Source of the DNA: Spirochaetia bacterium
GTDB taxonomy: Bacteria; Spirochaetota; Spirochaetia; UBA9216
Assembly: GCA_963675665.1 (NCBI GenBank)
Contig: OY776510.1
Span: forward strand, 2,560,001 to 2,624,000
Reading direction: 5' to 3'
Length of the DNA: 64,000 nucleotides
The position numbers and the translations under genes are program-made. The notes under the pieces were generated by a model that worked only from the letters and a program-made list of their open reading frames with translations, had not been told where the DNA came from and did no database searches. Numbering within the stretch: position 1 is the stretch's first letter; each line of letters starts with the position of its first letter. Below, one piece after another: positions 1 to 64,000 of the stretch.

Positions 1-625
1 GATAGCCCGGAAAATCGGCGTAATTGAAGAAATAGCGCGAAATACTAATCTTCTATCCCTTAATGCCGCGATTGAAGCCGCCCGCGCCGGCGAGCACGGA
101 AAAGGCTTTGCCGTTGTAGCTGCAGAGGTTGGTAAACTGGCGGCTACAAGCCAGAAGGCCGCTCTCGAAATTCAGGAGTTGGCAAAGACAAGTGTTAATA
201 AAGCCAATGCAGCAGGCGAACAGATTCAGAAGGTTGTTCCTGATATCAGAAAAACCGCTGAACTGGTTTCGGAAATAAGCGCTTCAAGTCTTGAACAGAA
301 CAGCGGAGCGGCGCAGATTAGTGAAGCAATGATGCAGCTGGATCAGGTTATTCAGCAGAATGCAGCTTCTTCCGAGGAAGTTTCATCCATGTCTGAAGAA
401 CTGACATCACAGGCCCAGCAGCTGCTTGATATGGTCAGGTTCTTTAAAATTAATGCTGACGGCAGCGATTATGTCGCGCCGAAAGCAACCGGACAGAAAA
501 AAATTGCGTATAAACAATCTGCACAGCCGAAAAAAGTTTCCGTTAAATCCTCAACTGAGAAAGCAGGGGAAAAGAAGCCGAAAGAAGCTTCAGAAGAGAT
601 CGATTCGGATTTTATTGAATTTTAA
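1..625 (+). CDS. Methyl-accepting chemotaxis protein, C-terminal part (5' end outside window)
   Basis: Frame open from base 2: [37 protein letters not shown] signalling hairpin; ends with DFIEF pentapeptide. Confidence 0.95.
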
Positions 626-645
626 TTGAAGTATTTGATGAGTTT

Positions 646-679
646 AAAGCCGGATGAAATAAATAATCCGGCTTTTTTT
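646..679 (+). terminator. Intrinsic terminator
   Basis: aaagccggat...atccggcttt stem followed by T run, just after MCP stop. Confidence 0.8.
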
Positions 680-789
680 ATAAAAAAGGTCAGATTTATT
701 TGCATCGCAATCTCAAATTCCTATAATTAATATATTAAGAGTAATTATTGAATCGTAAATTTGAAAACTAATTAAAAACGGAGTTATTT

Positions 790-2856
790 ATGAAGAATTG
801 GAAAATGGCTTTAAAAATGCTGTTCGGATTCGGCATTGTTATTATCCTGCTTGTTTTGACGGCATTTGTTTCAATCCTGGGAATCGAAGGGATTATCGGA
901 AATGCAAAAACTGTAATTGCCGGGAACAAGCTTGACGGTTTGCTTGCTCAGCGGGAAGTTGAGCATCTTAACTGGGCGGGTGAAGTAAATGCGCTTCTTA
1001 CCGATGATACTGTTACCGAATTGAATGTTCAGCTTGATGATCATCAGTGTGCATTCGGTAAATGGCTGTATGGAGACGGGAGAACCGAAGCTGAAACATT
1101 AGTGCCCAGTCTTGCGCCGCTGCTGAAGGCTATAGAAGGACCACATCTGCGTTTGCATGAATCGGCTACCCAGATTAAGGACGAATTCGTACAGGCTGAT
1201 CTGAATATTACATCAGTATTACAGCAGCGTGAGATTGAACATCTCAGATGGGCAGCATCAATCAGGGATGCCCTGCTTAGAGGAGACAGAACTTTGCAGG
1301 TTGAAACTGATCCTGAAAAATGCGGGTTGGGAATATGGCTGGAAAGCGATGCCGCCGGGGAAATGTACAGCAAGGGAACAGCCGAATTCAGGGCAATCTG
1401 GGATGATATGCTTGTTCAGCATGAAAAGCTTCATACCTCTGCTATTGATCTCGGGCAATTGATGGCTTCAGATCATGATGAAGCATTAAAATATTTTAAT
1501 AATACAATTTTGGTTTACCTTGAGACAACACTTTCGGAACTCAGGAAGCTGCAGGCGTATGCAGAGGAAGATGTCCAAAGATTGTGCACGGCAAACGAGA
1601 TATATGCCCGGGAAACGCGGCCGGCGCTGCAGGAAGTTCAGTCGGCATTAAACGAGATCCGTACCGAGATGAAACGCAACATTATGACTGATGACGAAAT
1701 GGTCAACGCTGCTGTTTCTACCAGAACACTTGTAACAATCATCAGTTTAATTGCAGTTTTGGCTGGAATTATTTTCGCGCTGATAATTTCACGGGGAATA
1801 ACCGTACCGTTAAAAAAGGGCATGCAGTTTGCCGAAACTCTTTCAACCGGAGATCTGACTGCCGAGATTGATTTACATCAGAAGGACGAATTCGGGCAGC
1901 TTGCAGATTCATTGCGTGAAATGAAAGATAGTCTTTATAATATTGTCACAGATGTTCTTTCCGGGGCAAACAATGTTTCCGCCGGTAGTCTGCAGCTCAG
2001 TTCAGCCTCACAACAGCTTTCACAGGGCGCAACCGAGCAGGCGGCTTCTACCGAAGAGGTTTCCTCTTCAATGGAAGAGATGGATTCAAGCATTAGCCAG
2101 AATGCTGATAATGCTGTACAGACCGAGGTGATAGCCCGTGACGCGGCAACTGTTGTTCAGGAAGGCAGTGAATCGGTAAACCGGACGGTGACGGCAATGA
2201 GAGAAATAGCCGAGAAAATTTCTGTGGTTGAAGAGATTTCACGGCAGACAAATCTTTTAAGTCTTAACGCTGCTATTGAAGCGGCAAGGGCCGGAGAGCA
2301 CGGTAAGGGATTTGCTGTTGTTGCGGCAGAAGTCGGCAAGCTTGCGTCACAAAGTAAAACAGCCGCCGCCGAGATATCCAGGCTTGCAGTTTCAAGCGTG
2401 GAACTTGCCGACAGGACCGGTGAGCTGATGGATTCGATTGTACCCAAAATTCGGAAGACCGCTGAGCTTGTCGCCGAAATAAGCGCTTCAAGTACCGAGC
2501 AGAAATCAGGCGCTTTTCAGATTACCCAGGCAATAACTCAACTGGATACCGTTGTTCAGCAGAATGCTTCAGCCTCTGAGGAGTCTGCATCAATGGCTGA
2601 AGAATTATCCGCCCAGGCGGAAAGACTTCAGCAGTTAATGAAATTTTTTAAAATCAAAAAACAATCGGATGAGGGAATTAAAAGCGTCAAATTAAAGAAC
2701 CCCGACGGCAGCAGAAAACAAACGCACTTTCCCGTGAATTCCCGGTTGATCCGCGGAACCGGTAAAAACCCGGATGAAGGGCAGGCGGTATCAGATTTTA
2801 AACTTGCTTCAGGAAGTGATATTGATCCGGTTGACTCGGGTTTTACAGAATTTTAG
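790..2856 (+). CDS. Methyl-accepting chemotaxis protein with two CZB-like zinc-binding domains, HAMP and MCP signal domain
   Basis: Two TM segments; HLNW..CAFGKW..HLRLH and HLRW..CGLGIW..HEKLH motifs; DEFGQLA HAMP; [21 protein letters not shown]. Confidence 0.92.
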
Positions 2857-3015
2857 CAGCTTCTGCAGGGGCTGTTACTGGCTGTGGAAATATTTTAAAA
2901 CAAACTTTGATATTATAGTATTTGATGTATGCAAACCTGATGTCTGCAGGTGGATAACAATTTTATTTTTACGCTGTATTTTGACATTCAATATCCAATA
3001 ACATAGAATTATAGT

Positions 3016-3399
3016 ATGAAAATAATGATTGTTGATGATTCCCGGGCCGCCCGGATGCTGATTAAATCCATACTGACGGAATACAATCAAAATATTGAAC
3101 TGGTTGAAGGTGCCGATGGACAGGAAGCGATCGATCAATATATAAAGCATAGGCCGGACATAACATTTCTTGATTTGACCATGCCGGTGATGGATGGGTA
3201 CGAGGCTCTCAAAATGATAATTGCCGAGGATCCGGAGGCTGTCGTTATTGTTCTTACTGCTGATATACAGGAAAAGTCTGTTCAGAAATGTATGGATATC
3301 GGAGCAACCATGGTAATGAAAAAATTACCCCGGAAAGAAATTGTATTTGAGGTTCTGGATAAGCTTGTGTCAAAGCTTGAGGGGTCTCTTGATGGATAA
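3016..3399 (+). CDS. CheY-like single-domain response regulator
   Basis: IVDDS, FLDLTMPVMDG, VLTA receiver motifs; 127 aa. Confidence 0.92.
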   Translation: MKIMIVDDSRAARMLIKSILTEYNQNIELVEGADGQEAIDQYIKHRPDITFLDLTMPVMDGYEALKMIIAEDPEAVVIVLTADIQEKSVQKCMDIGATMVMKKLPRKEIVFEVLDKLVSKLEGSLDG

Positions 3400-4027
3400 A
3401 AACCAACTTTCTTTTTCTGAAATGGAACTGGATGCGCTGGGAGAGCTGCTGAATATATCTTTTGGTTCAGCAGTTGCTGATCTCGCCGGAATTTTTGATA
3501 TATTTATAAATTTAAATGTGCCTTTTGTTAAAATTATCAGAAGATACGAAATATTCGACTATATATCAAACGAGATTCCCAATTGTATCGACTGCAGCAT
3601 AGTAGAGCAGAAATATCATGGCAACTGGGGAGGTACTGCACTGCTTGTCTTTCCCTATGGAATCGAGAAGAAACTCATTTCATATTTTGAACAGCCTTCC
3701 GAGAGTAGTTATAGTTCGGATGGTGTTGCTGAACTTGAAAAAGAAGTTTTAATGGAAATAGGAAATATTCTTATAGGGGCCTGCCTAAGCAAGATTTTTG
3801 AGCTTCTTGATACGAGGGTAATTTATTTCCCTCCCACAGCATCCGTCGGAGGATGGTCAAAAGAGATGCTGCTCGGAAGCGATTCTGCAGATGATTTCTG
3901 TATTACGTTAGAGACAAAATTCAGCTTTGAAGATCGGAATGTTGAAGGACATCTCTTTCTGATTATCGACAAGGAGTCTGTTCCCAGGCTGAAAAAAGCC
4001 CTCAGGCCTTTTACCGGAGCAGAATGA
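3392..4027 (+). CDS. CheC-family phosphatase-like protein
   Basis: Two ExxN motifs (DALGELLN, EVLMEIGN); ATG 3392 overlaps upstream gene end. Confidence 0.85.
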   Translation: MDKNQLSFSEMELDALGELLNISFGSAVADLAGIFDIFINLNVPFVKIIRRYEIFDYISNEIPNCIDCSIVEQKYHGNWGGTALLVFPYGIEKKLISYFEQPSESSYSSDGVAELEKEVLMEIGNILIGACLSKIFELLDTRVIYFPPTASVGGWSKEMLLGSDSADDFCITLETKFSFEDRNVEGHLFLIIDKESVPRLKKALRPFTGAE

Positions 4028-4941
4028 TGTACCGCCAAATCCTGGATGCTATCAATCAGGGAATAGTAATTCTCGGCAGTGAATACACGGTTATTTACTG
4101 GAACCGGTGGATGGACGTTCACAGCGGAATTCATAAAGAGCAGATAATCGGAACATGCATTTTCGAGCAATATCCGGATTTGAACAATCCCAATTTTATC
4201 AGAAACTGCAAATCTGTTCTTAATTTCGGGAATTATATTTTTTATTCGCAAAAGCTGCATAATTATATGTTTCCATTTAAAACAATTGGAACTTATGCGT
4301 CAAAGCACGAAATGATGCAGCAAAGCTGTGTTATGGCGCCGCTTCGGGCAGAGGACAGTTCCATAAAAGAGATAGTAATAACAGTCCAGGATGTCACGGA
4401 AAGTGTTTATCTGGAAAATGAACTGAAAACGATGATCCAGTACGACAGTCTTACCGGCATACATAACCGCAGATATTTTGATGAGAGGCTGGTTGAGGAA
4501 TTCAACCGGACTATTCGAAACAAACTGGACCTGGCGCTTATTATTTTTGATATTGATAATTTCAAGAAACTGAATGACAATTATAGTCACCAGTATGGTG
4601 ATGCCGTGCTGCAAAAGATTGCCCAGGTCTGCAAAAAAGTTATCCGCGGCTGCGATATCTTTGCACGTTACGGCGGTGAGGAGTTCTGTGTTATTCTTCC
4701 GGATTCGAATATCAAAGGAGCAGGTGTTTTTGCGGAGAGGCTGCGACTGGCTGTTGAGAATATGGAGATTGATTATCAAAACAGGGAAGAAAAGGTATAT
4801 GAAACTGTGACCATCAGTCTCGGAGTTTCTGCAATCGATTTAAATATATCAACTGAAGCGCAACTTTTAAAATGCGCTGACGAAGCTTTGTACAATTCAA
4901 AACATACAGGCAGGAATTGTGTTTCATTTTATGAGAATTAA
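4024..4941 (+). CDS. PAS-GGDEF diguanylate cyclase
   Basis: N-terminal PAS-like region; DSLTG, DIDNFK, RGCD I-site, RYGGEEF. Confidence 0.93.
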   Translation: MMYRQILDAINQGIVILGSEYTVIYWNRWMDVHSGIHKEQIIGTCIFEQYPDLNNPNFIRNCKSVLNFGNYIFYSQKLHNYMFPFKTIGTYASKHEMMQQSCVMAPLRAEDSSIKEIVITVQDVTESVYLENELKTMIQYDSLTGIHNRRYFDERLVEEFNRTIRNKLDLALIIFDIDNFKKLNDNYSHQYGDAVLQKIAQVCKKVIRGCDIFARYGGEEFCVILPDSNIKGAGVFAERLRLAVENMEIDYQNREEKVYETVTISLGVSAIDLNISTEAQLLKCADEALYNSKHTGRNCVSFYEN

Positions 4942-5016
4942 ACAGATCTCTACGTAAATATTATCAATTTATACCGTTGCTTTAACCTGATAACCATAAT
5001 ATCATATAAAATAGAT

Positions 5017-7023
5017 ATGCAATATATAACGCAGTTTATCAGCATCATATCCGTGATTGTCTTTTCGGCGCTGGTGATTACAATACTCAGGTCCAATATT
5101 GACAATATCCGCAAGGGCAGTTTTGTTCATTTCTTTTTAATTTTACTGATATGGCAGCTTTCCAATCTGGGCGTTTTTTTCAGCAGTAAACCGGTGACGG
5201 CTATAATATTTTACAGAATTGCTCTTGCTGCATCGGCAGGGTTTCTTTTTTCATATCTTCCTCTATGTTTGGGCGTGATGAATCACAGAAAAACATTTCA
5301 TACCATAGTTATCACGTTTATCCTGTTCGGAATCTACGTCATAATATCTATTTTAAAGGATTTTATTGTAAATCTATACATCGGAAAGGGCGGTTTTCTT
5401 GTTCAGAATTTAAGACCGGATATGAAAATATATTTTTCCCCGGCGCTCCTTGTCTTCCTTTCAGGCGTTGCTGTCTGCGTAATAAATATATTCAGACAGA
5501 AATCGGTGATCATTCGCCAAAGGCTTCTCTATTTTTTAATAGTCAGCATATTAATTCTGCTCGGCATCATTTCCAACCTTACAAGCCTGAAGGAAATGCC
5601 GTTTGATGTATTTTTGATCCTGCTCAGCGGTATACTGCTTGCATATTTATTTCTCAACAAAAGGCTTCTTGATATACGAAAAGCTTTCCCCCGCGGCATT
5701 TTAAACGCAGCTTTAGTAGCCGGTTCCGGAATTCTCTTTACATTGGGGATCTTTATCACATCAGCTATTCTTGAGAAAACAGTACCTTATGAAACAGTAT
5801 TGCCGGCATTGGTTATTTTTCTTCTTATATTTATCTTGTTCAATCAAAGGCTGAATCAGGCCGGTAAATCATTTTTATATAATTCGGTATTTTTTATAAA
5901 TTCGGCATTTGAACATGACCTTGAATCATACAGCATGAGTGTACGGAAAGCTTACGAGTTCAGCGAGATCTTTGACGCATTTCATTCAGCAATTATTGAT
6001 GAATTTCCGGTCTGCTGGATGACAGTTTATATGCTTGATACTGTAACGGGCAATTTCAGACTGAATTATTATGATGAAAATCTGAATAAATCCGAAGCAA
6101 GTGAAACAATTACAGAGGTAGAAGCCTTGCAGTCGTGCCTTAAAAAAACTGAAATTTGTATGGTTGATGAACTTTCAGAGGCTGAATATAAGGAACTTGC
6201 CGGTTTTTTTAATTATTTTCCCGGAGAAAATCCTCCTGATGTTATTTTGCCGCTTAAAATTAATCATGAAGTTGTAGGAATGATTGTTTTCAGATTCCGG
6301 AAAGAGAAAAACTTTTTTCTGGACAATGAGGGCTGGAATTATCTTCTGAAGCTGGGTAAATATACCGAGGATGCGATTGTACGTGCATACGCATTTGAAC
6401 AGCTTGCACGCGATGTTTACAGCAAGGATAATCTGATAAAAGATATAAACCATCGTGTAAAAAATAATCTTCAGATGATTACCGCGCTTTTGGCAATGCA
6501 GGAACTATCCACAAGAAATAAAGAAGCGGGGGATATTCTTAATGTTGCCAGAAGACGTGTAGAGATAATAGCAAATATTCATGAGATGCTGTATATAGGC
6601 GGAGTAGTAAAGACAATAAACCTTCGCGATTATGTATTGAAGGTTATTTCCGGGTTTGACGGTCGTTCTATAGAAGGTACTGAAATAGATTTTCAGGTGG
6701 AAGTGCCTGATTTCAAGCTGGAAACCGAAAAGGCTCTGACGTTCTGTCTGATTATAAACGAACTCGTCGGAAATGCAGTCAAATATGCTTTTCCCGGACG
6801 GGAATACGGAAGGATAAGTTTGAATATCGAAAGGGAAAGAAATGTCCTTCGGTGTATAATTCATGATAACGGCGCGGGGTATACCGAATCGGCTGATTCT
6901 TTATCCGAACGGGGAGGAATCGGCCATAAACTCGTCAGCTCTTTTGTTACAACCCAGTTGAAGGGAAGCTGGGAAATGATAAATGACAACGGAACCAGGC
7001 ATATTATTTTAATACCGCTTTAA
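5017..7023 (+). CDS. Multi-TM sensor histidine kinase (7TM-like sensor, GAF-like, HisKA_2-type kinase)
   Basis: Many TM helices; NHRVKNNLQ H-box; NELVGNAVKYAF and DNGAG boxes. Confidence 0.88.
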   Translation: MQYITQFISIISVIVFSALVITILRSNIDNIRKGSFVHFFLILLIWQLSNLGVFFSSKPVTAIIFYRIALAASAGFLFSYLPLCLGVMNHRKTFHTIVITFILFGIYVIISILKDFIVNLYIGKGGFLVQNLRPDMKIYFSPALLVFLSGVAVCVINIFRQKSVIIRQRLLYFLIVSILILLGIISNLTSLKEMPFDVFLILLSGILLAYLFLNKRLLDIRKAFPRGILNAALVAGSGILFTLGIFITSAILEKTVPYETVLPALVIFLLIFILFNQRLNQAGKSFLYNSVFFINSAFEHDLESYSMSVRKAYEFSEIFDAFHSAIIDEFPVCWMTVYMLDTVTGNFRLNYYDENLNKSEASETITEVEALQSCLKKTEICMVDELSEAEYKELAGFFNYFPGENPPDVILPLKINHEVVGMIVFRFRKEKNFFLDNEGWNYLLKLGKYTEDAIVRAYAFEQLARDVYSKDNLIKDINHRVKNNLQMITALLAMQELSTRNKEAGDILNVARRRVEIIANIHEMLYIGGVVKTINLRDYVLKVISGFDGRSIEGTEIDFQVEVPDFKLETEKALTFCLIINELVGNAVKYAFPGREYGRISLNIERERNVLRCIIHDNGAGYTESADSLSERGGIGHKLVSSFVTTQLKGSWEMINDNGTRHIILIPL

Positions 7024-7082
7024 CGAAATTGCTGGAAAAAAAATGATTTGTGTCATATGCTGAATATTATAGGAGCCTGCTT

Positions 7083-8393
7083 ATGTCTGATAAACAAATC
7101 AAGTCTTTCGTAATCGATACCAACGTATTTATCCATCGGCCTGATGCCATTTCATCATTCAGGGATAATGAAGTTATTATTCCATTGGCCGTTCTTGAAG
7201 AACTGGACAGTCTCAAACGTTTCAGCGATGAAAAAGGCCGGAATGCGCGCCACGCAATCAGGTTTCTTGATTCGCAGGCTGCAAAAGGCGGTTCGCTGCA
7301 TAACGGAGTGAAAATGGAAAACGGGTCCGTCTTGCGGGTCGTACGTGCCGGCGGCACAAAACTGCCTCCTGATTTGACTGTAGACAAAGCGGACAACCGA
7401 ATAATTCAGACTGCGCTGGATCTGCAGAACTCCGGCAGACAGGTATTTTTTGTTTCCAAAGATATCAATGCCAGGGTCAAAGCCGAAGCGCTCGGGCTCA
7501 GGGCCGTAGATTATGAAAAGCAGAAGGTCGATTCATCATCAATGTACCAGGGCTGGAGAGAGGTCCAGGTAAGCCCTGAAACATATGAAAAATTCCGTAC
7601 TGACAAAAGGCTTGAATGGCGTGATTCGCTTAAATGCAACGAGTTTATCATAATAAAAGCGGCTGATGTAACCGGAACCCTTCTCGGCAGGTATAATGAG
7701 GCGTCCGGCGAATTGCGACTGCTTCCCGTAAAGAGAACATCGGTGTCGGGAATTAAACCGTTGAATATTCAACAGAAAATGGCTTTTGACCTGCTGCTTG
7801 ACGACTCTGTTCCGCTGGTTTCACTTGTGGGACAGGCCGGAACCGGGAAAACACTTCTTGCTCTTGCAGCCGGAATGGCAAAGGTAATTGACGAAGCCCG
7901 CTATAATCGCCTGCTTGTTTCCCGTCCGGTTATCCCTATGGGTAAAGACATCGGTTATCTTCCGGGTGATAAAGACGAGAAACTATCTCACTGGATGCAG
8001 CCTATATTTGACAACCTTGAATATATACTTGGAATAAACAAACGAAAAGACGAAGAAAAAGGGGTGGACTGGTTTATCAAGAATAATCTTATTGAGATTG
8101 AGGCCCTGACATATATCCGCGGCAGGTCCCTGCCGGACCAGTTTTTGATAGTAGACGAAGCCCAGAACCTGTCTCCGCATGAAATAAAAACAATTGTAAG
8201 CCGCGCCGGCAGAAATACCAAGGTTGTTCTCACCGGAGATCCGTTCCAGATTGACAGTCCATATCTCGACACCAATTCAAACGGACTTTCATTCCTCGTT
8301 GAGGCGTTCAAGGGACAGCCGCTGTTCGGCCATGTCACACTGGCACAGACAGAGCGAAGTGAGCTGGCTGAGCTGGCTGCCGTTCTGTTATAA
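7083..8393 (+). CDS. PIN-PhoH family protein (PhoH2/YlaK-like)
   Basis: VIDTNV PIN motif; GQAGTGKT Walker A; IGYLPG, YIRGRS, IVDEAQN, TGDPFQID. Confidence 0.93.
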   Translation: MSDKQIKSFVIDTNVFIHRPDAISSFRDNEVIIPLAVLEELDSLKRFSDEKGRNARHAIRFLDSQAAKGGSLHNGVKMENGSVLRVVRAGGTKLPPDLTVDKADNRIIQTALDLQNSGRQVFFVSKDINARVKAEALGLRAVDYEKQKVDSSSMYQGWREVQVSPETYEKFRTDKRLEWRDSLKCNEFIIIKAADVTGTLLGRYNEASGELRLLPVKRTSVSGIKPLNIQQKMAFDLLLDDSVPLVSLVGQAGTGKTLLALAAGMAKVIDEARYNRLLVSRPVIPMGKDIGYLPGDKDEKLSHWMQPIFDNLEYILGINKRKDEEKGVDWFIKNNLIEIEALTYIRGRSLPDQFLIVDEAQNLSPHEIKTIVSRAGRNTKVVLTGDPFQIDSPYLDTNSNGLSFLVEAFKGQPLFGHVTLAQTERSELAELAAVLL

Positions 8394-8479
8394 GGAAACT
8401 GAAAAATATTGAGGAATTTTGTCTATTTGATTTGAATTATTATAGCGCGTCTCTTATATTTAAAGTAGAGGATGTATTT

Positions 8480-8716
8480 ATGGAGTGTGCTAATTGCGGA
8501 AAGGACTTACAGCCGGACTTCAATTTCTGTCCCGGCTGTGGAAATCCGGTCGATCGTAATGAACAGTTTAAACAGGTCGTCGACGAATCTTTCTCCAGGC
8601 TTGAGGAGGTTGTATACGGCGATACAATGCTGAGGCTCGAAAATCTCTCGTCGAGGCTGGACAGTATTGAAGCAGAGCTTGAAAATTTTCTGTTAACCGC
8701 CCTGCCGGCAAAGTAA
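8480..8716 (+). CDS. Small zinc-ribbon protein with coiled-coil tail
   Basis: CANCG...FCPGCG; GAGG RBS before ATG 8480. Confidence 0.75.
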   Translation: MECANCGKDLQPDFNFCPGCGNPVDRNEQFKQVVDESFSRLEEVVYGDTMLRLENLSSRLDSIEAELENFLLTALPAK

Positions 8717-8779
8717 AGAGGCCGGAAGGGAAAATTTAACTGTATCAAAAGCCCTGCCATGCCGAAAATTTCCATAGAT

Positions 8780-11071
8780 ATGAAAAAGCTCTCCATTTTT
8801 CTTATAATATTATTGGTTGTCGTTTCCGGTTCCTACGCGGAAATAGAGTTTAAATCGCCGCTTTTCGGGCAGAACGATAATCTGCTCTTCACAGCTGAAA
8901 TTGAGGTGCCGGGTTACGGCAGTTATTCAACCCTGTTTAATGTCACTCTTGAAAATAAAGCACTTAATCAGCAGAAAAAGCTGCAGCAGCTTACGGTTTT
9001 TCCTGAAGAGGCGGTAATGCTTGACGGCGGCCGCACACTGCAGATACGAAACCGTTACGGGCTGTTCCGCACAGGCGACGGGTTTAACAGCCTGGATACG
9101 ATTGATTCCTATCCTGGATTTGTTGACGGTGCCCAGATAAAAACCGGGAAAATGCTTTCGTCTCATCCTTCTCCGGACGGGCAATACTTTGCCTATCTGA
9201 AGCCTGTGAGCTTCGGATACGGCAATCTTGTGCTTTATAACGTGCAAAGCGGAAAAGAAACAATGATCTCCGAGGGCCTTGATCTGAGCTACAGCGATGA
9301 AGTGGTTTTATGGTCTCCCGAATCTGATTTTCTCGTTTACAGCAAGGGCGGTAATGTATACTACTATTCTCTAGAGCAGTATTACCAGGGAAAGACCCTT
9401 GCTGAAGAATTCAGGAAGATTGGAAAAGGCCTGATAAATAATATCCGGTGGTCTGCCGGTAAAGAGCTGTTTTACCTTTCTGATTCCGTAATCTACAGGA
9501 TTATAAGTGCGCAGCTGTTTACCACTTCGCTTTACAGTGAATTGATGGAAACCGGTGAAATAGCCGGAAAAATTCCTTTTGATTTCGATCCTGCCAGCGA
9601 CAGTTTTCATGTTTCCCCTGACGGAGAGAAGATAATATTCAATAAAGCCGGAACCAATATATTTCTTTATTTTCTTAAAAATTCTGATTACTTGTCTACC
9701 GGAAACGTTGTATCGCTTCCGTACCTTTATCTGCCCAGAAATACCAGGCTGAAAAAGGTTATATGGCCGGAAAATGATATTGTTACAATTCTGACGACAA
9801 GTATAAAAGGCGGGGAACAGGAAACCTCGGTTTTCCGTTTTGATTTGCGTTATACGGATAAGCCTCTTGAATTCAAGGAAATACCTGAAGAAGATGTTGT
9901 AGATATCGAGTTGTCGCTTGATAATAATACAGTTGCGGTTCTTTATCCTGATCGCATTACTTTGAAAGATTACAGAACCTGGAGTTCATCGGAATCCTTT
10001 AAATACGACAATCCGTTAAAGGCCTTCTGGCTGGATGATGAGTATATGCTGATAGCCGGCCGCTATTCGACCGAAAAATATAATATCGTATCAAAGAATT
10101 CGCAGGTTCTGTCGGTTTCACAGGCGGACAGTTCAGGCTATACAAAGGACGGAAGTATATTTGCGTCGACAAACGGGAATATTTTTATCCGATCCGGGGA
10201 GAAAGGCTGGTCCCGCGTTTTCAGCATAGATGAAGCCGCCCCTGTTTCGGTTTCGGAAAGATACCGTGTCTATACGCAGCCCCTGTCTTCAGGTCCGTAT
10301 GCGAATATGATTATGCTTAGAATGCTGGACAGTTTCGGAACTGAGTCTCTTTTCCCGTACCCGGAAACAAAATATGAACCCTTTCCCGCCCGTGAAGAGG
10401 AAATTGATTTTAACAATTTCAGCCACGGCTCAAGAATAAGAAGGCGTGAAATCTCGCTTGTGTTTAATGCTGTTGATTCAGCCGAAGGTTTAACAGATGT
10501 GCTGAATATCCTTGATGATTATGATATAAATGCTACGTTCTTCGTTAACGGAAATTTTATGCGGCATAATCCGGAAGCAGTGCAGGAACTGGCAAAATCG
10601 AGCCATGAAGTAGGGTCGTTATTCTATGCCTACTTCAATATGACTGATTCAAAATACCGTCTGGATAAAGAATTCATCAAAAGAGGTCTTGCGCGCAACG
10701 AAGATGATTATTATGCTTTAACAGGAGAAGAACTTGCCTTGCTCTGGCATGCACCGTATTATGTAGTAAATACGGATATTATTGATGCTTCAATCGAGAT
10801 GAACTACACTTATGTAAACAGGGATATTGACCCTCTTGAATGGGCATGGAGCATGAAAGATTACGCCGGCGCCGGTTTAAGTGTTCCGCAGATGGTGGAA
10901 AAGATAATGAAACAGAAAAAGCCGGGGTCAATCATTCCCATCAGACTCGGAGAGGGTAAGGATGGAAACGGCGCACTTTACGGAAACCTGGATTTGCTCT
11001 TGAATAATCTGCTTGAAATGGGGTATTCAATAGTACCTGTTTCGGTATTAATGGATAGGGCCAGACGCTGA
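8780..11071 (+). CDS. Exported beta-propeller (TolB-like) protein with C-terminal polysaccharide-deacetylase-like domain
   Basis: Signal peptide; SPDG/WSP repeats; C-terminal ATFFVNG, HEVG, WHAPY, PGSII NodB-like motifs. Confidence 0.8.
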   Translation: MKKLSIFLIILLVVVSGSYAEIEFKSPLFGQNDNLLFTAEIEVPGYGSYSTLFNVTLENKALNQQKKLQQLTVFPEEAVMLDGGRTLQIRNRYGLFRTGDGFNSLDTIDSYPGFVDGAQIKTGKMLSSHPSPDGQYFAYLKPVSFGYGNLVLYNVQSGKETMISEGLDLSYSDEVVLWSPESDFLVYSKGGNVYYYSLEQYYQGKTLAEEFRKIGKGLINNIRWSAGKELFYLSDSVIYRIISAQLFTTSLYSELMETGEIAGKIPFDFDPASDSFHVSPDGEKIIFNKAGTNIFLYFLKNSDYLSTGNVVSLPYLYLPRNTRLKKVIWPENDIVTILTTSIKGGEQETSVFRFDLRYTDKPLEFKEIPEEDVVDIELSLDNNTVAVLYPDRITLKDYRTWSSSESFKYDNPLKAFWLDDEYMLIAGRYSTEKYNIVSKNSQVLSVSQADSSGYTKDGSIFASTNGNIFIRSGEKGWSRVFSIDEAAPVSVSERYRVYTQPLSSGPYANMIMLRMLDSFGTESLFPYPETKYEPFPAREEEIDFNNFSHGSRIRRREISLVFNAVDSAEGLTDVLNILDDYDINATFFVNGNFMRHNPEAVQELAKSSHEVGSLFYAYFNMTDSKYRLDKEFIKRGLARNEDDYYALTGEELALLWHAPYYVVNTDIIDASIEMNYTYVNRDIDPLEWAWSMKDYAGAGLSVPQMVEKIMKQKKPGSIIPIRLGEGKDGNGALYGNLDLLLNNLLEMGYSIVPVSVLMDRARR

Positions 11072-11108
11072 TGCTGCCTGAATTTTACGCAGCATTTGAA
11101 AAAACAGC

Positions 11109-11135
11109 TAAAGCAGCTTTAATTCGGGACGATAA
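11109..11135 (+). promoter_or_regulatory. Sigma-28 (FliA)-type promoter upstream of fliS
   Basis: TAAA-N15-GACGATAA versus consensus TAAA-N15-GCCGATAA. Confidence 0.7.
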
Positions 11136-11186
11136 TTAAAGAGGTGCCATAACCGGCACGATGATATAAGCGGGGGAGATGATATC

Positions 11187-11612
11187 TTGAGCAATCTTAA
11201 TCCTTTAAATGCATACCGGGAAACAAATATTAAAACAGCGAGTCAGGGCAAACTGGTTATCATGCTTTATGAAGAAGCCATAAGGCAGATGGAAGTTGCG
11301 GTAAAAGGACTTGGCAGCGGTAATACAAAGCTTGATTCGATAAGTAACTCTATTATAAAGGCTCAGGACGTCATAACCGAATTAATGGTTTCGCTTGATT
11401 TTGAAAAAGGCGGCGATATCGCCAATAACCTGTACAGCCTTTATATATTTTTCAACCGGCAGCTGATGCAGGCCAATGTGCAGAAAGATGCGGAAATGAT
11501 TGTTCCGATACTTGATATGATGAAAGATCTGAAAGAAGCCTGGGGACAGGTGTTCAAGAAAGCAGGAACAGGATCTTCAGGAGTTCCCGGAGGGGTAAAT
11601 ATTGCAGGCTGA
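11187..11612 (+). CDS. fliS: Flagellar export chaperone FliS
   Basis: AYRET..TASQGKLVIMLYE, KAQDVITELMVSLDFEKGGDIANNLYSLY, LKEAW. Confidence 0.95.
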   Translation: MSNLNPLNAYRETNIKTASQGKLVIMLYEEAIRQMEVAVKGLGSGNTKLDSISNSIIKAQDVITELMVSLDFEKGGDIANNLYSLYIFFNRQLMQANVQKDAEMIVPILDMMKDLKEAWGQVFKKAGTGSSGVPGGVNIAG

Positions 11613-12022
11613 TGAAAGCTTCCGGGGCCCTCGGTTTATACATACGGGAACTGCATAAAAATTATCTTAAACTTAATGAAATTCTCAAACTGGAATCGGA
11701 CGACATCGCTTCGCTTGATGAACTGAAACTCGGACTCCATATCAGGATGGAATCAGAAACAGTAGACGCAATCAAATCGCTTACCGAAACAATAAGAACC
11801 TATCTCGAACAAACAGCAGTCGGAGATAGTGATGCCGGGCTTCTTAAAGAAGCTGAAGAGCTGAAAAAAAGCGCTGCAGCCCGGTCAAAGGAAAATTTAT
11901 CCGCCCTCAATGAAGGCATGCGGGGATTAAAAACAAAAATAGCCTCAATCAAACTTCCACAATCAGCCCGTAGGGTATATTATTCAGGTAATAACCCGAC
12001 TTTAATGGATATTGAAATATGA
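11612..12022 (+). CDS. Helical protein, possibly FlgN/FliT-like flagellar chaperone
   Basis: Coupled to fliS; helical; ends LMDIEI. Confidence 0.5.
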   Translation: MKASGALGLYIRELHKNYLKLNEILKLESDDIASLDELKLGLHIRMESETVDAIKSLTETIRTYLEQTAVGDSDAGLLKEAEELKKSAAARSKENLSALNEGMRGLKTKIASIKLPQSARRVYYSGNNPTLMDIEI

Positions 12023-14853
12023 AAAAAGAAAAACCGGCCTTGTATCTTCTCGACGGTTACAGTCTTATTTACAGATCTTATTTTGCATTTATCAACAGAC
12101 CTCTTCTGAATTCCAGAGGGTTTAATACCTCTGCAGTCTTCGGTTTTTTCAGATCCGTTGCAGCCCTTCTTGAAAGCCGCCAGCCGGAACTGTTCGGTGT
12201 GGTTCTTGATTCAACAACTCCTACATTCAGGCATGAAATGTATCCGGAATACAAAGCGAACCGTGAAAAGGCCCCGGAAGACCTCCATGCGCAGGTGCCC
12301 GTAATCCAGGAGATCCTAAAAGCCATGAAGATTAAATCCGTCAGAATGGACGGGTTTGAGGCTGATGATATTATTGCCTACTTTGCATCAAAATGCGTGG
12401 AAGAAGGACGAGAATGCTATATCATTACCGGTGATAAAGACCTGTTGCAGCTTGTCGGAAATGGCGTCAAAATCATGAAACCTGACAAGGGCGATTATCA
12501 GCTTCTTGATGAATCGGACGTTTCAGAGGTGTGGGGAGTAAAACCCGAACAGATAATCGACTACCTTGCACTTACCGGAGATTCGGCGGACAATGTTCCG
12601 GGCGTAAAAGGCATAGGCCCCAAAACTGCCGTAAAACTTCTTGCGGAGCACGGAAACCTTGAAGGAATATATGAGAATATTGAACAGCAGTCCGCAGGCA
12701 TAGGTAAGAAACTGTCTGAAAACAGGGAGAATGCATTTCTAAGCCGCAAACTCGTTACTCTTGCGCATGATTTCGGACTTACGGCAATTCCTGATGATCT
12801 TTCATGTGTTGAGATCGATCGTTCTGCAGGCGCTGCGGTTCTGCGGCGAGAAGAAGTCAACAGCATTGCCGACAGGCTTGACGGTAAAAGTACAGAAAGC
12901 AAAGAAAATGAAAAGGCCGGCAATAAAAAAAGCCCGGCAGCAGCCCCGGGCAACGGAGAGTCTCCCGTTGCCGAAATTATCTATAAAGGAATTTCAAGCC
13001 TGGGCGCTGAATACGGAGTTCCGTCGGGAAAGGGCAGTTATGAAGCTGTTACCACATCCGACCGGCTCAATGCCTGGATTGAAAAAGTCAGCGCTGCCGG
13101 AACATTTGCGTTCGACTCGGAAACAACCGATCTTGATTCAATGAAGGCGCTTCCGGTCGGTTTTTCATTATCGACAGCTGCAGGCGAAGGCTGCTATATT
13201 CCTTTGCGTGCGGCCGCCGGAGCTGAAGCCGGGGAGGATGAAGAGGGAACGGCCGTTAAAACCTGGCTGGAAGAAGATATCGTCAGGGCGGCGCTGAAAA
13301 GAATCCTTGAGGACCCGTCCCTGAAACTGGTCGGTCAGAACATAAAATACGATTACAAGGTGATGAAACGGTGGGGAATCGAAATAAAAAATATTGCGTT
13401 TGATACAATGACCGCCGCATGGATTCTGGACAGCAGCCTCGGTTCGTACAATATGGACTTTCTTGCCGAGCGCGCGCTTGGTTACAAAACAGTTCATTAT
13501 TCAGACATTGTTGCAAAAGGCGAAACCTTTGATACTGTTCCGCTTGAAACAGCTGTAGAATACGCAGCCGAAGATGCGGATATTACCTTTCGCCTTTATC
13601 AGGCTTTTACGCCCGAACTCGAGGCGCGCGGGAAAACAGAGCTTTACAACACTTTGGAGCTGCCGCTTGTAAGAATCCTTGCCGAAATGGAGATGGCCGG
13701 AATAAGGCTTGCTCCCGGGCTGCTGAAGGATTTCGGCAAGGATGTGGGAGAGCAGCTGGAAGTTATCGAGGCTGAAATATACGAACTCTGCGGTGAAGAG
13801 TTCAATATCAATTCCACCAAACAACTTCAGGAAATCCTGTTTGAAAAACGCGGTTTGAAACCCGTGAAGAAGACAAAGACCGGTTATTCCACCAATGTTC
13901 AGGTGCTTGAAATCCTTGCCGACCAGGACCCTGTTCCTGAAAAGATACTTGAACACCGCAGCCTTTCAAAACTCAAATCGACATATATCGATACCCTGCC
14001 GGCGCTGATAAACCCGGAAACCGGGCGTATCCATACGCAGTTTATTCAGACCGGAACAGCTACCGGCAGGCTTTCGTCGAAAGACCCGAACCTTCAGAAT
14101 ATCCCGATAAAAACTGATAACGGAAGAAGAATCCGCGAAGCTTTCATCCCGGCGGACGGGTGTGTTTTCATAAGCGCCGACTACTCACAGATTGAGCTGG
14201 TAGTACTGGCCCATCTTTCCGGTGATGAGGGGCTCCAAAAGGCATTTTCCGGGGGCGAGGATGTTCACAGGCAGACGGCGTCGTTGATATTCGGCGTATT
14301 CCCCGAAATGGTTACGCCGGAACAGCGCCGTGTGGCAAAGACGATAAATTTCGGCGTAATGTACGGCATGTCGGCTTTCAGGCTTTCGCGTGAGCTGAAG
14401 ATACCCCGGCGCCAGGCTGATGAGTTTATAGGCGCTTATTTCAGCCGGTACAGCAGGCTGCAGGAATTTATCGACAGAACAGGCGAAGAAGCACGAAAAA
14501 CGGGCACTGTTAAAACTCTTCGCGGACATGAACGGTTCATCCACGGTATAAACAGCAGAAACGCTACCGAACGTGCCGGCGCCGAACGAATCGCGCTCAA
14601 TACCCCGATCCAGGGGTCCGCCGCCGACATAGTTAAGATGTCGATGCTCAAAATTACTGAGAAACTGGGTGAGCGCGGGATGAAATCCAGGTTGCTGCTG
14701 CAGGTACACGACGAGCTGATCTTTGAAGTTCCGGAAAACGAGGTGGAGCAGATGGAAATTCTTGTCAGGGAAACAATGGAATCGGTTATAACCCTTGATA
14801 TCCCGCTTCGGGTATCGGTTGATATCGGAAAATGCTGGGGCGAGATGCATTAA
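12019..14853 (+). CDS. polA: DNA polymerase I
   Basis: 5'-3' exonuclease (LLDGYSLIYR, EADD, GDSADNVPGVKGIG), DSETT, TGRLSS, DYSQIEL, KTINFGVMYG, QVHDE. Confidence 0.98.
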   Translation: MKKEKPALYLLDGYSLIYRSYFAFINRPLLNSRGFNTSAVFGFFRSVAALLESRQPELFGVVLDSTTPTFRHEMYPEYKANREKAPEDLHAQVPVIQEILKAMKIKSVRMDGFEADDIIAYFASKCVEEGRECYIITGDKDLLQLVGNGVKIMKPDKGDYQLLDESDVSEVWGVKPEQIIDYLALTGDSADNVPGVKGIGPKTAVKLLAEHGNLEGIYENIEQQSAGIGKKLSENRENAFLSRKLVTLAHDFGLTAIPDDLSCVEIDRSAGAAVLRREEVNSIADRLDGKSTESKENEKAGNKKSPAAAPGNGESPVAEIIYKGISSLGAEYGVPSGKGSYEAVTTSDRLNAWIEKVSAAGTFAFDSETTDLDSMKALPVGFSLSTAAGEGCYIPLRAAAGAEAGEDEEGTAVKTWLEEDIVRAALKRILEDPSLKLVGQNIKYDYKVMKRWGIEIKNIAFDTMTAAWILDSSLGSYNMDFLAERALGYKTVHYSDIVAKGETFDTVPLETAVEYAAEDADITFRLYQAFTPELEARGKTELYNTLELPLVRILAEMEMAGIRLAPGLLKDFGKDVGEQLEVIEAEIYELCGEEFNINSTKQLQEILFEKRGLKPVKKTKTGYSTNVQVLEILADQDPVPEKILEHRSLSKLKSTYIDTLPALINPETGRIHTQFIQTGTATGRLSSKDPNLQNIPIKTDNGRRIREAFIPADGCVFISADYSQIELVVLAHLSGDEGLQKAFSGGEDVHRQTASLIFGVFPEMVTPEQRRVAKTINFGVMYGMSAFRLSRELKIPRRQADEFIGAYFSRYSRLQEFIDRTGEEARKTGTVKTLRGHERFIHGINSRNATERAGAERIALNTPIQGSAADIVKMSMLKITEKLGERGMKSRLLLQVHDELIFEVPENEVEQMEILVRETMESVITLDIPLRVSVDIGKCWGEMH

Positions 14854-15473
14854 TGATTATCGGTCTTACCGGAAAGTATTGTGCCGGCAAGAATGCCGCA
14901 GCGGCTGTGTTTGAAGAGAAAGGAATCCCTTCAATCGACGTGGACAAGCTTGGCCATCGCGCGCTTGACGCCCGGATAGAAGAAATTGCCGAAGCCTTTG
15001 GCCCTGAAGTTGTTGTAACGGATAAAAACGGTAAACGTACAGTAGACCGCAAAGCTCTCGGCAGTATTGTTTTTTCTGATCCGCAGAAGTTGTTCCGGCT
15101 TGAAAAAATCTCGCATCCGTGGATGAAAGCCGAAACCGCAAGGCTTACAGCCGGATATAAGGCGGAAGGCCGCAGACATGTAGTCGTTAATGCCGCAATT
15201 CTTTACAGGATGGAACTTGATAAACTGTGCGACTGCGTTATATGGATTGAGGCGCCGCTGGTTACACGCTTCAGAAGAGCATTAAAGAGGGATTCTGCCG
15301 GTATTGCAGCTGTAATAAAAAGAATTTACACACAAAGACAACTCAAGCCTAAACCATCTGAAAATTCTGTCGATATTTATAGAGTAGAGAACAGAACGGG
15401 AATTTCTCCGCTCAGGCTGAAAATTGAGCATGTTCTCAATGAAATTGAGCAGAAGGGAAGCGATGGAAGATAA
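14853..15473 (+). CDS. coaE: Dephospho-CoA kinase
   Basis: IIGLTGKYCAGKN P-loop, DVDKLGH, VDRKALGSIVF, HP; follows polA. Confidence 0.9.
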   Translation: MIIGLTGKYCAGKNAAAAVFEEKGIPSIDVDKLGHRALDARIEEIAEAFGPEVVVTDKNGKRTVDRKALGSIVFSDPQKLFRLEKISHPWMKAETARLTAGYKAEGRRHVVVNAAILYRMELDKLCDCVIWIEAPLVTRFRRALKRDSAGIAAVIKRIYTQRQLKPKPSENSVDIYRVENRTGISPLRLKIEHVLNEIEQKGSDGR

Positions 15474-16161
15474 GAAAACGCTATGGATTATTCTTGGAGT
15501 AGGTGTTTGCGTACTGATAGTAACCGCTGTAGGTTTCTTCTGGTTTCTGCCGTCAGATCAGAGCCTTGCAGCAACAGGCGGGTCAGAAGGTGTAGTTAAT
15601 GCCGGAAGAGCCGGCTTTGATGCAGTAGAATGGGTGCGTCAGGATGAATCCTTCCCGGGAATCAAGGAAGAGACGGAACAGCCTGATGACTTTGTGGTTG
15701 TTTCGGAAGAACTTGTATACGGACTGCCTGAGGACGGCGGAAATTCAGCAAATGCCCGGAACGATGTCAAACAGGAAGGGGAAACCATTACGCTGAATAT
15801 TCCGGAAGCTGAGCCTGTTAAAAAAGCTCCCGCAGCAGAGCTTGCGGCAGCTCCCGTCAGAACAGCTGCCCCGCAGCAGCAGGCTAAACCAGTCGAGAAA
15901 AAATCCGTCAGGGTTACTGAATACTGGATACAGGCGGGAAGTTTTTCGAGCTTGGCCAAGGCAACGGAAGTCAGGGAAAAACTGAGTGACAACGGCGCAT
16001 TAAGTACCGTTTCGACTACAAACGTAAACGGAACAAATTTTTACAGGGTACGGCTTGGACCTTACAGCGATCAGATGGAAGCAGACAAGTTTCTTACATG
16101 GATCAAGGCTGTAGAAGGTTTCGAGAACAGTTACATATCAGAGGTATATGTAACGAGATAG
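15463..16161 (+). CDS. Membrane-anchored SPOR-domain protein
   Basis: N-terminal TM, Ala/Pro linker, YWIQAGSFS and YRVRLGPY. Confidence 0.9.
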   Translation: MEDKKTLWIILGVGVCVLIVTAVGFFWFLPSDQSLAATGGSEGVVNAGRAGFDAVEWVRQDESFPGIKEETEQPDDFVVVSEELVYGLPEDGGNSANARNDVKQEGETITLNIPEAEPVKKAPAAELAAAPVRTAAPQQQAKPVEKKSVRVTEYWIQAGSFSSLAKATEVREKLSDNGALSTVSTTNVNGTNFYRVRLGPYSDQMEADKFLTWIKAVEGFENSYISEVYVTR

Positions 16162-16166
16162 AATTT

Positions 16167-16366
16167 TCCGGCGGGAAAAAAAGTCTCGCCGGACTGTAAT
16201 AACTCATGACACAATTGGTGTTATGAGTTATTACCCGGAGTTTATTTATTTCCTTACTGTAAATAAACTCCATTACATCAGTTGTAAACTTCTAAAAGCT
16301 GAAGTTTTAGAAGTTTCATTTAATTAAGGGTTTTGATCGGTTCCGCGCAAGCGGGCCGATTTTTTT
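16167..16366. repeat. Cluster of five adjacent inverted repeats; first and last are terminator-like
   Basis: Stems at 16167-16193, 16197-16233, 16237-16271, 16286-16316 and 16336-16360 plus T run. Confidence 0.75.
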
Positions 16367-16482
16367 GCCTGTCAATAACCCCCGTCGTAAAAAAAGCCCT
16401 GATCAGATAAAGCAAATTATGTAACAGTTGCTATCTGTTTCCCGGTAACTTATAATTAAGTTAAGAGGTAGCTTGATTTTCA

Positions 16483-18444
16483 ATGAAGCTTTCCGGAATA
16501 TTGGAAATTATATGTATTACGATTGTTAACCTGGTTTTTGCAGCCGTGACAATTAACGCTCAGGATAAACAAATCGCTCTCTCTGCTGAAGAACGGTTAT
16601 GGCTTGACAACCACCCGGAAATTCGTGTCGTTCAGGACCCCGGCTGGCCTCCGGTCGAATTCAAGGATTCAGACGGCAGGAATTCAGGCATGACTTATGA
16701 TTATTTGAAACTGATTGAAAAACGTTTGGGTATTACATTTACGATATGTCAGGTCGACAGCTGGCAGGAGGCATATGCCGGTTTGCAAAGCCGGGAATTT
16801 GATATGACTACTTCAGTTTCAAGTTCACCGGAACGTCTTGAATTCCTTGATTTTACAGAACCGTATATGACTATTCCCATAGCCATTATGACAAATACAG
16901 ATTTAACCTATATCTCATCCCTCGATGAACTGAACAACAGAAATATTGCCATAGTTAAAGACTATGTTGTTTCCGATTTGATTCCGCATGATTTTCCTGA
17001 AATCAAATTGGTGGAGGTTAAAAGTACACGCGAGGGGCTTGAGATGCTTCAGAAAAAAGAAGTATTCGGGTTTATTGAGAATATGCTGGTTGCCGGATAC
17101 TACATGACCCAATTGAAATTAACAGATATAAAGGTCGCAGGAGAAACCCCTTATAAAAATGAACAGGCAATGGCCGTGAGGAATGACTGGCCCATTCTTG
17201 CCGATATCCTTCAGAAAGCGCTTGATTCCATTACAGAAGCCGAACGCGATGAAATATATTTTAAATGGATTCAAATCAGATACGAACACGGAACCGATTA
17301 CACTTTATTATGGAGAGTTTTGGCAGTCTCCGCCTTTTTCTTCCTGCTGCTTGCGTTCTGGATATTTAAATTGCGCAAGGAAATTAATCGGAGAACCAGA
17401 GTCGAACTTGCATTGACTGAGTCAGAATTTCAGCTGCGCTCTCACCTTAGAAACACACCGATGGGCGTAATCAAATGGGACCGGGAATTTATTGTTCGGG
17501 AATGGAATCCGGCTGCCGGGAGGATTTTCGGGTATACCGCTGAAGAAATTACAGAACTGGACGGACTTTGTATGTTTCCGGAATCGGATTATCAGCAGGT
17601 TAAGAACAGTTTAATACAGTTGATCAGCAGAAATACAGAGAATGAACAGTACAGGCATAATATTACTGATTGTGTCACCAAATCGGGGGAAACAATTATT
17701 TGTGAATGGTTTAATACCCCAATCATTTCTTCGACAGGTATTATTACCGGTGCAGCAGCTTTGGTCCGGGATATCACTTCTCATGTTTTGGCTGAAAAAC
17801 AAGTTAAAATATCGCTGAAAGAAAAAGAGATCCTTCTACATGAACTTAACCACCGTACAAAAAATAATATGCAATTGATTTCATCATTTCTGAATCTTGA
17901 AGCCCGGCTTGTACAAAGCAAAAAAGTTGACAAGCTGGTTGAAAAAGTGGATTTACGGATACTTGCAATTTCGCAGGTGTATGAAAAACTTTGCCAGTCA
18001 AAAAGTCTGTCAAAGCTCAATATTCGTGACTACATTGAAGATGTTGTTTATCTTGTCGGTAATATTTATTCTTCAGGTTCCAAAAAAATTACCAATATCC
18101 AGGATATTGATGAAATTGAATTGCCAATCGACATAGTAGTCCCGCTCGGCCTCGTTATAACTGAAATTGTAACCAATACTTATAAATATGCTTTCCCTGA
18201 TAAAAGAAGCGGAACGCTGACGATTCAACTTCATCAGGATGAAGATGGTGCAGTTATTCTTGATATTTATGATGACGGTGTCGGTTTCCCTGCGAAAGTG
18301 ATTCAGGACCCTTCATCCTTCGGAATAAATACTGTTTACAATATTATCAAAATGCAGCTGCACGGTGATGTGGAAATTACAACCGGCAACGGTACAGCTT
18401 ATCATATTCTTATGAATAATATTGCTGTGCGGGAACGGCTGTAA
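16483..18444 (+). CDS. Sensor histidine kinase (periplasmic SBP family 3 domain, PAS, HisKA_2-type kinase)
   Basis: LSAEERLWL..DPGWPPVEF, FTEPY; TM; WNPAAGRIFGY PAS; HELNHRTKNNMQ; DDGVGF. Confidence 0.9.
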   Translation: MKLSGILEIICITIVNLVFAAVTINAQDKQIALSAEERLWLDNHPEIRVVQDPGWPPVEFKDSDGRNSGMTYDYLKLIEKRLGITFTICQVDSWQEAYAGLQSREFDMTTSVSSSPERLEFLDFTEPYMTIPIAIMTNTDLTYISSLDELNNRNIAIVKDYVVSDLIPHDFPEIKLVEVKSTREGLEMLQKKEVFGFIENMLVAGYYMTQLKLTDIKVAGETPYKNEQAMAVRNDWPILADILQKALDSITEAERDEIYFKWIQIRYEHGTDYTLLWRVLAVSAFFFLLLAFWIFKLRKEINRRTRVELALTESEFQLRSHLRNTPMGVIKWDREFIVREWNPAAGRIFGYTAEEITELDGLCMFPESDYQQVKNSLIQLISRNTENEQYRHNITDCVTKSGETIICEWFNTPIISSTGIITGAAALVRDITSHVLAEKQVKISLKEKEILLHELNHRTKNNMQLISSFLNLEARLVQSKKVDKLVEKVDLRILAISQVYEKLCQSKSLSKLNIRDYIEDVVYLVGNIYSSGSKKITNIQDIDEIELPIDIVVPLGLVITEIVTNTYKYAFPDKRSGTLTIQLHQDEDGAVILDIYDDGVGFPAKVIQDPSSFGINTVYNIIKMQLHGDVEITTGNGTAYHILMNNIAVRERL

Positions 18445-18542
18445 AGGTTTATCTGAAACATTCCGGGCTAACAGCAATAAAGATCTGGAAATATTTGAAA
18501 CACCGGTTTAAAATTAGAAGTCAAAAAAGTCTGGAGGATTGT

Positions 18543-19493
18543 ATGAAAACCTTTTTAAAATCTGAAATTTACGGAAAAGGATTTTTTAAACGCTATTTGA
18601 TTTTTCTTATTCCGATACTGATCCTGTCGGCAATCTCACAACGGTCTAATAACACAATGCCGATGCTCTCGAGCCTTGCATCCATAGCGGAGTCGTACCT
18701 TGCAATGCTTCTGGGTGTTGCATTCTTCGGGTATATGATTCAGTTTGTTTTATTCAAAGACAAAAGTTTCGGATTTAAAGGTTCGGTAGGCGAAGCAGCG
18801 CCGAAATTCCTGAAATGGTATCTTCTGACTGTAATTACCCTTGGGATATACAGTCCCTGGTATATAAAAAATCTCGCGGATTATTATTTGAGCAGAATTG
18901 AATACCAGGAAAAATCCGGAGAGCTGCTGAGCCGGCCCGGAGTATTGCTTAAGTATATGCTTTTAACTTTATATATTCCGATGATTGTACTTTCTGTTCT
19001 TCTGGTAATATTTATGTACAGAAATTCCTGGCTGGACGGATCTGCGGTCTTTTCAGCAGTTGCGGGACCGGTATTTTTGTTTGTACTGATTATTTTTCTG
19101 GCTCTGATTCCGTTTATGTATTTTTATTTTGTATGGCTGCTGCATGCCCGGTTTGGAGATTTCAGCACTGATTTTACGAAGACTCTGCGCGAGACTGCCG
19201 CACTTCTGATTCCGCAGCTGCTCCTGAGTGTGATCACTTTATTTATTTATTATCCTGCAGCATGCATAAAGATTTTTCGTTATCTGCTGGGAGGAACTGA
19301 ATACAGCGCCGAATCGGGTGTAAAAGGCGGCTTCGGTTTTGACGGCACGGCAGGCAGGGGCTTTCTTTTAATTTGGGGGCAGGGGCTTTTAACGCTCATC
19401 ACTGTCGGGATTTACGGCCCCTGGGCCATGGCAAAGCTGACGAACTGGTTTCTGAATAACACGTTTATTATTGAAGGTGAGACCGCTAACTAA
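18543..19493 (+). CDS. DUF898/YjgN-like membrane protein
   Basis: Repeated LLTxITLGIYxPW motifs. Confidence 0.75.
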   Translation: MKTFLKSEIYGKGFFKRYLIFLIPILILSAISQRSNNTMPMLSSLASIAESYLAMLLGVAFFGYMIQFVLFKDKSFGFKGSVGEAAPKFLKWYLLTVITLGIYSPWYIKNLADYYLSRIEYQEKSGELLSRPGVLLKYMLLTLYIPMIVLSVLLVIFMYRNSWLDGSAVFSAVAGPVFLFVLIIFLALIPFMYFYFVWLLHARFGDFSTDFTKTLRETAALLIPQLLLSVITLFIYYPAACIKIFRYLLGGTEYSAESGVKGGFGFDGTAGRGFLLIWGQGLLTLITVGIYGPWAMAKLTNWFLNNTFIIEGETAN

Positions 19494-19506
19494 ACGCTAA
19501 GGCTTT

Positions 19507-20241
19507 TTAAATTCCTTCCCGGCTTAAATGCTTCTCCACACTGGCAAGATGTTTCTGCATGGCAATTGATGCTGCTTCAGAATCTCCGGCCTTTACAGCA
19601 GCCAGTATTTCTCTGTGTTCATCCAGGGATTGTTTTGTATGTTCCTGTTTGATCAGGGAGACCCGTTTACTTTCATTACCGAGGTCATTAAGCATCATAC
19701 CAATCTGGACCAGAATAATATTTTTGCATGCTCCGACAAGCAGTTCATGAAACCTGGCCGCCTGGTTTATCACCTTCTTGCGGCTGTATACTGCTGCTTC
19801 CATACTGGACAGGTCTTCTTCCATTTCAGCTATTTCCCTTTCTTCTGCATTCTTTGCAGCAAGGGAAGCAATATAAGGTTCGAAACACTTTCTGGCTTCA
19901 ATTAAATCCTTCAGAGGATGCTGTTTCAGCACGGATATCCATTGTGCACTGTCATAAATCTGGTTCTTTAACGGTCTGGAAGAAACGTATACCCCTGATC
20001 CCGGTCTTATCTCGAGAAGATTTATAAATTCCAGGAGTTTCAGTGCAAGGCGGACGGAATTTCTGCTGGCTCCGAATTTTTCCGATAAAGACCTTTCTCC
20101 GGGCAGTTTTTGCCCGGGTTTAAGCTCTCCCGACAGGATAAGACTTTTTAATTGATCTATAATTATTTCATAGGTGTTCTGTTTCCTGATTACAGTCAGT
20201 TTATCTGTTAAATCCGGTGCAGACCGGTCGTTGTCAGACAT
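19507..20241 (-). CDS. GntR/FadR-family transcriptional regulator
   Basis: GELKPGQKLPGERSL..SRNSVRLAL wHTH; FCD domain (FHELL, EHREIL, MQKHL). Confidence 0.93.
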   Translation of the reverse strand: MSDNDRSAPDLTDKLTVIRKQNTYEIIIDQLKSLILSGELKPGQKLPGERSLSEKFGASRNSVRLALKLLEFINLLEIRPGSGVYVSSRPLKNQIYDSAQWISVLKQHPLKDLIEARKCFEPYIASLAAKNAEEREIAEMEEDLSSMEAAVYSRKKVINQAARFHELLVGACKNIILVQIGMMLNDLGNESKRVSLIKQEHTKQSLDEHREILAAVKAGDSEAASIAMQKHLASVEKHLSREGI

Positions 20242-20345
20242 GTACATCTCCTTCCGTGAAACACACATCCCATGTTATACAATTTTTACTTATAATACAA
20301 TAAAAATTACCTTTGTCACTCTTTCAAAAATAAGACGGTTACGGC

Positions 20346-21233
20346 TTATATTTCTTCCAGCTCCCTTACAACCTTTTCAACATGCAACCGTGCTTCCTGA
20401 TCCAGCGGAAGAAGAGGGGGTACAGGATCGCCGACACTGAAACCCTGAATCGCAAGCCCGGCTTTAATACACGCCGCCATATTATATTTCTGAAATATGC
20501 GGTTTACTATCCATAATCTCTTTTGCAGCTCCAGCGCTTCTTTCCATTCCTTTTTAACACAGAGATCATAAAGACGTACGCTCTGCCTTGGTGTTATGCA
20601 TGCCGGGCCGGCCATCCAGCCTACACCTCCGAGCATCATGACAAAAAGAGGAATACTGGCAGAGGCGCTGAAAAGAGAAAGTTTATCCCCGACATCATGC
20701 TGAATTGTTAACAGCTTTCCGGTATTCCCGGAAGCATCCTTCAGGTATTTAATATTGGGGATTTCAGCCAGATCCCTGATAATATCTGTTGTCAGGTCGG
20801 TTTTTAAAAAACGGGGATTATTATAGATTACTATAGGGCAGGATGTAGCCTCTGCGATGCCTGAGAAATACGAGATAATCTGCTGCCCGCTCAATGGAAA
20901 ATATGAATCCATTACGGCAAGGATTCCCTGGACACCCATATGTTCAAATTCTGCAGCCTGCCTGGCCGCTTCCATATTGGAAGCATGGAAAACACCGGCT
21001 ACAACCGGGACCCTCCCGCCTGCCGCTTTTATTACAGCCTTTACAAATGCTTTACGCTGGCCCCAGTTAAGATAAGCAAATTCTCCGGTGCTTCCAAGCG
21101 GTGTCAGTCCGTGAACACCGCAGGCAATCAGATGATCTACCAGTTTATCAACAGCCTCAGTATTAATTGAACCGTCTTTATTAATCGGCGTTACCAGGTA
21201 AGGAAATACTCCTTTGAATTCAGTCTGTTCCAT
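20346..21233 (-). CDS. Dihydrodipicolinate synthase (DapA)-family aldolase/lyase
   Basis: LVTP, GSTGE, IYNNP, YLKDASG. Confidence 0.9.
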   Translation of the reverse strand: MEQTEFKGVFPYLVTPINKDGSINTEAVDKLVDHLIACGVHGLTPLGSTGEFAYLNWGQRKAFVKAVIKAAGGRVPVVAGVFHASNMEAARQAAEFEHMGVQGILAVMDSYFPLSGQQIISYFSGIAEATSCPIVIYNNPRFLKTDLTTDIIRDLAEIPNIKYLKDASGNTGKLLTIQHDVGDKLSLFSASASIPLFVMMLGGVGWMAGPACITPRQSVRLYDLCVKKEWKEALELQKRLWIVNRIFQKYNMAACIKAGLAIQGFSVGDPVPPLLPLDQEARLHVEKVVRELEEI

Positions 21234-21311
21234 AAAAAATCCTTTCTCTCACATGCTGTTACAATGCAGGGGAACCGGCTTGTATAATACCGGATTCCCC
21301 GCTGTTTTCTT

Positions 21312-22604
21312 TTAGAACTTCCAGATTAATCCTGTTAATACAAGAATTACAATAAAGCTGACAATCTGCAGTATCCAGCCCGATTTAACGAAATCTATGA
21401 ATTTCAGTCTGCCCGGTCCGACTATTGCAATATTCGGTCCCGTAGCAATGGGAGACATGAAACATGCACTTGCACTCATCGCAACAGCCATCAGAAAAGG
21501 ATAGGGGCTTACATCCGCCGCGGCAGCAGCTGCGACAGCTATAGGCGCTATAATCCCCGTGGCCGCAGTATTAAAGGTAAACTGCGTCAGCAGCATGGTC
21601 ATAAAGATGATAATAGCCATAAGAACAAACGGGGTACTTGTTATCCCGGTCATTCCTTCCGCAACCAGTTTGACTGCACCCGATTTGCTCAAGGCGGTGC
21701 TGAGAGAGAGAAGAGTTGCGAAGGAAATAACAGTTGTCCATGATACAGATGTATAGGCTTCTTTCCATGTGATAGTCCCGGTAGCAATAACGATTACAGC
21801 ACCCAGGGCGGCAGTAGTAAGAAGATTTAGATGCAATGTTTTCTTAATAAAGGGAACGTAGCTGCCAACAGCCATTATCAGAACAATAAGCACAAAAACA
21901 GTAACGGCAATCCACATCTTCTTTTTTCGGAACTGGAAACCGCTCTGATCCGCCGGCCCTTCATAATCTTCGGACGTAGTGTCGACGTCGTCAGTGGGCA
22001 TGAACTTCAGACTGATAAAGTAGATTACCAGAATGCCTATTGCCGCCAGAGGTATACCTACCAGGGCATAGTCAAAAAACTTGAACGGTTCAATCTGCAG
22101 ATTCATCGTATCCATTACACTGTTTACAACACCGTTCGGCGGTGTTCCGATGAGGGTAATTGTTCCTCCAAGGGATGATGCGAATGCCATGGCCAACAGA
22201 GCTTTCTTTGGAGAATAGCCGCCTTTTGTAACTCCGGCCATAACAATGGGGAGCAGACAGGCAATTACGCCCAGGTTTGACAGAAAGGCTGAAAGAATAA
22301 GTGAAATCACCATGATCCACAGCAGGAATAAATCCTCCCTGTCTTTCGACATCTTTATGGCAAATCGGCCTGCGATGTCTGCAAACCCGGTTCTGAACAG
22401 AGACTCTCCCACCATAAACATAAACATGAATATGAGAGGCCATTGATTTGCAAAGTTGGCAAAAGCTTCTCCGGCTGTAAGCACCCCTGTCATTACCAGC
22501 GCGACAGGTACGCCGATTGCTATGGCGGCAATAGGTATCTTTCCGATAATCAGTAGAATAACTGCAGCCAATACAATAATAATAGTTATAATTGCAGGAC
22601 TCAT
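21312..22604 (-). CDS. SLC13/DASS-family permease
   Basis: SAFLSN, GGTITLIGTPPN, FMSPIATGPN; many TM helices. Confidence 0.9.
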   Translation of the reverse strand: MSPAIITIIIVLAAVILLIIGKIPIAAIAIGVPVALVMTGVLTAGEAFANFANQWPLIFMFMFMVGESLFRTGFADIAGRFAIKMSKDREDLFLLWIMVISLILSAFLSNLGVIACLLPIVMAGVTKGGYSPKKALLAMAFASSLGGTITLIGTPPNGVVNSVMDTMNLQIEPFKFFDYALVGIPLAAIGILVIYFISLKFMPTDDVDTTSEDYEGPADQSGFQFRKKKMWIAVTVFVLIVLIMAVGSYVPFIKKTLHLNLLTTAALGAVIVIATGTITWKEAYTSVSWTTVISFATLLSLSTALSKSGAVKLVAEGMTGITSTPFVLMAIIIFMTMLLTQFTFNTAATGIIAPIAVAAAAAADVSPYPFLMAVAMSASACFMSPIATGPNIAIVGPGRLKFIDFVKSGWILQIVSFIVILVLTGLIWKF

Positions 22605-22853
22605 TTTTTTGCTCCTCCTTCTTGAATAAACATGTATACCGGTTCACCGGTACCACCAGTATACCGCATATGTTTAATATGTCAAACAAAAAAAACAATT
22701 TAGTATCAGGAGAACAAGCCGTTAAGGTGTTTTGCGGGATTTAAATGGTATTTATTTTGATCTGATGGGTTTCAGACAGGCATAAAGAGTATAATTCAGT
22801 TTCTTTAAGAGGATGCAGAGGATAGAAAGATTTCTGCAAGCCTCTGAATTCTG

Positions 22854-24197
22854 TCAGGTTGTTTCCGGAACCTCTTCCGCTTCTCCTTTCGTAACCATTC
22901 CCATTATTACAAAGGCTATAAGCATGAAGACTGCCCCGTTAATGAATATGGCCCTGTCGCCGAAAAGATCGCGCAATACGCCTGTCAGAATCGGGGCTAT
23001 GATTCCGGCCGCCTGTGAGAAGAAATAGTACAGTCCTGTATAAATACCCATATCGCTGTAGGTCGCCATTTGCCAGAGCATCGGAAAAGAGTTTGTTACA
23101 ATGGATACCCAGAACATTCCAAAAACAAACAGCAGCGCCCAGAAACTCAGGTAACGCGCTGCCCCGCTTATACCAAGGGCGGCGGTTACGGGGTAATGCA
23201 GAAAGCAGAGAACAAGAACTGCGGCGACAACGGTCAACGAAATCCTTATTGCTTTTTTTCTTCCGATTTTATGGGCAATTATGCCTGAAGGAATCGCAAA
23301 AATCGCATAGGCTATTCCGACCATCCCGGCCGACAGCGCGGCCGTGCCCGGTGAAAGTCCGAGGAATTCCTTTGAGTAGATTCCGACCCAGGGCAGTACG
23401 CCCTGGTACGCAATAAACCAGCACAGAAGGGAAATCAGTATGAACAGCGCGCTTTTATCCTTTGATGTAAAAATCAGTTTCAGAGATTTTATAATTGGAG
23501 GGTTTTTTTCTTCATTTTCCTGCGGATCCTTTCTTTCCTTTACGAAAAAGAACAGAAGCAGCACTGCGATAATTACCAGAAGCGCGGAAATTACAAAGGG
23601 GAGTTTGCCGATATATGTGGTTTCTCCGCCGGCGGATGTGCCTTCGAAAGGAACAATACTGTCGCCGAAAAGCGGAATACGGACCTTGACGTCGTAAAGT
23701 TTTGCGAGTCCTACAGTTCCTACTATTGCCGCTATCCCGCCCATGGTATTGATTACACCATTGGCTTCGGAACGGTAATTGCCGGGTATTATATCAGGCA
23801 TAAGCGCAACTACAGGCCCCCGGACTGCCTGTTTGAAGAGATTCAGAAAGAAAATACAGATTATCAGAAACATCAGGGATTTAAGAGCGGCGTTCGGCAT
23901 TAACGAGAAAAAGACGGCAGATGCCGGAAGCATTGTTATGATATACGGCATTCTGCGTCCGATTGGTGTTCGGGTGCGATCCGATAAAGCTGAGACAATC
24001 GGTATAAGAAGAATAGCAAAAAAATTATCAATACCCATTATGCTGCCGACAAGACTGTCTGAAGACAGAAAGTTGCTGAGGAACATCGGAACATAGGTGT
24101 CGTAAAGCGGATCCATCAGTCCCATGGTGAAAAAACCGAGACCGATCAGAAAAGTAATCCCGTAATAGGCTTTCATGCCTTTCTTCTCTTTTTCCAT
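22854..24197 (-). CDS. MFS transporter (SLC45/maltose transporter-like)
   Basis: SDRTRTPIGRRMPY motif; about 12 TM helices. Confidence 0.88.
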   Translation of the reverse strand: MEKEKKGMKAYYGITFLIGLGFFTMGLMDPLYDTYVPMFLSNFLSSDSLVGSIMGIDNFFAILLIPIVSALSDRTRTPIGRRMPYIITMLPASAVFFSLMPNAALKSLMFLIICIFFLNLFKQAVRGPVVALMPDIIPGNYRSEANGVINTMGGIAAIVGTVGLAKLYDVKVRIPLFGDSIVPFEGTSAGGETTYIGKLPFVISALLVIIAVLLLFFFVKERKDPQENEEKNPPIIKSLKLIFTSKDKSALFILISLLCWFIAYQGVLPWVGIYSKEFLGLSPGTAALSAGMVGIAYAIFAIPSGIIAHKIGRKKAIRISLTVVAAVLVLCFLHYPVTAALGISGAARYLSFWALLFVFGMFWVSIVTNSFPMLWQMATYSDMGIYTGLYYFFSQAAGIIAPILTGVLRDLFGDRAIFINGAVFMLIAFVIMGMVTKGEAEEVPETT

Positions 24198-24278
24198 ATT
24201 TACCCCTTTTTGTAAGCATTCATTAAATAAAAGAACCTCGAATGTTTAACCATAAAAGCAGGAAATCGAAAAGTCAAG

Positions 24279-24427
24279 AGCTTCTTGCAAAACTCGGTTA
24301 GTTTAGCAAGAAGCTTTGAAGAAAAAATTACAATTTTAAGTAATTATATACAGCATAGGAAGTTGTAATTTTTTCTTCAGTTATATTATGGAAGCTCTTT
24401 ACAAAACTCCCTGAGTTTTGAAAGAGC
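24279..24427. repeat. Three tandem palindromes (REP/MITE-like)
   Basis: agcttcttgc..gcaagaagct; 17-bp stem tgaagaaaaaattacaa/ttgtaattttttcttca; gctctttacaaaactc..gagttttgaaagagc. Confidence 0.7.
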
Positions 24428-24504
24428 CTCTCAAGTAAGGTTTTTTTTTAAAAACCGGCGGTTTTTAAAGAACATCAGTAGACACTGTTTCAGATGCGTT
24501 TAAT

Positions 24505-25596
24505 ATGCTAATATTCGGCATAAATATGAACAGAATCGACAGCCTTGAAAAACTTGAAATCAAACTGGCGGGAAATAATATCAGACTGACAGCACAGCAG
24601 CTTGAATGGTTCAGGGTGACATCGGAAGAGGACAGGCCGTATTTGCCGTTTCTGACCACCGGTGAATATCTTGATGCGGCGCTGTCCGCCGATGATGAAG
24701 GCCGGAAAGCCGTTCTTAAGCAGATAATTCCGGATGTCAGGGAGTTTGATGCAAAGGATTATGAACTTGAAGATCCGCTCGGTGAACAGAAATACTCTCC
24801 GCTTGCGAGGTTTGTTCACCGTTACCCCGATCGGGCAATAATCCTGGTTACCGACAGCTGTGCAATGTTCTGCCGGCACTGTTTCAGGCGTTCTTTTTCC
24901 GGAGGCAAAACCGGATCAATAACCGACGAGCAGCTGAAACAGATAACAGGCTACCTTTCCGGGCATGAAGAGATTAAAGAACTGCTTTTGACCGGAGGAG
25001 ACCCTCTTACACTGACTGCAGGCAGGCTTAAAACTATTATCAAAGAGGTAAAAACGGTTCGTCCGGAGCTTGTGGTCAGAATATGTTCACGAATTCCGGT
25101 TGTTGCGCCTGGCCGTATAACCGTTGAGCTTGCGGCAATGCTGTCGTCTTTCAGCGGAATCTGGTTTATTACACATTTTAATCATTCCGCCGAGCTTACT
25201 AATCGTTCAAAAGCCGCCCTGCAGCGACTTGTTAAAGCCGGAATTCCCGTTTTAAACCAGACTGTCCTTCTGCGGGGTGTAAACGACAGCCTTGAAACCC
25301 TTGCCGCCCTTTTTCAGAACCTGCTTATTAATGGTGTTAAACCATATTACCTGTTCCAGGGTGATCTGGCTGCAGGAACATCCCATTTGAGGGTGCCTCT
25401 TGAAGAAGCATTATTGCTGACGGCTGAATTGAAGTATAAAATATCGGGTATGGCAATGCCGAGGTTTGCGGTTGATTTACCGGGCGGCGGAGGAAAGATA
25501 ACCCTGCCGTCACAGTCTCATCCGATTGTAAAGTCGGATGATTACTACATAATAAAAGGACTGGACAATGAAGAGTACAGATATCCCGCGAATTAG
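24505..25596 (+). CDS. KamA-family radical SAM protein (lysine 2,3-aminomutase-like); start may be 24526
   Basis: DPLGE, HRYPDR, CAMFCRHCFRR, TGGDPL, HFNH, NQTVLLRGVND, PGGGGK. Confidence 0.92.
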   Translation: MLIFGINMNRIDSLEKLEIKLAGNNIRLTAQQLEWFRVTSEEDRPYLPFLTTGEYLDAALSADDEGRKAVLKQIIPDVREFDAKDYELEDPLGEQKYSPLARFVHRYPDRAIILVTDSCAMFCRHCFRRSFSGGKTGSITDEQLKQITGYLSGHEEIKELLLTGGDPLTLTAGRLKTIIKEVKTVRPELVVRICSRIPVVAPGRITVELAAMLSSFSGIWFITHFNHSAELTNRSKAALQRLVKAGIPVLNQTVLLRGVNDSLETLAALFQNLLINGVKPYYLFQGDLAAGTSHLRVPLEEALLLTAELKYKISGMAMPRFAVDLPGGGGKITLPSQSHPIVKSDDYYIIKGLDNEEYRYPAN

Positions 25597-26911
25597 AGAA
25601 TGGTTCGACAGTTATTCCAACTCCTTTTTAAAGGACGACAAAGTATTCAACGCAAATATCAGTTTAAAGATTGAACATTCATACAGAGTCCTTGAAAGAA
25701 TGTCCGAAATAGCGGATGCTCTTGGTTTAAAGGGGAAGAGACGGCATATCGCCCTGGCCTGTGCGCTGCTGCATGATGTCGGAAGATTTGAACAGTTCAA
25801 ACAGTACAGAACATTTGCCGACATACATTCAGAGGATCACGGGAAGCTGGGAAAAAAAGCAATTGAGCAGCACAACGTTCTTGAGCTGCTGTCTCCGCGG
25901 GCCGGAGAGCTAATCACCTTTGCTGTTGAGCACCACAACTCGAAATTCCTCCCTGACAATATTAGTGCCGAGCAGCGATTTTTTGCAGAACTGACCAGAG
26001 ACGCCGATAAAATCGATATCTTCAAGGTTATTACAGATTACTACCTCGACAGCAGCCCGGAGAAAGATCCTACTCTCGTGCATAACCTGCCTGATGTTCC
26101 CGTTATCAGCGATGAAGTATTTGATGAGTTTATGAAAGACGGTCATGTAAGTTTTGCCAATATGAAAACAGTAGCCGATTTCAAAGTCTTTCAGGTGGGC
26201 TGGGTGTGGGACATAAATAACCGTGCGGCGCTAAAAATTCTGGATAAACTCGGTTATGTCGACAGACTTATTGCTCTTTTGCCCGATACTGAACGCGGAC
26301 ACGTTGTTGCCGGGCGTTACCGTTCATTCATCAGAACGCTTGAAGATGAAAAAAGGCTCGGGTGGACGGAAATATCGCGCGACAAGCTTTTCGACTGCAG
26401 AATATTCAGCCTGTACCGTTCGAAGCGTAAATCGGTTGAAGAAAAGGTCTCAACTGCCTATATGCTTGAGGCTCCGGACTGGGTAACGGTAGTGCCCAAA
26501 CTGGAAAAAGACGGTAAAGAATATTTCGTCATGGTGCGTCAGTACAGGCACGGTTCGATGAAGATTACTACCGAGTTTCCGGCGGGGACTCTTGAACCGG
26601 GAGAAGAACCTGAAGATGCAGCGCTCAGGGAGCTTGAAGAAGAAACCGGTTATCGTGCCGGAAAGATTGTTTTTCTCGGCAGTGTTAACCCCAATCCCGC
26701 TTTTATGACAAACACTTTTACAGCATATCTTGCCGAAGATCTTGTTCAGACAGGTTCGCAAAACCTCGATGAACACGAATTTGTTGACTTTGAGCTGATT
26801 CCGGTACAGGATGTTATAAAACGTATGGGCAGCGGCGATTACAGTAACGGTACAATGCTGATGGCTTTGATGTACTATCTCAGGGAGACAGGGAAGATAA
26901 ATGGAATCTGA
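25568..26911 (+). CDS. HD-domain phosphohydrolase / Nudix hydrolase fusion
   Basis: EHSYRV, LLHDVGR, RDADK; C-terminal Nudix box GTLEPGEEPEDAALRELEEETGY. Confidence 0.88.
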   Translation: MKSTDIPRIREWFDSYSNSFLKDDKVFNANISLKIEHSYRVLERMSEIADALGLKGKRRHIALACALLHDVGRFEQFKQYRTFADIHSEDHGKLGKKAIEQHNVLELLSPRAGELITFAVEHHNSKFLPDNISAEQRFFAELTRDADKIDIFKVITDYYLDSSPEKDPTLVHNLPDVPVISDEVFDEFMKDGHVSFANMKTVADFKVFQVGWVWDINNRAALKILDKLGYVDRLIALLPDTERGHVVAGRYRSFIRTLEDEKRLGWTEISRDKLFDCRIFSLYRSKRKSVEEKVSTAYMLEAPDWVTVVPKLEKDGKEYFVMVRQYRHGSMKITTEFPAGTLEPGEEPEDAALRELEEETGYRAGKIVFLGSVNPNPAFMTNTFTAYLAEDLVQTGSQNLDEHEFVDFELIPVQDVIKRMGSGDYSNGTMLMALMYYLRETGKINGI

Positions 26912-28379
26912 AGAAACAACAAAAACAGGAAAAGGAGCATTAAAGCTTCTGGCAACTAAAAAAGGATCCCGGTTTGATTACCAGGCTGAAGCTAACTGGA
27001 TTCTGCTTCATAAGGATGATAAACCTCAAGCCGAAATGTTTTATGTAAGGTACACTGTTGTTACGGAGGAAGAGAAGACAAGACCGGTAACCTTTATTTT
27101 TAACGGCGGGCCCGGAGCGTCGTCCGTTTATCTCCATCTTGGGGCGGCAGGGCCTAGAAGGGTAGAGCTTACGGCGCAGGGACAGCCCTGGGCGTCGCCG
27201 TACAAGCTTACCGATAATGAAGAAACCTGGCTTGAGTTTTCCGATCTTGTTTTTATTGATCCCGTAGGAACCGGCTTCAGCAGAATGCTGGATGAAAAAC
27301 AGGTGAAGGATAAAAAAGAGGAAGACGAAAAAACTGTTAATTGTGACAAGAGAGAGAAGGATGAATACTGGAAGCTCAACCGTGATCTTGAATCGGTCAG
27401 CGAATTTATAAGGAAATTCCTGTCAAAATATTCTAGATGGGAATGTCCTGTTTATATTGCCGGGGAAAGTTACGGCGGATTCAGGGTAGGGAAACTTGTA
27501 AAGATGCTGCAGCAGGATTACGGTATAGGTCTTGCCGGGGCCGTGCTTATATCTCCTGCGCTTGAATTCAAGCAGTTGAACAGTTCCGACTATGATGTTC
27601 TTCCCTGGATAGATTCTTTTCCGGCAATGGCTGCCGCTGCGGCGCATCACGGTAAATCATGCAGGATAAAAGAAGGCGAAAGCCTTGAGCAGTTTCAGTT
27701 GCGGGCCGCGGAGTTTGCGCTTAATGAGCTGCTGCCGGTTCTTGCCGGCGGAGATCTTTTTCCGGAATCAAAACGGGCCCGTGTTTACAACAAAGCGGCT
27801 GATTTTATCGGCTTGCCGGGAAAAACTGTAGCTGCGGCTAACGGACGAATCAGCCTGGAGTATTTTGTTAAAAACCTTCTTCGAAGCGACAGATTGATCC
27901 TGGGATTATACGATGCCAGCGCCGTTGTGTCGGATCCGTATCCGGATCGTGATAAGCTTGATGCGCCCGACCCGACGCTTCACCAGCTTGAACGTGTTTT
28001 TGCCGCCGGTATAAACACCCGGCTTCGCGCAGAAATCGGTCTTGATACGGACCGCGACTATACGCTGTTAAGTATGAAGGTCAATGAAAGCTGGAAGCTT
28101 GACGCAAAGGAAAATTTTCTTGATGTCCAAATCGGAGCGGTAGATGATCTGCGTTACGGAATGAGCCTTAATCCCGAAATGAAAGTTTTCATCTCTCACG
28201 GTATTTTTGATCTTGTAACGCCGGCTTTTTCAACCGACAGGCTCACGGCTCTGATGAAACTTGGCCCGGAGCAGAAAAAAATGCTGACTGTAAAACATTA
28301 TCCCGGAGGACATATGTATTATACCTGGGCTGAAAGCAGGCGCGCCTTTTTTCGCGACTTAAAGGCTTTTTACGAATGA
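26901..28379 (+). CDS. Peptidase S10-family serine carboxypeptidase
   Basis: FNGGPGASS, IDPVGTGFS, GESYGG, GGHMYY. Confidence 0.92.
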   Translation: MESEETTKTGKGALKLLATKKGSRFDYQAEANWILLHKDDKPQAEMFYVRYTVVTEEEKTRPVTFIFNGGPGASSVYLHLGAAGPRRVELTAQGQPWASPYKLTDNEETWLEFSDLVFIDPVGTGFSRMLDEKQVKDKKEEDEKTVNCDKREKDEYWKLNRDLESVSEFIRKFLSKYSRWECPVYIAGESYGGFRVGKLVKMLQQDYGIGLAGAVLISPALEFKQLNSSDYDVLPWIDSFPAMAAAAAHHGKSCRIKEGESLEQFQLRAAEFALNELLPVLAGGDLFPESKRARVYNKAADFIGLPGKTVAAANGRISLEYFVKNLLRSDRLILGLYDASAVVSDPYPDRDKLDAPDPTLHQLERVFAAGINTRLRAEIGLDTDRDYTLLSMKVNESWKLDAKENFLDVQIGAVDDLRYGMSLNPEMKVFISHGIFDLVTPAFSTDRLTALMKLGPEQKKMLTVKHYPGGHMYYTWAESRRAFFRDLKAFYE

Positions 28380-28539
28380 TATATTACGCAGTTGATTCTG
28401 TTCTGTGCTATCGATCTGGAGATGAAAAAGCTGGACTATATTACTGGACATAACAGCTGATTTTTGTTATTCTCACTCTACATTTTATAAATTGGAGCCG
28501 TGCGTTACGCGCGGCTCTGTGTGACAAGTTAGCAAATTT

Positions 28540-28611
28540 GGCGCCGTACCCAAGTGGTAAGGGAGAGGTCTGCAAAACCTTGATGCAGCGGTTCGAATCC
28601 GCTCGGCGCCT
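28540..28611 (+). tRNA. tRNA-Cys (GCA), CCA not encoded
   Basis: ggcgccg/cggcgcc acceptor stem, anticodon arm gaggt-ctGCAaa-acctt, ggttcgaatcc T arm. Confidence 0.96.
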
Positions 28612-28613
28612 TA

Positions 28614-28652
28614 AAAAAAACGGGAAACGCATCAGTGTTTCCCGTTTTTTTT
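28614..28652. terminator. Bidirectional intrinsic terminator
   Basis: A-run cgggaaac..gtttcccg T-run between tRNA-Cys and convergent gene. Confidence 0.85.
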
Positions 28653-30249
28653 ATATTTTGCCTGCAGAAGCTTCCTGACGGAACTCGCTCGGCGAAACCC
28701 CGGTATTCTTCTTGAAAATAAAACTGAAATAATGAGGATCGCTATATCCGACTTCATATGTTATATCCGAGCATTTCATACTGCTGTTTAAAAGAAGTTC
28801 CTTTGCTCTGCTTATTCTTACACCGGTCAGATGCTCGATGAAGGTTTCGCCAACCTCCTGTGAAAAGATCGTACTGAAATGGTTGGGGCTGACATTCACG
28901 AACGAAGCCACCGAATTAAGCGAAATGTCCTGGCTCATGAAATTCTCGCTGATATAGTTTTTTGCTTTAAGAATTTTTGAGCTGTGTTTTTTGTGAACAT
29001 TGGTATCCCTGAAGAAGATCCAGTTCGAAATAATCTGACTGAGCATGCTGTGAAGATCCTGCCCTGATTTTACTGCTTCATTGATTTTCGCATCATCAAG
29101 GATGTCGGAAATTATATCCGCCGGGCTTCCGTTCAGGGCTTTTATCAGTTCGTAAAGAGAATGGCCTATGTCCCGGATTATCAGCCTGTAAAAGTCTGGC
29201 TTGTTTGAATCGGCAGCGCCTGTACCGCTGACTCTGAACAACTGGTTAAGCAGGTCATCTATTTCTTCTGTTTCAACAAACCTGAGCTGTGCAGTTACGG
29301 GATCATTATCAGTCTGAAGCTGTTCCAGCGTTTTGCTCCACCTCATATCGTCCGAACCGATAATAATCTTTTTGCCGGTCATGCGCATATATTTAACAGC
29401 CCGGTCAGCTTCTTTGTAGGACCTGACAATTTCGCTTATATAACCGACTACCGGACCTATTGCTACAGCTGTGCTGCAGTCGGTATTGCGTTCAATTTCA
29501 AATTTTATTCCCTGGGCCAGGGAATAAAGCATGTCAGGGTCTGCCTCAGGACTCAGGTTTTTGATCAGAAGGATCTGTTTGTCAATTCCCATGGAGAAGG
29601 AAACAACCTCTTCCCTGGCGGCGGTAATTGAAGAAAGTATCTTTTTTGCAATTGTAATCCGGGAATAATCTTCATGTTCGGAGGTGAGCTCCACCGCCAT
29701 TACAGCGTAGCCGCCCGGAAGCAGGTCCACGTTCATTGTTGCCGCTGTTTCTATAGCATTCAATGATTTAAGCTGGCCGGTTATAAGCTTGCCAAGCCAT
29801 TTCTCACGTATAATATCCTCTGAAGATTCTACCTTTTTTTTAAGATTTTCAATGCTGGTAATTCTGTTCTTTTCAGCTTCAATTTGCTTTACAACCTTAT
29901 CCAGGGTGCCGAGCATGTCCGCTGATGATACCGGTTTTAACAGATATTCCTCAACTCCGATTGAAATGGCTTCCCTGGCATATTTGAACTCATCGTGGCC
30001 CGAAAGAATTATAATCTTGATCCACGGCTGGTCTTTCCTGATTATCCGCGCCAGATCAAGCCCGTTCATAAAAGGCATTTTGATGTCGGTTATCAGTATG
30101 TCAGGCTTGATTTCCCGAAGGGCATGAAGAGCAAGTTCGCCGTCGGGAGCTTCGCCCGCAAAAGTGTAGGGGGTGTTTTCCCATGCTATGCAGTTGCGGA
30201 TTCCTTCACGTGTTACAATCTCGTCTTCAACCAAAAATACGCTATACAT
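28651..30249 (-). CDS. YesN-like response regulator (REC + AraC HTH)
   Basis: LVEDE, ITDIKMPFMNG; C-terminal AraC motifs (SPNHFSTIF, VGYSDPHYFSFIFKK). Confidence 0.93.
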   Translation of the reverse strand: MYSVFLVEDEIVTREGIRNCIAWENTPYTFAGEAPDGELALHALREIKPDILITDIKMPFMNGLDLARIIRKDQPWIKIIILSGHDEFKYAREAISIGVEEYLLKPVSSADMLGTLDKVVKQIEAEKNRITSIENLKKKVESSEDIIREKWLGKLITGQLKSLNAIETAATMNVDLLPGGYAVMAVELTSEHEDYSRITIAKKILSSITAAREEVVSFSMGIDKQILLIKNLSPEADPDMLYSLAQGIKFEIERNTDCSTAVAIGPVVGYISEIVRSYKEADRAVKYMRMTGKKIIIGSDDMRWSKTLEQLQTDNDPVTAQLRFVETEEIDDLLNQLFRVSGTGAADSNKPDFYRLIIRDIGHSLYELIKALNGSPADIISDILDDAKINEAVKSGQDLHSMLSQIISNWIFFRDTNVHKKHSSKILKAKNYISENFMSQDISLNSVASFVNVSPNHFSTIFSQEVGETFIEHLTGVRISRAKELLLNSSMKCSDITYEVGYSDPHYFSFIFKKNTGVSPSEFRQEASAGKI

Positions 30250-31717
30250 CTATGTTTATCTCCGGAACTTTAAAAGAAACCGTGGTTCCTTCCATATAAA
30301 CGCTATTAATATCAAGTCTGATGTCGCTATTATAATAAAGAGACAGTCTCTTGTTAACATTATATAACCCGTAGACATCATGCTTTTCAGAGGTGTCGAA
30401 GCTGCCGTTAATCTGTTCGCGTATATTTTCCAGTCTTTCAGGCTTTATTCCTATACCGTTGTCATTAACCTGAAAGCATAGATTCCCGTTTTCATGCCAG
30501 CCCCGAACAGAAAGCTTTCCTTTTCCGCGTTTGTTTTTGATGCCGTGATACAGGGCGTTCTCGACAATCGGCTGAAGCAGTATTTTCAGGATTGTTTTTT
30601 CCATAATCGCAGGCTCGAAGTCAATTGTGTAGTCGAGGATGTCCCTGTACCTGACTTTCTGTATGTTAAGGTAATTCTCGATGTGTTTGAACTCATTGCT
30701 TACCAGGGTCCAGTCGTTGCCGCGGTTAAGAGTGGTCCTGAAGAAACTTGAAAAGCTGCGGGCCACCGAGATGACCTGTTCGTTCTGCTTTCCCTCTGCC
30801 AGCCACACTATGGTATCAAGGGTATTATACAGGAAATGGGGAGTTATCTGCGCCTGCAGCGCCTTCATTTCCGATTTCTGGAGGTTCTTTTGCTCTTCGA
30901 TATTGGTATCGATCAGTTCCTTAATCTTGACGGCCATAATATTGAGGTTTTCGGTCAGATCATCAAGCTCTTCAACGTGGGGCAGCGACGCCCTGGCCGC
31001 CAGGTTTCCCGCGGCTATCTCGCTTGACAGTTTTACCAGTTCGTTTATCGGTTTATTGATGCTCAACGAGACCGAACGCTGGGTGAATATGGAGAACAGG
31101 GTAACTATAAGCACAACCAGGATCTGCATCAGCGAAAGAGTAACGGCAATCCGTTTTATACTTTCGTTTGTATTTGCAGCGGATTCTATTTCAAGCACGA
31201 TAAAATCCTGGAGGATGTCTGAAATGAGTTCCGATACGCCCCTTATTTCGTCAAGAATCTGTTCGTTTTCTGTAACCGGAAAATTATTCTGGATCTGCAG
31301 TCCCAGCCTGTCGACATACTGCGTAAGGGTATCCAGGGCCCTTCCCGAGACTTCAAGCATCTGCCTGTTCTCGGTAACTTCGGTATTGCGCAGGATCTCT
31401 TCAAGTCTGAACCTTATATCAATTATAATTTCGTACTGTTCGCCTTTGGAGAAATCAATGTTTCCGGCTACAATATCCCAGATTTCATTGCTTATATCCG
31501 TTTTAACTATCTGATTGAGCCTGTTTGTTCTGCTGACGTTGGTGATAATCCGGTCGTACTGGATTGTCTGAAACCAGGCGAAGGTTAAACTGAGAATCGG
31601 CGCCGTGATCATAAGGCAGATTATAATAACATATGAACTCTGGAGGGTTTGTCTGATGCTGGTTGTTTTTTTGTGAAAATTCATAAATAAACTGAAGACC
31701 CGAAACCGTTTTTTCAT
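30242..31717 (-). CDS. YesM/LytS-like sensor histidine kinase
   Basis: Two TMs, HAMP, LQAQITPHFLYNTL, QPIVENALYHG, DNGIGI. Confidence 0.93.
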   Translation of the reverse strand: MKKRFRVFSLFMNFHKKTTSIRQTLQSSYVIIICLMITAPILSLTFAWFQTIQYDRIITNVSRTNRLNQIVKTDISNEIWDIVAGNIDFSKGEQYEIIIDIRFRLEEILRNTEVTENRQMLEVSGRALDTLTQYVDRLGLQIQNNFPVTENEQILDEIRGVSELISDILQDFIVLEIESAANTNESIKRIAVTLSLMQILVVLIVTLFSIFTQRSVSLSINKPINELVKLSSEIAAGNLAARASLPHVEELDDLTENLNIMAVKIKELIDTNIEEQKNLQKSEMKALQAQITPHFLYNTLDTIVWLAEGKQNEQVISVARSFSSFFRTTLNRGNDWTLVSNEFKHIENYLNIQKVRYRDILDYTIDFEPAIMEKTILKILLQPIVENALYHGIKNKRGKGKLSVRGWHENGNLCFQVNDNGIGIKPERLENIREQINGSFDTSEKHDVYGLYNVNKRLSLYYNSDIRLDINSVYMEGTTVSFKVPEINIDV

Positions 31718-31718
31718 T

Positions 31719-32729
31719 CTAATAACCCCGCGGGTCAATTAATGATAAATCATCGTTTTCGCTGAATACCTCTTCTTTCACATGTTGAAACCTGGGGATG
31801 GATTCTCCCCTGGCAAGTTTTTCCGCCAGTGAAATTATTGCCGGCCCCATTTTTGGGTTACATTCAATTACGCAATTTACTTCCCCCCGTTTAAGAGCGT
31901 CTATTGCCGCCTGCTCGGCGTCGATTGTTACGATTACAATGTCTTTTCCCGGGTATATGCCCGCTTCGTGCATTGCGTCCATGGCTCCGAGGGTCATACC
32001 GTCGTTATGTGAATATAAAACATCAATGTTGTCGTATGTTTTAATGATTTTTTTCATTAGTTCGTAGCCTTTTGAGCGAAGAAAATCACCTGATACGCTG
32101 TAGATTATTTCAAACTCGGGGTGAAGGTCCAGAATCTCGCGGAACCCGGCGGCGCGGCCTACGGCTACGGATGATCCTTCCGTTCCGGTTATCTCTATTA
32201 TCCTGACCGGATCATCCACGGTTGGAGCCGGAGATTCGGTTTCAGAGAATTTTTCAAGAAGAAAGAATGCCGCTTCACGACCTTCCTGTTCACTGTCGGT
32301 TCCGATAAAGCCCGCGTAGAGGTTTTCGTCTTCGGTATTAATCTTTCGATCAGTGATCAGTATCGGTATTCCGGCATCGCGGGCTTCCTTCAAAATATTG
32401 TCCCAGCCGTCTGCTACAATGGGTACAAAGGCTATAACATCGACCTGATATACAATAAATGAACGAAGGGCTTTTATCTGATTTTCCTGTTTTTGTTCCG
32501 CATTTTCGAAAAGAAGCTGGACCCCTTTTTCAGCGGCAGCTGCCTTGATTGACCTGGTGTTGCACTTTCTCCATGCGCTTTCTGCGCCTATTTGTGAGAA
32601 CCCGAGAATAATATTTTCTTCCATGCCGGCAGCAGGGGCCTTACCCTGTTTCAGCTTTATATATTGAAAACCAAGAGTCCCGGCAACTATAACAATAAGA
32701 ATAAAAACCAATAGTGAAGTTTTTTTCAT
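31719..32729 (-). CDS. Sugar-binding protein (YtfQ/RbsB-like) with N-terminal membrane anchor
   Basis: GFSQIGAESAWR, QENQIKA, SHNDGMTLGA, IECNP. Confidence 0.9.
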   Translation of the reverse strand: MKKTSLLVFILIVIVAGTLGFQYIKLKQGKAPAAGMEENIILGFSQIGAESAWRKCNTRSIKAAAAEKGVQLLFENAEQKQENQIKALRSFIVYQVDVIAFVPIVADGWDNILKEARDAGIPILITDRKINTEDENLYAGFIGTDSEQEGREAAFFLLEKFSETESPAPTVDDPVRIIEITGTEGSSVAVGRAAGFREILDLHPEFEIIYSVSGDFLRSKGYELMKKIIKTYDNIDVLYSHNDGMTLGAMDAMHEAGIYPGKDIVIVTIDAEQAAIDALKRGEVNCVIECNPKMGPAIISLAEKLARGESIPRFQHVKEEVFSENDDLSLIDPRGY

Positions 32730-32887
32730 AAAATTTGATAATTTCCCGATGCGTGTACGTTAACTCATTCTAACCCTGTTTCGGCTGAATGCGCAAGAAA
32801 ATTATACGCTGGTATTGTTTACGCTTTGAAGCAGAGTAGCAGAGAAGTCTATAGCCAAATCGGCTTCTTCTGCATTATAATTATGTT

Positions 32888-33562
32888 ATGAATCATAGTT
32901 TTTCAATCAATGAGCTTCTGCTTTTCCTTATTGCACTATTTGCCGTTTTCAGCCCGTTTGCTGTAATTGGTCCGTTTGCTGTTTTTACCGGTCACTATTC
33001 CGGGAAAACCCGGCGCAGAATAGCCTTCAGGGTAAGCCTCTACTCATCGGTCCTCCTGATTGTTTCGGCCTGGGCCGGCGATGCGCTGCTTCGGTATCTG
33101 GGAATATCGGTTGCAGCCCTCGGGGCGGCCGGAGGACTTGTTCTGATATTAACGTCGCTGCCGATGATTATGAAGGGAGAATCTCCGCGAAGGAAGATCA
33201 AGACCGAAAACGAGCCCGCAAGCGGGAGCCCTGAACATGTGGAAGATCACGAAGAGGGATGGGAAACCATAGTAGTATCTCCGCTTGTTTTTCCGCTGAC
33301 TGTCGGCGCCGGCAGTATTTCGCTTGTAATCACCCAGGCAAGTCTTGCCGCGGGGATAGTCGACAAGCTGGTTTTGACAGGCATTATTATTATACACGGA
33401 CTGCTTATTCATGCCACCTATATGTTTTCCGTTCCGCTTTCGACCCGGCTCGGCGGCAGGGGCAGCGCAGTCATAACCCGGATAGGGGGAATAATACTTT
33501 TGAGCCTGGCTTTTATCATTTTTACAAACGGAATAAAAGTACTTCTTCCTGGGCTTGCCTGA
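32888..33562 (+). CDS. MarC-family membrane protein
   Basis: Six TMs; SPLVFPLTVGAGSI; ITRIGGIIL. Confidence 0.88.
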   Translation: MNHSFSINELLLFLIALFAVFSPFAVIGPFAVFTGHYSGKTRRRIAFRVSLYSSVLLIVSAWAGDALLRYLGISVAALGAAGGLVLILTSLPMIMKGESPRRKIKTENEPASGSPEHVEDHEEGWETIVVSPLVFPLTVGAGSISLVITQASLAAGIVDKLVLTGIIIIHGLLIHATYMFSVPLSTRLGGRGSAVITRIGGIILLSLAFIIFTNGIKVLLPGLA

Positions 33563-33585
33563 GCAAAACAGAATCAAAAAAGCAT

Positions 33586-35994
33586 TCAGTTTACAGCAAT
33601 AACGATTGTTTCCGATTCATGTCGTGAACATGAGGCCTTCAGCCTGACGGAGCCTTTTTCGCCGGTGGTTTTTATCCACGCGGCACAGACTCCGCCGGTA
33701 AAGGCTGTAAGCGACGGGCCCAAAAGCTGTGCAGGGCCGCTTATCTCAATCTGCAGAGCTTCTGAGGCAAAGGGCATTATATTGCCGTACTGGTCGAGCA
33801 GTTTGAAAACGATCCTGGTAGAGTCCCAGGTACCGGCGGGGGTAACCGCATCCAGGGTTTGATCGTCGGCTTCAATAGCCAGGACCTTAAGGCTTCCGGC
33901 CCCGTATCGGCGGCGGACCACTTCGCGTCCGTTATAGAAGCCGGTTATCTCGAAATTGTCTTCGCCGTCGCCCCATCCGGCAAAGAATTCCATGAATAAA
34001 TCAACCAGGTCCCGGAATTTCATCCGGTAACGCTGCATAATCCACGCTATCTGCAAATAATGCCGCGGTTTCATGGCTTCCTGGCCGTGAAGCATTACAT
34101 AACTGATAACCGCTTTGATAATCTTTTGATCACGCGGTCTGAAACGGCTGCCGTCCAGCCTGCTGCCTACCAGCTCGTTGATGATTACCGGAGGATGTTC
34201 GACACCGGGGTAATCATTAAAGGCCGGATAGTAGCTGCCGGTTTCTTTCCCGTTGCGGCTTATTCTGATGTAATCGCAGTTTGTATAAACCTCGATCGGA
34301 AGAATCCTTGCCGCGCTTCGTTCGCCCTTTGCAAATATGCTTGCGGCCTCAAGAACAATCTCCTGCTGCGGGTTTTTCTGGCTGGCATAGACTGCTGCAG
34401 CCGGTTTCGGTATTCTGAATATATCGGAAACGCCGTGATAGCAGATTCGGTCGCCGCTTCCGAATTCCCGGTGAGTGTTATAGTCGAACGCGCACCAGCC
34501 GATGGTACCGCAGATTCGGGGATCGCTTCCGGCCCGGTCAAGAACCCTGAGGTGTCGCAGCGCGTGTTCGCGCAGTCTTTCCTCATTGTCGAACCGCTTT
34601 GTCGGAAACATGTGTCCGTTGAATTCAGTGACGATATACGGAACAGCCCTTCGGCCGGTGATTCTGTTGCGTGCGACTTTTGCCGGGTTGCGGAGAATCG
34701 CGTATTTCGAGGTGTTTCCGGAATGGATAAAATCGTTCATGGTATATACATCTTCAAGAAGTCCGGAATGCTCAATGTAGCGGACTCCTCCCGTCTGACG
34801 CGTCGGATCAAGTTTGCGGGCAACTCTGTTGGTTTCGGCGTAGAAATCATCATCGTCCTGCGATTCGTTTATCCTTACGCCCCAGATAACTACGGACGGC
34901 CTGTTGCGATCGCGGATAACCATTTCCCCGGCTTCATTAACCGAGTTCTGTTTCCAGCGTTCTCCGCCGATATGCTGCCAGCCGGAGATTTCCTCAAAAA
35001 CAAGCAGCCCGATTTCATCACAACGATCAAGAAAGTGCTTTGACTGCGGGTAATGGGAAGTCCTCACCATGTTCAGACCGAGCTCGTATTTAAGTATATC
35101 GGCGTCTCTCCGCTGCACCCGTTCGGGCATTGCGTAACCGACGTACGGGAACGATTGGTGCCGGTTAAGGCCCCGTATCTGAAGTTTTTTTCCGTTAAGA
35201 AAGAATCCCCGGGCTGTAAACCGGCAGCTTCTGAAACCGGTCCTGACTGTAACCTCATCTGTCTTTCGGTCTTTACTATACATCCGGATCCGAACGGTAT
35301 AAAGCACGGGACTGTCAATATCCCAGGGTTCAACATCAAGACTGTTGAAACTGACGTTCAACCGGGGTGTTTCTGCGGCGGTTTCGCTTCTGCAGAGTAT
35401 TTCTCCTTTTCCGGTTTCAACAGATGCCGAAACCGAACTGCCGGTTTCAGGCTGGCCGGAGAATGAAATCTCTACATCAAGAGTATTCCCCGTTTCGGAA
35501 CTGATAACCGGTTTTGCAAACACGTCGCTGATAAATACCGGAGAAACAAGCCTGAGCTGAACTTCCCTGTAGATTCCTCCGAAAGTAAGAAAATCAATGA
35601 CATTGCCGAAGGGCGGGATTTCGGGATTTTCGCGGGCGTCGGTTTTAACCGTCAGGGAATGCTCAGCTCCCGGCCGGACAAAATCTGTTATTTCTACAGT
35701 AAATGGCGTATACCCGCCCTTGTGATCTCCTGCCGGTTTATCATCAATAAAAACTTCCGCAGCAGCCATTACACCTTCAAAATCCAGGAAAACCCGGTTT
35801 GCACCGGCTGTTTCGGGAATTTTTAATATTCTGCTGTAATAGCTCTCAAACTGGTAATCTGTCTCATCAAAACAGTTGCATGGCAATTCCAGATTAGTAT
35901 GGGGCAGGGTTATATTTTCGGATTGAATCGTTTCTCCGTTTTTATCAATATAACTGAACGACCAGTTTCTGTTCAGAGGTATTATTGTTCTCAT
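33586..35994 (-). CDS. Glycoside hydrolase family 2 (beta-galactosidase-like)
   Basis: LDFEGV, HKGGYTPF, GGIYREV, GLNRHQ, VRTSHYP, VRINES, VTEFNGH. Confidence 0.93.
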   Translation of the reverse strand: MRTIIPLNRNWSFSYIDKNGETIQSENITLPHTNLELPCNCFDETDYQFESYYSRILKIPETAGANRVFLDFEGVMAAAEVFIDDKPAGDHKGGYTPFTVEITDFVRPGAEHSLTVKTDARENPEIPPFGNVIDFLTFGGIYREVQLRLVSPVFISDVFAKPVISSETGNTLDVEISFSGQPETGSSVSASVETGKGEILCRSETAAETPRLNVSFNSLDVEPWDIDSPVLYTVRIRMYSKDRKTDEVTVRTGFRSCRFTARGFFLNGKKLQIRGLNRHQSFPYVGYAMPERVQRRDADILKYELGLNMVRTSHYPQSKHFLDRCDEIGLLVFEEISGWQHIGGERWKQNSVNEAGEMVIRDRNRPSVVIWGVRINESQDDDDFYAETNRVARKLDPTRQTGGVRYIEHSGLLEDVYTMNDFIHSGNTSKYAILRNPAKVARNRITGRRAVPYIVTEFNGHMFPTKRFDNEERLREHALRHLRVLDRAGSDPRICGTIGWCAFDYNTHREFGSGDRICYHGVSDIFRIPKPAAAVYASQKNPQQEIVLEAASIFAKGERSAARILPIEVYTNCDYIRISRNGKETGSYYPAFNDYPGVEHPPVIINELVGSRLDGSRFRPRDQKIIKAVISYVMLHGQEAMKPRHYLQIAWIMQRYRMKFRDLVDLFMEFFAGWGDGEDNFEITGFYNGREVVRRRYGAGSLKVLAIEADDQTLDAVTPAGTWDSTRIVFKLLDQYGNIMPFASEALQIEISGPAQLLGPSLTAFTGGVCAAWIKTTGEKGSVRLKASCSRHESETIVIAVN

Positions 35995-36071
35995 AAAAAG
36001 ATAGTAAAATAGAGTTTTCTTTTTTGCAAGAATCGAATTATTATTATATAGTTTATATATAGAAGATTACT

Positions 36072-37520
36072 ATGAATATTAGCGGAAAAGATCTTACTTT
36101 TGACGAACTCCTTCTTTTTTTAAATGAAACGGCAATAAGTGTAATAATAGAGGCGGAAGGCATTTTCAGCGCAGCCAACAGTTACTTTTATGAGCTGACG
36201 GGATATACCGAAGATGAACTGAGAGGGAAAAGTGTTCCCGCACTTTTTGCTGAAGAATCACTTCTTGAAATAATTGATTCCAGAGACAGAATAACTGAAA
36301 ACATAGATAAATCGCAGGTAATCAGAAGCAAGGACAAGTACCTGTCTGTTGTTCTGAAATGCAAGGACGGCAGAAATATCGGCATGCTGATGATTCTGGT
36401 TATGCTGGCCGGGCCTCCGAAAAGAAAATGGGGTTACAAGCTGATAGAGCAGTCAATCTTTCATGCCGAGACCCGGCATATTGAGAAAATGGAAAAGCTG
36501 AAGGATTACCTGCTGAACATCAGCCAGTCGCTGATAAGGCTTGAGGATATTCAGAACTTTTATACTCTGGTGCTCGAGGCTGCCGGGGCCTCGTTCACCC
36601 AGGGCGATTACTGCACCATACTGAAGCTGATCGACGGCAATATTTTTGTGCCGGTTGCAGCACGCGGGTATTCCTGGAACGTGATGGCCCGTTTCAGGCT
36701 CCCGCTGAAGCAGTCTTTCTCATGGCTGCTGCTGGGCCGGCAGATTGACCGTACAATTATTGTCGACGATATCGACAAGCTTTGCGAAAAAACAGGCAGG
36801 GTTGAAAAATTGATTGAGGTAGAAGGTTACCCGATAAAATCATCGCTCCAGACGCCAATTTATCTTAATGATGAATTATACGGAATTCTTACAATCGACA
36901 GCACTGAAAAAAATGCATTTACCGAAGACGATTTCAATACCATTGAATACCTGCGCGCCCAGATTCAGATTGCGCTTGAAAACCAGCTTCTTTATAACAA
37001 GATGCAGCACCAGGCAAGCCATGATAATCTTACCGATGTAGCCAGCCGCGGCGCTTTTGAAGAGCAGGTTATAAAATTTCTAAGAACCAAGAACCACTAT
37101 GAATCATGCTGCATAATAATGATGGATCTCAATGATCTTAAAATTGTAAATGATGTGTGGGGGCATTCCGCCGGAGACCGGCTTCTGCTGGAGTTTATAA
37201 GGATTTTGCAGAAACATTTGAGGGGCAGTGATTTACTTGCAAGACTGGGTGGAGATGAATTTGCATTCTGTTTCTTTTCGTCACAGTCGGCTCATTTTAT
37301 CGAAAGAATCGAAGAAATTCAGCAGTATTTCATCGACAATCCGCTTGATTTTGACGGAAGAAAGGTCAGCTGCTATTTCAGTTACGGAATATCATACTGT
37401 CCCGAGGACGGCGATTCCTACGCTGTGCTGCTTAATACTGCTGATTCGAGAATGTATCAGATGAAAGCGGACTTGAAAAAAGGGAAACTGAAAAATGATC
37501 TGCACGAATACAGACGGTAA
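36072..37520 (+). CDS. PAS-GAF-GGDEF diguanylate cyclase
   Basis: PAS (ELTGYTEDEL), GAF (GILTIDS..FTEDD), RGSD I-site, RLGGDEF. Confidence 0.9.
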   Translation: MNISGKDLTFDELLLFLNETAISVIIEAEGIFSAANSYFYELTGYTEDELRGKSVPALFAEESLLEIIDSRDRITENIDKSQVIRSKDKYLSVVLKCKDGRNIGMLMILVMLAGPPKRKWGYKLIEQSIFHAETRHIEKMEKLKDYLLNISQSLIRLEDIQNFYTLVLEAAGASFTQGDYCTILKLIDGNIFVPVAARGYSWNVMARFRLPLKQSFSWLLLGRQIDRTIIVDDIDKLCEKTGRVEKLIEVEGYPIKSSLQTPIYLNDELYGILTIDSTEKNAFTEDDFNTIEYLRAQIQIALENQLLYNKMQHQASHDNLTDVASRGAFEEQVIKFLRTKNHYESCCIIMMDLNDLKIVNDVWGHSAGDRLLLEFIRILQKHLRGSDLLARLGGDEFAFCFFSSQSAHFIERIEEIQQYFIDNPLDFDGRKVSCYFSYGISYCPEDGDSYAVLLNTADSRMYQMKADLKKGKLKNDLHEYRR

Positions 37521-37529
37521 GGCCTGCAT

Positions 37530-38951
37530 ATGAAAATAATTGTCGGGCACAGCAACATGGACCTGGATTGCATAGGGTCGATAGTACTTGCAAAATATCT
37601 TTTTCCGGATTTTCAGCCTGTAAAAAGCAGGTTGATACACCCGGTTGCGGAAAACCTTCATAATATGTATCAGAACCATCTTGCGTTTCTTAACGCCAAA
37701 GACCTTGATGGTCAGCATGTTAGCAAGATGATAGTTGTTGATACCCGCACTTCGGGACGGATAGCGGAATATCTGGCGCATATCAGTAACGATGATTATG
37801 AGGTTGAAGTATTCGATCATCACCCGGCAGACGAGAAAGACATTCCCAATGCCGTTATTCATGAAAAACCGTACGGCGCCAATACTACCCAGCTTGGAAA
37901 GGAAATTATAAAACAGGGTATAAAAATCAGCCCGGAAGACGCAACCATCGCCCTTGCCGGAATTTTCGCAGATACAGGTAATTTTACACATCTGAATGTG
38001 ACCTGCGAGGATTTTGAAGTGGCTTCATTTCTTATAGACAGCGGCGCTTCCCTGAAACTTGTTTCTCATTTTCTGCAGCCGCTGCGAAAGAAACTTCAGA
38101 TCACCCTGTTCCATCAGGTACTCAATTCGATTGAATACCGGACAATACAGGGGCATTTTATAATTACCAGTTATATCGGCCTTGACGATGAAACCTCAGG
38201 AGTAAATGCAGTAGTTGAAAAGGTTTTTGAAGTTGAAAACGCCGAAGTCTATCTGGCCTTCTTTTATATAAAGAAGCGGAAAAAGCTGCTCATAGTGGGA
38301 CGCAATAAAAAAGCCTTTATAAAACTGAATGAAATTATGGCCGAATTTGGCGGAGGCGGGCATAACCAGGCTGCGTCCGCAGTTATAAAGACTGACAACG
38401 GGAGGCCGGTTTATAACCGAATACTCGAGTATCTTGATGAAATTCTTTTACCCGCCTATACGGCGGCGGATATAATGACCGAAGATGTGATTGCGGTTAA
38501 CGCCGACAGCACCCTGCTTGACGCATCGTTGAAACTTGAAGAGATTTCACATACAGGAGCACCCGTTATTGACAGTGACGGGAATGTTACAGGATTTCTT
38601 ACGCTTCGCGATATCATGAAAGGCCGGCGTTCAGGGCAGATGCATTCGCCGGTTAAGGGTTATATGACGCGAAAGATAGTAACTGCTTCACCTGAAACGA
38701 CGGTCCGTGAGATTGACGAGCTGATGTTTGAACACAATATCGGTCACCTGCCGGTTGTAAAGGACGGAAAACTGGCGGGTATCGTTACGCGTCACGATTA
38801 TCTGAACTTCAGGCGCGGAGAACAGAAAAAACGGGTTAATGCATATAAGGAAATTGCGATCCTGAAAGAGAAGACGGAAGCTGCCGATTCGCAGAACGAT
38901 AACGGGACGGTCCCAGTTGTTCAATCCGAACACGAAATGCAGCAGCTGTAA
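37530..38951 (+). CDS. DHH/DHHA1 phosphoesterase with CBS pair
   Basis: HSNMDLDCIGS, VVDT, FDHH, DTGNF, GGGGHNQAASA, two CBS repeats. Confidence 0.9.
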   Translation: MKIIVGHSNMDLDCIGSIVLAKYLFPDFQPVKSRLIHPVAENLHNMYQNHLAFLNAKDLDGQHVSKMIVVDTRTSGRIAEYLAHISNDDYEVEVFDHHPADEKDIPNAVIHEKPYGANTTQLGKEIIKQGIKISPEDATIALAGIFADTGNFTHLNVTCEDFEVASFLIDSGASLKLVSHFLQPLRKKLQITLFHQVLNSIEYRTIQGHFIITSYIGLDDETSGVNAVVEKVFEVENAEVYLAFFYIKKRKKLLIVGRNKKAFIKLNEIMAEFGGGGHNQAASAVIKTDNGRPVYNRILEYLDEILLPAYTAADIMTEDVIAVNADSTLLDASLKLEEISHTGAPVIDSDGNVTGFLTLRDIMKGRRSGQMHSPVKGYMTRKIVTASPETTVREIDELMFEHNIGHLPVVKDGKLAGIVTRHDYLNFRRGEQKKRVNAYKEIAILKEKTEAADSQNDNGTVPVVQSEHEMQQL

Positions 38952-38956
38952 TTCAG

Positions 38957-40159
38957 TTAATCAAGCCGATCCGCCAGCCGGTTCAGAAAAAGTCCCACAT
39001 CGCTTACAATGCCGATTGCCTGTCCTGAGCCGCGATCGGCAAGTTTTGTAACCACCGCAGGATTGATGTCGACGCAGACGGTATTAACCCAGGACGGAAG
39101 CATATTCCCGGTCCCTATGGAATGGAGCATCGTAGACAGCATCAGTACCGCCGATGCGTCTTTTATAATTTCGGCATAGGCCGCCTGCGCCGAAATCATG
39201 TCTGTTTCTGTTTCGGGAAGCGGCCCGTCGTCCCGGATTGAACCGGCAAGGCAGTATGGTATGCCGGTTTTGACAACCGTATACATAAGGCCGCTCTCAA
39301 GATCGCCGTTCTCTACAGCAGCAGCTATGGAACCGTGATGGTATATACGGTTAATGGCTTTCATATGATTTTTATGACCTTCATGTGTAGGACGCCCCGT
39401 TTTAAGATCAATACCGAGAGATGTTCCGAAATACTGCGATTCAATATCGTGAACGGCAATTGCGTTGCCGGCAAGCAAGCCGCTGATGTAGCCCCGTTCA
39501 ACAAGAGATGCCAGCGCAGGACCTCCGCCGGTATGAATGACCACCGGGCCCGCTACAGCAATTACTTTTTCGCCGTTTTTCTTCATACTTCTGAATGCCG
39601 CCGCTATCCGGTCGACAGCCATATCAGCGGCCCGTTCTGAAGAGACCTCTCCCGACATGAACCCGAAATCATCTTTTTGTCTTTTCCGGGCCGGCGGAAA
39701 GATTCGCACCGAATCCGCGTTAACAAGAACCTGTTCGCCCTTTTTTATATCGCGCAGTTTTCGGCATTCAAACCCGCCGCCGCTTTTAATAATTGCCGCG
39801 TCCATTCTCTGGTGCGCAACTGTTTTCCATTCTCCGCCCGAATACACTTCAGTCCGGTGGTTTGTTGATGAGTAGAAGTTTTCAGGGGCGCATTTATCTG
39901 AAGGAGCCGGGCATAATTCAGCCTCGGCGGCCGATTTTTCGTAACAGCCCTGGGCTATCAGTTTTTCGGTAAGGGTTTCCAGCTGTCCGGCAGTATCGGC
40001 AGTCAACTCTATTTCAAGCCGTGATTCCTCAGTATTTATCTTGCCGATATCAAATTTTATTATTTCGTAATCGGCCCCTTCCTCAATAATAAGGTTAAGT
40101 ATCGACGATAAAATACCCGAGTCAATCAGATGCCCTGTGGAAATAAATCTTCTGTTCAT
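38957..40159 (-). CDS. TIGR00300-family protein (LOR/SDH-related, putative ornithine cyclodeaminase)
   Basis: GHLIDS, FYSSTNHRT, FGFMSGEVSSER, GNAIAVHDIE, AGSIRDDGPLP, MLHSIGTGN, VTKLADRGS. Confidence 0.85.
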   Translation of the reverse strand: MNRRFISTGHLIDSGILSSILNLIIEEGADYEIIKFDIGKINTEESRLEIELTADTAGQLETLTEKLIAQGCYEKSAAEAELCPAPSDKCAPENFYSSTNHRTEVYSGGEWKTVAHQRMDAAIIKSGGGFECRKLRDIKKGEQVLVNADSVRIFPPARKRQKDDFGFMSGEVSSERAADMAVDRIAAAFRSMKKNGEKVIAVAGPVVIHTGGGPALASLVERGYISGLLAGNAIAVHDIESQYFGTSLGIDLKTGRPTHEGHKNHMKAINRIYHHGSIAAAVENGDLESGLMYTVVKTGIPYCLAGSIRDDGPLPETETDMISAQAAYAEIIKDASAVLMLSTMLHSIGTGNMLPSWVNTVCVDINPAVVTKLADRGSGQAIGIVSDVGLFLNRLADRLD

Positions 40160-40210
40160 AAGCTCAGTTTATATAAAACAATGTTATACTTCAATTGCAG
40201 GAGCAGATGA

Positions 40211-41002
40211 ATGATTAACAGAACAGTGGAAATAATGCTGAACAGGCGTTCGGTCAGAGCTTATACCGACACCGCAATTACGGAAGAAGACAAGCGGCTG
40301 TTGTTTGAATGTGCAATGCGCGCGCCTACAGCGGGCAATATGATGTTGTACTCCATGATCGAAGTAAGCGATCAGAAATTAAAAGACAGACTGTCGGTGA
40401 CTTGCGATAACCAGCCCTTTATTTCAAAAGCGCCCCTGCTGGTTCTGTTTCTTGCCGACTATCAGCGGTTGTTTGATTTTTACCTGGCAAGCGGGGCCGA
40501 AAAGTGGGCGGAAAAGCAGGGGCGCGAATTTCGTACTCCTGAAGAGGGAGACCTTCTGCTTGCCGTCAACGACGCGCTGATTGCCGCGCAGTCGATGGTT
40601 ACTGCTGCTGAATCCCTGGGAATAGGGTCGTGCTACATAGGCGACATAATGGAGAATTACGAAACCCATTGTCAGATGTTCGGCCTTCCGGATTATGTTT
40701 TTCCGGTAACCCTGGTCTGCTTCGGTTACCCTAAAAAACCCTGTTCCGAACAAAGCCTGGTCCCGCGTTTTGAAGAGAAATTTGTCCGTTTTGAAAATTC
40801 CTACCGCCGCTTTGAAGAGGATGAGATCCTCGGTTTATACGACAGGCTTGAGAAGTGGCTGCATAAGGGCAGGCCCGCCGATTACGCCGAGGGTAATATC
40901 GGCTGTCATCAGTACAAGCGGAAATTTGATGCTGACTACGCCCTTGAAATGAACCGTTCGGTCCGTGCGGCCCTTGAAAACTGGCGAAACAAAAACAAGT
41001 GA
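40211..41002 (+). CDS. Nitroreductase family protein (NfsA/FRP-like)
   Basis: RRSVRAY, APTAGN, AAESLGIGSCYIG, FGYP. Confidence 0.92.
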   Translation: MINRTVEIMLNRRSVRAYTDTAITEEDKRLLFECAMRAPTAGNMMLYSMIEVSDQKLKDRLSVTCDNQPFISKAPLLVLFLADYQRLFDFYLASGAEKWAEKQGREFRTPEEGDLLLAVNDALIAAQSMVTAAESLGIGSCYIGDIMENYETHCQMFGLPDYVFPVTLVCFGYPKKPCSEQSLVPRFEEKFVRFENSYRRFEEDEILGLYDRLEKWLHKGRPADYAEGNIGCHQYKRKFDADYALEMNRSVRAALENWRNKNK

Positions 41003-41076
41003 GAGCCCGGGTTCCGTTTTTCAGGAATAACGGGCCACGGATGTTCACGGATAACCACGGATAAATTTGCTGCTTG

Positions 41077-41106
41077 TTGACACGGAAAGCGGTTAGATGG
41101 TATCTT
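41077..41106 (+). promoter_or_regulatory. Sigma-70-type promoter of tRNA-Pro
   Basis: TTGACA-N18-TATCTT (TGG immediately before -10), 15 bp upstream of the tRNA. Confidence 0.6.
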
Positions 41107-41121
41107 GTTTTCCAGCAATAA

Positions 41122-41195
41122 CGGGCTGTAGCGCAGGGGTTTAGCGTACATGTCTGGGGGACATGGGGTCGGCAGTTCAAATCTGCCCAGCCCGA
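41122..41195 (+). tRNA. tRNA-Pro (GGG), CCA not encoded; island integration site
   Basis: cgggctg/cagcccg acceptor stem; anticodon arm catgt-ctGGGgg-acatg; ggcagttcaaatctgcc T arm. Confidence 0.95.
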
Positions 41196-41196
41196 A
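41144..41196 (+). repeat. attL (3' part of tRNA-Pro)
   Basis: gcgtacatgtctgggggacatggggtcggcagttcaaatctgcccagcccgaa, identical to 57801-57853. Confidence 0.93.
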
Positions 41197-41319
41197 TATT
41201 AATTATTTATATTGTAACGATTTAAGTACGTACTTGAAAAACGGTTAGAAATAACCGTTTTTTTTGTATGCAGATTGTAGGCACTTTTCTTTTAGAACAA
41301 ATAAGAGGCGGCATACAAG

Positions 41320-42462
41320 ATGCACCAACCATTTACTGTTTATAAAAGAAAAACTACCAGAAAAAGAAAGTATGTATATTATGTTCTATTTCGAGATGAA
41401 GATGGGAAAAGATTATCTGGGAAGAGTAGTGGAAAGCACTCAAGAGCAGAAGCTACTGAATGGGCTAGAAAGCAATTAAATCCAACATTATATACTTATT
41501 CAGCAATAACATTTGGTAAATATGCAGAAAACTGGTTTATCTGGGGTAAATGTGAGTATCTGAAAAGAAAGTTAAGAAGAAGAGAATACTCAAGAAGCTA
41601 TGCTGAAGGGCAAAGAGGTTTATTAGAGAATCTAATTTTACCTTATTTTAAACACAAACTACTTTCTGAAATCACTCTCTATGATATTGAAGAATGGCTT
41701 TTCTCAGTTAAAGAAAAACTTTCTGCAGCTTCAGCCAACAGATCATTAACTGTTCTTAAGATAATATTTAAAGAAGCACTAAGAACAGGAAAGATATCAA
41801 GAAATCCAGCAGCAGATATTGAAAAACTTCCTGAACCCATTGTACATAAAGGCATATTATCAGCAGAAGAAGTAAAGAATTTATTCTTACCAGATTCTCT
41901 TCATTCTATTTGGAAAGGAAATCTTATTCATTTCACTTTAAATCTATTAGCTGTAACAACTGGAATGCGAATGGGAGAAGTATTAGCTCTACAAGTCTCA
42001 GATTTTCATTATGATTACATAGAAGTTAATCATTCATGGGATAGAAAATATGGATTAAAAGCACCAAAAGCTAATTCATATAGGATGGTCTCTTTACCTC
42101 AGATTACAAGTCAATGCTTTAATCAACTTCTCGCTAAAGATAAGTATCAAGATCCCTCTACGATTGTATTTCATGGAACTTCACTTAAAAGGGCTATAGA
42201 TCATAAAGCAGTTTTAAAATATTTTTATCGAGCCTTGAACGAAAGCGGTATTGATGAAGAAGAAAGGTTGAAAAGGAATATCACATTTCATTCACATCGA
42301 CACTTCTTTAATACATTTATGCGTGGACGTATTGCTGATTCAGAACTTCAAAAACTAACAGGACATCGTACTCAAAAAATGACTGAACACTATGACCATC
42401 AACAAATTGAAAGTTTTGATAATATTCGCAAAGTTCAAGACCAGATTTTAAATCAAAGTTAA
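41320..42462 (+). CDS. Tyrosine recombinase/integrase
   Basis: TTGMRMGE (R), APKAN (K), FHSHRH (HxxR), TGH, EHY (Y). Confidence 0.95.
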   Translation: MHQPFTVYKRKTTRKRKYVYYVLFRDEDGKRLSGKSSGKHSRAEATEWARKQLNPTLYTYSAITFGKYAENWFIWGKCEYLKRKLRRREYSRSYAEGQRGLLENLILPYFKHKLLSEITLYDIEEWLFSVKEKLSAASANRSLTVLKIIFKEALRTGKISRNPAADIEKLPEPIVHKGILSAEEVKNLFLPDSLHSIWKGNLIHFTLNLLAVTTGMRMGEVLALQVSDFHYDYIEVNHSWDRKYGLKAPKANSYRMVSLPQITSQCFNQLLAKDKYQDPSTIVFHGTSLKRAIDHKAVLKYFYRALNESGIDEEERLKRNITFHSHRHFFNTFMRGRIADSELQKLTGHRTQKMTEHYDHQQIESFDNIRKVQDQILNQS

Positions 42463-42539
42463 TAGTTTTCTAAATTTAAATCCGATTATTATAAAATATG
42501 CTATTATTTATATAATGAAGTAAGATAAAGAGAGTTAAA

Positions 42540-43439
42540 ATGATTCAATATGAAAATTGTAGTTCAATTTGTCCATCCCCCTTTTATAATTACATATTTA
42601 AAAATGTATATTTTAACAATCTTAAGCTCTATGAACCCCCAGCTGAACTTCCTAAAGGTATAAAAGGACATAAAAGAGGTAGAAAAAAAGTAGAGAAAAT
42701 ATCGTTAATAAATAACAACGCAATAGAGCAGCACTCAATTGATCTTCCCTTTCATAATGGGAAGTACGAAGGATTCCCTTTGCAATCTGCATTTCTACGA
42801 GAACAATCAAAATTTCAAATTCGAGATCGATCAATTCGTTATGTAGATCAAAGAAACTGGATTCTTGGGTATAATTCTCTTCACAATATTGAGCTTTTTG
42901 TTTTTCTTCCTCTTATACAAATTTCTCTTAATCAAGAAGTGATTGTCGACAATCTATTTAAAGAATATAAAACAAAAAAAAATGAAGTTTTACCACATAG
43001 TTTATTTTGCAAACAGTTATTCATCTGGCCAGAAGTAATTAGTATCGGTCGAGATAATCATATCTTTAATGATGGTAATAACGCAGATGCTGACGATCAG
43101 CAATCTTTACTAAAAGTTCCTAAATTTTTAATAAATCCAAGATGTGGCAATAAATTAGCAATCAATGAACATGTAAAACCGATAGAAACTGAATATAAAA
43201 AAGACAAAAATGATATGTATACTGATCGTTATTTCTTCATGTTCTATGATTCTCATGGAACTCTTATCTACCTAAGAACATTGCCACGATTGAACCAAAT
43301 TCTCCCTGTTGAACCTTTTAACTTTACGATTCCAGAAGGTTGTATTTGGCGGAATCTACCCCAAAATTCACATCGTAAATTCTCAGAATTACATCAACTA
43401 TCTGATATTTCATGGATATTGAAAGATATCATGCCATAA
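42540..43439 (+). CDS. Hypothetical protein
   Basis: 299-aa ORF in AT-rich DNA with GAGAG RBS-like sequence; no motif recognised. Confidence 0.65.
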   Translation: MIQYENCSSICPSPFYNYIFKNVYFNNLKLYEPPAELPKGIKGHKRGRKKVEKISLINNNAIEQHSIDLPFHNGKYEGFPLQSAFLREQSKFQIRDRSIRYVDQRNWILGYNSLHNIELFVFLPLIQISLNQEVIVDNLFKEYKTKKNEVLPHSLFCKQLFIWPEVISIGRDNHIFNDGNNADADDQQSLLKVPKFLINPRCGNKLAINEHVKPIETEYKKDKNDMYTDRYFFMFYDSHGTLIYLRTLPRLNQILPVEPFNFTIPEGCIWRNLPQNSHRKFSELHQLSDISWILKDIMP

Positions 43440-43547
43440 TTACTTTCTTTTCTTCTCACTCTTTTACGGTAAAAATAAACCGTTTTTAAAATTTGTTCTT
43501 CTTTTTACTATTTAGGAAAGAGATAAAAGTAAGCGGTAATTCTTACC

Positions 43548-45101
43548 CTATGCCTTAATCAGCCCAGGAGTCAGGTTGAACGGAAGCAGTGCTTCATAAT
43601 CAGCCGGTGTTTTGCAATTTGGAAGCTGTCTGAAAACGTAGTAGAAATAATCATAGACCGAGAGGTTCTGCATTTTAGCTGATTCAACAAGGCTGTACAA
43701 AATTGCTGAAGATTCGGCGCCGTGTTCTGTATCAGAAAACAACCAATTCTTCCTGCCAATCACAAAAGGCCGGATTGCGTTTTCGGCAATGTTGTTGGAC
43801 GGCGTAAGTAGCGGGTCTTCCAAATACAAGTTTAACTGCTTCCAATTATCCAGCGTATAAGCAATAGCTTTTCCGAAGGCAAGTGTCGGAGGTGTTTCAG
43901 CCGCATATTTTGTCAGTAGTTCAAATAACGATTTCAAAATCGGAGAAGACCTGTTCGCTCGCTTTTTATGAAACCCCTTTTTAGAAAAATCAGCTCTCAA
44001 ATCTTCAAGCTCAAAAAGTTTCTTAATCAATTCGAGTATCTGTTTTACATCCGGAGATTTAGACAGTTCCCAATACTTGTAGAAATATCTGCGGGCATGC
44101 GCCCAACACAAAACATGCCGAATGGACTTATTCCCTTCATCGCTTAGTTTTTTCAATGCAGTATGATAAGCCTCATAATCATCAGTCTGCAGCCAGCCGG
44201 AATATTCTTGAAGAAAGTCATACGGAACTTTATGAGAGCGGCTTGTTTCATACTGGAATACGACCGATTTCTTATCAGGCTTACCCCCGAGAAATACCCA
44301 CATCCAGGATTTATCCTGTGCTTTACGGCCTTTTTCTTTCAAAACCTGTACCCGAGTCTCATCTGCGTTTATTACAGGCCCGTTTTTAATATTATCTTTA
44401 AGCAGTTCATATAGCGGCTTGCATCTTTCAGCGCATTTAATTGCCAATGTGCTCAGTGTTGCACGTGGAATATCCGCACCTATCGCATTCAACCTCTTAC
44501 TCTGTCGATAAAACGGCAGCGCATATTCAAACTTCTCATTTATAATCCATGCAAGCAGGCTTTCATCGGCAATACTTCCGGAAATGAGGTGTTTAATCCC
44601 TTCTGCTGTCTGTACTCCGGATGAATCATCAGTTGTTCCTTCACAATTTCGGCAGACATATTTTTTCTTTATCTCACGTCTGACGACTACTTTCGCAGGA
44701 ACGATGCAGAGTCGTTCAGATACATCTTCACCTATACAAACCTTCTCGGTACCACAGGCACAGGTTTTATCTTCTTCATCGATATCGTATTCAACAATCT
44801 CGCGAGGCAGGTCTTCAGAAAGCGCTTTTCTTCCCGAGTTCTTTCGAACTGTTTTTGTGTGGGCTTTTACTTCAAGGGTTTCTGATTCTATTTCATCCTG
44901 CTGCTCAAATGCGGAATCTTCTGCTTCGTTGAAAAGGGACGCCTGCTTCTTATCTTCACTGGTAAGTTTCTCAGATTTTGTTCCGAAGTGAAGAGTCTGC
45001 AGGAGGTGTACCAGTTCTTTCAATTCGGTAATCTGATTATCCTGATTTTGGACTGTTTGTTTGAGTTGAGCAATTTCGTTAAGCAAGGCTTCAGTACTCA
45101 C
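43548..45101 (-). CDS. tnpC: IS66 transposase TnpC
   Basis: FGTKSEK, CACG/CRNC zinc finger, NADET, LQTDDY, CWAHARR, SNNIAENAIRP, GRKNWLF. Confidence 0.96.
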   Translation of the reverse strand: MSTEALLNEIAQLKQTVQNQDNQITELKELVHLLQTLHFGTKSEKLTSEDKKQASLFNEAEDSAFEQQDEIESETLEVKAHTKTVRKNSGRKALSEDLPREIVEYDIDEEDKTCACGTEKVCIGEDVSERLCIVPAKVVVRREIKKKYVCRNCEGTTDDSSGVQTAEGIKHLISGSIADESLLAWIINEKFEYALPFYRQSKRLNAIGADIPRATLSTLAIKCAERCKPLYELLKDNIKNGPVINADETRVQVLKEKGRKAQDKSWMWVFLGGKPDKKSVVFQYETSRSHKVPYDFLQEYSGWLQTDDYEAYHTALKKLSDEGNKSIRHVLCWAHARRYFYKYWELSKSPDVKQILELIKKLFELEDLRADFSKKGFHKKRANRSSPILKSLFELLTKYAAETPPTLAFGKAIAYTLDNWKQLNLYLEDPLLTPSNNIAENAIRPFVIGRKNWLFSDTEHGAESSAILYSLVESAKMQNLSVYDYFYYVFRQLPNCKTPADYEALLPFNLTPGLIKA

Positions 45102-45139
45102 ATAAGAATTTTACCACGGTTAAATTCGAGTGTGAAGCC

Positions 45140-45484
45140 CTAAACGCGGGAATAATTTAATTGCTTATGCGCTTTAAAGAAATCTATTCCATCAAGCAGC
45201 ATCTTCAACTCTTCGAACTTTATCTCCCTCGCGTCTTCTTCCGTTTCCGGCCAGGGGAACTTATTCTTTTCAAGTCTTTTCTGCCAAAGACAGAATCCGT
45301 TCCGATCCCAGTAAACGATTTTAAGCAGCTTTCTTTTGCCGTTGCAGAATAGAAACAGACTTTTTGAGAACGGGTCGTTCTGCATTATATTCTGAATCTG
45401 CAGGCTCAGACCGTTCACACCTTTTCGTAAATCAGTTTTCCCGGGTCTGACGAAGTAACGGTATTCTGAGTAATCGATAATCAT
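45140..45484 (-). CDS. tnpB: IS66 accessory protein TnpB
   Basis: TDLRKGVNGL, LKIVYWDRNGFCLWQKRLE. Confidence 0.95.
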   Translation of the reverse strand: MIIDYSEYRYFVRPGKTDLRKGVNGLSLQIQNIMQNDPFSKSLFLFCNGKRKLLKIVYWDRNGFCLWQKRLEKNKFPWPETEEDAREIKFEELKMLLDGIDFFKAHKQLNYSRV

Positions 45485-45780
45485 TCGAGCTCCCCGATTA
45501 CTTTAAGAACTGATTTCAGCCCGGCTTCATCAAATCCGGCAGTTATTGATATTAAGAACTTTTTGGTTTTTATAACTATTGGGGCGGCTGAGAAGATTCC
45601 ATTTGGTTTTATTTCAACAACTGAAGAACTTCCGGGTGCTTCCTGATTGCCAATAATTTTCCTGTTTTTATAAAACGTGTTTGGATGAATCCCGATCTCT
45701 TTACAGAACTCTAAAATCGTCTTACCGCTTTGCTGTTGTTGCTCAATGACTTCTTCCCAATTATTTATTACCTTTCGCAT
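45481..45780 (-). CDS. tnpA: IS66 accessory protein TnpA
   Basis: QQSGKTILEFCKEIGIHPNTFY HTH; first gene of the IS66 trio. Confidence 0.88.
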   Translation of the reverse strand: MRKVINNWEEVIEQQQQSGKTILEFCKEIGIHPNTFYKNRKIIGNQEAPGSSSVVEIKPNGIFSAAPIVIKTKKFLISITAGFDEAGLKSVLKVIGELE

Positions 45781-45857
45781 TTATTTCCTCCTGGTTAATA
45801 ATTCCGGAGGATAATACATTTTTATATTTTAGCAAGAAGGTAAGAATTACCGCTTAC

Positions 45858-45919
45858 GTTTCAATATTATCCTTTAGAAATTCATTCGTCTCGTATTCTT
45901 CATGTGTGTAACTTGCCAT
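45858..45919 (-). pseudogene. 5' fragment of an IS66-disrupted zinc-finger gene (MASYTHEEYETNEFLKDNIET)
   Basis: AAGGAG RBS and ATG at 45919; runs into target duplication attgaaac and the IS end; joins 51009-51248 in frame. Confidence 0.8.
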
Positions 45920-46259
45920 TCTTATTTCTCCTTTTAATTCTTAATGATTATAACATCAGAAAAGTACAATAAGAACTCAATTTTCTATAATTTATAGATA
46001 TGTTAAGTTTAAAATAAAATAAGTGTTCATTTTTTAAAGCTTATATCAATAGCTAAAACTGCTCCAACTAATTGTTTTTAAATTATTATTTTACTTTACT
46101 GCGCATTTCCGGATAGGAAGTTAGACAATTTACATAATAATTATTTATATAGCAATGAGATATCTAACACTTGTACACTTTATAGATTATTGGACATAAT
46201 TTCTGGAATGCACAACTCATTCAAGAATTAAACTTAAATAGATAAATTGGAGTGAAATG

Positions 46260-46472
46260 CTAAGTTGAACTTTGTTCACATCTCGTAATAATCTCAGAAA
46301 CTGGAATCCCTATTGCTTGTGCTACTTTTTCGATTGTATCCAATGTAGGACTTATCGAGTCGTTTTCTAGCTTATAGAGATATCCCCTATTTAATCCAGT
46401 TAAATTTGCAAGCTTATTCTGAGATATACCCTTAGATTCACGAAAATAAACAATGGATTGCCCGATGTTCAT
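46260..46472 (-). CDS. XRE/Cro-CI HTH regulator
   Basis: IGQSIVYFRESKGISQNKLANLTGLNRGYLYKLEN..SPTLDTIEKVAQAIGI. Confidence 0.9.
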   Translation of the reverse strand: MNIGQSIVYFRESKGISQNKLANLTGLNRGYLYKLENDSISPTLDTIEKVAQAIGIPVSEIITRCEQSST

Positions 46473-46547
46473 GCTTGAAATATGAAGCATCAGGGAATAA
46501 AATATAATTGCTACATATTTGCAGCATGTCAAAAAGGAGGCATAGAA

Positions 46548-47084
46548 ATGAGAAAAAGTATTTTGGTTTTAATCGTCTTTTCATTTGGATTCGGTGCTTT
46601 TGCTGATGATACATTTGATACATTCTTTGAAACTGGACGCGTGCATTATACAGATATAGACGCTTTTACAGATGAAGAAACAAAAGTAGCTATGTTATGC
46701 AATATTGCAAATTTAACTGATATGGTAATAGGAACGATATATGTCAGAAAAAGTAAAAATTCATCAACAGAAGTATTCTTTACAGGCTCTCCAGAATTTC
46801 TAAATAATATATTAGGGACTCCACCAGTACTTCTATCAGAAAATGATCTATCAATAATGTATAGATTTGATAAAGCTCCAACAATAACAACAAATGGATG
46901 GTTAAATATTGATGGAACTGCTATTTTTCTGCCACAAAAAGAGGTATCTAAATTCTTACGTGGATTCTCGAAGTATAGCATATTACGGATTCGCTTAAAA
47001 ACTATTTCTGGGGAGGATATGGATATTACATATTCTGATATAGGTGCATTTGTTGAAGATTTAGAAGCAATAGGTCTTCAATAG
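46548..47084 (+). CDS. Exported hypothetical protein
   Basis: AGGAGG RBS; signal peptide MRKSILVLIVFSFGFGAFA. Confidence 0.8.
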   Translation: MRKSILVLIVFSFGFGAFADDTFDTFFETGRVHYTDIDAFTDEETKVAMLCNIANLTDMVIGTIYVRKSKNSSTEVFFTGSPEFLNNILGTPPVLLSENDLSIMYRFDKAPTITTNGWLNIDGTAIFLPQKEVSKFLRGFSKYSILRIRLKTISGEDMDITYSDIGAFVEDLEAIGLQ

Positions 47085-47129
47085 CTACTATACTAAATGA
47101 AATGGAAAAATGAAAATTCTAATAATAGA

Positions 47130-47164
47130 ACAAAGGGACCTACGAATAAATAAAGTCCCTTTGT
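47130..47164. terminator. Hairpin between convergent genes
   Basis: acaaagggac...gtccctttgt. Confidence 0.6.
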
Positions 47165-47168
47165 AATT

Positions 47169-48245
47169 CTATTCAATTAGCAAAGAACATTGCGAGAGAT
47201 TGTTAGATTTCTTCTTGTACTCATCCCATGGTAAGAAATCATTAATCTTCTTATTACTACTTATTTGATGATGTAAATCTGAAATATGTGATCTTATTCG
47301 TGATTTTTGATATGACTCAGTAGTTGATTTTGAGATTACTTCATTTAATTTGATTTCAGTAAGCCCATTATCAACTGCGAAATTCAATCCCATCATTTCC
47401 ATAGCTCTACGAAACTCTTTTAATGAAAGAGATTCAGCAAGAATAAGATTATTGAGAAAAAGCATAGCATCAAAACCACTCTTTATATTACCAAACGATG
47501 AATCAGCTTCAATTTCTCGAATAAACTTTTGGTTTTGCTTAATCCAGATATCTTTAATATTCTTCCAGTTAGTTAGATTTGAGAAATTACCAACTTTTTC
47601 CTTTCTACAGATTGAATGCCTATGAATACGATATTCTACTCTTAGAAAATTTTTTCCAATAGAATAATCTTTCAATTGAATATGTTTGCTTTTATCATAT
47701 AAGGTAAAGCTTCGGCTTTTATTGCCCCACTTGATTCCATTATAACGATAAAATTCACTTCTCGAAGTTAAACGCATTCTGTCAAAGAAAAACAGATCAG
47801 ATAGATTTTCTATCAGAAGACAAGGAGCAAAAGATAATTTAAAGTCACAGAAAATATCTAAACGATTAATTTTTAACTCATAAATATCAACATTTAGTAG
47901 AAGTTTAATACATAGAGATTTCAGATATGAGAAAAGAGAAACAGATGAATGAGAATAGAAAAAATGAACATTGATGGGAGAATTAATACGAGGAACATTA
48001 CCCATAAAGTATAAACCAGTTCCATTCATCCAAACTTCCCATTCTGTTTCAGGATCTCTGTAATTTGCTTGAAAGTAGTGAGCTTTCAGTGAAGATAAAT
48101 CTCTACTCGCAGAGATTTTAGCTTTTGAATTCCAATGTTTTGATATTGGTTCAACATTATACCCAGGAAAATACAATTTAATTGTATCAATTCCAATGTG
48201 CTCGCTAATCACAGATAATTTTTTTATTCTATTCTTCTCTAACAT
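47169..48245 (-). CDS. Putative rolling-circle replication initiator (phage/plasmid gene II/X or Rep_trans-like)
   Basis: GIDTIKL, INRLDIFCDF, TLYDKS, LRVEYR motifs; GAAGGAG RBS before ATG 48245. Confidence 0.7.
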   Translation of the reverse strand: MLEKNRIKKLSVISEHIGIDTIKLYFPGYNVEPISKHWNSKAKISASRDLSSLKAHYFQANYRDPETEWEVWMNGTGLYFMGNVPRINSPINVHFFYSHSSVSLFSYLKSLCIKLLLNVDIYELKINRLDIFCDFKLSFAPCLLIENLSDLFFFDRMRLTSRSEFYRYNGIKWGNKSRSFTLYDKSKHIQLKDYSIGKNFLRVEYRIHRHSICRKEKVGNFSNLTNWKNIKDIWIKQNQKFIREIEADSSFGNIKSGFDAMLFLNNLILAESLSLKEFRRAMEMMGLNFAVDNGLTEIKLNEVISKSTTESYQKSRIRSHISDLHHQISSNKKINDFLPWDEYKKKSNNLSQCSLLIE

Positions 48246-48379
48246 TGCTATAACTCCTTCATCTAAAATGTTAGATTTGCATTTTTTGTCATTATTAAAG
48301 GTTATTACATAGACACTAAGTCGAATAAAAACAATGAATAATGCTTTTTTTGATCCGATAAAAGAAATAATCAAGCAAT

Positions 48380-48586
48380 TCATTTGACTAACCATAATTG
48401 GCGATCTGAATGATACATTTTATTATTATCCTTCAGCCATTCTTTAATCTCTTCTTTGATAAATAGACGTCTACTCCCAAATTGAACGAATGGGATTTTC
48501 CTAGATGCCGTATACTTGTAGATCGTTGAACATGATATCCCTGTCAATTCTGAGAGTTCCTTTACCGATAGGTAAATCTTTTTCAT
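48380..48586 (-). CDS. Excisionase-like HTH (HTH_17) protein
   Basis: YLSVKELSELTGISCSTIYKY..RKIPFVQFGSRRLF..EIKEWL. Confidence 0.9.
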   Translation of the reverse strand: MKKIYLSVKELSELTGISCSTIYKYTASRKIPFVQFGSRRLFIKEEIKEWLKDNNKMYHSDRQLWLVK

Positions 48587-48716
48587 TTTTTTCTCCTTAC
48601 TAATTAGATGAGAGATAGAACAAAAAGCTTATTTTATCTGTAAGCGGTAATTCTTACCTTCTTGCTAAAATATAAAAATGTATTATCCTCCGGAATTATT
48701 AACCAGGAGGAAATAA

Positions 48717-49016
48717 ATGCGAAAGGTAATAAATAATTGGGAAGAAGTCATTGAGCAACAACAGCAAAGCGGTAAGACGATTTTAGAGTTCTGTAAAGAG
48801 ATCGGGATTCATCCAAACACGTTTTATAAAAACAGGAAAATTATTGGCAATCAGGAAGCACCCGGAAGTTCTTCAGTTGTTGAAATAAAACCAAATGGAA
48901 TCTTCTCAGCCGCCCCAATAGTTATAAAAACCAAAAAGTTCTTAATATCAATAACTGCCGGATTTGATGAAGCCGGGCTGAAATCAGTTCTTAAAGTAAT
49001 CGGGGAGCTCGAATGA
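48717..49016 (+). CDS. tnpA: IS66 accessory protein TnpA
   Basis: Protein identical to 45481-45780. Confidence 0.88.
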   Translation: MRKVINNWEEVIEQQQQSGKTILEFCKEIGIHPNTFYKNRKIIGNQEAPGSSSVVEIKPNGIFSAAPIVIKTKKFLISITAGFDEAGLKSVLKVIGELE

Positions 49017-49357
49017 TTATCGATTACTCAGAATACCGTTACTTCGTCAGACCCGGGAAAACTGATTTACGAAAAGGTGTGAACGGTCTGAGCCTGCAGA
49101 TTCAGAATATAATGCAGAACGACCCGTTCTCAAAAAGTCTGTTTCTATTCTGCAACGGCAAAAGAAAGCTGCTTAAAATCGTTTACTGGGATCGGAACGG
49201 ATTCTGTCTTTGGCAGAAAAGACTTGAAAAGAATAAGTTCCCCTGGCCGGAAACGGAAGAAGACGCGAGGGAGATAAAGTTCGAAGAGTTGAAGATGCTG
49301 CTTGATGGAATAGATTTCTTTAAAGCGCATAAGCAATTAAATTATTCCCGCGTTTAG
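49013..49357 (+). CDS. tnpB: IS66 accessory protein TnpB
   Basis: Protein identical to 45140-45484. Confidence 0.95.
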   Translation: MIIDYSEYRYFVRPGKTDLRKGVNGLSLQIQNIMQNDPFSKSLFLFCNGKRKLLKIVYWDRNGFCLWQKRLEKNKFPWPETEEDAREIKFEELKMLLDGIDFFKAHKQLNYSRV

Positions 49358-49395
49358 GGCTTCACACTCGAATTTAACCGTGGTAAAATTCTTAT

Positions 49396-50949
49396 GTGAG
49401 TACTGAAGCCTTGCTTAACGAAATTGCTCAACTCAAACAAACAGTCCAAAATCAGGATAATCAGATTACCGAATTGAAAGAACTGGTACACCTCCTGCAG
49501 ACTCTTCACTTCGGAACAAAATCTGAGAAACTTACCAGTGAAGATAAGAAGCAGGCGTCCCTTTTCAACGAAGCAGAAGATTCCGCATTTGAGCAGCAGG
49601 ATGAAATAGAATCAGAAACCCTTGAAGTAAAAGCCCACACAAAAACAGTTCGAAAGAACTCGGGAAGAAAAGCGCTTTCTGAAGACCTGCCTCGCGAGAT
49701 TGTTGAATACGATATCGATGAAGAAGATAAAACCTGTGCCTGTGGTACCGAGAAGGTTTGTATAGGTGAAGATGTATCTGAACGACTCTGCATCGTTCCT
49801 GCGAAAGTAGTCGTCAGACGTGAGATAAAGAAAAAATATGTCTGCCGAAATTGTGAAGGAACAACTGATGATTCATCCGGAGTACAGACAGCAGAAGGGA
49901 TTAAACACCTCATTTCCGGAAGTATTGCCGATGAAAGCCTGCTTGCATGGATTATAAATGAGAAGTTTGAATATGCGCTGCCGTTTTATCGACAGAGTAA
50001 GAGGTTGAATGCGATAGGTGCGGATATTCCACGTGCAACACTGAGCACATTGGCAATTAAATGCGCTGAAAGATGCAAGCCGCTATATGAACTGCTTAAA
50101 GATAATATTAAAAACGGGCCTGTAATAAACGCAGATGAGACTCGGGTACAGGTTTTGAAAGAAAAAGGCCGTAAAGCACAGGATAAATCCTGGATGTGGG
50201 TATTTCTCGGGGGTAAGCCTGATAAGAAATCGGTCGTATTCCAGTATGAAACAAGCCGCTCTCATAAAGTTCCGTATGACTTTCTTCAAGAATATTCCGG
50301 CTGGCTGCAGACTGATGATTATGAGGCTTATCATACTGCATTGAAAAAACTAAGCGATGAAGGGAATAAGTCCATTCGGCATGTTTTGTGTTGGGCGCAT
50401 GCCCGCAGATATTTCTACAAGTATTGGGAACTGTCTAAATCTCCGGATGTAAAACAGATACTCGAATTGATTAAGAAACTTTTTGAGCTTGAAGATTTGA
50501 GAGCTGATTTTTCTAAAAAGGGGTTTCATAAAAAGCGAGCGAACAGGTCTTCTCCGATTTTGAAATCGTTATTTGAACTACTGACAAAATATGCGGCTGA
50601 AACACCTCCGACACTTGCCTTCGGAAAAGCTATTGCTTATACGCTGGATAATTGGAAGCAGTTAAACTTGTATTTGGAAGACCCGCTACTTACGCCGTCC
50701 AACAACATTGCCGAAAACGCAATCCGGCCTTTTGTGATTGGCAGGAAGAATTGGTTGTTTTCTGATACAGAACACGGCGCCGAATCTTCAGCAATTTTGT
50801 ACAGCCTTGTTGAATCAGCTAAAATGCAGAACCTCTCGGTCTATGATTATTTCTACTACGTTTTCAGACAGCTTCCAAATTGCAAAACACCGGCTGATTA
50901 TGAAGCACTGCTTCCGTTCAACCTGACTCCTGGGCTGATTAAGGCATAG
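49396..50949 (+). CDS. tnpC: IS66 transposase TnpC
   Basis: Protein identical to 43548-45101. Confidence 0.96.
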   Translation: MSTEALLNEIAQLKQTVQNQDNQITELKELVHLLQTLHFGTKSEKLTSEDKKQASLFNEAEDSAFEQQDEIESETLEVKAHTKTVRKNSGRKALSEDLPREIVEYDIDEEDKTCACGTEKVCIGEDVSERLCIVPAKVVVRREIKKKYVCRNCEGTTDDSSGVQTAEGIKHLISGSIADESLLAWIINEKFEYALPFYRQSKRLNAIGADIPRATLSTLAIKCAERCKPLYELLKDNIKNGPVINADETRVQVLKEKGRKAQDKSWMWVFLGGKPDKKSVVFQYETSRSHKVPYDFLQEYSGWLQTDDYEAYHTALKKLSDEGNKSIRHVLCWAHARRYFYKYWELSKSPDVKQILELIKKLFELEDLRADFSKKGFHKKRANRSSPILKSLFELLTKYAAETPPTLAFGKAIAYTLDNWKQLNLYLEDPLLTPSNNIAENAIRPFVIGRKNWLFSDTEHGAESSAILYSLVESAKMQNLSVYDYFYYVFRQLPNCKTPADYEALLPFNLTPGLIKA

Positions 50950-51008
50950 GGTAAGAATTACCGCTTACCCTGGGCTGATTAAGGCATAGGGTAAGAATTA
51001 CCGCTTAC
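50929..51008 (+). repeat. Tandem 40-bp duplication of the IS66 right end
   Basis: cctgggctgattaaggcatagggtaagaattaccgcttac x2. Confidence 0.9.
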
Positions 51009-51248
51009 ATTGAAACCATCTGTTTCTTTTGTGGCAAAGAATTGAAGGATAATTGTAAAGATATTGGTGGTGTAGTTTATTGGCACCGAAGTGATAAAAG
51101 CATTGCTTTACATCAATGTTGTGCAGAAGAGCTGGCTATACATCTTATTAAAGATGCTCGAACATTAGTTTCTAAAACAGGAATGCGATGTAAATTGCAA
51201 CCAACTGAAAAACGAGATGTCAGTTATTCTACCCATTATCATGGTTAA
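51009..51248 (+). pseudogene. 3' fragment of the IS66-disrupted zinc-finger gene
   Basis: Starts with duplicated attgaaac, then ICFFCGKELK...HQCCAEEL...; in frame with 45858-45919. Confidence 0.8.
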
Positions 51249-51284
51249 ACCTGATTCTATTATCTGGATTGGTGCACATGTTAT

Positions 51285-53198
51285 TTACCAAAAGAGATTA
51301 TTATATCCTTTTCTATCCATTGCAATTCGAAGTCTTTTGCACTTATCCCACCAACTATATATTGGCATCTCTGGAAGATGATGCTCAATTTTTCTCCATA
51401 GATTGTAATCATATCTATTCTTCTTGATTTCCTCATACACAGGGAAAAAGCATATTCTTAGTAATTTGTTAGAAACAATGTATGAGTTACTAATTATTAT
51501 TGGGAAAAAGAAATATGATAATTTTCTCTTTTCTTCGATGGTAAGTGAATAATCATCGATTTCTTCAAGATTATTAACCCAAGGTTCAATACCAGATTCA
51601 AGAATAGTTGAACTATAAGGATCAAGTGATTCTATAATTTTTAAAAAAACTGGCAATTGGATCGTATTTTGATTCTTAATCCAATTCAACGTAATATCAT
51701 GATCTTGCTTGCAAATATTTATCCAGCTTATCTTATTCTGAGCGGAATTGTCTGTAATTATTTTCAGCACAATTGGAACTGAATCAGAGCCAAATAAATC
51801 AAAAACAGCAGAATCTAAAGTTTCATTGCTGTTTACTATGATATTATGTATATATTTAAGCTTTTTATCATAATTCATTTCATCTGCATTTACACAGTTA
51901 AGTATTTCAATTTGAAAATCTTTACCTTTTTGCCAAAGCTTTTTATCAAAGATTAGATCATTATTTAAGGAAACTAAAACATTACAAATGCCAATATCGT
52001 ATTCAGAAAATGTTGATAATTTCTCAACTGTAACAATTTTTGCAAAATGTACTAATATCTTTTCTCCAATCCTATTCAATTCACTAGAAATAAGATCCCT
52101 AAATATAGTACGACATTTTTCAATTTTATTTATAAAAAGATCCTCAATTATATTTTTTATTGTATCAATTGAATAATTGTAGTCTTCTATATTTCTATCA
52201 GTGCATATTGATTTCAACATTGATTCAATTGTGTCTTTAGATAACCAATGTGCAACCGATCCTTCATAAACCTTCTGAATTAAATATATAACAAATTCTC
52301 CACCTGCTTCATTGCCAAAGATTGATAAAATTTCTTTATATAATTCTATAGAATTAATATTTCTGTTAAGAAAAATCTTATTGTATAAATCATATAATTT
52401 AAAGCCTGAATTTTTACTTTTAAGATTAAATTCATTTATGAAAGTGAAAAAATTATTATCTCCAGTAAAATACTGAGATTTCCAGTTTGGGATTAAATCC
52501 ATAAAAGATAAAGCATCATTTATTTGAACCTCATATAGGTTTTTATCAGCTCTTAGAATATGTTTTACAAGTCTTTCTGGCACAGCTTGAATAGAAAAGG
52601 GTTTATTATCAATTTTTCTATTTGATAATGATGCAGTACAAAATGAAAAATTTGAATAAACAGATTTATTTTGGTTTACTAAAAAAGCCCATATTTCTCT
52701 GATAAAATGATTACCAGTGAAAGTTTTAAATATAGCTGGCTTGTTATTGAAATAGTATGAGAATAAAACAATTGCCAGTGAATCATTGTCTAAAAAATCA
52801 TAATCAGAATATGTAATTGAGTTATCATTAACAGAAATTTTTTTTGAATATTGTTCGAACGAGTTATTGTCCATAGGCCTTTGGAATAGTTCTTCTAATA
52901 ATGAATAATTGCTAAAGTATTTAATATCCTCAAAATTAATCAACAGTGTATGGGTCCAAACACATCCTGGTCTTTTCATCTCACTCGCATACCAAGTTTT
53001 TGCTATTGCATAACACCACTCTTCGTTAAGTGGATATCCAGTATAATAAGATAAATAATTATTGCTTACTTCAGAACCAGATAAGTCACTTAAGACTGAC
53101 ATAATCCTAGAAGAACTTTTAGATAATTTAATAGAACTAGATAATAGATGATGTCCATTTGAATAGCCATGTAATGTTTGGTTGATTTCTTTATTCAT
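51285..53198 (-). CDS. GTPase-associated protein 1-like (GAP1-N1 domain plus helical region)
   Basis: QTLHGYSNGHHLL, SDLSG, YYTGYPL, AKTWYASEMKRPGCVWTHTLLI; C-terminal WDKCKRLR; 4-bp overlap with GTPase gene. Confidence 0.78.
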   Translation of the reverse strand: MNKEINQTLHGYSNGHHLLSSSIKLSKSSSRIMSVLSDLSGSEVSNNYLSYYTGYPLNEEWCYAIAKTWYASEMKRPGCVWTHTLLINFEDIKYFSNYSLLEELFQRPMDNNSFEQYSKKISVNDNSITYSDYDFLDNDSLAIVLFSYYFNNKPAIFKTFTGNHFIREIWAFLVNQNKSVYSNFSFCTASLSNRKIDNKPFSIQAVPERLVKHILRADKNLYEVQINDALSFMDLIPNWKSQYFTGDNNFFTFINEFNLKSKNSGFKLYDLYNKIFLNRNINSIELYKEILSIFGNEAGGEFVIYLIQKVYEGSVAHWLSKDTIESMLKSICTDRNIEDYNYSIDTIKNIIEDLFINKIEKCRTIFRDLISSELNRIGEKILVHFAKIVTVEKLSTFSEYDIGICNVLVSLNNDLIFDKKLWQKGKDFQIEILNCVNADEMNYDKKLKYIHNIIVNSNETLDSAVFDLFGSDSVPIVLKIITDNSAQNKISWINICKQDHDITLNWIKNQNTIQLPVFLKIIESLDPYSSTILESGIEPWVNNLEEIDDYSLTIEEKRKLSYFFFPIIISNSYIVSNKLLRICFFPVYEEIKKNRYDYNLWRKIEHHLPEMPIYSWWDKCKRLRIAMDRKGYNNLFW

Positions 53199-54037
53199 TC
53201 TGAAACCTTTGTATCGTAAATAAATTGTTGTATTGGTTTAGAAATATCATTGTCCTGTTTCCCATTTGAATCGATTATTTTTATCCTATCGACTGGCTCA
53301 TCAATATCGAGTAAAGTTTGATCATCAAGTTCTCCACCTTGGGCGCTTAATCCAAAATATTGAATTTCATATTTTCTACTGTTGGTTGTAAGAAATTGCC
53401 AAAGTAATGGAAGCTTATCCTTTATAAAGGTTTCCGGTTTAGTTTTATTATTAATATTTAAAACAGTGTCATAGGCAGATACAATTATAAATAATTTAAA
53501 TTGAAAATTTGTTTTTATTTCTAAAACAAATTGAATCAAATCAATTAATTGTACTTGTGCTGGATCTGTTTTTGGATCGCGTTCTACAATGTTTTCAAAA
53601 TCAATATCATCATCATGATTTTTTAGATTTAGCTCAGAAATAAGAGTGGTGTCATTTACTTTTTTGGGGTTGATGAATACAAAGATGCCAGAACTCTTTT
53701 TAATATAGTCAAAATGTTCTTTTTTCATTAAGCGATCTATATACTGTTGTTGAAATGTTTCTCCAGATAGATCAGGGAAGTATAATGTCGATTGTCTATT
53801 TTCATTATCGACTAAAGTAATTGAGATTTCTGATTGTTCAGTATTCGATGTCCTAGGGACAGGCTCTAAATTTGCCCATTTTGTTGCGATTGATGATAGA
53901 TAGCTTTGATCTCCTACCAATTCTCCAAGTTTGAAGTGCTTAGATTGGCCACTATCAAGAAAATAATAAAGTGCTGCTAAAAATGTTGTTTTTCCAGCTT
54001 CTGGTAATCCTAAGATGAAAACACTTTCATTACTCAT
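53195..54037 (-). CDS. TRAFAC-class GTPase (double-GTPase system, DO-GTPase-like)
   Basis: G1 GLPEAGKTT, G2 PRT, G3 DLSGE, variant G4 SAYD, G5 LSAQG. Confidence 0.85.
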   Translation of the reverse strand: MSNESVFILGLPEAGKTTFLAALYYFLDSGQSKHFKLGELVGDQSYLSSIATKWANLEPVPRTSNTEQSEISITLVDNENRQSTLYFPDLSGETFQQQYIDRLMKKEHFDYIKKSSGIFVFINPKKVNDTTLISELNLKNHDDDIDFENIVERDPKTDPAQVQLIDLIQFVLEIKTNFQFKLFIIVSAYDTVLNINNKTKPETFIKDKLPLLWQFLTTNSRKYEIQYFGLSAQGGELDDQTLLDIDEPVDRIKIIDSNGKQDNDISKPIQQFIYDTKVSE

Positions 54038-55064
54038 ATCTTTTATCCCTATAAGAAAATCTATCAAACTCAGACAGATTTTCAGCTTGAAAAGATTGTG
54101 CTTTGAGTGACCATATTGTATTCTTTACAGGTGCTGTCCAATTTTTTAATAGTTCATTTAATCCTGTACCTATTGCACAATTTTCAGTATCTATAGGCAT
54201 AGCTGCAATATTAAAACATTCTATGCTCAGAAACCGCTCTTGATATTTTTCTCTAATTTCACTTATAAGATTACCTATTTTATTTTTTATAATAGGATCT
54301 TCATTGCTTTTTTCTATAATCAAGTCATATTTTGTTACTATCAAATTTATTTTTGTATTATAGTTAATTAAGCCTGCACCTAAGAACGTGTCAATTAATT
54401 TTTTCCCACTAAAAATCTCACCATTTCGCTTTTGTTTCGTGACTAATAATTCTCCATCAAAGACCACTGCAAAAACAGATGCACTTTTAACAATGCCAAA
54501 ATCTTCCTTAGCCAAGTCTGCATTCCCAATAACTTCCTTGTAATCTTCGCCAGAAAAGTCAGATAAAAGAAAATTGTAGAATTTTTCTCGTTTTTTACAA
54601 AAGATACCAAGATGCAAAATAGCATCAGAGACTCCACGTTGAGTTTTGGGTGGTTTAGGAGATGCTTTCTTCGAAATAATTCTAGCATTAAAAGCTCTTT
54701 GCTCAAATCCTAACAGAGTTTTTGACCAATTAAACAAAAAAGAATCAATTGAGTTTTTCTGGAAGATATGATAAAAAGTTGTAATTAAAGTTGTTTTACC
54801 ACAACCCGATGGGCCTGCTATTATTACAATATCAGTTTTAAATTCTGATGTGATATCGTAAGTTTCTGATTCATTTAGCGCTTTACCAAGAGAAAGCTCA
54901 ATGACACCATCTAATTCTGTTTCTTCAATCTCTATTTCTTTAAAATCTCTATTGTCTTCTTTTTCAATAAGTGATGAATCTTTAATTGAGTCTATAGAGT
55001 CTGAAATCTTAAAACCATCTTCAGAATTGGAACTTATATCTATGTCTTCAACTTCATCTGTCAT
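54030..55064 (-). CDS. TRAFAC-class GTPase (double-GTPase system, DO-GTPase-like)
   Basis: Acidic N-terminal extension; G1 GPSGCGKTT, SKTLLGFE, G2 PKT, G3 DFSGE, G4 TKYD. Confidence 0.85.
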   Translation of the reverse strand: MTDEVEDIDISSNSEDGFKISDSIDSIKDSSLIEKEDNRDFKEIEIEETELDGVIELSLGKALNESETYDITSEFKTDIVIIAGPSGCGKTTLITTFYHIFQKNSIDSFLFNWSKTLLGFEQRAFNARIISKKASPKPPKTQRGVSDAILHLGIFCKKREKFYNFLLSDFSGEDYKEVIGNADLAKEDFGIVKSASVFAVVFDGELLVTKQKRNGEIFSGKKLIDTFLGAGLINYNTKINLIVTKYDLIIEKSNEDPIIKNKIGNLISEIREKYQERFLSIECFNIAAMPIDTENCAIGTGLNELLKNWTAPVKNTIWSLKAQSFQAENLSEFDRFSYRDKRYE

Positions 55065-55077
55065 CTCTTAACCTTTG

Positions 55078-56193
55078 TTATTCTGCCATTGCTCTTCTTG
55101 AAAGACATTCAAGATAGAATTGATTTGAAAAATCAAGATACGAATATTTTATTTTATCAATTTTCCGTATAGAATGATTATTAAAAACTTCTTTCCAATT
55201 TGCTCCGTTTGAAACTTGTAGTGAAGAATAGATCGCGTGAAAAATTGGAGTAATATTACCAAATTGTGATGGACTAAAATCTTTTGTCAATTCATGTTTC
55301 CAATCTTTGTCAAGGCCATTAACAGCATCGTATAGAGATAATACTTCATCAGGGGCTTCAATAATCGATTTTAATAATCTGTGTAGAACAGACTGAGCCG
55401 CATATGGACCTGGCATAATAGAAACTAGATCTGAAAGTTCTTTTCCAATTGTAATGGGTATCGACTCTTTTGTTAATTTGGAGAAATGTTTTTCATGATC
55501 TCGACTATATTCTCCTGTAAGCCACCATAAGATTTGGGAATCCTCATAATAAATAAGTTGTTTTTCTTCTTTATTTATTATTTCATTATTAAGACTTGAG
55601 AATAGGTTTTCAATTTTGTCTACAAGTTTCATATTGATACTTTGCCAATTATCATCTCCCCATTCATAATCTATTGGCTCCTCACCTTCTACTGCTGTTT
55701 CTTCAGCTGAAACTTCTGAGATATATTTACGTATATCACTAAAATCAATACTAATGTTTTGCTGATCCTTTAAAGGCATTGATCTGTTTTTACGTGCTGA
55801 ATCTTTGAATGTTTGTAGAATAAAACTGGATATTTCAGGATGTGGTGTCTCTTTGATTAAAAACGACGCAGTAATAAATGGTAAAATAATTTTAAAAGTT
55901 ACTTCTTTAACATTTATCAATTTAGTAAGCGCATAGCCCGCTAACAGTGAAATTTCTTCCTTTTTTCTTCTAGAGAATGCCTGATCATATTCTCTGAAAG
56001 AATCGATAAATATTGAATAGCAGTCTTCATCAATGATATCCATTTGAAAATATAGATGGATCAAATTGATTATTGCTATATCTGATATTGATTCATCTAA
56101 ATATTTCTGAATACCGGAGATTCTGTTTTCAATAAAATCATTATCTATTTTGGGATTTACTTTATAATAGATCTCAGTTAAATCTAATTCCAT
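55078..56193 (-). CDS. GTPase-associated system all-helical protein (GASH-like)
   Basis: Helical composition; EDSQILWWLTGEYS motif; sits between phosphoesterase and GTPases. Confidence 0.72.
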   Translation of the reverse strand: MELDLTEIYYKVNPKIDNDFIENRISGIQKYLDESISDIAIINLIHLYFQMDIIDEDCYSIFIDSFREYDQAFSRRKKEEISLLAGYALTKLINVKEVTFKIILPFITASFLIKETPHPEISSFILQTFKDSARKNRSMPLKDQQNISIDFSDIRKYISEVSAEETAVEGEEPIDYEWGDDNWQSINMKLVDKIENLFSSLNNEIINKEEKQLIYYEDSQILWWLTGEYSRDHEKHFSKLTKESIPITIGKELSDLVSIMPGPYAAQSVLHRLLKSIIEAPDEVLSLYDAVNGLDKDWKHELTKDFSPSQFGNITPIFHAIYSSLQVSNGANWKEVFNNHSIRKIDKIKYSYLDFSNQFYLECLSRRAMAE

Positions 56194-56196
56194 ATC

Positions 56197-57492
56197 TTAC
56201 TCCATTATTTTTATAATTGAATCATGAAAAGATTTGATATCATCTCTATCCCTTAAATCTTCAAGGATACGTTCTATAATTGATTGATGCTCGATACCTT
56301 CATCCGATTCAGTGATCAACCCAAAATCGGAAAGAAGTTTGTGCCTAAGGACATAGGATAAACTAAAAAAATCATATGCTATTTCTCGATCACTTATTGA
56401 TTTTAAATCTGCCATGATATCCTTTTCTACAGTAGTATCATCATCTTCTTCTTTTATGCGTGATTTCTGTTTATTACTTGATTCTATTTTAATACCATTC
56501 TTGCATTGATGCTTTAAAAAAAATTGTTTAAATTCATTGCCTCCACAACTGTTATAATCAGGCTCAAAAGATTGAGAATCTTTCGAAAATAATCGAGGGA
56601 AAACCTTCACTACTAAATTGCTCTTTCCTTCATCGCAAATAGTGGATATTGTAAGCCAATTATATCTTGGAATCCATTCTTTTTCAGAACGACTAGGATG
56701 AGTGGCTCCAGCACCAATGATTAAATTGTCATTAACTATATTGAGACTGTGAACATGCTTATGACCATATAGCTGAATTTTTATCCTTTGATTGATTTTA
56801 TTGATAATTTGATGTCTATCAACAAGGCACTCATGAGGATGATGACATAGTGATAGATATGTAACATTATCTTCGTTCTTTGGGATTTGATTTGCACCAA
56901 TTATCATTCTCCGTTCTAAAGTATCATTATGATTTGAAATAATAACAGAATTCAGCCCAATAATTCTTAAGTATGTGTTGTCGTTCAACGTAAAATCTTC
57001 TGTCCATACTGGTTTATCAACACTGATATTGCAACGAAATAAAGAAGCAAATGAATTGTATGAATGAATATGTTCAAACAGACTATTATTAAAGATAGTA
57101 TCCCTATGATATTTTACTATTTGCTCGTCGATATTCGTAGCGGTTTCAATCTTTTCTTGAATTGTAAGAAAGCCTTCAGAACTCATAGGTATATTTCGAT
57201 CAACATCATGATTTCCTGGTACACAAAATACTTGCGTTTTATTGATTTTCAACTTATCACAGAGTTCAAATAGAAAAACTTTAGCAGTGTCGTACTCAGT
57301 AGAATTAGCACTAAATGAAATATCCCCACAAACAAAGATTGCGTCTGGTGTACCAATTTTTGAAATAACGTTTTGATCTATATCTCTTAATAGCTCATTT
57401 CTTATATCTTCATCCAGATCATGTGGATCTCCACTATTCTTGTCAAAATGAATATCAGCAAGATGAATGAAGGATAGAAAATTTTTGTTCAT
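56197..57492 (-). CDS. Calcineurin-like metallophosphoesterase with C-terminal helical adaptor-like domain
   Basis: HLADIH, CGDI, PGNHD, CHHP, YGHKH; charged linker, then a ~65-aa helical domain. Confidence 0.88.
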   Translation of the reverse strand: MNKNFLSFIHLADIHFDKNSGDPHDLDEDIRNELLRDIDQNVISKIGTPDAIFVCGDISFSANSTEYDTAKVFLFELCDKLKINKTQVFCVPGNHDVDRNIPMSSEGFLTIQEKIETATNIDEQIVKYHRDTIFNNSLFEHIHSYNSFASLFRCNISVDKPVWTEDFTLNDNTYLRIIGLNSVIISNHNDTLERRMIIGANQIPKNEDNVTYLSLCHHPHECLVDRHQIINKINQRIKIQLYGHKHVHSLNIVNDNLIIGAGATHPSRSEKEWIPRYNWLTISTICDEGKSNLVVKVFPRLFSKDSQSFEPDYNSCGGNEFKQFFLKHQCKNGIKIESSNKQKSRIKEEDDDTTVEKDIMADLKSISDREIAYDFFSLSYVLRHKLLSDFGLITESDEGIEHQSIIERILEDLRDRDDIKSFHDSIIKIME

Positions 57493-57800
57493 GTTAACCT
57501 TTACAAATGTTTAATAATGCAAAATTAAATAGACTTGTATCTCTTCAATCTAATTTTATCATGGGGAGGATCAACCAACAACAATAATTATTGAATAAAT
57601 AGTTTTTTGCTCAATCAATACTATAATTTTAGTCACTTCTATTGGAATCAAAAACAAAACAGTAATTCTATTGTCATTATTAATTGTGAACAATTTGTAA
57701 GCAAAAAATCTGGAATATAAAAGAAAAGCTTTGAAACATTAAGCAGAAGAATTAGCATAAATATCCATATAGTATAGAATAAAGAAAACCGAGGAAAAGT

Positions 57801-57853
57801 GCGTACATGTCTGGGGGACATGGGGTCGGCAGTTCAAATCTGCCCAGCCCGAA
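57801..57853 (+). repeat. attR (duplicated 3' part of tRNA-Pro)
   Basis: Exact 53-bp copy of 41144-41196; lacks the tRNA 5' end. Confidence 0.93.
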
Positions 57854-57859
57854 AAAAAC

Positions 57860-57901
57860 AAGGAGGGTTAGCTGTTTTTAATGACAGTTAATCCTTTTTT
57901 T
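57860..57901 (+). terminator. Terminator-like hairpin, probably the original tRNA-Pro terminator
   Basis: aggagggttagctgt..acagttaatccttt plus T run directly after attR. Confidence 0.6.
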
Positions 57902-58042
57902 AATTAATACGGCAGATTTGAACATGCTGTTCGGGGGCCTGATGAGTTACTGATTAATAAGGCTGAAAGGGCTTATATTGATGAAGTTTGGCGCAGACAA
58001 ACTTCAGAGCAATGGGCTTTTTGGAGAAAAGGCTGTTGCTCC

Positions 58043-58058
58043 ATCTGCCCCAGCCCGA
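58043..58058 (+). repeat. Degenerate third copy of the tRNA-Pro 3' end (candidate att of second element)
   Basis: atctgccccagcccga versus atctgcccagcccga (one extra C), about 130 bp before the second integrase. Confidence 0.65.
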
Positions 58059-58187
58059 TACATTTAAAATGTTATAGGGTAATGATTTAAAAATAGCAAC
58101 AATTTGCCTTATATAGTAAATTTGGCATGTGTAGCACGTTTTGTAGCATAAAACTGTACTTCCAATACACAATATCGGAGGCAGATT

Positions 58188-59297
58188 ATGCAGAAAAAAC
58201 CCTATTCATTATGGAAAAGGCGCCTCAATTCGGGGCGCTTTGTCTATTATGTACGTTTCAGGCTTGAAAACGGAGCCTGGAGCACCGCAAAAAGTTCAGG
58301 TCAAACCAAAAAAACTACGGCTGAAGCCTGGGCAATCGAATACCTTAAATCAGGTCAAATAGTACTAAAAGAAAACATTCGCTTCAGTGATTTTGCGGAC
58401 GGATTCTTTGACTATGACGGCCCATTCATCAAATCCCAGCTTTACCGGGGTAAGACCATCGGCCGGCGGCATGCTGAAAACCAGAATGCCGAGGTTAAGA
58501 ATCACCTTACTCCTGTCATCGGAGATCTCAAACTCTCAAAGATCGACAGCGAGGTTATTGAGGAGCTTGTAATCGGAATGTCCGCGGCCGGTAAGGCCTC
58601 CGGTACTATTAATCATGTTCTGATTACCTTGCGGACAATCCTCCAGTATGCCTATAAGAAAAAGTACATACAACACATGCCGATAATTGAGATGATTCCG
58701 AGAAAACAGAAGGACCGCGGAATACTGAGTGTGGAAGAGGTAAAGGCTTTCTTCGCCCAGGAGTGGGCCGATAAGCGTTACTATGCCTTCAACCTCATAG
58801 CGGCCACCACAGGCATGCGTATGGGTGAAATAAGGGCCCTGCAGCGAAAAGCAGTCTTCGATGATTATCTTGATGTCTCAGTCTCCTGGGAGAAGGGGCA
58901 CGGACTAAAGTGTACCAAGACCGGCCGAAGCAGGTATATCCCGATACCTAAACGGACAAAGACGGCCCTTGAAGATGTAATGCTTATGACACCGTTTAAG
59001 GAACCCGAAGATTTTGTTTTTGTCGGTCGCAAGCGCGAAGCGCCCCTTGATACCCACATCATCCAGTTAAACTATTATAAAGCACTAAAAGGCATAGGCA
59101 TTGATAAAGAGGCCAGGCAGACCCGGAATATAACCTTTCATTCCTGGCGGCACTTTTTCAACTCGCTGCTTATTAACTCAAGGGTGCCTATCCCTAAGGT
59201 GCAAACTATCACCGGGCATTCAACCGATCGCATGACCGAGAACTACTTTCACGCGGACGAATATTCGGATGTTTTAAAGATTGCCGGGGAGATTTGA
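58188..59297 (+). CDS. Tyrosine recombinase/integrase (second element)
   Basis: TTGMRMGE, CTKTG, FHSWRH, TGH, ENY; clearly homologous to 41320-42462. Confidence 0.95.
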   Translation: MQKKPYSLWKRRLNSGRFVYYVRFRLENGAWSTAKSSGQTKKTTAEAWAIEYLKSGQIVLKENIRFSDFADGFFDYDGPFIKSQLYRGKTIGRRHAENQNAEVKNHLTPVIGDLKLSKIDSEVIEELVIGMSAAGKASGTINHVLITLRTILQYAYKKKYIQHMPIIEMIPRKQKDRGILSVEEVKAFFAQEWADKRYYAFNLIAATTGMRMGEIRALQRKAVFDDYLDVSVSWEKGHGLKCTKTGRSRYIPIPKRTKTALEDVMLMTPFKEPEDFVFVGRKREAPLDTHIIQLNYYKALKGIGIDKEARQTRNITFHSWRHFFNSLLINSRVPIPKVQTITGHSTDRMTENYFHADEYSDVLKIAGEI

Positions 59298-59324
59298 TCT
59301 GGCTAAGTCGCGGTTTAACTATTG

Positions 59325-59418
59325 CCCTATTTGCATACTATAGGTATGCAAATAGGGTGAAATGTAAACTTGACAGTTGGTTTACATTTGCTCTATAATG
59401 CATAGTATAGGTATGCAA
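59325..59418 (+). promoter_or_regulatory. abiE promoter/operator
   Basis: TTGACA(59370)-N18-TATAAT(59394); palindrome ccctatttgcatac-tatag-gtatgcaaataggg with a near copy at 59399-59417; aaatgtaaac/gtttacattt IR around -35. Confidence 0.8.
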
Positions 59419-59440
59419 AAATGGAGTAAGGTAAACCAGG

Positions 59441-60211
59441 ATGGCAGAATTATCTTTGGACAAAGTTTTAAATGAAGGGATAGTCGTGGATCGCAGATGG
59501 CTAAGCTCAAAAGGATTTGAGCGTACTGCTGTTGATTATTATGTCAGGGCAGGCAAGCTTATAGCCTGTGGGTATGGTGCTTACCGTAAACCGGGTCCGC
59601 CTTTGAAATGGCAAAACATAGTATATTCATTGGGACGACTCGGTGTGGAGCTGCATGTCGGAAACATATCAGCACTGTCATATAACGGATATGAACATTT
59701 TCTCCATCTGAATGCGGCAAAGGAGATCACTGTATACAGTCAGCAGCAACTGCCTTCCTGGACCATGGGCCTTTCAGATGTTTCTTTTAAACGGGTTGCT
59801 AATAATCCTTTTGAAACGGATACAAAAGTAGGATTAGAGTATGTTCCATTCGGGACCTGGGATTGGCCCATACCGTATGCTTCTACAGAAAGAGCTTTTG
59901 TAGAATTATTCAGCTCATTAAAAACAAGCGATGATATAAGGTCGGCGATGATGATGTTTGAAAGTGCCGCAACTTTGCGCCCCAAAACAATACAGATCTT
60001 GCTTGAAGAATGTAAGCAAGTAAAAGCGAAGCGTCTTTTCCTTTGGATGGGGAAACAATTGAAACATTCCTGGTATGAATTGATAGATCAGAAAAGAATC
60101 GACCTCGGAACAGGGAAGAGGCAAATAATAAAAAACGGTGTCTTGGATAAAGAGTTTCTAATCACTGTACCTAAGGAGTTGTCTCATGGACAGGCAGAAC
60201 CCCTATTTTAA
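59441..60211 (+). CDS. abiEi: Type IV TA antitoxin AbiEi-family protein
   Basis: N-terminal wHTH (GYGAYRK), HVGNISAL, STERAFVE, LRPKTIQILLEECKQVKAKRLFL, IDLGTGKR. Confidence 0.88.
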   Translation: MAELSLDKVLNEGIVVDRRWLSSKGFERTAVDYYVRAGKLIACGYGAYRKPGPPLKWQNIVYSLGRLGVELHVGNISALSYNGYEHFLHLNAAKEITVYSQQQLPSWTMGLSDVSFKRVANNPFETDTKVGLEYVPFGTWDWPIPYASTERAFVELFSSLKTSDDIRSAMMMFESAATLRPKTIQILLEECKQVKAKRLFLWMGKQLKHSWYELIDQKRIDLGTGKRQIIKNGVLDKEFLITVPKELSHGQAEPLF

Positions 60212-61100
60212 TCAAGTTAGATTGCTGGTGAATGTATTGCCGGCAATCGCTGAATCAACATGTTTCGCATTAAAGGGCGGTACCGCTATAAACCTATTTT
60301 TAAGAAATGTTCCTCGCTTATCGGTTGATATAGATCTTGTGTATGTTCTGATTAAAGAAAGAGATTTTTCTCTAAATGAGATTACTGATGAGCTTTTAAA
60401 AATCGCATCACGAATAAAGAAGATCATCCCTAATGCTGAAATCCAATACTCATACATTAATAAAACAAAATTTATAACAAAATTACTCGTTAGAAGTGAA
60501 CGCTCCATAGTGAAAATTGAGCTCTCTCCAGTTCTGCGCGGAACTGTCTACGAGCCTAAGACGAAAAGAATATCCCGGGATGCTGAGGAGCTATTTGGGT
60601 TTGCTGAGGTGCCGGTTGTTTCATTTGAAGATTTATTTGCCGGTAAAATTATTGCTGCTTTGGATAGGCAACATCCACGGGATCTCTTTGATATCAAGTT
60701 TCTACTTCAATCTGAGGGTATAACGCATTCGTTAAAAGAAGCATTTATTGTTTATCTCATTTCACATAATCGTAGGTTTATAGAAATCCTGAATCCGTCA
60801 TTGCTGAATTTATCACAATTATATCAAAATGAATTTACAGGAATGACGAACGAGAAGATAAGTATTGAAGAACTTGAATTGGTCAGAACTGAACTCATAG
60901 AAAAAGTGAATGGATTACTTGAAGATGAGGATAAAACATTTTTGATTAATTTTAAAAAAGGGAATCCGGATTGGGATTATTTCTCTGTACCACATATCAG
61001 GGAACTCCCGGCAGTAAAGTGGAAGTTGAATAACTTGCAGCAAATGGATAGTGCCGAAAGGTCAAAGATGATCCAAAATCTAATAGATTTTTTTAGTTAA
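60186..61100 (+). CDS. abiEii: Type IV TA toxin AbiEii-family nucleotidyltransferase
   Basis: FALKGGTAINLF, PRLSVDIDL, KIE, GKIIAALDRQHPRDLFD. Confidence 0.93.
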   Translation: MDRQNPYFNQVRLLVNVLPAIAESTCFALKGGTAINLFLRNVPRLSVDIDLVYVLIKERDFSLNEITDELLKIASRIKKIIPNAEIQYSYINKTKFITKLLVRSERSIVKIELSPVLRGTVYEPKTKRISRDAEELFGFAEVPVVSFEDLFAGKIIAALDRQHPRDLFDIKFLLQSEGITHSLKEAFIVYLISHNRRFIEILNPSLLNLSQLYQNEFTGMTNEKISIEELELVRTELIEKVNGLLEDEDKTFLINFKKGNPDWDYFSVPHIRELPAVKWKLNNLQQMDSAERSKMIQNLIDFFS

Positions 61101-61271
61101 TAGATTTTACAGTATCAGCCTCCCTCCCTATAAATACCTTGCTCCCGTAATACAATGGACGTACACTATTTCATTAAACTAATAGGAGGAATGATAAAAT
61201 AAACCTCTGATATGATGTGACCCATGTCAAGTTAAAATATCCAGGTTTTATCTATAAGATCCCCCCCCTGT

Positions 61272-61470
61272 CCAGGACAGGAAGAAAGATAGAACAACGT
61301 TTATGCGGCGATAGACCACTCTGATATTCGCGGATTGGTTACCGCAGGTCAATGGGATCGTCGGGAGCTGCCTCTGTCTAAAACCGAGGATCAATATTAT
61401 TATTGCCTCATAGAGGTGCCGAGGGTTCTCCTTTATCACTGTTGTTGTTCTATCCATCCTTCTGTCCTGG
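61272..61470 (-). ncRNA. Candidate bridge/seek RNA of the IS110-family element
   Basis: Long closing stem 61272-61298 / 61444-61470; internal segments match the reconstructed target and donor junctions. Confidence 0.7.
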
Positions 61471-61494
61471 TAGCTTATTAACCAACTATCGAAG

Positions 61495-62598
61495 TCATGC
61501 GACTTCTGTTCTACCTACCATCATTCCCCAAATAAATCCTGATAATTCTCTGGCAACTGCCGTAACAGTTTTCTGAGGGCATACCCCTCTACGAATCATC
61601 CTGAAATATTTCTTACTCAACCTTCTGCCGGCTTTATCAGCATAAGCTATTGTTTCAGCAGATTGTCCTTTCCTTCTCGCTGTCAGTCGTTTCGATGGCG
61701 AATACCTTTGGTAATGCCAGCTTGATTCCACTAACAGCCGTCGTAGCCTGGAGTTGCCGGCCTTCGTAATCCCGCCAAGCTTCCGGCCCTCTCCGCTTGA
61801 GTATTCTGACGGCACAAGTCCAAGATACGCCATGAAGGATTCCGCTTTTTTAAATCTTCTGAAATCTCCTATCTCGCATACAAATGTTAATGCTGTTAAT
61901 GTCTCTATACCTTTGAAACATCGAAGCCGGGATACCCTTTCTTTATATCTGTCTTCAGCAGCAATCTCTTCTATTTTTTCCTGCAACCGTTCAATCTTTT
62001 CCTCTAATTCCACAATCGCAAGATAATATTCTTTTAAAACTTCTTTATGCATTACCTGTTCAAACTGCAAGTTTTTCAACCAGGTTCGATGCGCCCCTGT
62101 CCAGTACTTTTTCCCAATATCATATTTCTTCCCGTTCCTTAGCAGAAACTGTAAGAGCCTCTGTTTCTGTTTCCTCAAATCAATTTTCATATCGTTACAC
62201 ATCCTCATGTAATCACGAACTGATTCATCTGTGCGTGTCGGTATATTCACCGGTGTTATTTCCTGATTCCTTAATGCTCTGGCTAATTTGACTGCATCCC
62301 TCTTGTCTGTCTTTATTCGGTCTCCGGGTTTCCTCGGCAATAATGATGGTGCTGCTACGTAACAGATAATTCCCATATCTTCAAGTAATCTATAAAGTGT
62401 AAATCCTGTAGGGCCTGCTTCGTAACAACACAGAATATTTTCTCCATTCTCTTTAAGTCGCTTGAAGAATCTTTTAATATTTCCGGGTTCGTTCCTGAGC
62501 TCTCTTTCAAACTCAGGATTCTGATAATTATCTCTGAATACCGCTACTGCGATTGATTCCTTGTGGACATCCATCCCTACATAAATTACACTATTCAT
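61495..62598 (-). CDS. IS110-family transposase/recombinase
   Basis: YVGMDVHK, YEAGPTG, KTDKRDA (DEDD); FKGIE, YLGLVPSEYSSG, ITKAGN. Confidence 0.95.
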   Translation of the reverse strand: MNSVIYVGMDVHKESIAVAVFRDNYQNPEFERELRNEPGNIKRFFKRLKENGENILCCYEAGPTGFTLYRLLEDMGIICYVAAPSLLPRKPGDRIKTDKRDAVKLARALRNQEITPVNIPTRTDESVRDYMRMCNDMKIDLRKQKQRLLQFLLRNGKKYDIGKKYWTGAHRTWLKNLQFEQVMHKEVLKEYYLAIVELEEKIERLQEKIEEIAAEDRYKERVSRLRCFKGIETLTALTFVCEIGDFRRFKKAESFMAYLGLVPSEYSSGEGRKLGGITKAGNSRLRRLLVESSWHYQRYSPSKRLTARRKGQSAETIAYADKAGRRLSKKYFRMIRRGVCPQKTVTAVARELSGFIWGMMVGRTEVA

Positions 62599-62832
62599 AG
62601 TGGCCTCCGTTCCTTTGTATGTGGCGTGTCTGCGCTTTGCCATTAGCCATTGTGTAGGCTAATCCACGATTTTGCAAACACGGCGGTCACTTCATATTGT
62701 CTAAAGTACTCCGTACTTTTTGTTATTTTATCATTTGGTAGTTTGAAAATATCTTTTCAAACTACACCCCCAGACACCTGCATCCATGCAGGAATTTCTT
62801 ATAGGAGGAATGATAAAAAGTCTTCATGAGCT

Positions 62833-62990
62833 GGTGAATTGATATACTGCCTTAACTTTAATTGAGGCAGTAAGGTTACTGTTCGACATTTTTACTGGTC
62901 CGCGAGACCGTTTAGGAGATTGAAGAGCCGTAACCGAAACATTCAATGGTCTGCGAGACCGGATAGGAGAATGGAACAATTCACCGTATA
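62833..62990 (+). ncRNA. Candidate bridge RNA in the 5' non-coding end of second IS110 element
   Basis: Twin hairpins ggtc-cgcga-gacc and ggtc-tgcga-gacc, each followed by taggaga; stems ggttac/gtaacc, cattc/gaatg, ggtgaattg/caattcacc, ctgcct/aggcag. Confidence 0.6.
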
Positions 62991-63020
62991 GGCACTGCTT
63001 CAAACTATTGGAGATAGAAC

Positions 63021-64000
63021 ATGAAGATGAGTATTGGCGTGGATCTTCACAAAACGCAGTTTACAGTATGCCTTTTAAGTGAAGACCGAAAAATTGATCA
63101 ATTGGGAATGTATCCGACCAGCGGAAATGGTTATGGAGCATTTCTGAAAATGCTGGATGAATATTGTGAAGAGGAATATGAGTTGAGAGCAGCGGTGGAA
63201 ACAACCGGGAATGCCCGTTATTTCCGCAATAAACTGTTAAAGGCTGGAGTCGAAGTGGTTGTAGTGAATACTTTGAAATTCAAGGTAGTGAATGAATCTG
63301 TAAAAAAGACAGACAAACATGATGCACGCACCCTGGCGGAGTTTCTTGAGAAAGACATGCTGCCTGAATCGATATTATGTTCCCAAGAGAGTGAGGATAT
63401 TCGAAGGGTGCTGAAATCCAGGTCGATACTGGTAAAATCTGTTGTGTCGTTAAAGAACCAGGTGCATGGCTTATTACTTGGTTATGGAATAGAGACCAAA
63501 CGCGGACAGCTGCAGAGTAAAAAAGAAAGGCAGCGAATCCTGAACGGTCTCGAGGACCACGACTTTTACGGAAGCGCTGCCAAAACGGTAATACCGTTAC
63601 TGGATATGATAGATAATCAGGCATCGCAAGTCAAGCAGCTTGAAAAGGTTTTGGCTGAGCTTGTGGAGGACGATGAAGATGTTGAGCTTCTGCAGACAAT
63701 ACCAGGCGTGGGTCTAATAACAGCAGCAACAGTAAGAGCCTATACAGACGATATCGGCAGATATGATAGTGCGAAGAAATATGCAGCAAACGCCGGGCTT
63801 GTGCCATGGGTGCAGAACTCAAATATGACAATACATCATGGACATATAACAAAGCGTGGGCCTGTAGAACTGAGGACAGCCTTCGTACAGATGGTGATGG
63901 GAATGGTTCGTATGCAAAAGAAGACCGGGACGTACCGAATAATGACGAAGTATGCAGCGATGAAGAAGCAGAAAGGCTCGGGTAAGAGTGTAATAGCTGC
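63021..64000 (+). CDS. IS110-family transposase, runs off window (absent from ORF track)
   Basis: Hand translation: MKMSIGVDLHKTQF, VETTGN, KKTDKHDA, TIPGVG, AGLVPWVQNS, GHITKRG. Confidence 0.92.
   Translation, partial: MKMSIGVDLHKTQFTVCLLSEDRKIDQLGMYPTSGNGYGAFLKMLDEYCEEEYELRAAVETTGNARYFRNKLLKAGVEVVVVNTLKFKVVNESVKKTDKHDARTLAEFLEKDMLPESILCSQESEDIRRVLKSRSILVKSVVSLKNQVHGLLLGYGIETKRGQLQSKKERQRILNGLEDHDFYGSAAKTVIPLLDMIDNQASQVKQLEKVLAELVEDDEDVELLQTIPGVGLITAATVRAYTDDIGRYDSAKKYAANAGLVPWVQNSNMTIHHGHITKRGPVELRTAFVQMVMGMVRMQKKTGTYRIMTKYAAMKKQKGSGKSVIA

Follow-up and report, generated by a model that had tools for sequence, protein, structure and literature searches.

A five-gene operon in the 64,000-nucleotide stretch of DNA analysed here (the window) belongs to the GAP1-N1 GTPase-centric (DO-GTPase) conflict systems (Kaur, Burroughs, Iyer and Aravind 2020, eLife 9:e52696, PMC7159879), has the most common of their published configurations and is ordinary for that family. 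The cassette is probably the main cargo of a 16.7-kb tRNA-Pro island in a spirochaete, with a role in defence that is read from its context; this is the best explanation of the locus. The proposed spirochaete host is borne out by a PolA that is 79% identical to the PolA of Spirochaetales MAGs.

Table 1 Features of the operon, the island and the adjoining DNA, in window coordinates.
Feature	Coordinates	Strand	Length	Description
Effector gene	56197-57492	-	431 aa	Calcineurin-like metallophosphoesterase with C-terminal GAAD
GASH gene	55078-56193	-	371 aa	All-helical protein of GTPase-associated system
DO-GTPase2 gene	54030-55064	-	344 aa	P-loop GTPase
DO-GTPase1 gene	53195-54037	-	280 aa from ATG	P-loop GTPase, DO-GTPase2 paralogue
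GAP1 gene	51285-53198	-	637 aa	Pfam GAP1-N1
tRNA-Pro(ggg), attL in its 3' part	41122-41196 (ARAGORN tRNA 41122-41195)	+		ARAGORN, direct repeat
attR, duplicate of tRNA-Pro 3' part	57801-57853	+	53 nt	100% identical to 41144-41196
Island tyrosine integrase	41320-42462	+		Pfam Phage_integrase E 1.5e-15, Phage_int_M E 1.1e-8
IS66-family element, copy 1	43529-45857	-		TnpA/TnpB/TnpC Pfam matches
IS66-family element, copy 2	48640-50968	+	2329 nt	Inverted repeat, 100% complementary to 43529-45857
Second tyrosine integrase	58188-59297			Between attR and AbiEi/AbiEii; 33% identical to island integrase

The ORF calls bear out the layout given in the initial annotation. Five co-directional, AT-rich and tightly coupled genes occupy the minus strand between 51285 and 57492, all with open reading frames, and their junctions are exactly as claimed, in order gaps of 3 and 13 bp and overlaps of 8 and 4 bp. 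The 8-bp overlap of DO-GTPase2 with DO-GTPase1 is counted with the DO-GTPase1 ATG at 54037; the mechanical ORF start is an alternative TTG at 54067. The GAP1 gene sits directly downstream of DO-GTPase1 and overlaps its stop by 4 bp. A sigma-70-type promoter scan scored no better than shuffles, and a terminator search found none.

Every protein scored above its Pfam gathering cut-off, and the family assignment made beforehand proved correct for all five genes. DO-GTPase1 matches PF19975 (E 6.1e-65, 219.6 bits against a cut-off of 27), DO-GTPase2 matches PF19993 (E 3e-33, 115.8 bits against 27), GASH matches PF19994 (E 3.2e-17, 63.2 bits against 27) and GAP1-N1 is PF20012 (E 4.1e-32, residues 5-104). 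The effector combines Metallophos (E 2.8e-8, 34.9 bits against 21.5) and GAAD (E 1.1e-5, 25.9 bits against 23.6) on the same polypeptide. The Pfam identifiers given for the GAP1-N1 DO-GTPase system are PF19975, PF19993, PF20012, PF19994 and PF19976. Sections 27-28 of Kaur et al. describe two DO-GTPase genes, a downstream GAP1 and GASH, together with a variable effector coupled via fusion, EAD1 or GAAD; they give the calcineurin phosphoesterase as the commonest effector, note that GAAD often serves as the adaptor and count spirochaetes among the commonest hosts (PMC7159879). The window operon shares all five defining families, the placement of GAP1 immediately after a DO-GTPase, the calcineurin-type phosphoesterase effector with its GAAD adaptor, the Glu of DxxGE and the host phylum, but it has no SLATT partner and its DO-GTPase2 is without a zinc ribbon. 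GAP1-N2 systems share the core of DO-GTPase and GAP1, whereas their FNIII-repeat proteins, which take the place of GASH, and their membrane-associated components are not present here, and none of their other partners (tubulin, HSP70, kinase) or their association with multicellular bacteria was seen. The initial annotation had linked these systems mainly to multicellular bacteria. This is wrong for GAP1-N1, for which 48 of the 262 organisms in Table 1 of Kaur et al. are multicellular (P = 0.9998) and section 28 denies any special association with multicellularity (PMC7159879).

The system was described in 2020 as a computational prediction of an anti-phage role (PMC7159879). Our literature searches found no experiment on any DO-GTPase/GAP1 system, in agreement with the earlier remark that no experimental mechanism was known, so a defence function has to be drawn from context. 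PADLOC, which had been suggested as a check, turned out to be unsuitable: PADLOC-DB 2.0 holds no GASH or GAP1 model and none reaching 0.001 for DO-GTPase1, whose sole match there is mad3 (E 0.0055), and a PADLOC run would therefore miss the system. An NCBIfam search likewise left the core proteins unrecognised.

The island is delimited by a perfect 53-nt direct repeat of the tRNA-Pro 3' part, of which the 5.15-Mb genome holds only these two copies. The operon start codon and attR are 308 bp apart, close to the 300 bp first estimated. GC content is 0.26-0.31 over 51001-57000, compared with about 0.42-0.53 in the chromosomal flank (33001-41000) and about 0.44 for the host. The IS66-family element has 13 copies in the genome, and the two in the island are secondary insertions of this host IS; the end of copy 2 recurs in tandem as a 40-nt copy (50969-51008), and 276 bp separate the end of this copy from the GAP1 stop codon. 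The neighbouring AbiE module had been taken as support for a defence hotspot. The AbiEi/AbiEii pair (59441-61100) lies beyond attR and after the second integrase; this arrangement therefore suggests an integration hotspot with tandem cargo, and speaks against a single defence island.

Both GTPases retain the residues that define their families. DO-GTPase1, which is single copy in the genome, has G10, P12, G15-K16-T17, R62-T63, D89, G92-E93, S187-A188-x-D190 and S231-A232-Q233-G234-G235, all invariant in 30 relatives, and the near-invariant W189 is replaced by Y in the window. In DO-GTPase2, G89, T141, G172, K245 and D247 are invariant in 44 relatives and K90, T91, D169 and E173 reach 90% conservation or more, corresponding to the P-loop GK[ST], a Thr, the DxxGE motif and the [ST]KxD motif. 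The Walker B Glu is kept in both proteins (PDLSGE in GTPase1, DFSGE in GTPase2), and a TRAFAC GTPase with this conserved glutamate is described as a trait of the system (PMC7159879). According to the published description, one DO-GTPase characteristically bears an N-terminal zinc ribbon (PMC7159879), a trait that in practice is variable; DO-GTPase2 here has an acidic, cysteine-free extension of 75 residues and not a single Cys in the 83 residues ahead of the P-loop, like its Bacillota-like relatives. A C-x4-C-x7-C-x9/10-C motif is found at the N terminus of 29 of 77 relatives and is missing from the Bacillota-like clade. We take the missing ribbon to reflect a subclade difference, which does not bar membership.

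In a quick tree, the window GTPase1 groups with 22 other rows, every one from Bacillota, in a 23-row clade (SH-aLRT 100), on a long branch (0.84) and with a nearest relative just 45% identical. By this measure the cassette groups with Bacillota versions. It could be an inert passenger, intact in sequence and silent or non-functional in this host after transfer from a Bacillota-like donor, a reading in line with the long branch, the foreign composition, the promoter signal not above shuffles and the double insertion of the host IS66 element in the island. We consider this the least probable of the alternatives, and a poor one. The cassette is intact as first claimed, with all the catalytic motifs that relatives keep invariant or nearly invariant; besides the five open frames, every family-invariant residue apart from the W189Y position of GTPase1 has been kept, as have the tight gene overlaps, and the IS copies stayed out of the operon.

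The 637-aa GAP1 contains the HGY...TW...RPGCVWTH motif noted at the outset, and its residues are mostly invariant or nearly so in 46 relatives. We predicted its structure with AlphaFold2 (whole protein, pLDDT 90.9, pTM 0.78; residues 1-265 alone, pLDDT 89.4, pTM 0.90). The predicted architecture comprises a longin plus alpha/beta N-terminal module (residues 1 to about 230) and an all-helical C-terminal domain (about 226-637). Foldseek placed DENND1A chains at the top for the 1-265 model (E 1.8e-4, with a probability of 1.00, and E 4.3e-4). Structural superimposition with VIA-align gave Z 7.6 to DENND1A (240 of 265 residues aligned, rmsd 5.4), 6.9 to an archaeal longin (125 aligned, rmsd 3.6), 6.6 to DENND10 (229 aligned, rmsd 5.5) and 5.3 to TagF (217 aligned, rmsd 5.2), all below the Z of 8 under which, by the program's own guidance, a match may reflect merely a common arrangement. 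Rows 1-15 were all longin, DENN or roadblock-type, and rank 50 had a Z of 2.9. Pfam models for DENN, uDENN, longin and TagF matched 0 of 46 GAP1 N-terminal halves even at E <= 10. Taken together, the model gives a modest indication that residues 1-265 fold like a eukaryotic DENN module. In eukaryotes, pairs of longin and DENN-core domains act on Rab, Arf and Rag GTPases as exchange factors or GTPase activators. The candidate likeness of the predicted longin-like sheet and alpha/beta domain, whose alignments to DENND1A, DENND10 and TagF cover 217-240 residues, is to the DENN/longin regulators (DENND1A/B-Rab35, DENND10, FLCN-FNIP2, GATOR1, C9orf72-SMCR8) and to bacterial TagF. The RagA/RagC pair is the target of FLCN-FNIP2 and GATOR1, and GAP1 is likewise encoded with a paralogous GTPase pair. 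However, the likeness is a predicted one, at Z below 8 and with undetectable sequence similarity; GAP1 has an extra helical domain at its C terminus, about 400 residues long and without DENN counterpart, and DENN regulators serve membrane traffic whereas GAP1 sits in a mobile conflict cassette. The main text of Kaur et al. contains no occurrence of a longin- or DENN-like fold for GAP1 (PMC7159879).

The effector consists of a phosphoesterase domain (residues 7-247), a linker and GAAD (369-427). All five phosphoesterase motifs are present (D13/H15, G56-D57, G93-N94-H95-D96, H217-H218 and G243-H244-x-H246); across 25 relatives H95 is nearly invariant and the rest are invariant. At the domain level it matches the NCBIfam models DS8_antiphage (E 1.4e-19) and DS9_1_antiphage (9.8e-19), over the phosphoesterase domain only, and it failed whole-protein membership of DS-8 and DS-9 (NF053861, 69.4 bits against 790; NF053862, 67.5 against 420). 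DS-8, a metallophosphatase-NACHT, and DS-9, a metallophosphatase with a HAD phosphatase, are validated anti-phage systems from DefensePredictor, and mutations of phosphoesterase residues are reported to abolish defence by both (PMC13092281). The homologous metallophosphoesterase domain is the catalytic part in each case and is coupled to an NTPase-type regulator, but here the regulator is a double TRAFAC GTPase with GAP1 and GASH, all on separate polypeptides, in contrast to the NACHT fused in DS-8 and the HAD partner of DS-9. PADLOC matches of the effector are PDLC00736 'Effector, Endonuclease' (1.2e-19) and PDC-S60 (5.9e-18); the nearest PADLOC model is thus labelled endonuclease, whereas the activity predicted by Kaur et al. 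is that of a nucleotide phosphodiesterase (PMC7159879). A sequence search for a solved-structure relative of the phosphoesterase found none. Of 81 effector ORFs from relatives, 37 were scanned: 25 carry Metallophos, in 12 GAAD follows a domain of about 240 residues that was not recognised, and GAAD is present in 34 of the 37. In the quick GTPase1 tree, locus L041 (GAAD with the unrecognised domain) is sister to L045 with support of 100; L045, outside the Pfam scan, has its Metallophos label from a motif regex alone. Among relatives the effector domain is exchanged on a constant core. In 78 of 80 related loci, phmmer finds GASH beside the effector gene; GASH has no PADLOC or NCBIfam match, and a profile comparison with GAP1 revealed no similarity (hhalign probability 0.5%).

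The order effector-GASH-GTPase2-GTPase1-GAP1 is intact and co-directional in 65 of the 80 related loci, the remaining 15 being cut by contig ends or fragmented, so that conservation as an operon is upheld. These loci span Bacillota, Pseudomonadota, Acidobacteriota, Verrucomicrobiota, Planctomycetota, Cyanobacteriota and other phyla. No sixth conserved gene was found in the 2 kb flanking each side, where the biggest cluster of neighbouring genes reaches 7 of 80 loci. Distribution around the host is patchy, with no DO-GTPase1 above the cut-off in 60 sampled relatives and no GAP1-N1 in 400 other Spirochaetota genomes sampled. The cassette could belong to a GTPase signalling module outside conflict, for stress or nutrients for example, resembling the Rag heterodimer of eukaryotes and its longin/DENN regulators and with a phosphoesterase that degrades a second messenger. 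Metallophosphoesterases include cyclic-nucleotide phosphodiesterases, which fits such a module, as do the paired paralogous GTPases and the DENN/longin-like predicted fold of the GAP1 N-terminal half. This is improbable, if marginally less so than an inert passenger: the extreme patchiness, the foreign GC, the location on an island or plasmids, the swapping of effector domains between close relatives and the defence-rich neighbourhoods are unexpected for a housekeeping signalling pathway.

These neighbourhoods were surveyed in 17 related loci, where 145 flanking ORFs include 18, spread over 10 loci, with a PADLOC model match at E <= 1e-10, a count made without a background control; the flanks of the other 7 have no PADLOC match. 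Clear defence systems occur in 7 of the 17 (Wadjet JetD with DRT, Mokosh, PD-T4-6, restriction enzymes, an Old/Gabija-like ATPase, SIR2-HerA and PDC candidates). Homologues also turn up on plasmids (27, of which 21 are conjugative) and in a record of a Leptospira LE1-like phage. A Klebsiella IncF plasmid carries all five genes, with an Abi protein, a TrlF ATPase and ccdAB as neighbours. The cassette could serve the mobile element and not the host, as a module for addiction, stabilisation or competition between elements, in which the phosphoesterase would be a toxin restrained by the GTPase/GAP1/GASH complex and islands or plasmids would be retained, or rivals excluded. The constant location on mobile or variable DNA, an integrase island in the window, agrees with this, as do the plasmids, the phage record and the adjoining ccdAB. 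Because many defence systems also ride on islands and plasmids, the two readings are hard to tell apart. Five genes with two NTPases are, however, far more elaborate than known addiction modules, and the neighbours of relatives are often bona fide anti-phage systems. We regard service to the element as unlikely, though less so than the other alternatives, and favour defence of the host.

For host defence, a sensor, switch and effector scheme like that of the initial annotation is a hypothesis already published. The two paralogous GTPases would form a heterodimeric nucleotide switch; both have the P-loop Lys/Thr and DxxGE, and DO-GTPase2 has the [ST]KxD guanine-specificity motif. The N-terminal half of GAP1, with its predicted longin and DENN-core fold, would dock on this switch, and since this fold resembles a GTPase-regulator domain pair, GAP1 would set or read the nucleotide state. 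The helical C-terminal part of GAP1, GASH, or both may recognise a cue derived from the invader and retain the effector via GAAD, which stays constant among relatives while the catalytic domain ahead of it varies. On triggering, the metallophosphoesterase would be freed or activated to hydrolyse phosphoesters in nucleotides, nucleotide signals or nucleic acid. This step is consistent with the intact catalytic motifs of the effector and with the need for the related phosphoesterase domains in DS-8 and DS-9 defence (PMC13092281). Hydrolysis would then halt the infection or the infected cell, and the most likely function of the cassette, judged from its context, is defence against phages or other invading DNA.

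The five co-directional genes that the initial annotation had read as a GTPase-centred conflict operon were borne out by ORF calls in position and shared direction, all on the minus strand, and its junctions were reproduced exactly: gaps of 3 and 13 bp, then overlaps of 8 and 4 bp, along an intact, compact operon of 6.2 kb. Its family assignment was right for all five proteins. Pfam searches, each above the gathering cut-off, identified GAP1-N1 (E 4.1e-32), DO-GTPase1 (6.1e-65), DO-GTPase2 (3e-33), GASH (3.2e-17) and, in the effector, a Metallophos domain (2.8e-8) with a C-terminal GAAD (1.1e-5). GAP1-N1 systems have been defined by GAP1, GASH and two DO-GTPase genes, 'the most common' effector being a calcineurin-type phosphoesterase and GAAD, a predicted link between effector and GAP1, being 'a frequent configuration' (Kaur et al. 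2020, PMC7159879). Since the window combines this definition with the commonest effector and GAAD, it represents a textbook GAP1-N1 configuration. The locus is thus a further instance of a known, computationally defined kind, and ordinary for its family. A prediction of 2020 casts DO-GTPase/GAP1 systems as regulated immune switches (PMC7159879), and the scheme of sensor, switch and effector proposed for this operon is that published hypothesis. The association with multicellularity that the initial annotation gave for these systems fits only the GAP1-N2 subtype and the vWA-MoxR systems as these are described in that paper. We found no experiment on, or solved structure of, any component in the openly accessible literature (subscription-only papers were outside the scope), in agreement with the initial annotation, which knew of no experimental mechanism.

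Two further profile collections recognised little beyond the phosphoesterase. In PADLOC-DB 2.0, this domain alone was recognised in the effector (PDLC00736 'Effector, Endonuclease', 1.2e-19; PDC-S60, 5.9e-18), nothing was returned for GASH or GAP1, and DO-GTPase1 matched only mad3 (E 0.0055). In NCBIfam, too, the phosphoesterase domain was all that matched; its hits, DS8_antiphage and DS9_1_antiphage, fall far short of the whole-protein cut-offs.

The catalytic features are kept in both GTPases and in the phosphoesterase, and the cassette is intact, as had been proposed. In an alignment of 30 DO-GTPase1 proteins, the P-loop residues G10, P12 and G15-K16-T17, together with R62-T63, D89-x-x-G92-E93, S187-A188-W-D190 and S231-A232-Q-G-G, are invariant or nearly so, and the sole departure of the window protein from these motifs is a tyrosine for W189. 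Among 44 DO-GTPase2 proteins, G89-K90-T91, T141, D169-x-x-G172-E173 and K245-x-D247 are conserved, the last indicating that GTPase2 keeps an NKxD-like guanine motif, whereas GTPase1 has SAWD instead. The five calcineurin-like superfamily motifs of the effector (D13/H15, G56-D57, G93-N94-H95-D96, H217-H218 and G243-H244-x-H246) are all present in the window and are invariant across 25 phosphoesterase effectors, apart from H95, which is nearly invariant. One of the GTPases has been described as bearing an N-terminal zinc ribbon (PMC7159879). The window GTPase2 differs, in that the 83 residues before its P-loop are acidic and contain no cysteine. A C-x4-C-x7-C-x9/10-C motif was present in 29 of 77 relatives, mostly from Pseudomonadota and Cyanobacteriota with some Acidobacteriota, and absent from the clade that contains the window. 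PDB sequence searches with the effector, a GAAD-only effector and profiles of both GTPases gave only P-loop-level or insignificant matches, and hhalign detected no relation between GASH and GAP1.

We scanned one genome per species with the GTPase1 profile and located the five families among all ORFs of 80 loci, using phmmer and then profiles built from the first matches. The order effector-GASH-GTPase2-GTPase1-GAP1, co-directional and with each gene whole, was found in 65 of these 80 loci, which, having been picked by likeness to the window GTPase1, sample one branch of the family; the homologues are thus kept together as an operon. In the remaining 15 loci, a contig end cuts the cassette or one gene is fragmented. 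No sixth gene is conserved in the 2 kb flanking each end of the cassette; the most widespread neighbour cluster occurs in 7/80 loci, on mixed sides and strands. Consequently, the IS66 insertion sequence downstream of GAP1 in the window probably removed no family member. Of the 1248 database candidates scored for DO-GTPase1, 373 are relatives at E <= 0.001; identity to the closest is just 45%, and those that are named come mostly from Bacillota. In a search of 1.84 billion representatives, a profile of the N-terminal half of GAP1 matched 2412 clusters (50% identity) at E <= 0.001, of which 1728 also pass E <= 1e-30. The DO-GTPase/GAP1 family is therefore sizeable, and the five-gene unit, with its sharp limits, recurs across phyla as well as on conjugative plasmids. 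Two loci, from a Syntrophomonas MAG (L008) and an Anaerovorax MAG (L009), have identical DO-GTPase1 sequences in the tree, reflecting either a very recent transfer or a binning artefact.

The effector is the variable member of the cassette. A Pfam scan covering 37 of 81 effector ORFs found GAAD in 34 and Metallophos in 25. The other 12, from Acidobacteriota, Verrucomicrobiota and Nitrospirota (loci L023, L028, L029, L031, L033, L036, L037, L040, L041, L051, L053 and L064), carry GAAD behind an unrecognised domain of ~240 residues, for which neither Pfam nor PDB sequence searches gave a match and PADLOC matched 0 of the 10 checked. In these versions an uncharacterised effector domain takes the place of the phosphoesterase, with GAAD kept behind it. 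In a quick maximum-likelihood tree of GTPase1 (77 rows; L006, L024 and L079 were left out as having no effector ORF), the 12 loci form one clade (support 95), and L041, with the non-Metallophos domain, is sister to L045, which is assigned to Metallophos by motif regex alone (support 100). Some of the regex labels on this tree are in error (Pfam assigns L022 to Metallophos, and L049 is truncated), and only this clade and this pair were used. Taken together, they indicate that the GAAD adaptor has stayed constant while the catalytic domain ahead of it was apparently swapped on more than one occasion, a pattern typical of conflict systems. Four loci of the 12-locus clade have longer DO-GTPase1 ORFs (407-450 aa against ~285), which carry an extra region.

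The window cassette is carried by a mobile element. A tRNA-Pro, a perfect 53-nt direct repeat with just two copies in the 5.15-Mb genome, and a tyrosine integrase next after the tRNA delimit an island of ~16.7 kb, with the operon start codon 308 bp from attR. GC content is 0.26-0.31 over positions 51001-57000, against ~0.42-0.53 in the chromosomal DNA before the island. A promoter and terminator scan gave no usable signal: it returned 52 promoter-like sites, where shuffled sequences gave 43.4 +/- 5.5, and found no terminator. A search for RNA sequencing runs listed none, and three DNA runs from one study. The island has been struck twice by a host insertion sequence: two inverted IS66-family copies (TnpA, TnpB, TnpC), each of 2329 nt and 100% identical, belong to a family of 13 copies in the genome (3 at 100%, 3 at 97% and 7 at 78% identity). 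Formally, the pair is composite-transposon-like, bracketing a 2.8-kb island segment that contains an XRE-type HTH gene, head to head with a 200-aa ORF, and a further ORF. The second IS66 copy ends in 40 nt, including the terminal inverted repeat, that occur twice in perfect tandem, and the second of these units ends 276 bp from the GAP1 stop codon.

Directly past attR lies a second tyrosine integrase, 33% identical to that of the island (E 5e-61), followed by the AbiEi/AbiEii pair and two IS110-family transposase genes. The initial annotation had taken the neighbouring AbiE module as support for a defence hotspot. As it lies beyond attR, after the second integrase, AbiE belongs to the cargo of a neighbouring segment at this tRNA and not to that of the island. 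There is no third att copy in the genome bounding this segment; the second integrase and AbiE look like a tandem arrival at the same tRNA-Pro site.

Features of the cassette, its island and the flanking segment, with long DO-GTPase1 ORFs of related loci (numbered within each locus)
Feature	Position	Strand	Remarks
tRNA-Pro(ggg)	41122-41195		
attL	41144-41196		53-nt direct repeat
Island tyrosine integrase	41320-42462		
ORF	42540-43439		299 aa; no Pfam match
IS66-family copy, first	43529-45857		
XRE-type HTH gene	46260-46532		
ORF	46482-47084		200 aa; no Pfam match
ORF	47169-48395		408 aa; no Pfam match
IS66-family copy, second	48640-50968		
Tandem 40-nt repeat	50929-51008		
GAP1 gene	51285-53198	-	637 aa ORF
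DO-GTPase1 gene	53195-54037	-	280 aa from ATG; mechanical ORF from TTG at 54067
DO-GTPase2 gene	54030-55064	-	344 aa ORF
GASH gene	55078-56193	-	371 aa ORF
Effector gene	56197-57492	-	431 aa ORF
attR	57801-57853		53-nt direct repeat
Second tyrosine integrase	58188-59297		
AbiEi	59441-60211		
AbiEii	60186-61100		
IS110-family transposase gene	61495-62643	-	
IS110-family transposase gene	63021-63998	+	runs off window end
Long DO-GTPase1 ORF, L040	7863-9215		
Long DO-GTPase1 ORF, L051	7977-9215		
Long DO-GTPase1 ORF, L053	7971-9221		
Long DO-GTPase1 ORF, L064	3554-4777		

The host is a spirochaete, as had been thought probable, since the window PolA (12019-14853) is 79% identical to PolA of Spirochaetales MAGs. 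None of 60 sampled relatives, 5 from the genus, 5 others from the family and 50 from the class, has a DO-GTPase1 match above the Pfam cut-off, and GAP1-N1 was not found in 400 other Spirochaetota genomes sampled. Spirochaetes are named among the hosts by Kaur et al. (PMC7159879); these may be other lineages than those sampled here. In the GTPase1 tree, the window falls inside a 23-row clade in which the other 22 rows are all Bacillota (SH-aLRT 100), a placement that the long window branch (0.84) leaves short of beyond doubt. Together with the low GC content, the tree points to acquisition of the cassette from a low-GC donor. Relatives of GTPase1 were located by tblastn on 27 plasmids (21 conjugative, 5 mobilizable, 1 non-mobilizable). 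Among these, a conjugative Klebsiella pneumoniae plasmid of the IncF type (L095, NZ_CP060051.1, 17733-23853) carries all five genes with their order unchanged, one gene being named 'GTPase-associated system all-helical protein GASH' in RefSeq; ccdAB borders the cassette at one end, and an Abi-family gene with a TrlF-family ATPase borders it at the opposite end. Only one IMG/VR contig and one phage record contained a relative. A Leptospira LE1-like phage record (L094, KF114878.1, 13374-20825) encodes GTPase2-GTPase1-GAP1 (845 aa), then a phosphorylase-family gene and an integrase, and its upstream 420-aa ORF does not match the GASH profile. It is a divergent version from a spirochaete, borne on a phage or plasmid-prophage and with another effector.

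We surveyed the flanks of 17 related loci for defence genes, taking 145 greedy non-overlapping ORFs of at least 120 aa and PADLOC matches at E <= 1e-10. As a raw count without a random-locus control, 18 of the 145 ORFs matched, in 10 of the 17 loci, and there was no match around the other 7. Recognisable defence systems were present in 7/17 loci: JetD with PDC-S13 and a UG31 reverse transcriptase, MkoC, PDC-S22/S02, PD-T4-6, restriction enzymes, an Old/AriA/GajA-like ATPase, and SIR2 with HerA. The phosphoesterase domains of DS-8 and DS-9 are related to that of the window effector, and these two systems have been reported to protect E. coli against phage, the protection being lost when phosphoesterase residues are mutated (PMC13092281). 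From such indirect evidence, we infer that the cassette is probably a defence system.

GAP1 was characterized further by structure prediction. An AlphaFold2 model of the full protein (46-row alignment; pLDDT 90.9, pTM 0.78) is alpha/beta over its N-terminal ~230 residues and all-helical thereafter. With the whole model, Foldseek gave nothing at E <= 0.001, with weak ARM/HEAT-like rows for the helical part only, and in VIA-align the N-terminal part aligned with longin domains, DENND1A and TagF (Z 6.1-7.2). Folded alone, residues 1-265 (pLDDT 89.4, pTM 0.90) gave the DENND1A GEF domain as the two best Foldseek hits (E 1.8e-4 and 4.3e-4), followed by FLCN (4.5e-3), DENND1B (0.01) and DENND10 (0.015). 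DENND1A also ranked first by VIA-align over 48,161 chains (Z 7.6, 240 aligned residues, RMSD 5.4), ahead of an archaeal Roadblock-Longin protein (6.9, 125, 3.6), DENND10 (6.6, 229, 5.5), the Lst4 longin domain (5.9, 114, 3.8), a GATOR1 subunit (5.5, 119, 3.4), TagF (5.3, 217, 5.2), C9orf72-SMCR8 (5.2, 124, 3.7) and FNIP2 (5.2, 122, 3.7), Z values below 8 being such as a common arrangement can produce and the query being a predicted model. All of the top 15 rows are of longin, DENN or roadblock type; just 8 of them have a Z of 5 or more, and by rank 50 Z has fallen to 2.9. None of 46 GAP1 N-terminal halves matched the DENN, longin or TagF Pfam models, even at E <= 10, and the main text of Kaur et al. 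(PMC7159879) makes no mention of longin, DENN or TagF. The residues invariant in the GAP1-N1 family (Q7, G11, Y12, G15, H16, S22, D38, Y51, W69, A71, R76, G78, W81 and P108) include an arginine in a loop between two strands. Longin-type GTPase activators use an arginine finger. A complex prediction with the GTPase2 core, GTPase1 and GAP1(1-265) speaks neither way (score 0.00, mark 0.32).

These models suggest that the N-terminal half of GAP1 probably shares a longin/DENN fold likeness, and we hypothesize that it would dock on and regulate the DO-GTPases. More tentatively, and with the odds against it, GAP1 could be a true prokaryotic DENN-type module, an exchange factor or GTPase activator on a DO-GTPase heterodimer, making the cassette a bacterial immune counterpart of the paired Rag-type GTPases controlled by longin/DENN proteins. 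The GAP1/GTPase switch would then license the phosphoesterase, which would kill or starve the infected cell. If this were true, the cassette might be related to the ancestral stock of the eukaryotic longin/DENN-Rag arrangement. The window adds to the family an intact 6.2-kb example with a clear mobile context, and the family now offers handles for testing in its bounded five-gene unit, the catalytic swap in front of GAAD and the predicted DENN/longin-like N-terminal half of GAP1, the DENN-like reading of which would give the family a concrete, falsifiable mechanism.

What the first reader, a model, noticed from the sequence alone, without database searches (positions are those of the whole stretch)
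61206..62702. IS110/IS1111-like element with readable guide segments in its 3' non-coding RNA
Seen (element on minus strand): both ends share an AGA core, giving an empty target gtactttAGAggtttat and a circle junction catatcAGAcaatatg. The downstream non-coding region has a ~27-nt closing stem (61444-61470 with 61272-61298). In RNA order it contains: ACCUCUA (61417-61411, complementary to target tAGAggt); UUUAGA (61382-61377, identical to the target left half); AUUGACCUG (imperfectly complementary to donor cAGAcaat); AUAUCAGA (61327-61320, identical to the donor left half). Circularisation would also join TTGACA (61230-61225) to GACAAT at 17-bp spacing. Established: IS110/IS1111 recombinases use bridge/seek RNAs. 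Inference: a complete, potentially reprogrammable recombinase-RNA pair. The individual matches are short.
Basis: partly seen in the sequence, partly recalled or inferred. Interest (0 to 1): 0.7.

Follow-up and report, generated by a model that had tools for sequence, protein, structure and literature searches.

The report
IS1111-type insertion sequence with bridge RNA
This is an intact, recently active jumping gene of the IS110/IS1111 kind whose own folded guide RNA spells out both its insertion site and its own ends; it is a good natural example of a mechanism described in 2024, not a new one.

Summary
A 1,494-bp element on the minus strand (61207-62700) carries a 367-aa DEDD/serine recombinase gene and a 286-nt 3' non-coding region. 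That region folds into a long closing stem around two internal loops. The genome holds 7 near-identical copies, all at (T)TTAG|AGGT(T/G).

Relatives of 42-76% protein identity sit in different sites, and their loop sequences change to match.

- Across 67 distinct relatives, the right-target guide matches the cognate right flank over 6 nt or more in 28 of 46, against 18 of 3,036 non-cognate pairs.
- The left-target guide matches over 5 nt or more in 24 of 42, against 105 of 2,772.
- The donor guide is found once at the right end in 49 of 67.
- The RNA structure shows compensatory changes in 25 of 28 pairs.

One correction: the core is AG, not AGA. The junction promoter TTGACA-17-GACAAT is conserved in relatives.

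No expression data exist and no reprogramming was tested. This is a new member of a known kind (bridge RNA/seekRNA; PMC11208160, PMC11187229). This scan has reported the same kind on other genomes before.

One modest new point: a handshake-like dinucleotide follows the left-target guide, not the right-target guide as in IS621.

The parts
61207..62700 (-). Whole insertion sequence, 1,494 bp counting one AG core (right-hand core included)
   Evidence: Seven copies in the genome share exactly this stretch. The length is 1,494 bp in each.
62701..62702 (-). Left copy of the AG core (end of the left target half, TTTAG)
   Evidence: Flank comparison of the 7 copies and of the relative L008/L031.
61207..61208 (-). 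Right copy of the AG core (end of CATATCAG)
   Evidence: The core is AG in 47 of 49 relatives' right ends.
62685..62697 (-). Left subterminal inverted repeat, ATATGAAGTGACC, starting 3 nt inside the element
   Evidence: Read. It matches the reverse complement of 61210-61222 at 12 of 13 positions. The same repeat occurs in relatives.
61210..61222 (-). Right subterminal inverted repeat, GGTCACATCATAT, ending 1 nt before the core
   Evidence: Read. Conserved in alignment A2.
61495..62598 (-). Recombinase (transposase) gene, 367 aa, with GGAGG 7 nt upstream of the ATG
   Evidence: ORF list. Pfam PF01548 and PF02371. NCBIfam NF033542. IS621 structure 8wt6 at E 2e-10, with catalytic residues aligned.
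61272..61470 (-). Bridge (seek) RNA: a 27-bp closing stem enclosing the target-binding and donor-binding domains
   Evidence: Fold at -89.4 kcal/mol, z -2.48. Consensus fold of 8 relatives has 22 of 50 pairs with compensatory changes.
61364..61431 (-). Target-binding domain: two stems around an internal loop, capped by a hairpin
   Evidence: Covariance model R1. Helices 1-4 are 92-95% paired in 73 distinct sequences.
61412..61420 (-). Right-target guide, GGCACCUCU: complement of AG+AGGTGCC (top strand, core included)
   Evidence: Covaries with the right flank. Cognate matches of 6 nt or more occur in 28 of 46 loci, against 18 of 3,036 non-cognate pairs.
61378..61385 (-). Left-target guide, GGUUUUAG: identical to the left target half plus core (pairs with the bottom strand)
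   Evidence: Covaries with the left flank. Cognate matches of 5 nt or more occur in 24 of 42 loci, against 105 of 2,772 non-cognate pairs.
61375..61377 (-). ACA directly 3' of the left-target guide: identical to the first bases of the element (handshake-like)
   Evidence: The first two positions equal the first two bases of the element's left end at 49 of 54 positions in 27 relatives, against 5 of 54 for the uninterrupted target.
61306..61363 (-). Donor-binding domain
   Evidence: R1 model. The closing stem CGACGAU/AUCGCCG and the inner hairpin UGCGG/CCGCG show compensatory changes.
61346..61353 (-). Right-donor guide, AUUGACCU: discontiguous complement of AG-A-CAAT at the left end
   Evidence: AUUG changes to ACGG, GAUA or AGGG where the left end is CCGT, TATC or CCCT (read by eye, not counted).
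61321..61328 (-). Left-donor guide, AAUAUCAG: identical to the right end CATATCAG
   Evidence: Its last 7 nt occur exactly once downstream in 49 of 67 relatives. Variants (AAGAG, CAGAG, ATGAG, AACAG) match the variant right ends.
61225..61230 (-). Outward-facing -35 hexamer TTGACA of the circle-junction promoter
   Evidence: Invariant in 8 relatives. Junction promoters scoring 9 of 12 or better occur in 23 of 38 circle junctions, against 2 of 38 integrated right junctions.
62696..62700 (-). ACAAT: together with the core G it forms the -10 hexamer GACAAT after circularisation
   Evidence: Read; scored (TTGACA, 17 nt, GACAAT, 10 of 12).

Best explanation
The element is an intact IS110-family insertion sequence with the IS1111-type layout. 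It encodes a DEDD/serine recombinase and, downstream of that gene, a two-loop bridge RNA (seekRNA).

Shown by comparison:
- The target loop carries GGCACCUCU, the complement of core plus right target. It also carries GGUUUUAG, identical to left target plus core. Together they specify GGTTTT-AG-AGGTGCC.
- The donor loop carries AAUAUCAG, identical to the right end. It also carries AUUGACCU, a discontiguous complement of the left end.
- The core is AG.

Inferred from the family:
- The element excises as a circle.
- Joining the ends creates the promoter TTGACA-17-GACAAT.
- That promoter transcribes the recombinase gene and the RNA as one transcript, and the RNA is then processed from it.
- A recombinase tetramer loaded with the RNA pairs one loop with the circle junction and the other with a genomic site, and exchanges strands at the AG core.

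In this genome the preferred site is the 3' arm of a REP-like palindrome. The window copy sits in a poorer site.
For: Protein family and catalytic residues.

Copies and target:
- Seven copies at about 100% identity share the same ends and the target (T)TTAG|AGGT.
- Their sites match the guide-derived 15-mer at 9, 12, 12, 14, 11, 13 and 12 of 15 positions.

Natural reprogramming:
- The 68%-identical relative in the same genome and six relatives in other genomes (42-76% protein identity) sit in seven other sites. In each, the loop segments have changed to match.

Wider sample:
- The RNA model hits 70 of 83 further loci from many phyla, always downstream of the gene on the same strand.
- With ends defined without using the target guides, cognate right-target matches average 5.33 nt against 2.02 for non-cognate pairs.
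- Cognate left-target matches average 4.57 nt against 2.38. Permutation gave 0 of 2,000 for both.
- The donor-guide 7-mer is found once downstream in 49 of 67. Variant donor guides track variant ends.

RNA structure: 90.9% of cells pair, against 69.2% when shuffled and 35-52% when slid. Compensatory changes occur in 25 of 28 pairs.

Promoter:
- The junction promoter is conserved.
- No sigma-70-like site lies on the element's strand in the linear form. PMC11187229 reports the same for ISEc11.

The layout and guide order agree with PMC11187229. The four-guide scheme agrees with PMC11208160.
Against: - There is no expression or binding evidence. No RNA run is listed for this DNA, and Rfam has no matching family.
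- The window copy's own site matches only 9 of 15 guide positions.
- The right-donor guide is imperfect, with one bulge and one mismatch.
- In the wider sample, 18 of 67 loci lack the donor-guide 7-mer downstream.
- 9 of 46 show 2 nt or fewer of right-target match, and 5 of 42 show 2 nt or fewer of left-target match. These may be decayed copies, alignment shifts or contig ends, but they were not resolved.
- The sequences are related, so the counts overstate independence.
- The recombinase aligns with the classical IS1111 members IS4321, IS5075 and ISKpn4 only over residues 198-293. At 367 aa it is longer than the 330-350 aa given for that family (PMC11187229).
Confidence: 0.93

Rival explanations
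1. Only the short target-loop RNA (a seekRNA of about 70-100 nt) acts as a guide. The 'donor loop' is a protein-binding scaffold, and the ends are recognised by the recombinase through the subterminal inverted repeats rather than by RNA pairing.
For: PMC11187229 reports that the short seekRNA, which holds only the target matches, was sufficient for ISEc11 movement. It also stresses that IS1111 elements have long subterminal repeats, which are present here at 12 of 13. The 5' side of the donor loop can pair within the RNA: CC-AUU with AGUGG here, AUCACG with CGUGAU in L021 (read by eye). The right-donor guide is imperfect.
Against: The left-donor guide tracks the right end through at least eight variant forms in relatives. 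It is found once downstream in 49 of 67. The AUUG part of the right-donor guide changes with the left end. Conservation alone would not give this pattern.
Confidence: 0.05
2. The matches act at the DNA level, as internal copies of target and end sequences bound by protein or used in DNA-DNA pairing. No RNA is involved.
For: No transcript has been observed for this element (one search lists no RNA holder, so this cannot be weighed either way).
Against: The region keeps a secondary structure through compensatory changes in 25 of 28 pairs. The guides sit in the internal loops of that structure. One guide of each pair is complementary to the site and the other identical to it, as in the RNA-DNA complexes solved for IS621 (PMC11208158). 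RNA from the same region co-purifies with the recombinases of related elements (PMC11187229).
Confidence: 0.01
3. The element is a fossil: the sequence features are real, but this copy no longer moves.
For: No circle junction or true empty site was seen in the contigs laid on the locus. The window copy sits in a poor site.
Against: Seven copies are about 100% identical with intact 367-aa frames. The decayed relative L008/L031 shows what a fossil looks like here: a single copy with a TAA stop and a 10-bp deletion. Depth in the organism's own runs fits about 8 copies.
Confidence: 0.05

Closest known systems
IS1111-family elements with a downstream seekRNA (ISEc11, ISPa11, ISKpn4, ISPst6; Siddiquee et al. 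2024, PMC11187229: abstract and sections 6, 8, 9, 13, 14 read)
   Same: DEDD recombinase with the GL-P----SG motif. Subterminal inverted repeats. The long non-coding region lies downstream of the gene. The top-strand match lies 5' of the bottom-strand match in the RNA. The only promoter is the one made by joining the ends. Insertion into a REP-like palindrome, as for ISPa11.
   Different: The recombinase is 367 aa, against 330-350 aa. By tblastn it aligns with ISKpn4, IS4321 and IS5075 only over residues 198-293, at 34-38% identity. The target is different. Nothing was tested experimentally here.
IS621 bridge RNA and recombinase (Durrant et al. 2024, PMC11208160, passages read; Hiraizumi et al. 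2024, PMC11208158, passages read; PDB 8wt6)
   Same: [quoted passage not shown] One donor guide is discontiguous. The catalytic D, E, D, D and S are conserved. The promoter is rebuilt at the circle junction.
   Different: The RNA lies downstream rather than upstream of the gene. The order of guides within each loop is reversed. The core is AG on the gene's strand (CT on the other strand), against CT. The handshake-like dinucleotide follows the left-target guide, not the right-target guide. Protein similarity is confined to the C-terminal domain (E 2e-10).
ISEc45 (name as given in RefSeq annotation of Escherichia plasmids)
   Same: It is the closest named element: 43.7% identity over residues 2-362. 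The same RNA model matches downstream of its gene (31 bits, E 1.7e-5).
   Different: The ends and target guides differ. I did not establish how ISfinder groups ISEc45.

Membership tests
IS110 family (broad sense) | DEDD (RuvC-like) N-terminal domain plus the C-terminal Transposase_20 domain with the catalytic serine | tested here: met
   PF01548 at E 2.4e-13 and PF02371 at E 3.4e-22. NF033542 at 240 bits, cut-off 140. D10, E60, D98, D101 and S268 align to the IS621 catalytic residues and are invariant in 7 relatives.
IS110 family (broad sense) | Site-specific insertion without long target duplication; a short core shared by the target and the joined ends | tested here: met
   All 7 copies lie at (T)TTAG|AGGT with an AG core. 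Uninterrupted paralogous sites exist, for example GTTATTAGAGGTGCC at genome position 2935149.
IS1111 group | Subterminal inverted repeats of 7-17 bp (PMC11208160, PMC11187229) | tested here: met
   ATATGAAGTGACC (62697-62685) matches the reverse complement of 61222-61210 at 12 of 13 positions, 3 nt and 1 nt inside the ends.
IS1111 group | The longer non-coding region lies downstream of the recombinase gene | tested here: met
   286 nt downstream (61209-61494) against 102 nt upstream (62599-62700).
IS1111 group | GL-P----S(T)G motif in the C-terminal domain (PMC11187229) | tested here: met
   GLVPSEYSSG in the translation. G260, P263, S268 and G269 are invariant in A1.
IS1111 group | Recombinase related over its full length to that of IS1111 and 330-350 aa long (PMC11187229) | tested here: inconclusive
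   The protein is 367 aa. tblastn aligns IS4321, IS5075 and ISKpn4 only over residues 190-334 at most. No tree with reference members was built, because reference sequences of IS1111 itself were not available to me.
Bridge RNA / seekRNA | [quoted passage not shown] | tested here: met
   Positions and covariation with the flanks. Structure covariation.
Bridge RNA / seekRNA | A second loop that pairs with the joined ends of the element (donor) | tested here: met
   The left-donor guide tracks the right end. The right-donor guide is discontiguous and was judged by eye only.
Bridge RNA / seekRNA | The RNA is transcribed, binds the recombinase and is required for recombination | not testable with these tools
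   No RNA run is listed for this DNA. This needs bench work.
Bridge RNA / seekRNA | Match to a curated RNA family | tested here: not met
   No Rfam 15 family matches 60500-64000 at E of 1 or below. Whether Rfam holds a model for this RNA type was not checked.

The most novel reading that the evidence does not exclude
In this clade the RNA-DNA geometry of the target loop mirrors that of IS621.

Read on the strand opposite to the recombinase gene, three things line up with IS621:
- The core is CT, as in IS621.
- The 5' guide equals left half plus core, and the 3' guide is complementary to core plus right half.
- The 3' guide is followed by a dinucleotide that pairs with the donor only after strand exchange. 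It matches the element's first two bases at 49 of 54 positions, against 5 of 54 for the uninterrupted target.

This would mean that the first strand exchanged is the one antisense to the gene. It would also mean that the 'reversed order' of guides noted for IS1111-type RNAs (PMC11187229) is a change of strand, not a different mechanism.

Two results go against a full mirror. No such dinucleotide follows the right-target guide (6 of 54). None follows the left-donor guide either (22 of 92, which is chance level). The discontiguous donor guide also sits on the other side of the loop than in IS621. The mirror therefore holds for the target loop only.

One full-text search for 'handshake' together with 'IS1111' listed no paper that states this in its title or abstract. 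I did not read those papers' figures or supplements.
Probability: 0.35. Interest if true: 0.45.

Novelty: new member of a known kind. Interest (0 to 1): 0.3.

Why it matters
The element adds a well-documented natural member to the RNA-guided IS110/IS1111 recombinases. It has exact ends, a 15-bp guide-derived target, a family-wide RNA model and many naturally reprogrammed relatives from several phyla.

Such sets help in choosing and designing compact recombinase-RNA pairs. They also help annotation, because the 3' region would otherwise be left blank or called as a spurious 69-aa ORF.

It does not change what is known about the mechanism. The handshake placement is a small, testable addition.

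Tried and rejected
- Rfam 15 scan of 60500-64000 at E of 1 or below: no match.
- Search for sequencing runs: no RNA holder listed, so nothing can be said about expression.
- Contigs of 4 DNA runs laid on 60700-63000. The joints that skip the element (61202 to 62703 or 62721, with other letters between) come from paralogous copies of the flanking repeat, such as L010. They are not a true empty site. No circle junction was seen, and contigs drop rare forms.
- First attempt to find element ends in relatives by the best inverted repeat alone. It worked in AT-rich loci and gave spurious GC-rich repeats in many others. It was replaced by the donor-guide 7-mer plus the subterminal repeat. One search was a script error, fixed.
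- Sigma-70-like promoter scan of the linear element: none on the element's strand.
- Handshake-like pairing next to the right-target guide (6 of 54) and next to the left-donor guide (22 of 92): not found.
- Notes of this scan near this place: none.
- I considered a tree to place the recombinase among named IS1111 and IS110 members and did not build it, for lack of reference sequences.
- No structure prediction or complex prediction was run. The family is solved (8wt6), so a model would not have changed the verdict.

Full report
WHAT IS THERE

On the minus strand of the window lies a 1,494-bp element, 61207-62700 counting one core.

- It holds one long ORF, 61495-62598, of 367 aa from the ATG that follows GGAGG.
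- The protein carries Pfam PF01548 (DEDD_Tnp_IS110) and PF02371.
- It passes NCBIfam NF033542, 'IS110 family RNA-guided transposase', at 240 bits against a cut-off of 140.
- Its only solved relatives are the IS621 and ISCro4 recombinases (8wt6 at E 2e-10, 9t56). In that alignment the catalytic D, E, D, D and S of IS621 fall on D10, E60, D98, D101 and S268.
- All five residues are invariant among seven relatives of 42-76% identity.
- The upstream non-coding stretch is 102 nt and the downstream one is 286 nt.
- ATATGAAGTGACC (62697-62685) and the reverse complement of 61222-61210 form a 12-of-13 subterminal inverted repeat.

COPIES, ENDS AND TARGET

The window's genome is one contig of 5.15 Mb. 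It holds seven copies at about 100% identity and one relative at 68%.

- All seven copies are bounded by ...(T)TTAG on the left and AGGT(T/G) on the right.
- In six of them the site is the 3' arm of a REP-like palindrome, AACCTCT(A/G)A...T(T/A)TTAGAGGTT.
- Uninterrupted paralogues of that palindrome exist in the same genome, for example at 386486/386513, 2935154 and 4993759.
- The window copy sits in a different repeat and in a poorer site.
- The 68% relative (L008/L031) has the same ends but reads CCGTAG|ACAATATG and CATATCAG|CTTTTT.

THE RNA

The downstream region folds at -89.4 kcal/mol, against -76.3 +/- 5.3 for shuffles. The fold has three features:

- a first domain (61364-61431) with an internal loop;
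- a second domain (61306-61363) with another internal loop.

A consensus fold of eight relatives keeps the closing stem and the first domain, with compensatory changes in 22 of 50 pairs.

I built a covariance model of the 130-nt core from these eight sequences.

- It matches 70 of 83 further loci at E of 0.01 or below, always downstream of the recombinase gene on the same strand.
- Those loci were fetched by protein similarity from genomes of Spirochaetota, Bacillota, Actinomycetota, Alphaproteobacteria and others.
- It also matches downstream of the gene in ISEc45 (31 bits) and in a Leptospira plasmid element (65.7 bits).
- On 73 distinct sequences, 90.9% of cells form standard pairs, against 69.2% after shuffling and 35-52% when partners are slid.
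- 25 of 28 pairs show changes on both sides. That alignment was fitted to the model, so it leans towards the structure.

GUIDES FOR THE TARGET

The 5' side of the first loop reads GGCACCUCU, the complement of AG+AGGTGCC. The 3' side reads GGUUUUAG, identical to GGTTTT+AG.

The seven occupied sites match the resulting 15-mer at 9, 12, 12, 14, 11, 13 and 12 positions. The window copy is the 9.

The decisive test is natural reprogramming.

- In the eight close relatives the two loop segments differ while the flanking stems are conserved.
- Each pair of segments matches its own insertion site. The eight sites are TTTAG|AGGTT, CCGTAG|CTTTTT, TTAG|GCTG, CTATAG|TTTTTT, TCCTTAG|GAGT, TTAG|AATTGCT, CCCAAG|GGGCG and CTAG|GGAA.

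For the wider set I reduced 74 matches to 67 distinct guide pairs. A free search of the flanks gave these results:

- Cognate right-guide matches of 6 nt or more in 39 of 60 loci, against 273 of 3,960 non-cognate pairs.
- Cognate left-guide matches of 5 nt or more in 42 of 61, against 1,095 of 4,026.

I then fixed the ends without using the target guides. The right end was set by the donor-guide 7-mer. The left end was set by the subterminal repeat plus a 2-nt offset rule learned from three elements. Results:

- Right guide: 6 nt or more in 28 of 46 cognate loci, against 18 of 3,036 non-cognate pairs.
- Left guide: 5 nt or more in 24 of 42, against 105 of 2,772.
- Shuffling the assignments reached the observed means in 0 of 2,000 trials for each guide.
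- Misses: 9 of 46 loci show 2 nt or fewer for the right guide, and 5 of 42 for the left guide.
- Related sequences share guides and sites, so these counts are not independent events.

GUIDES FOR THE DONOR

The 3' side of the second loop reads AAUAUCAG, the right end of the element.

- Its last 7 nt occur exactly once in the 320 nt downstream of the RNA in 49 of 67 loci, and not at all in 18.
- Variant guides go with variant ends: AAGAG with CATAAGAG, CAGAG with CATCAGAG, AUGAG with CATATGAG, AACAG with CATAACAG, and ACAUCAG with CACATCAG.
- In two loci the core itself differs. L042 has AA and L068 has AT. All four guides of those loci carry the changed core.

The 5' side reads AUUGACCU. It is complementary to the left end AG-A-CAAT only with one bulge and one mismatch.

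- The AUUG part changes to ACGG, GAUA or AGGG where the left end reads CCGT, TATC or CCCT. I read this by eye and did not count it.
- A discontiguous right-donor guide is also reported for IS621 (PMC11208160, passage read).
- Part of this side can also pair within the RNA: CC-AUU with AGUGG here, and AUCACG with CGUGAU in L021. Its role is therefore the least certain of the four guides.

PROMOTER

No sigma-70-like site lies on the element's strand in the linear form.

- TTGACA at 61230-61225 faces outward, 17 nt from the core G. Joining the ends puts GACAAT behind it, scoring 10 of 12.
- The hexamer is invariant in the eight close relatives.
- Among 38 relatives with both ends defined, a promoter of 9 of 12 or better spans the circle junction in 23. 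The same right end with its actual flank reaches that score in 2. Five junctions gave no promoter at all.
- This fits the junction promoters described for ISEc11 and IS621 (PMC11187229 section 8; PMC11208160 passages). It implies that the gene and the RNA are co-transcribed from the circle. That step is inferred.

COMPARISON WITH WHAT IS KNOWN

Every feature matches the published description of IS1111-type elements and their seekRNA or bridge RNA:

- the RNA lies downstream of the gene;
- the subterminal repeats are long;
- the top-strand match lies 5' of the bottom-strand match;
- the core is included in each guide;
- the target is REP-like (PMC11187229; PMC11208160).

Durrant et al. state that covariance models predict a bridge RNA in 93% of ISfinder's IS1111 elements. 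The kind is therefore known, and this scan has reported it on other genomes.

In protein sequence the element is far from the classical members. ISEc45 is the closest named one, at 43.7% identity over the full length. IS4321, IS5075 and ISKpn4 align only over the C-terminal domain. I file it as an IS110-family element with the IS1111 layout, and I leave its clade open.

ONE SMALL ADDITION

In IS621 a 'handshake' dinucleotide follows the right-target guide and pairs with the donor after strand exchange (PMC11208158, section read in passages).

- Here the two bases after the left-target guide equal the first two bases of the element at 49 of 54 positions in 27 relatives. They equal the uninterrupted target at only 5 of 54.
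- The classes are AC, TT, TC and AA, so the number of independent events is small.
- The bases after the right-target guide match the donor at 6 of 54.
- The bases after the left-donor guide match the target at 22 of 92, which is chance level.
- Read on the other strand, the core AG is CT and the target loop has the IS621 order. The novel reading rests on this.

LIMITS

- There is no transcript, binding or transposition evidence.
- 'Reprogrammable' is inferred from relatives and from the literature.
- Supplementary tables of the cited papers, which list predicted bridge RNAs of ISfinder elements, were not opened. They may already include close relatives of this element.

Noticed in passing
window 62806-64000 (+), running past the window end; 15 copies in the genome: A second, unrelated IS110-family element lies next door (recombinase gene from 63021, NF033542 at 196 bits), with its long non-coding region upstream of the gene. 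All 15 copies sit at T(T)ATAGGAG, a ribosome-binding-site-like motif a few bases before the ATG of the downstream gene. The element's own right end repeats TTTTTATAGGAG, so the gene keeps such a motif. Its upstream RNA folds well (z -3.8) and holds two modules, GGUC(C/U)GCGAGACC followed by UAGGAG. From memory, insertion between ribosome-binding site and start codon is known for IS900-type members of this family; I did not check that here.
   Followed up: partly
window 62703-62805 and 61181-61206; paralogues L009-L014: The window copy of the element under study sits inside a multi-copy intergenic repeat of about 100 nt with three hairpins. One end of the repeat reads like the left junction of the neighbouring second element (ATAGGAGGAATGATAAAA). 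The other end is the hairpin CCTGCATCCATGCAGG plus AATTTCTT. It may be a miniature derivative of that element.
   Followed up: partly
G000:C1:4456572-4458051 (-), loci L008/L031: A single decayed relative, 68% identical in DNA, lies in the same genome. Its recombinase gene has a TAA stop and a 10-bp deletion. Its RNA is intact, with target guides for CCGTAG|CTTTTT and one C-for-U change in the left-donor guide.
   Followed up: yes
L043, L050, L055 (Coriobacteriia metagenome-assembled genomes): The left-target and left-donor guides carry core AG, but the right-target guide carries UU and the right junction reads CATATCAA. The two junctions of one element therefore show different core dinucleotides. 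This is unexplained. It could be a mismatched core resolved by replication.
   Followed up: no
L042 and L068: Relatives whose core is AA and AT instead of AG. All four guides carry the changed core.
   Followed up: partly
window 61416, 61418, 61419 (also 61396, 61425) in run X9: A low-depth contig from a soil metagenome carries a near-identical element with three substitutions inside the right-target guide. It may be a naturally retargeted variant. Its flank was not resolved.
   Followed up: no
window 61248-61457 (-): A 69-aa ORF lies entirely within the structured RNA. It is most likely not a gene.
   Followed up: no
G000 genome: 386486/386513, 2935149, 918430, 4608856 and others: 13 unoccupied sites lie within 3 mismatches of the guide-derived 15-mer (4 sites with 2 mismatches, 9 with 3). 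Some are the opposite arm of an occupied palindrome. The element has not filled its possible sites.
   Followed up: partly
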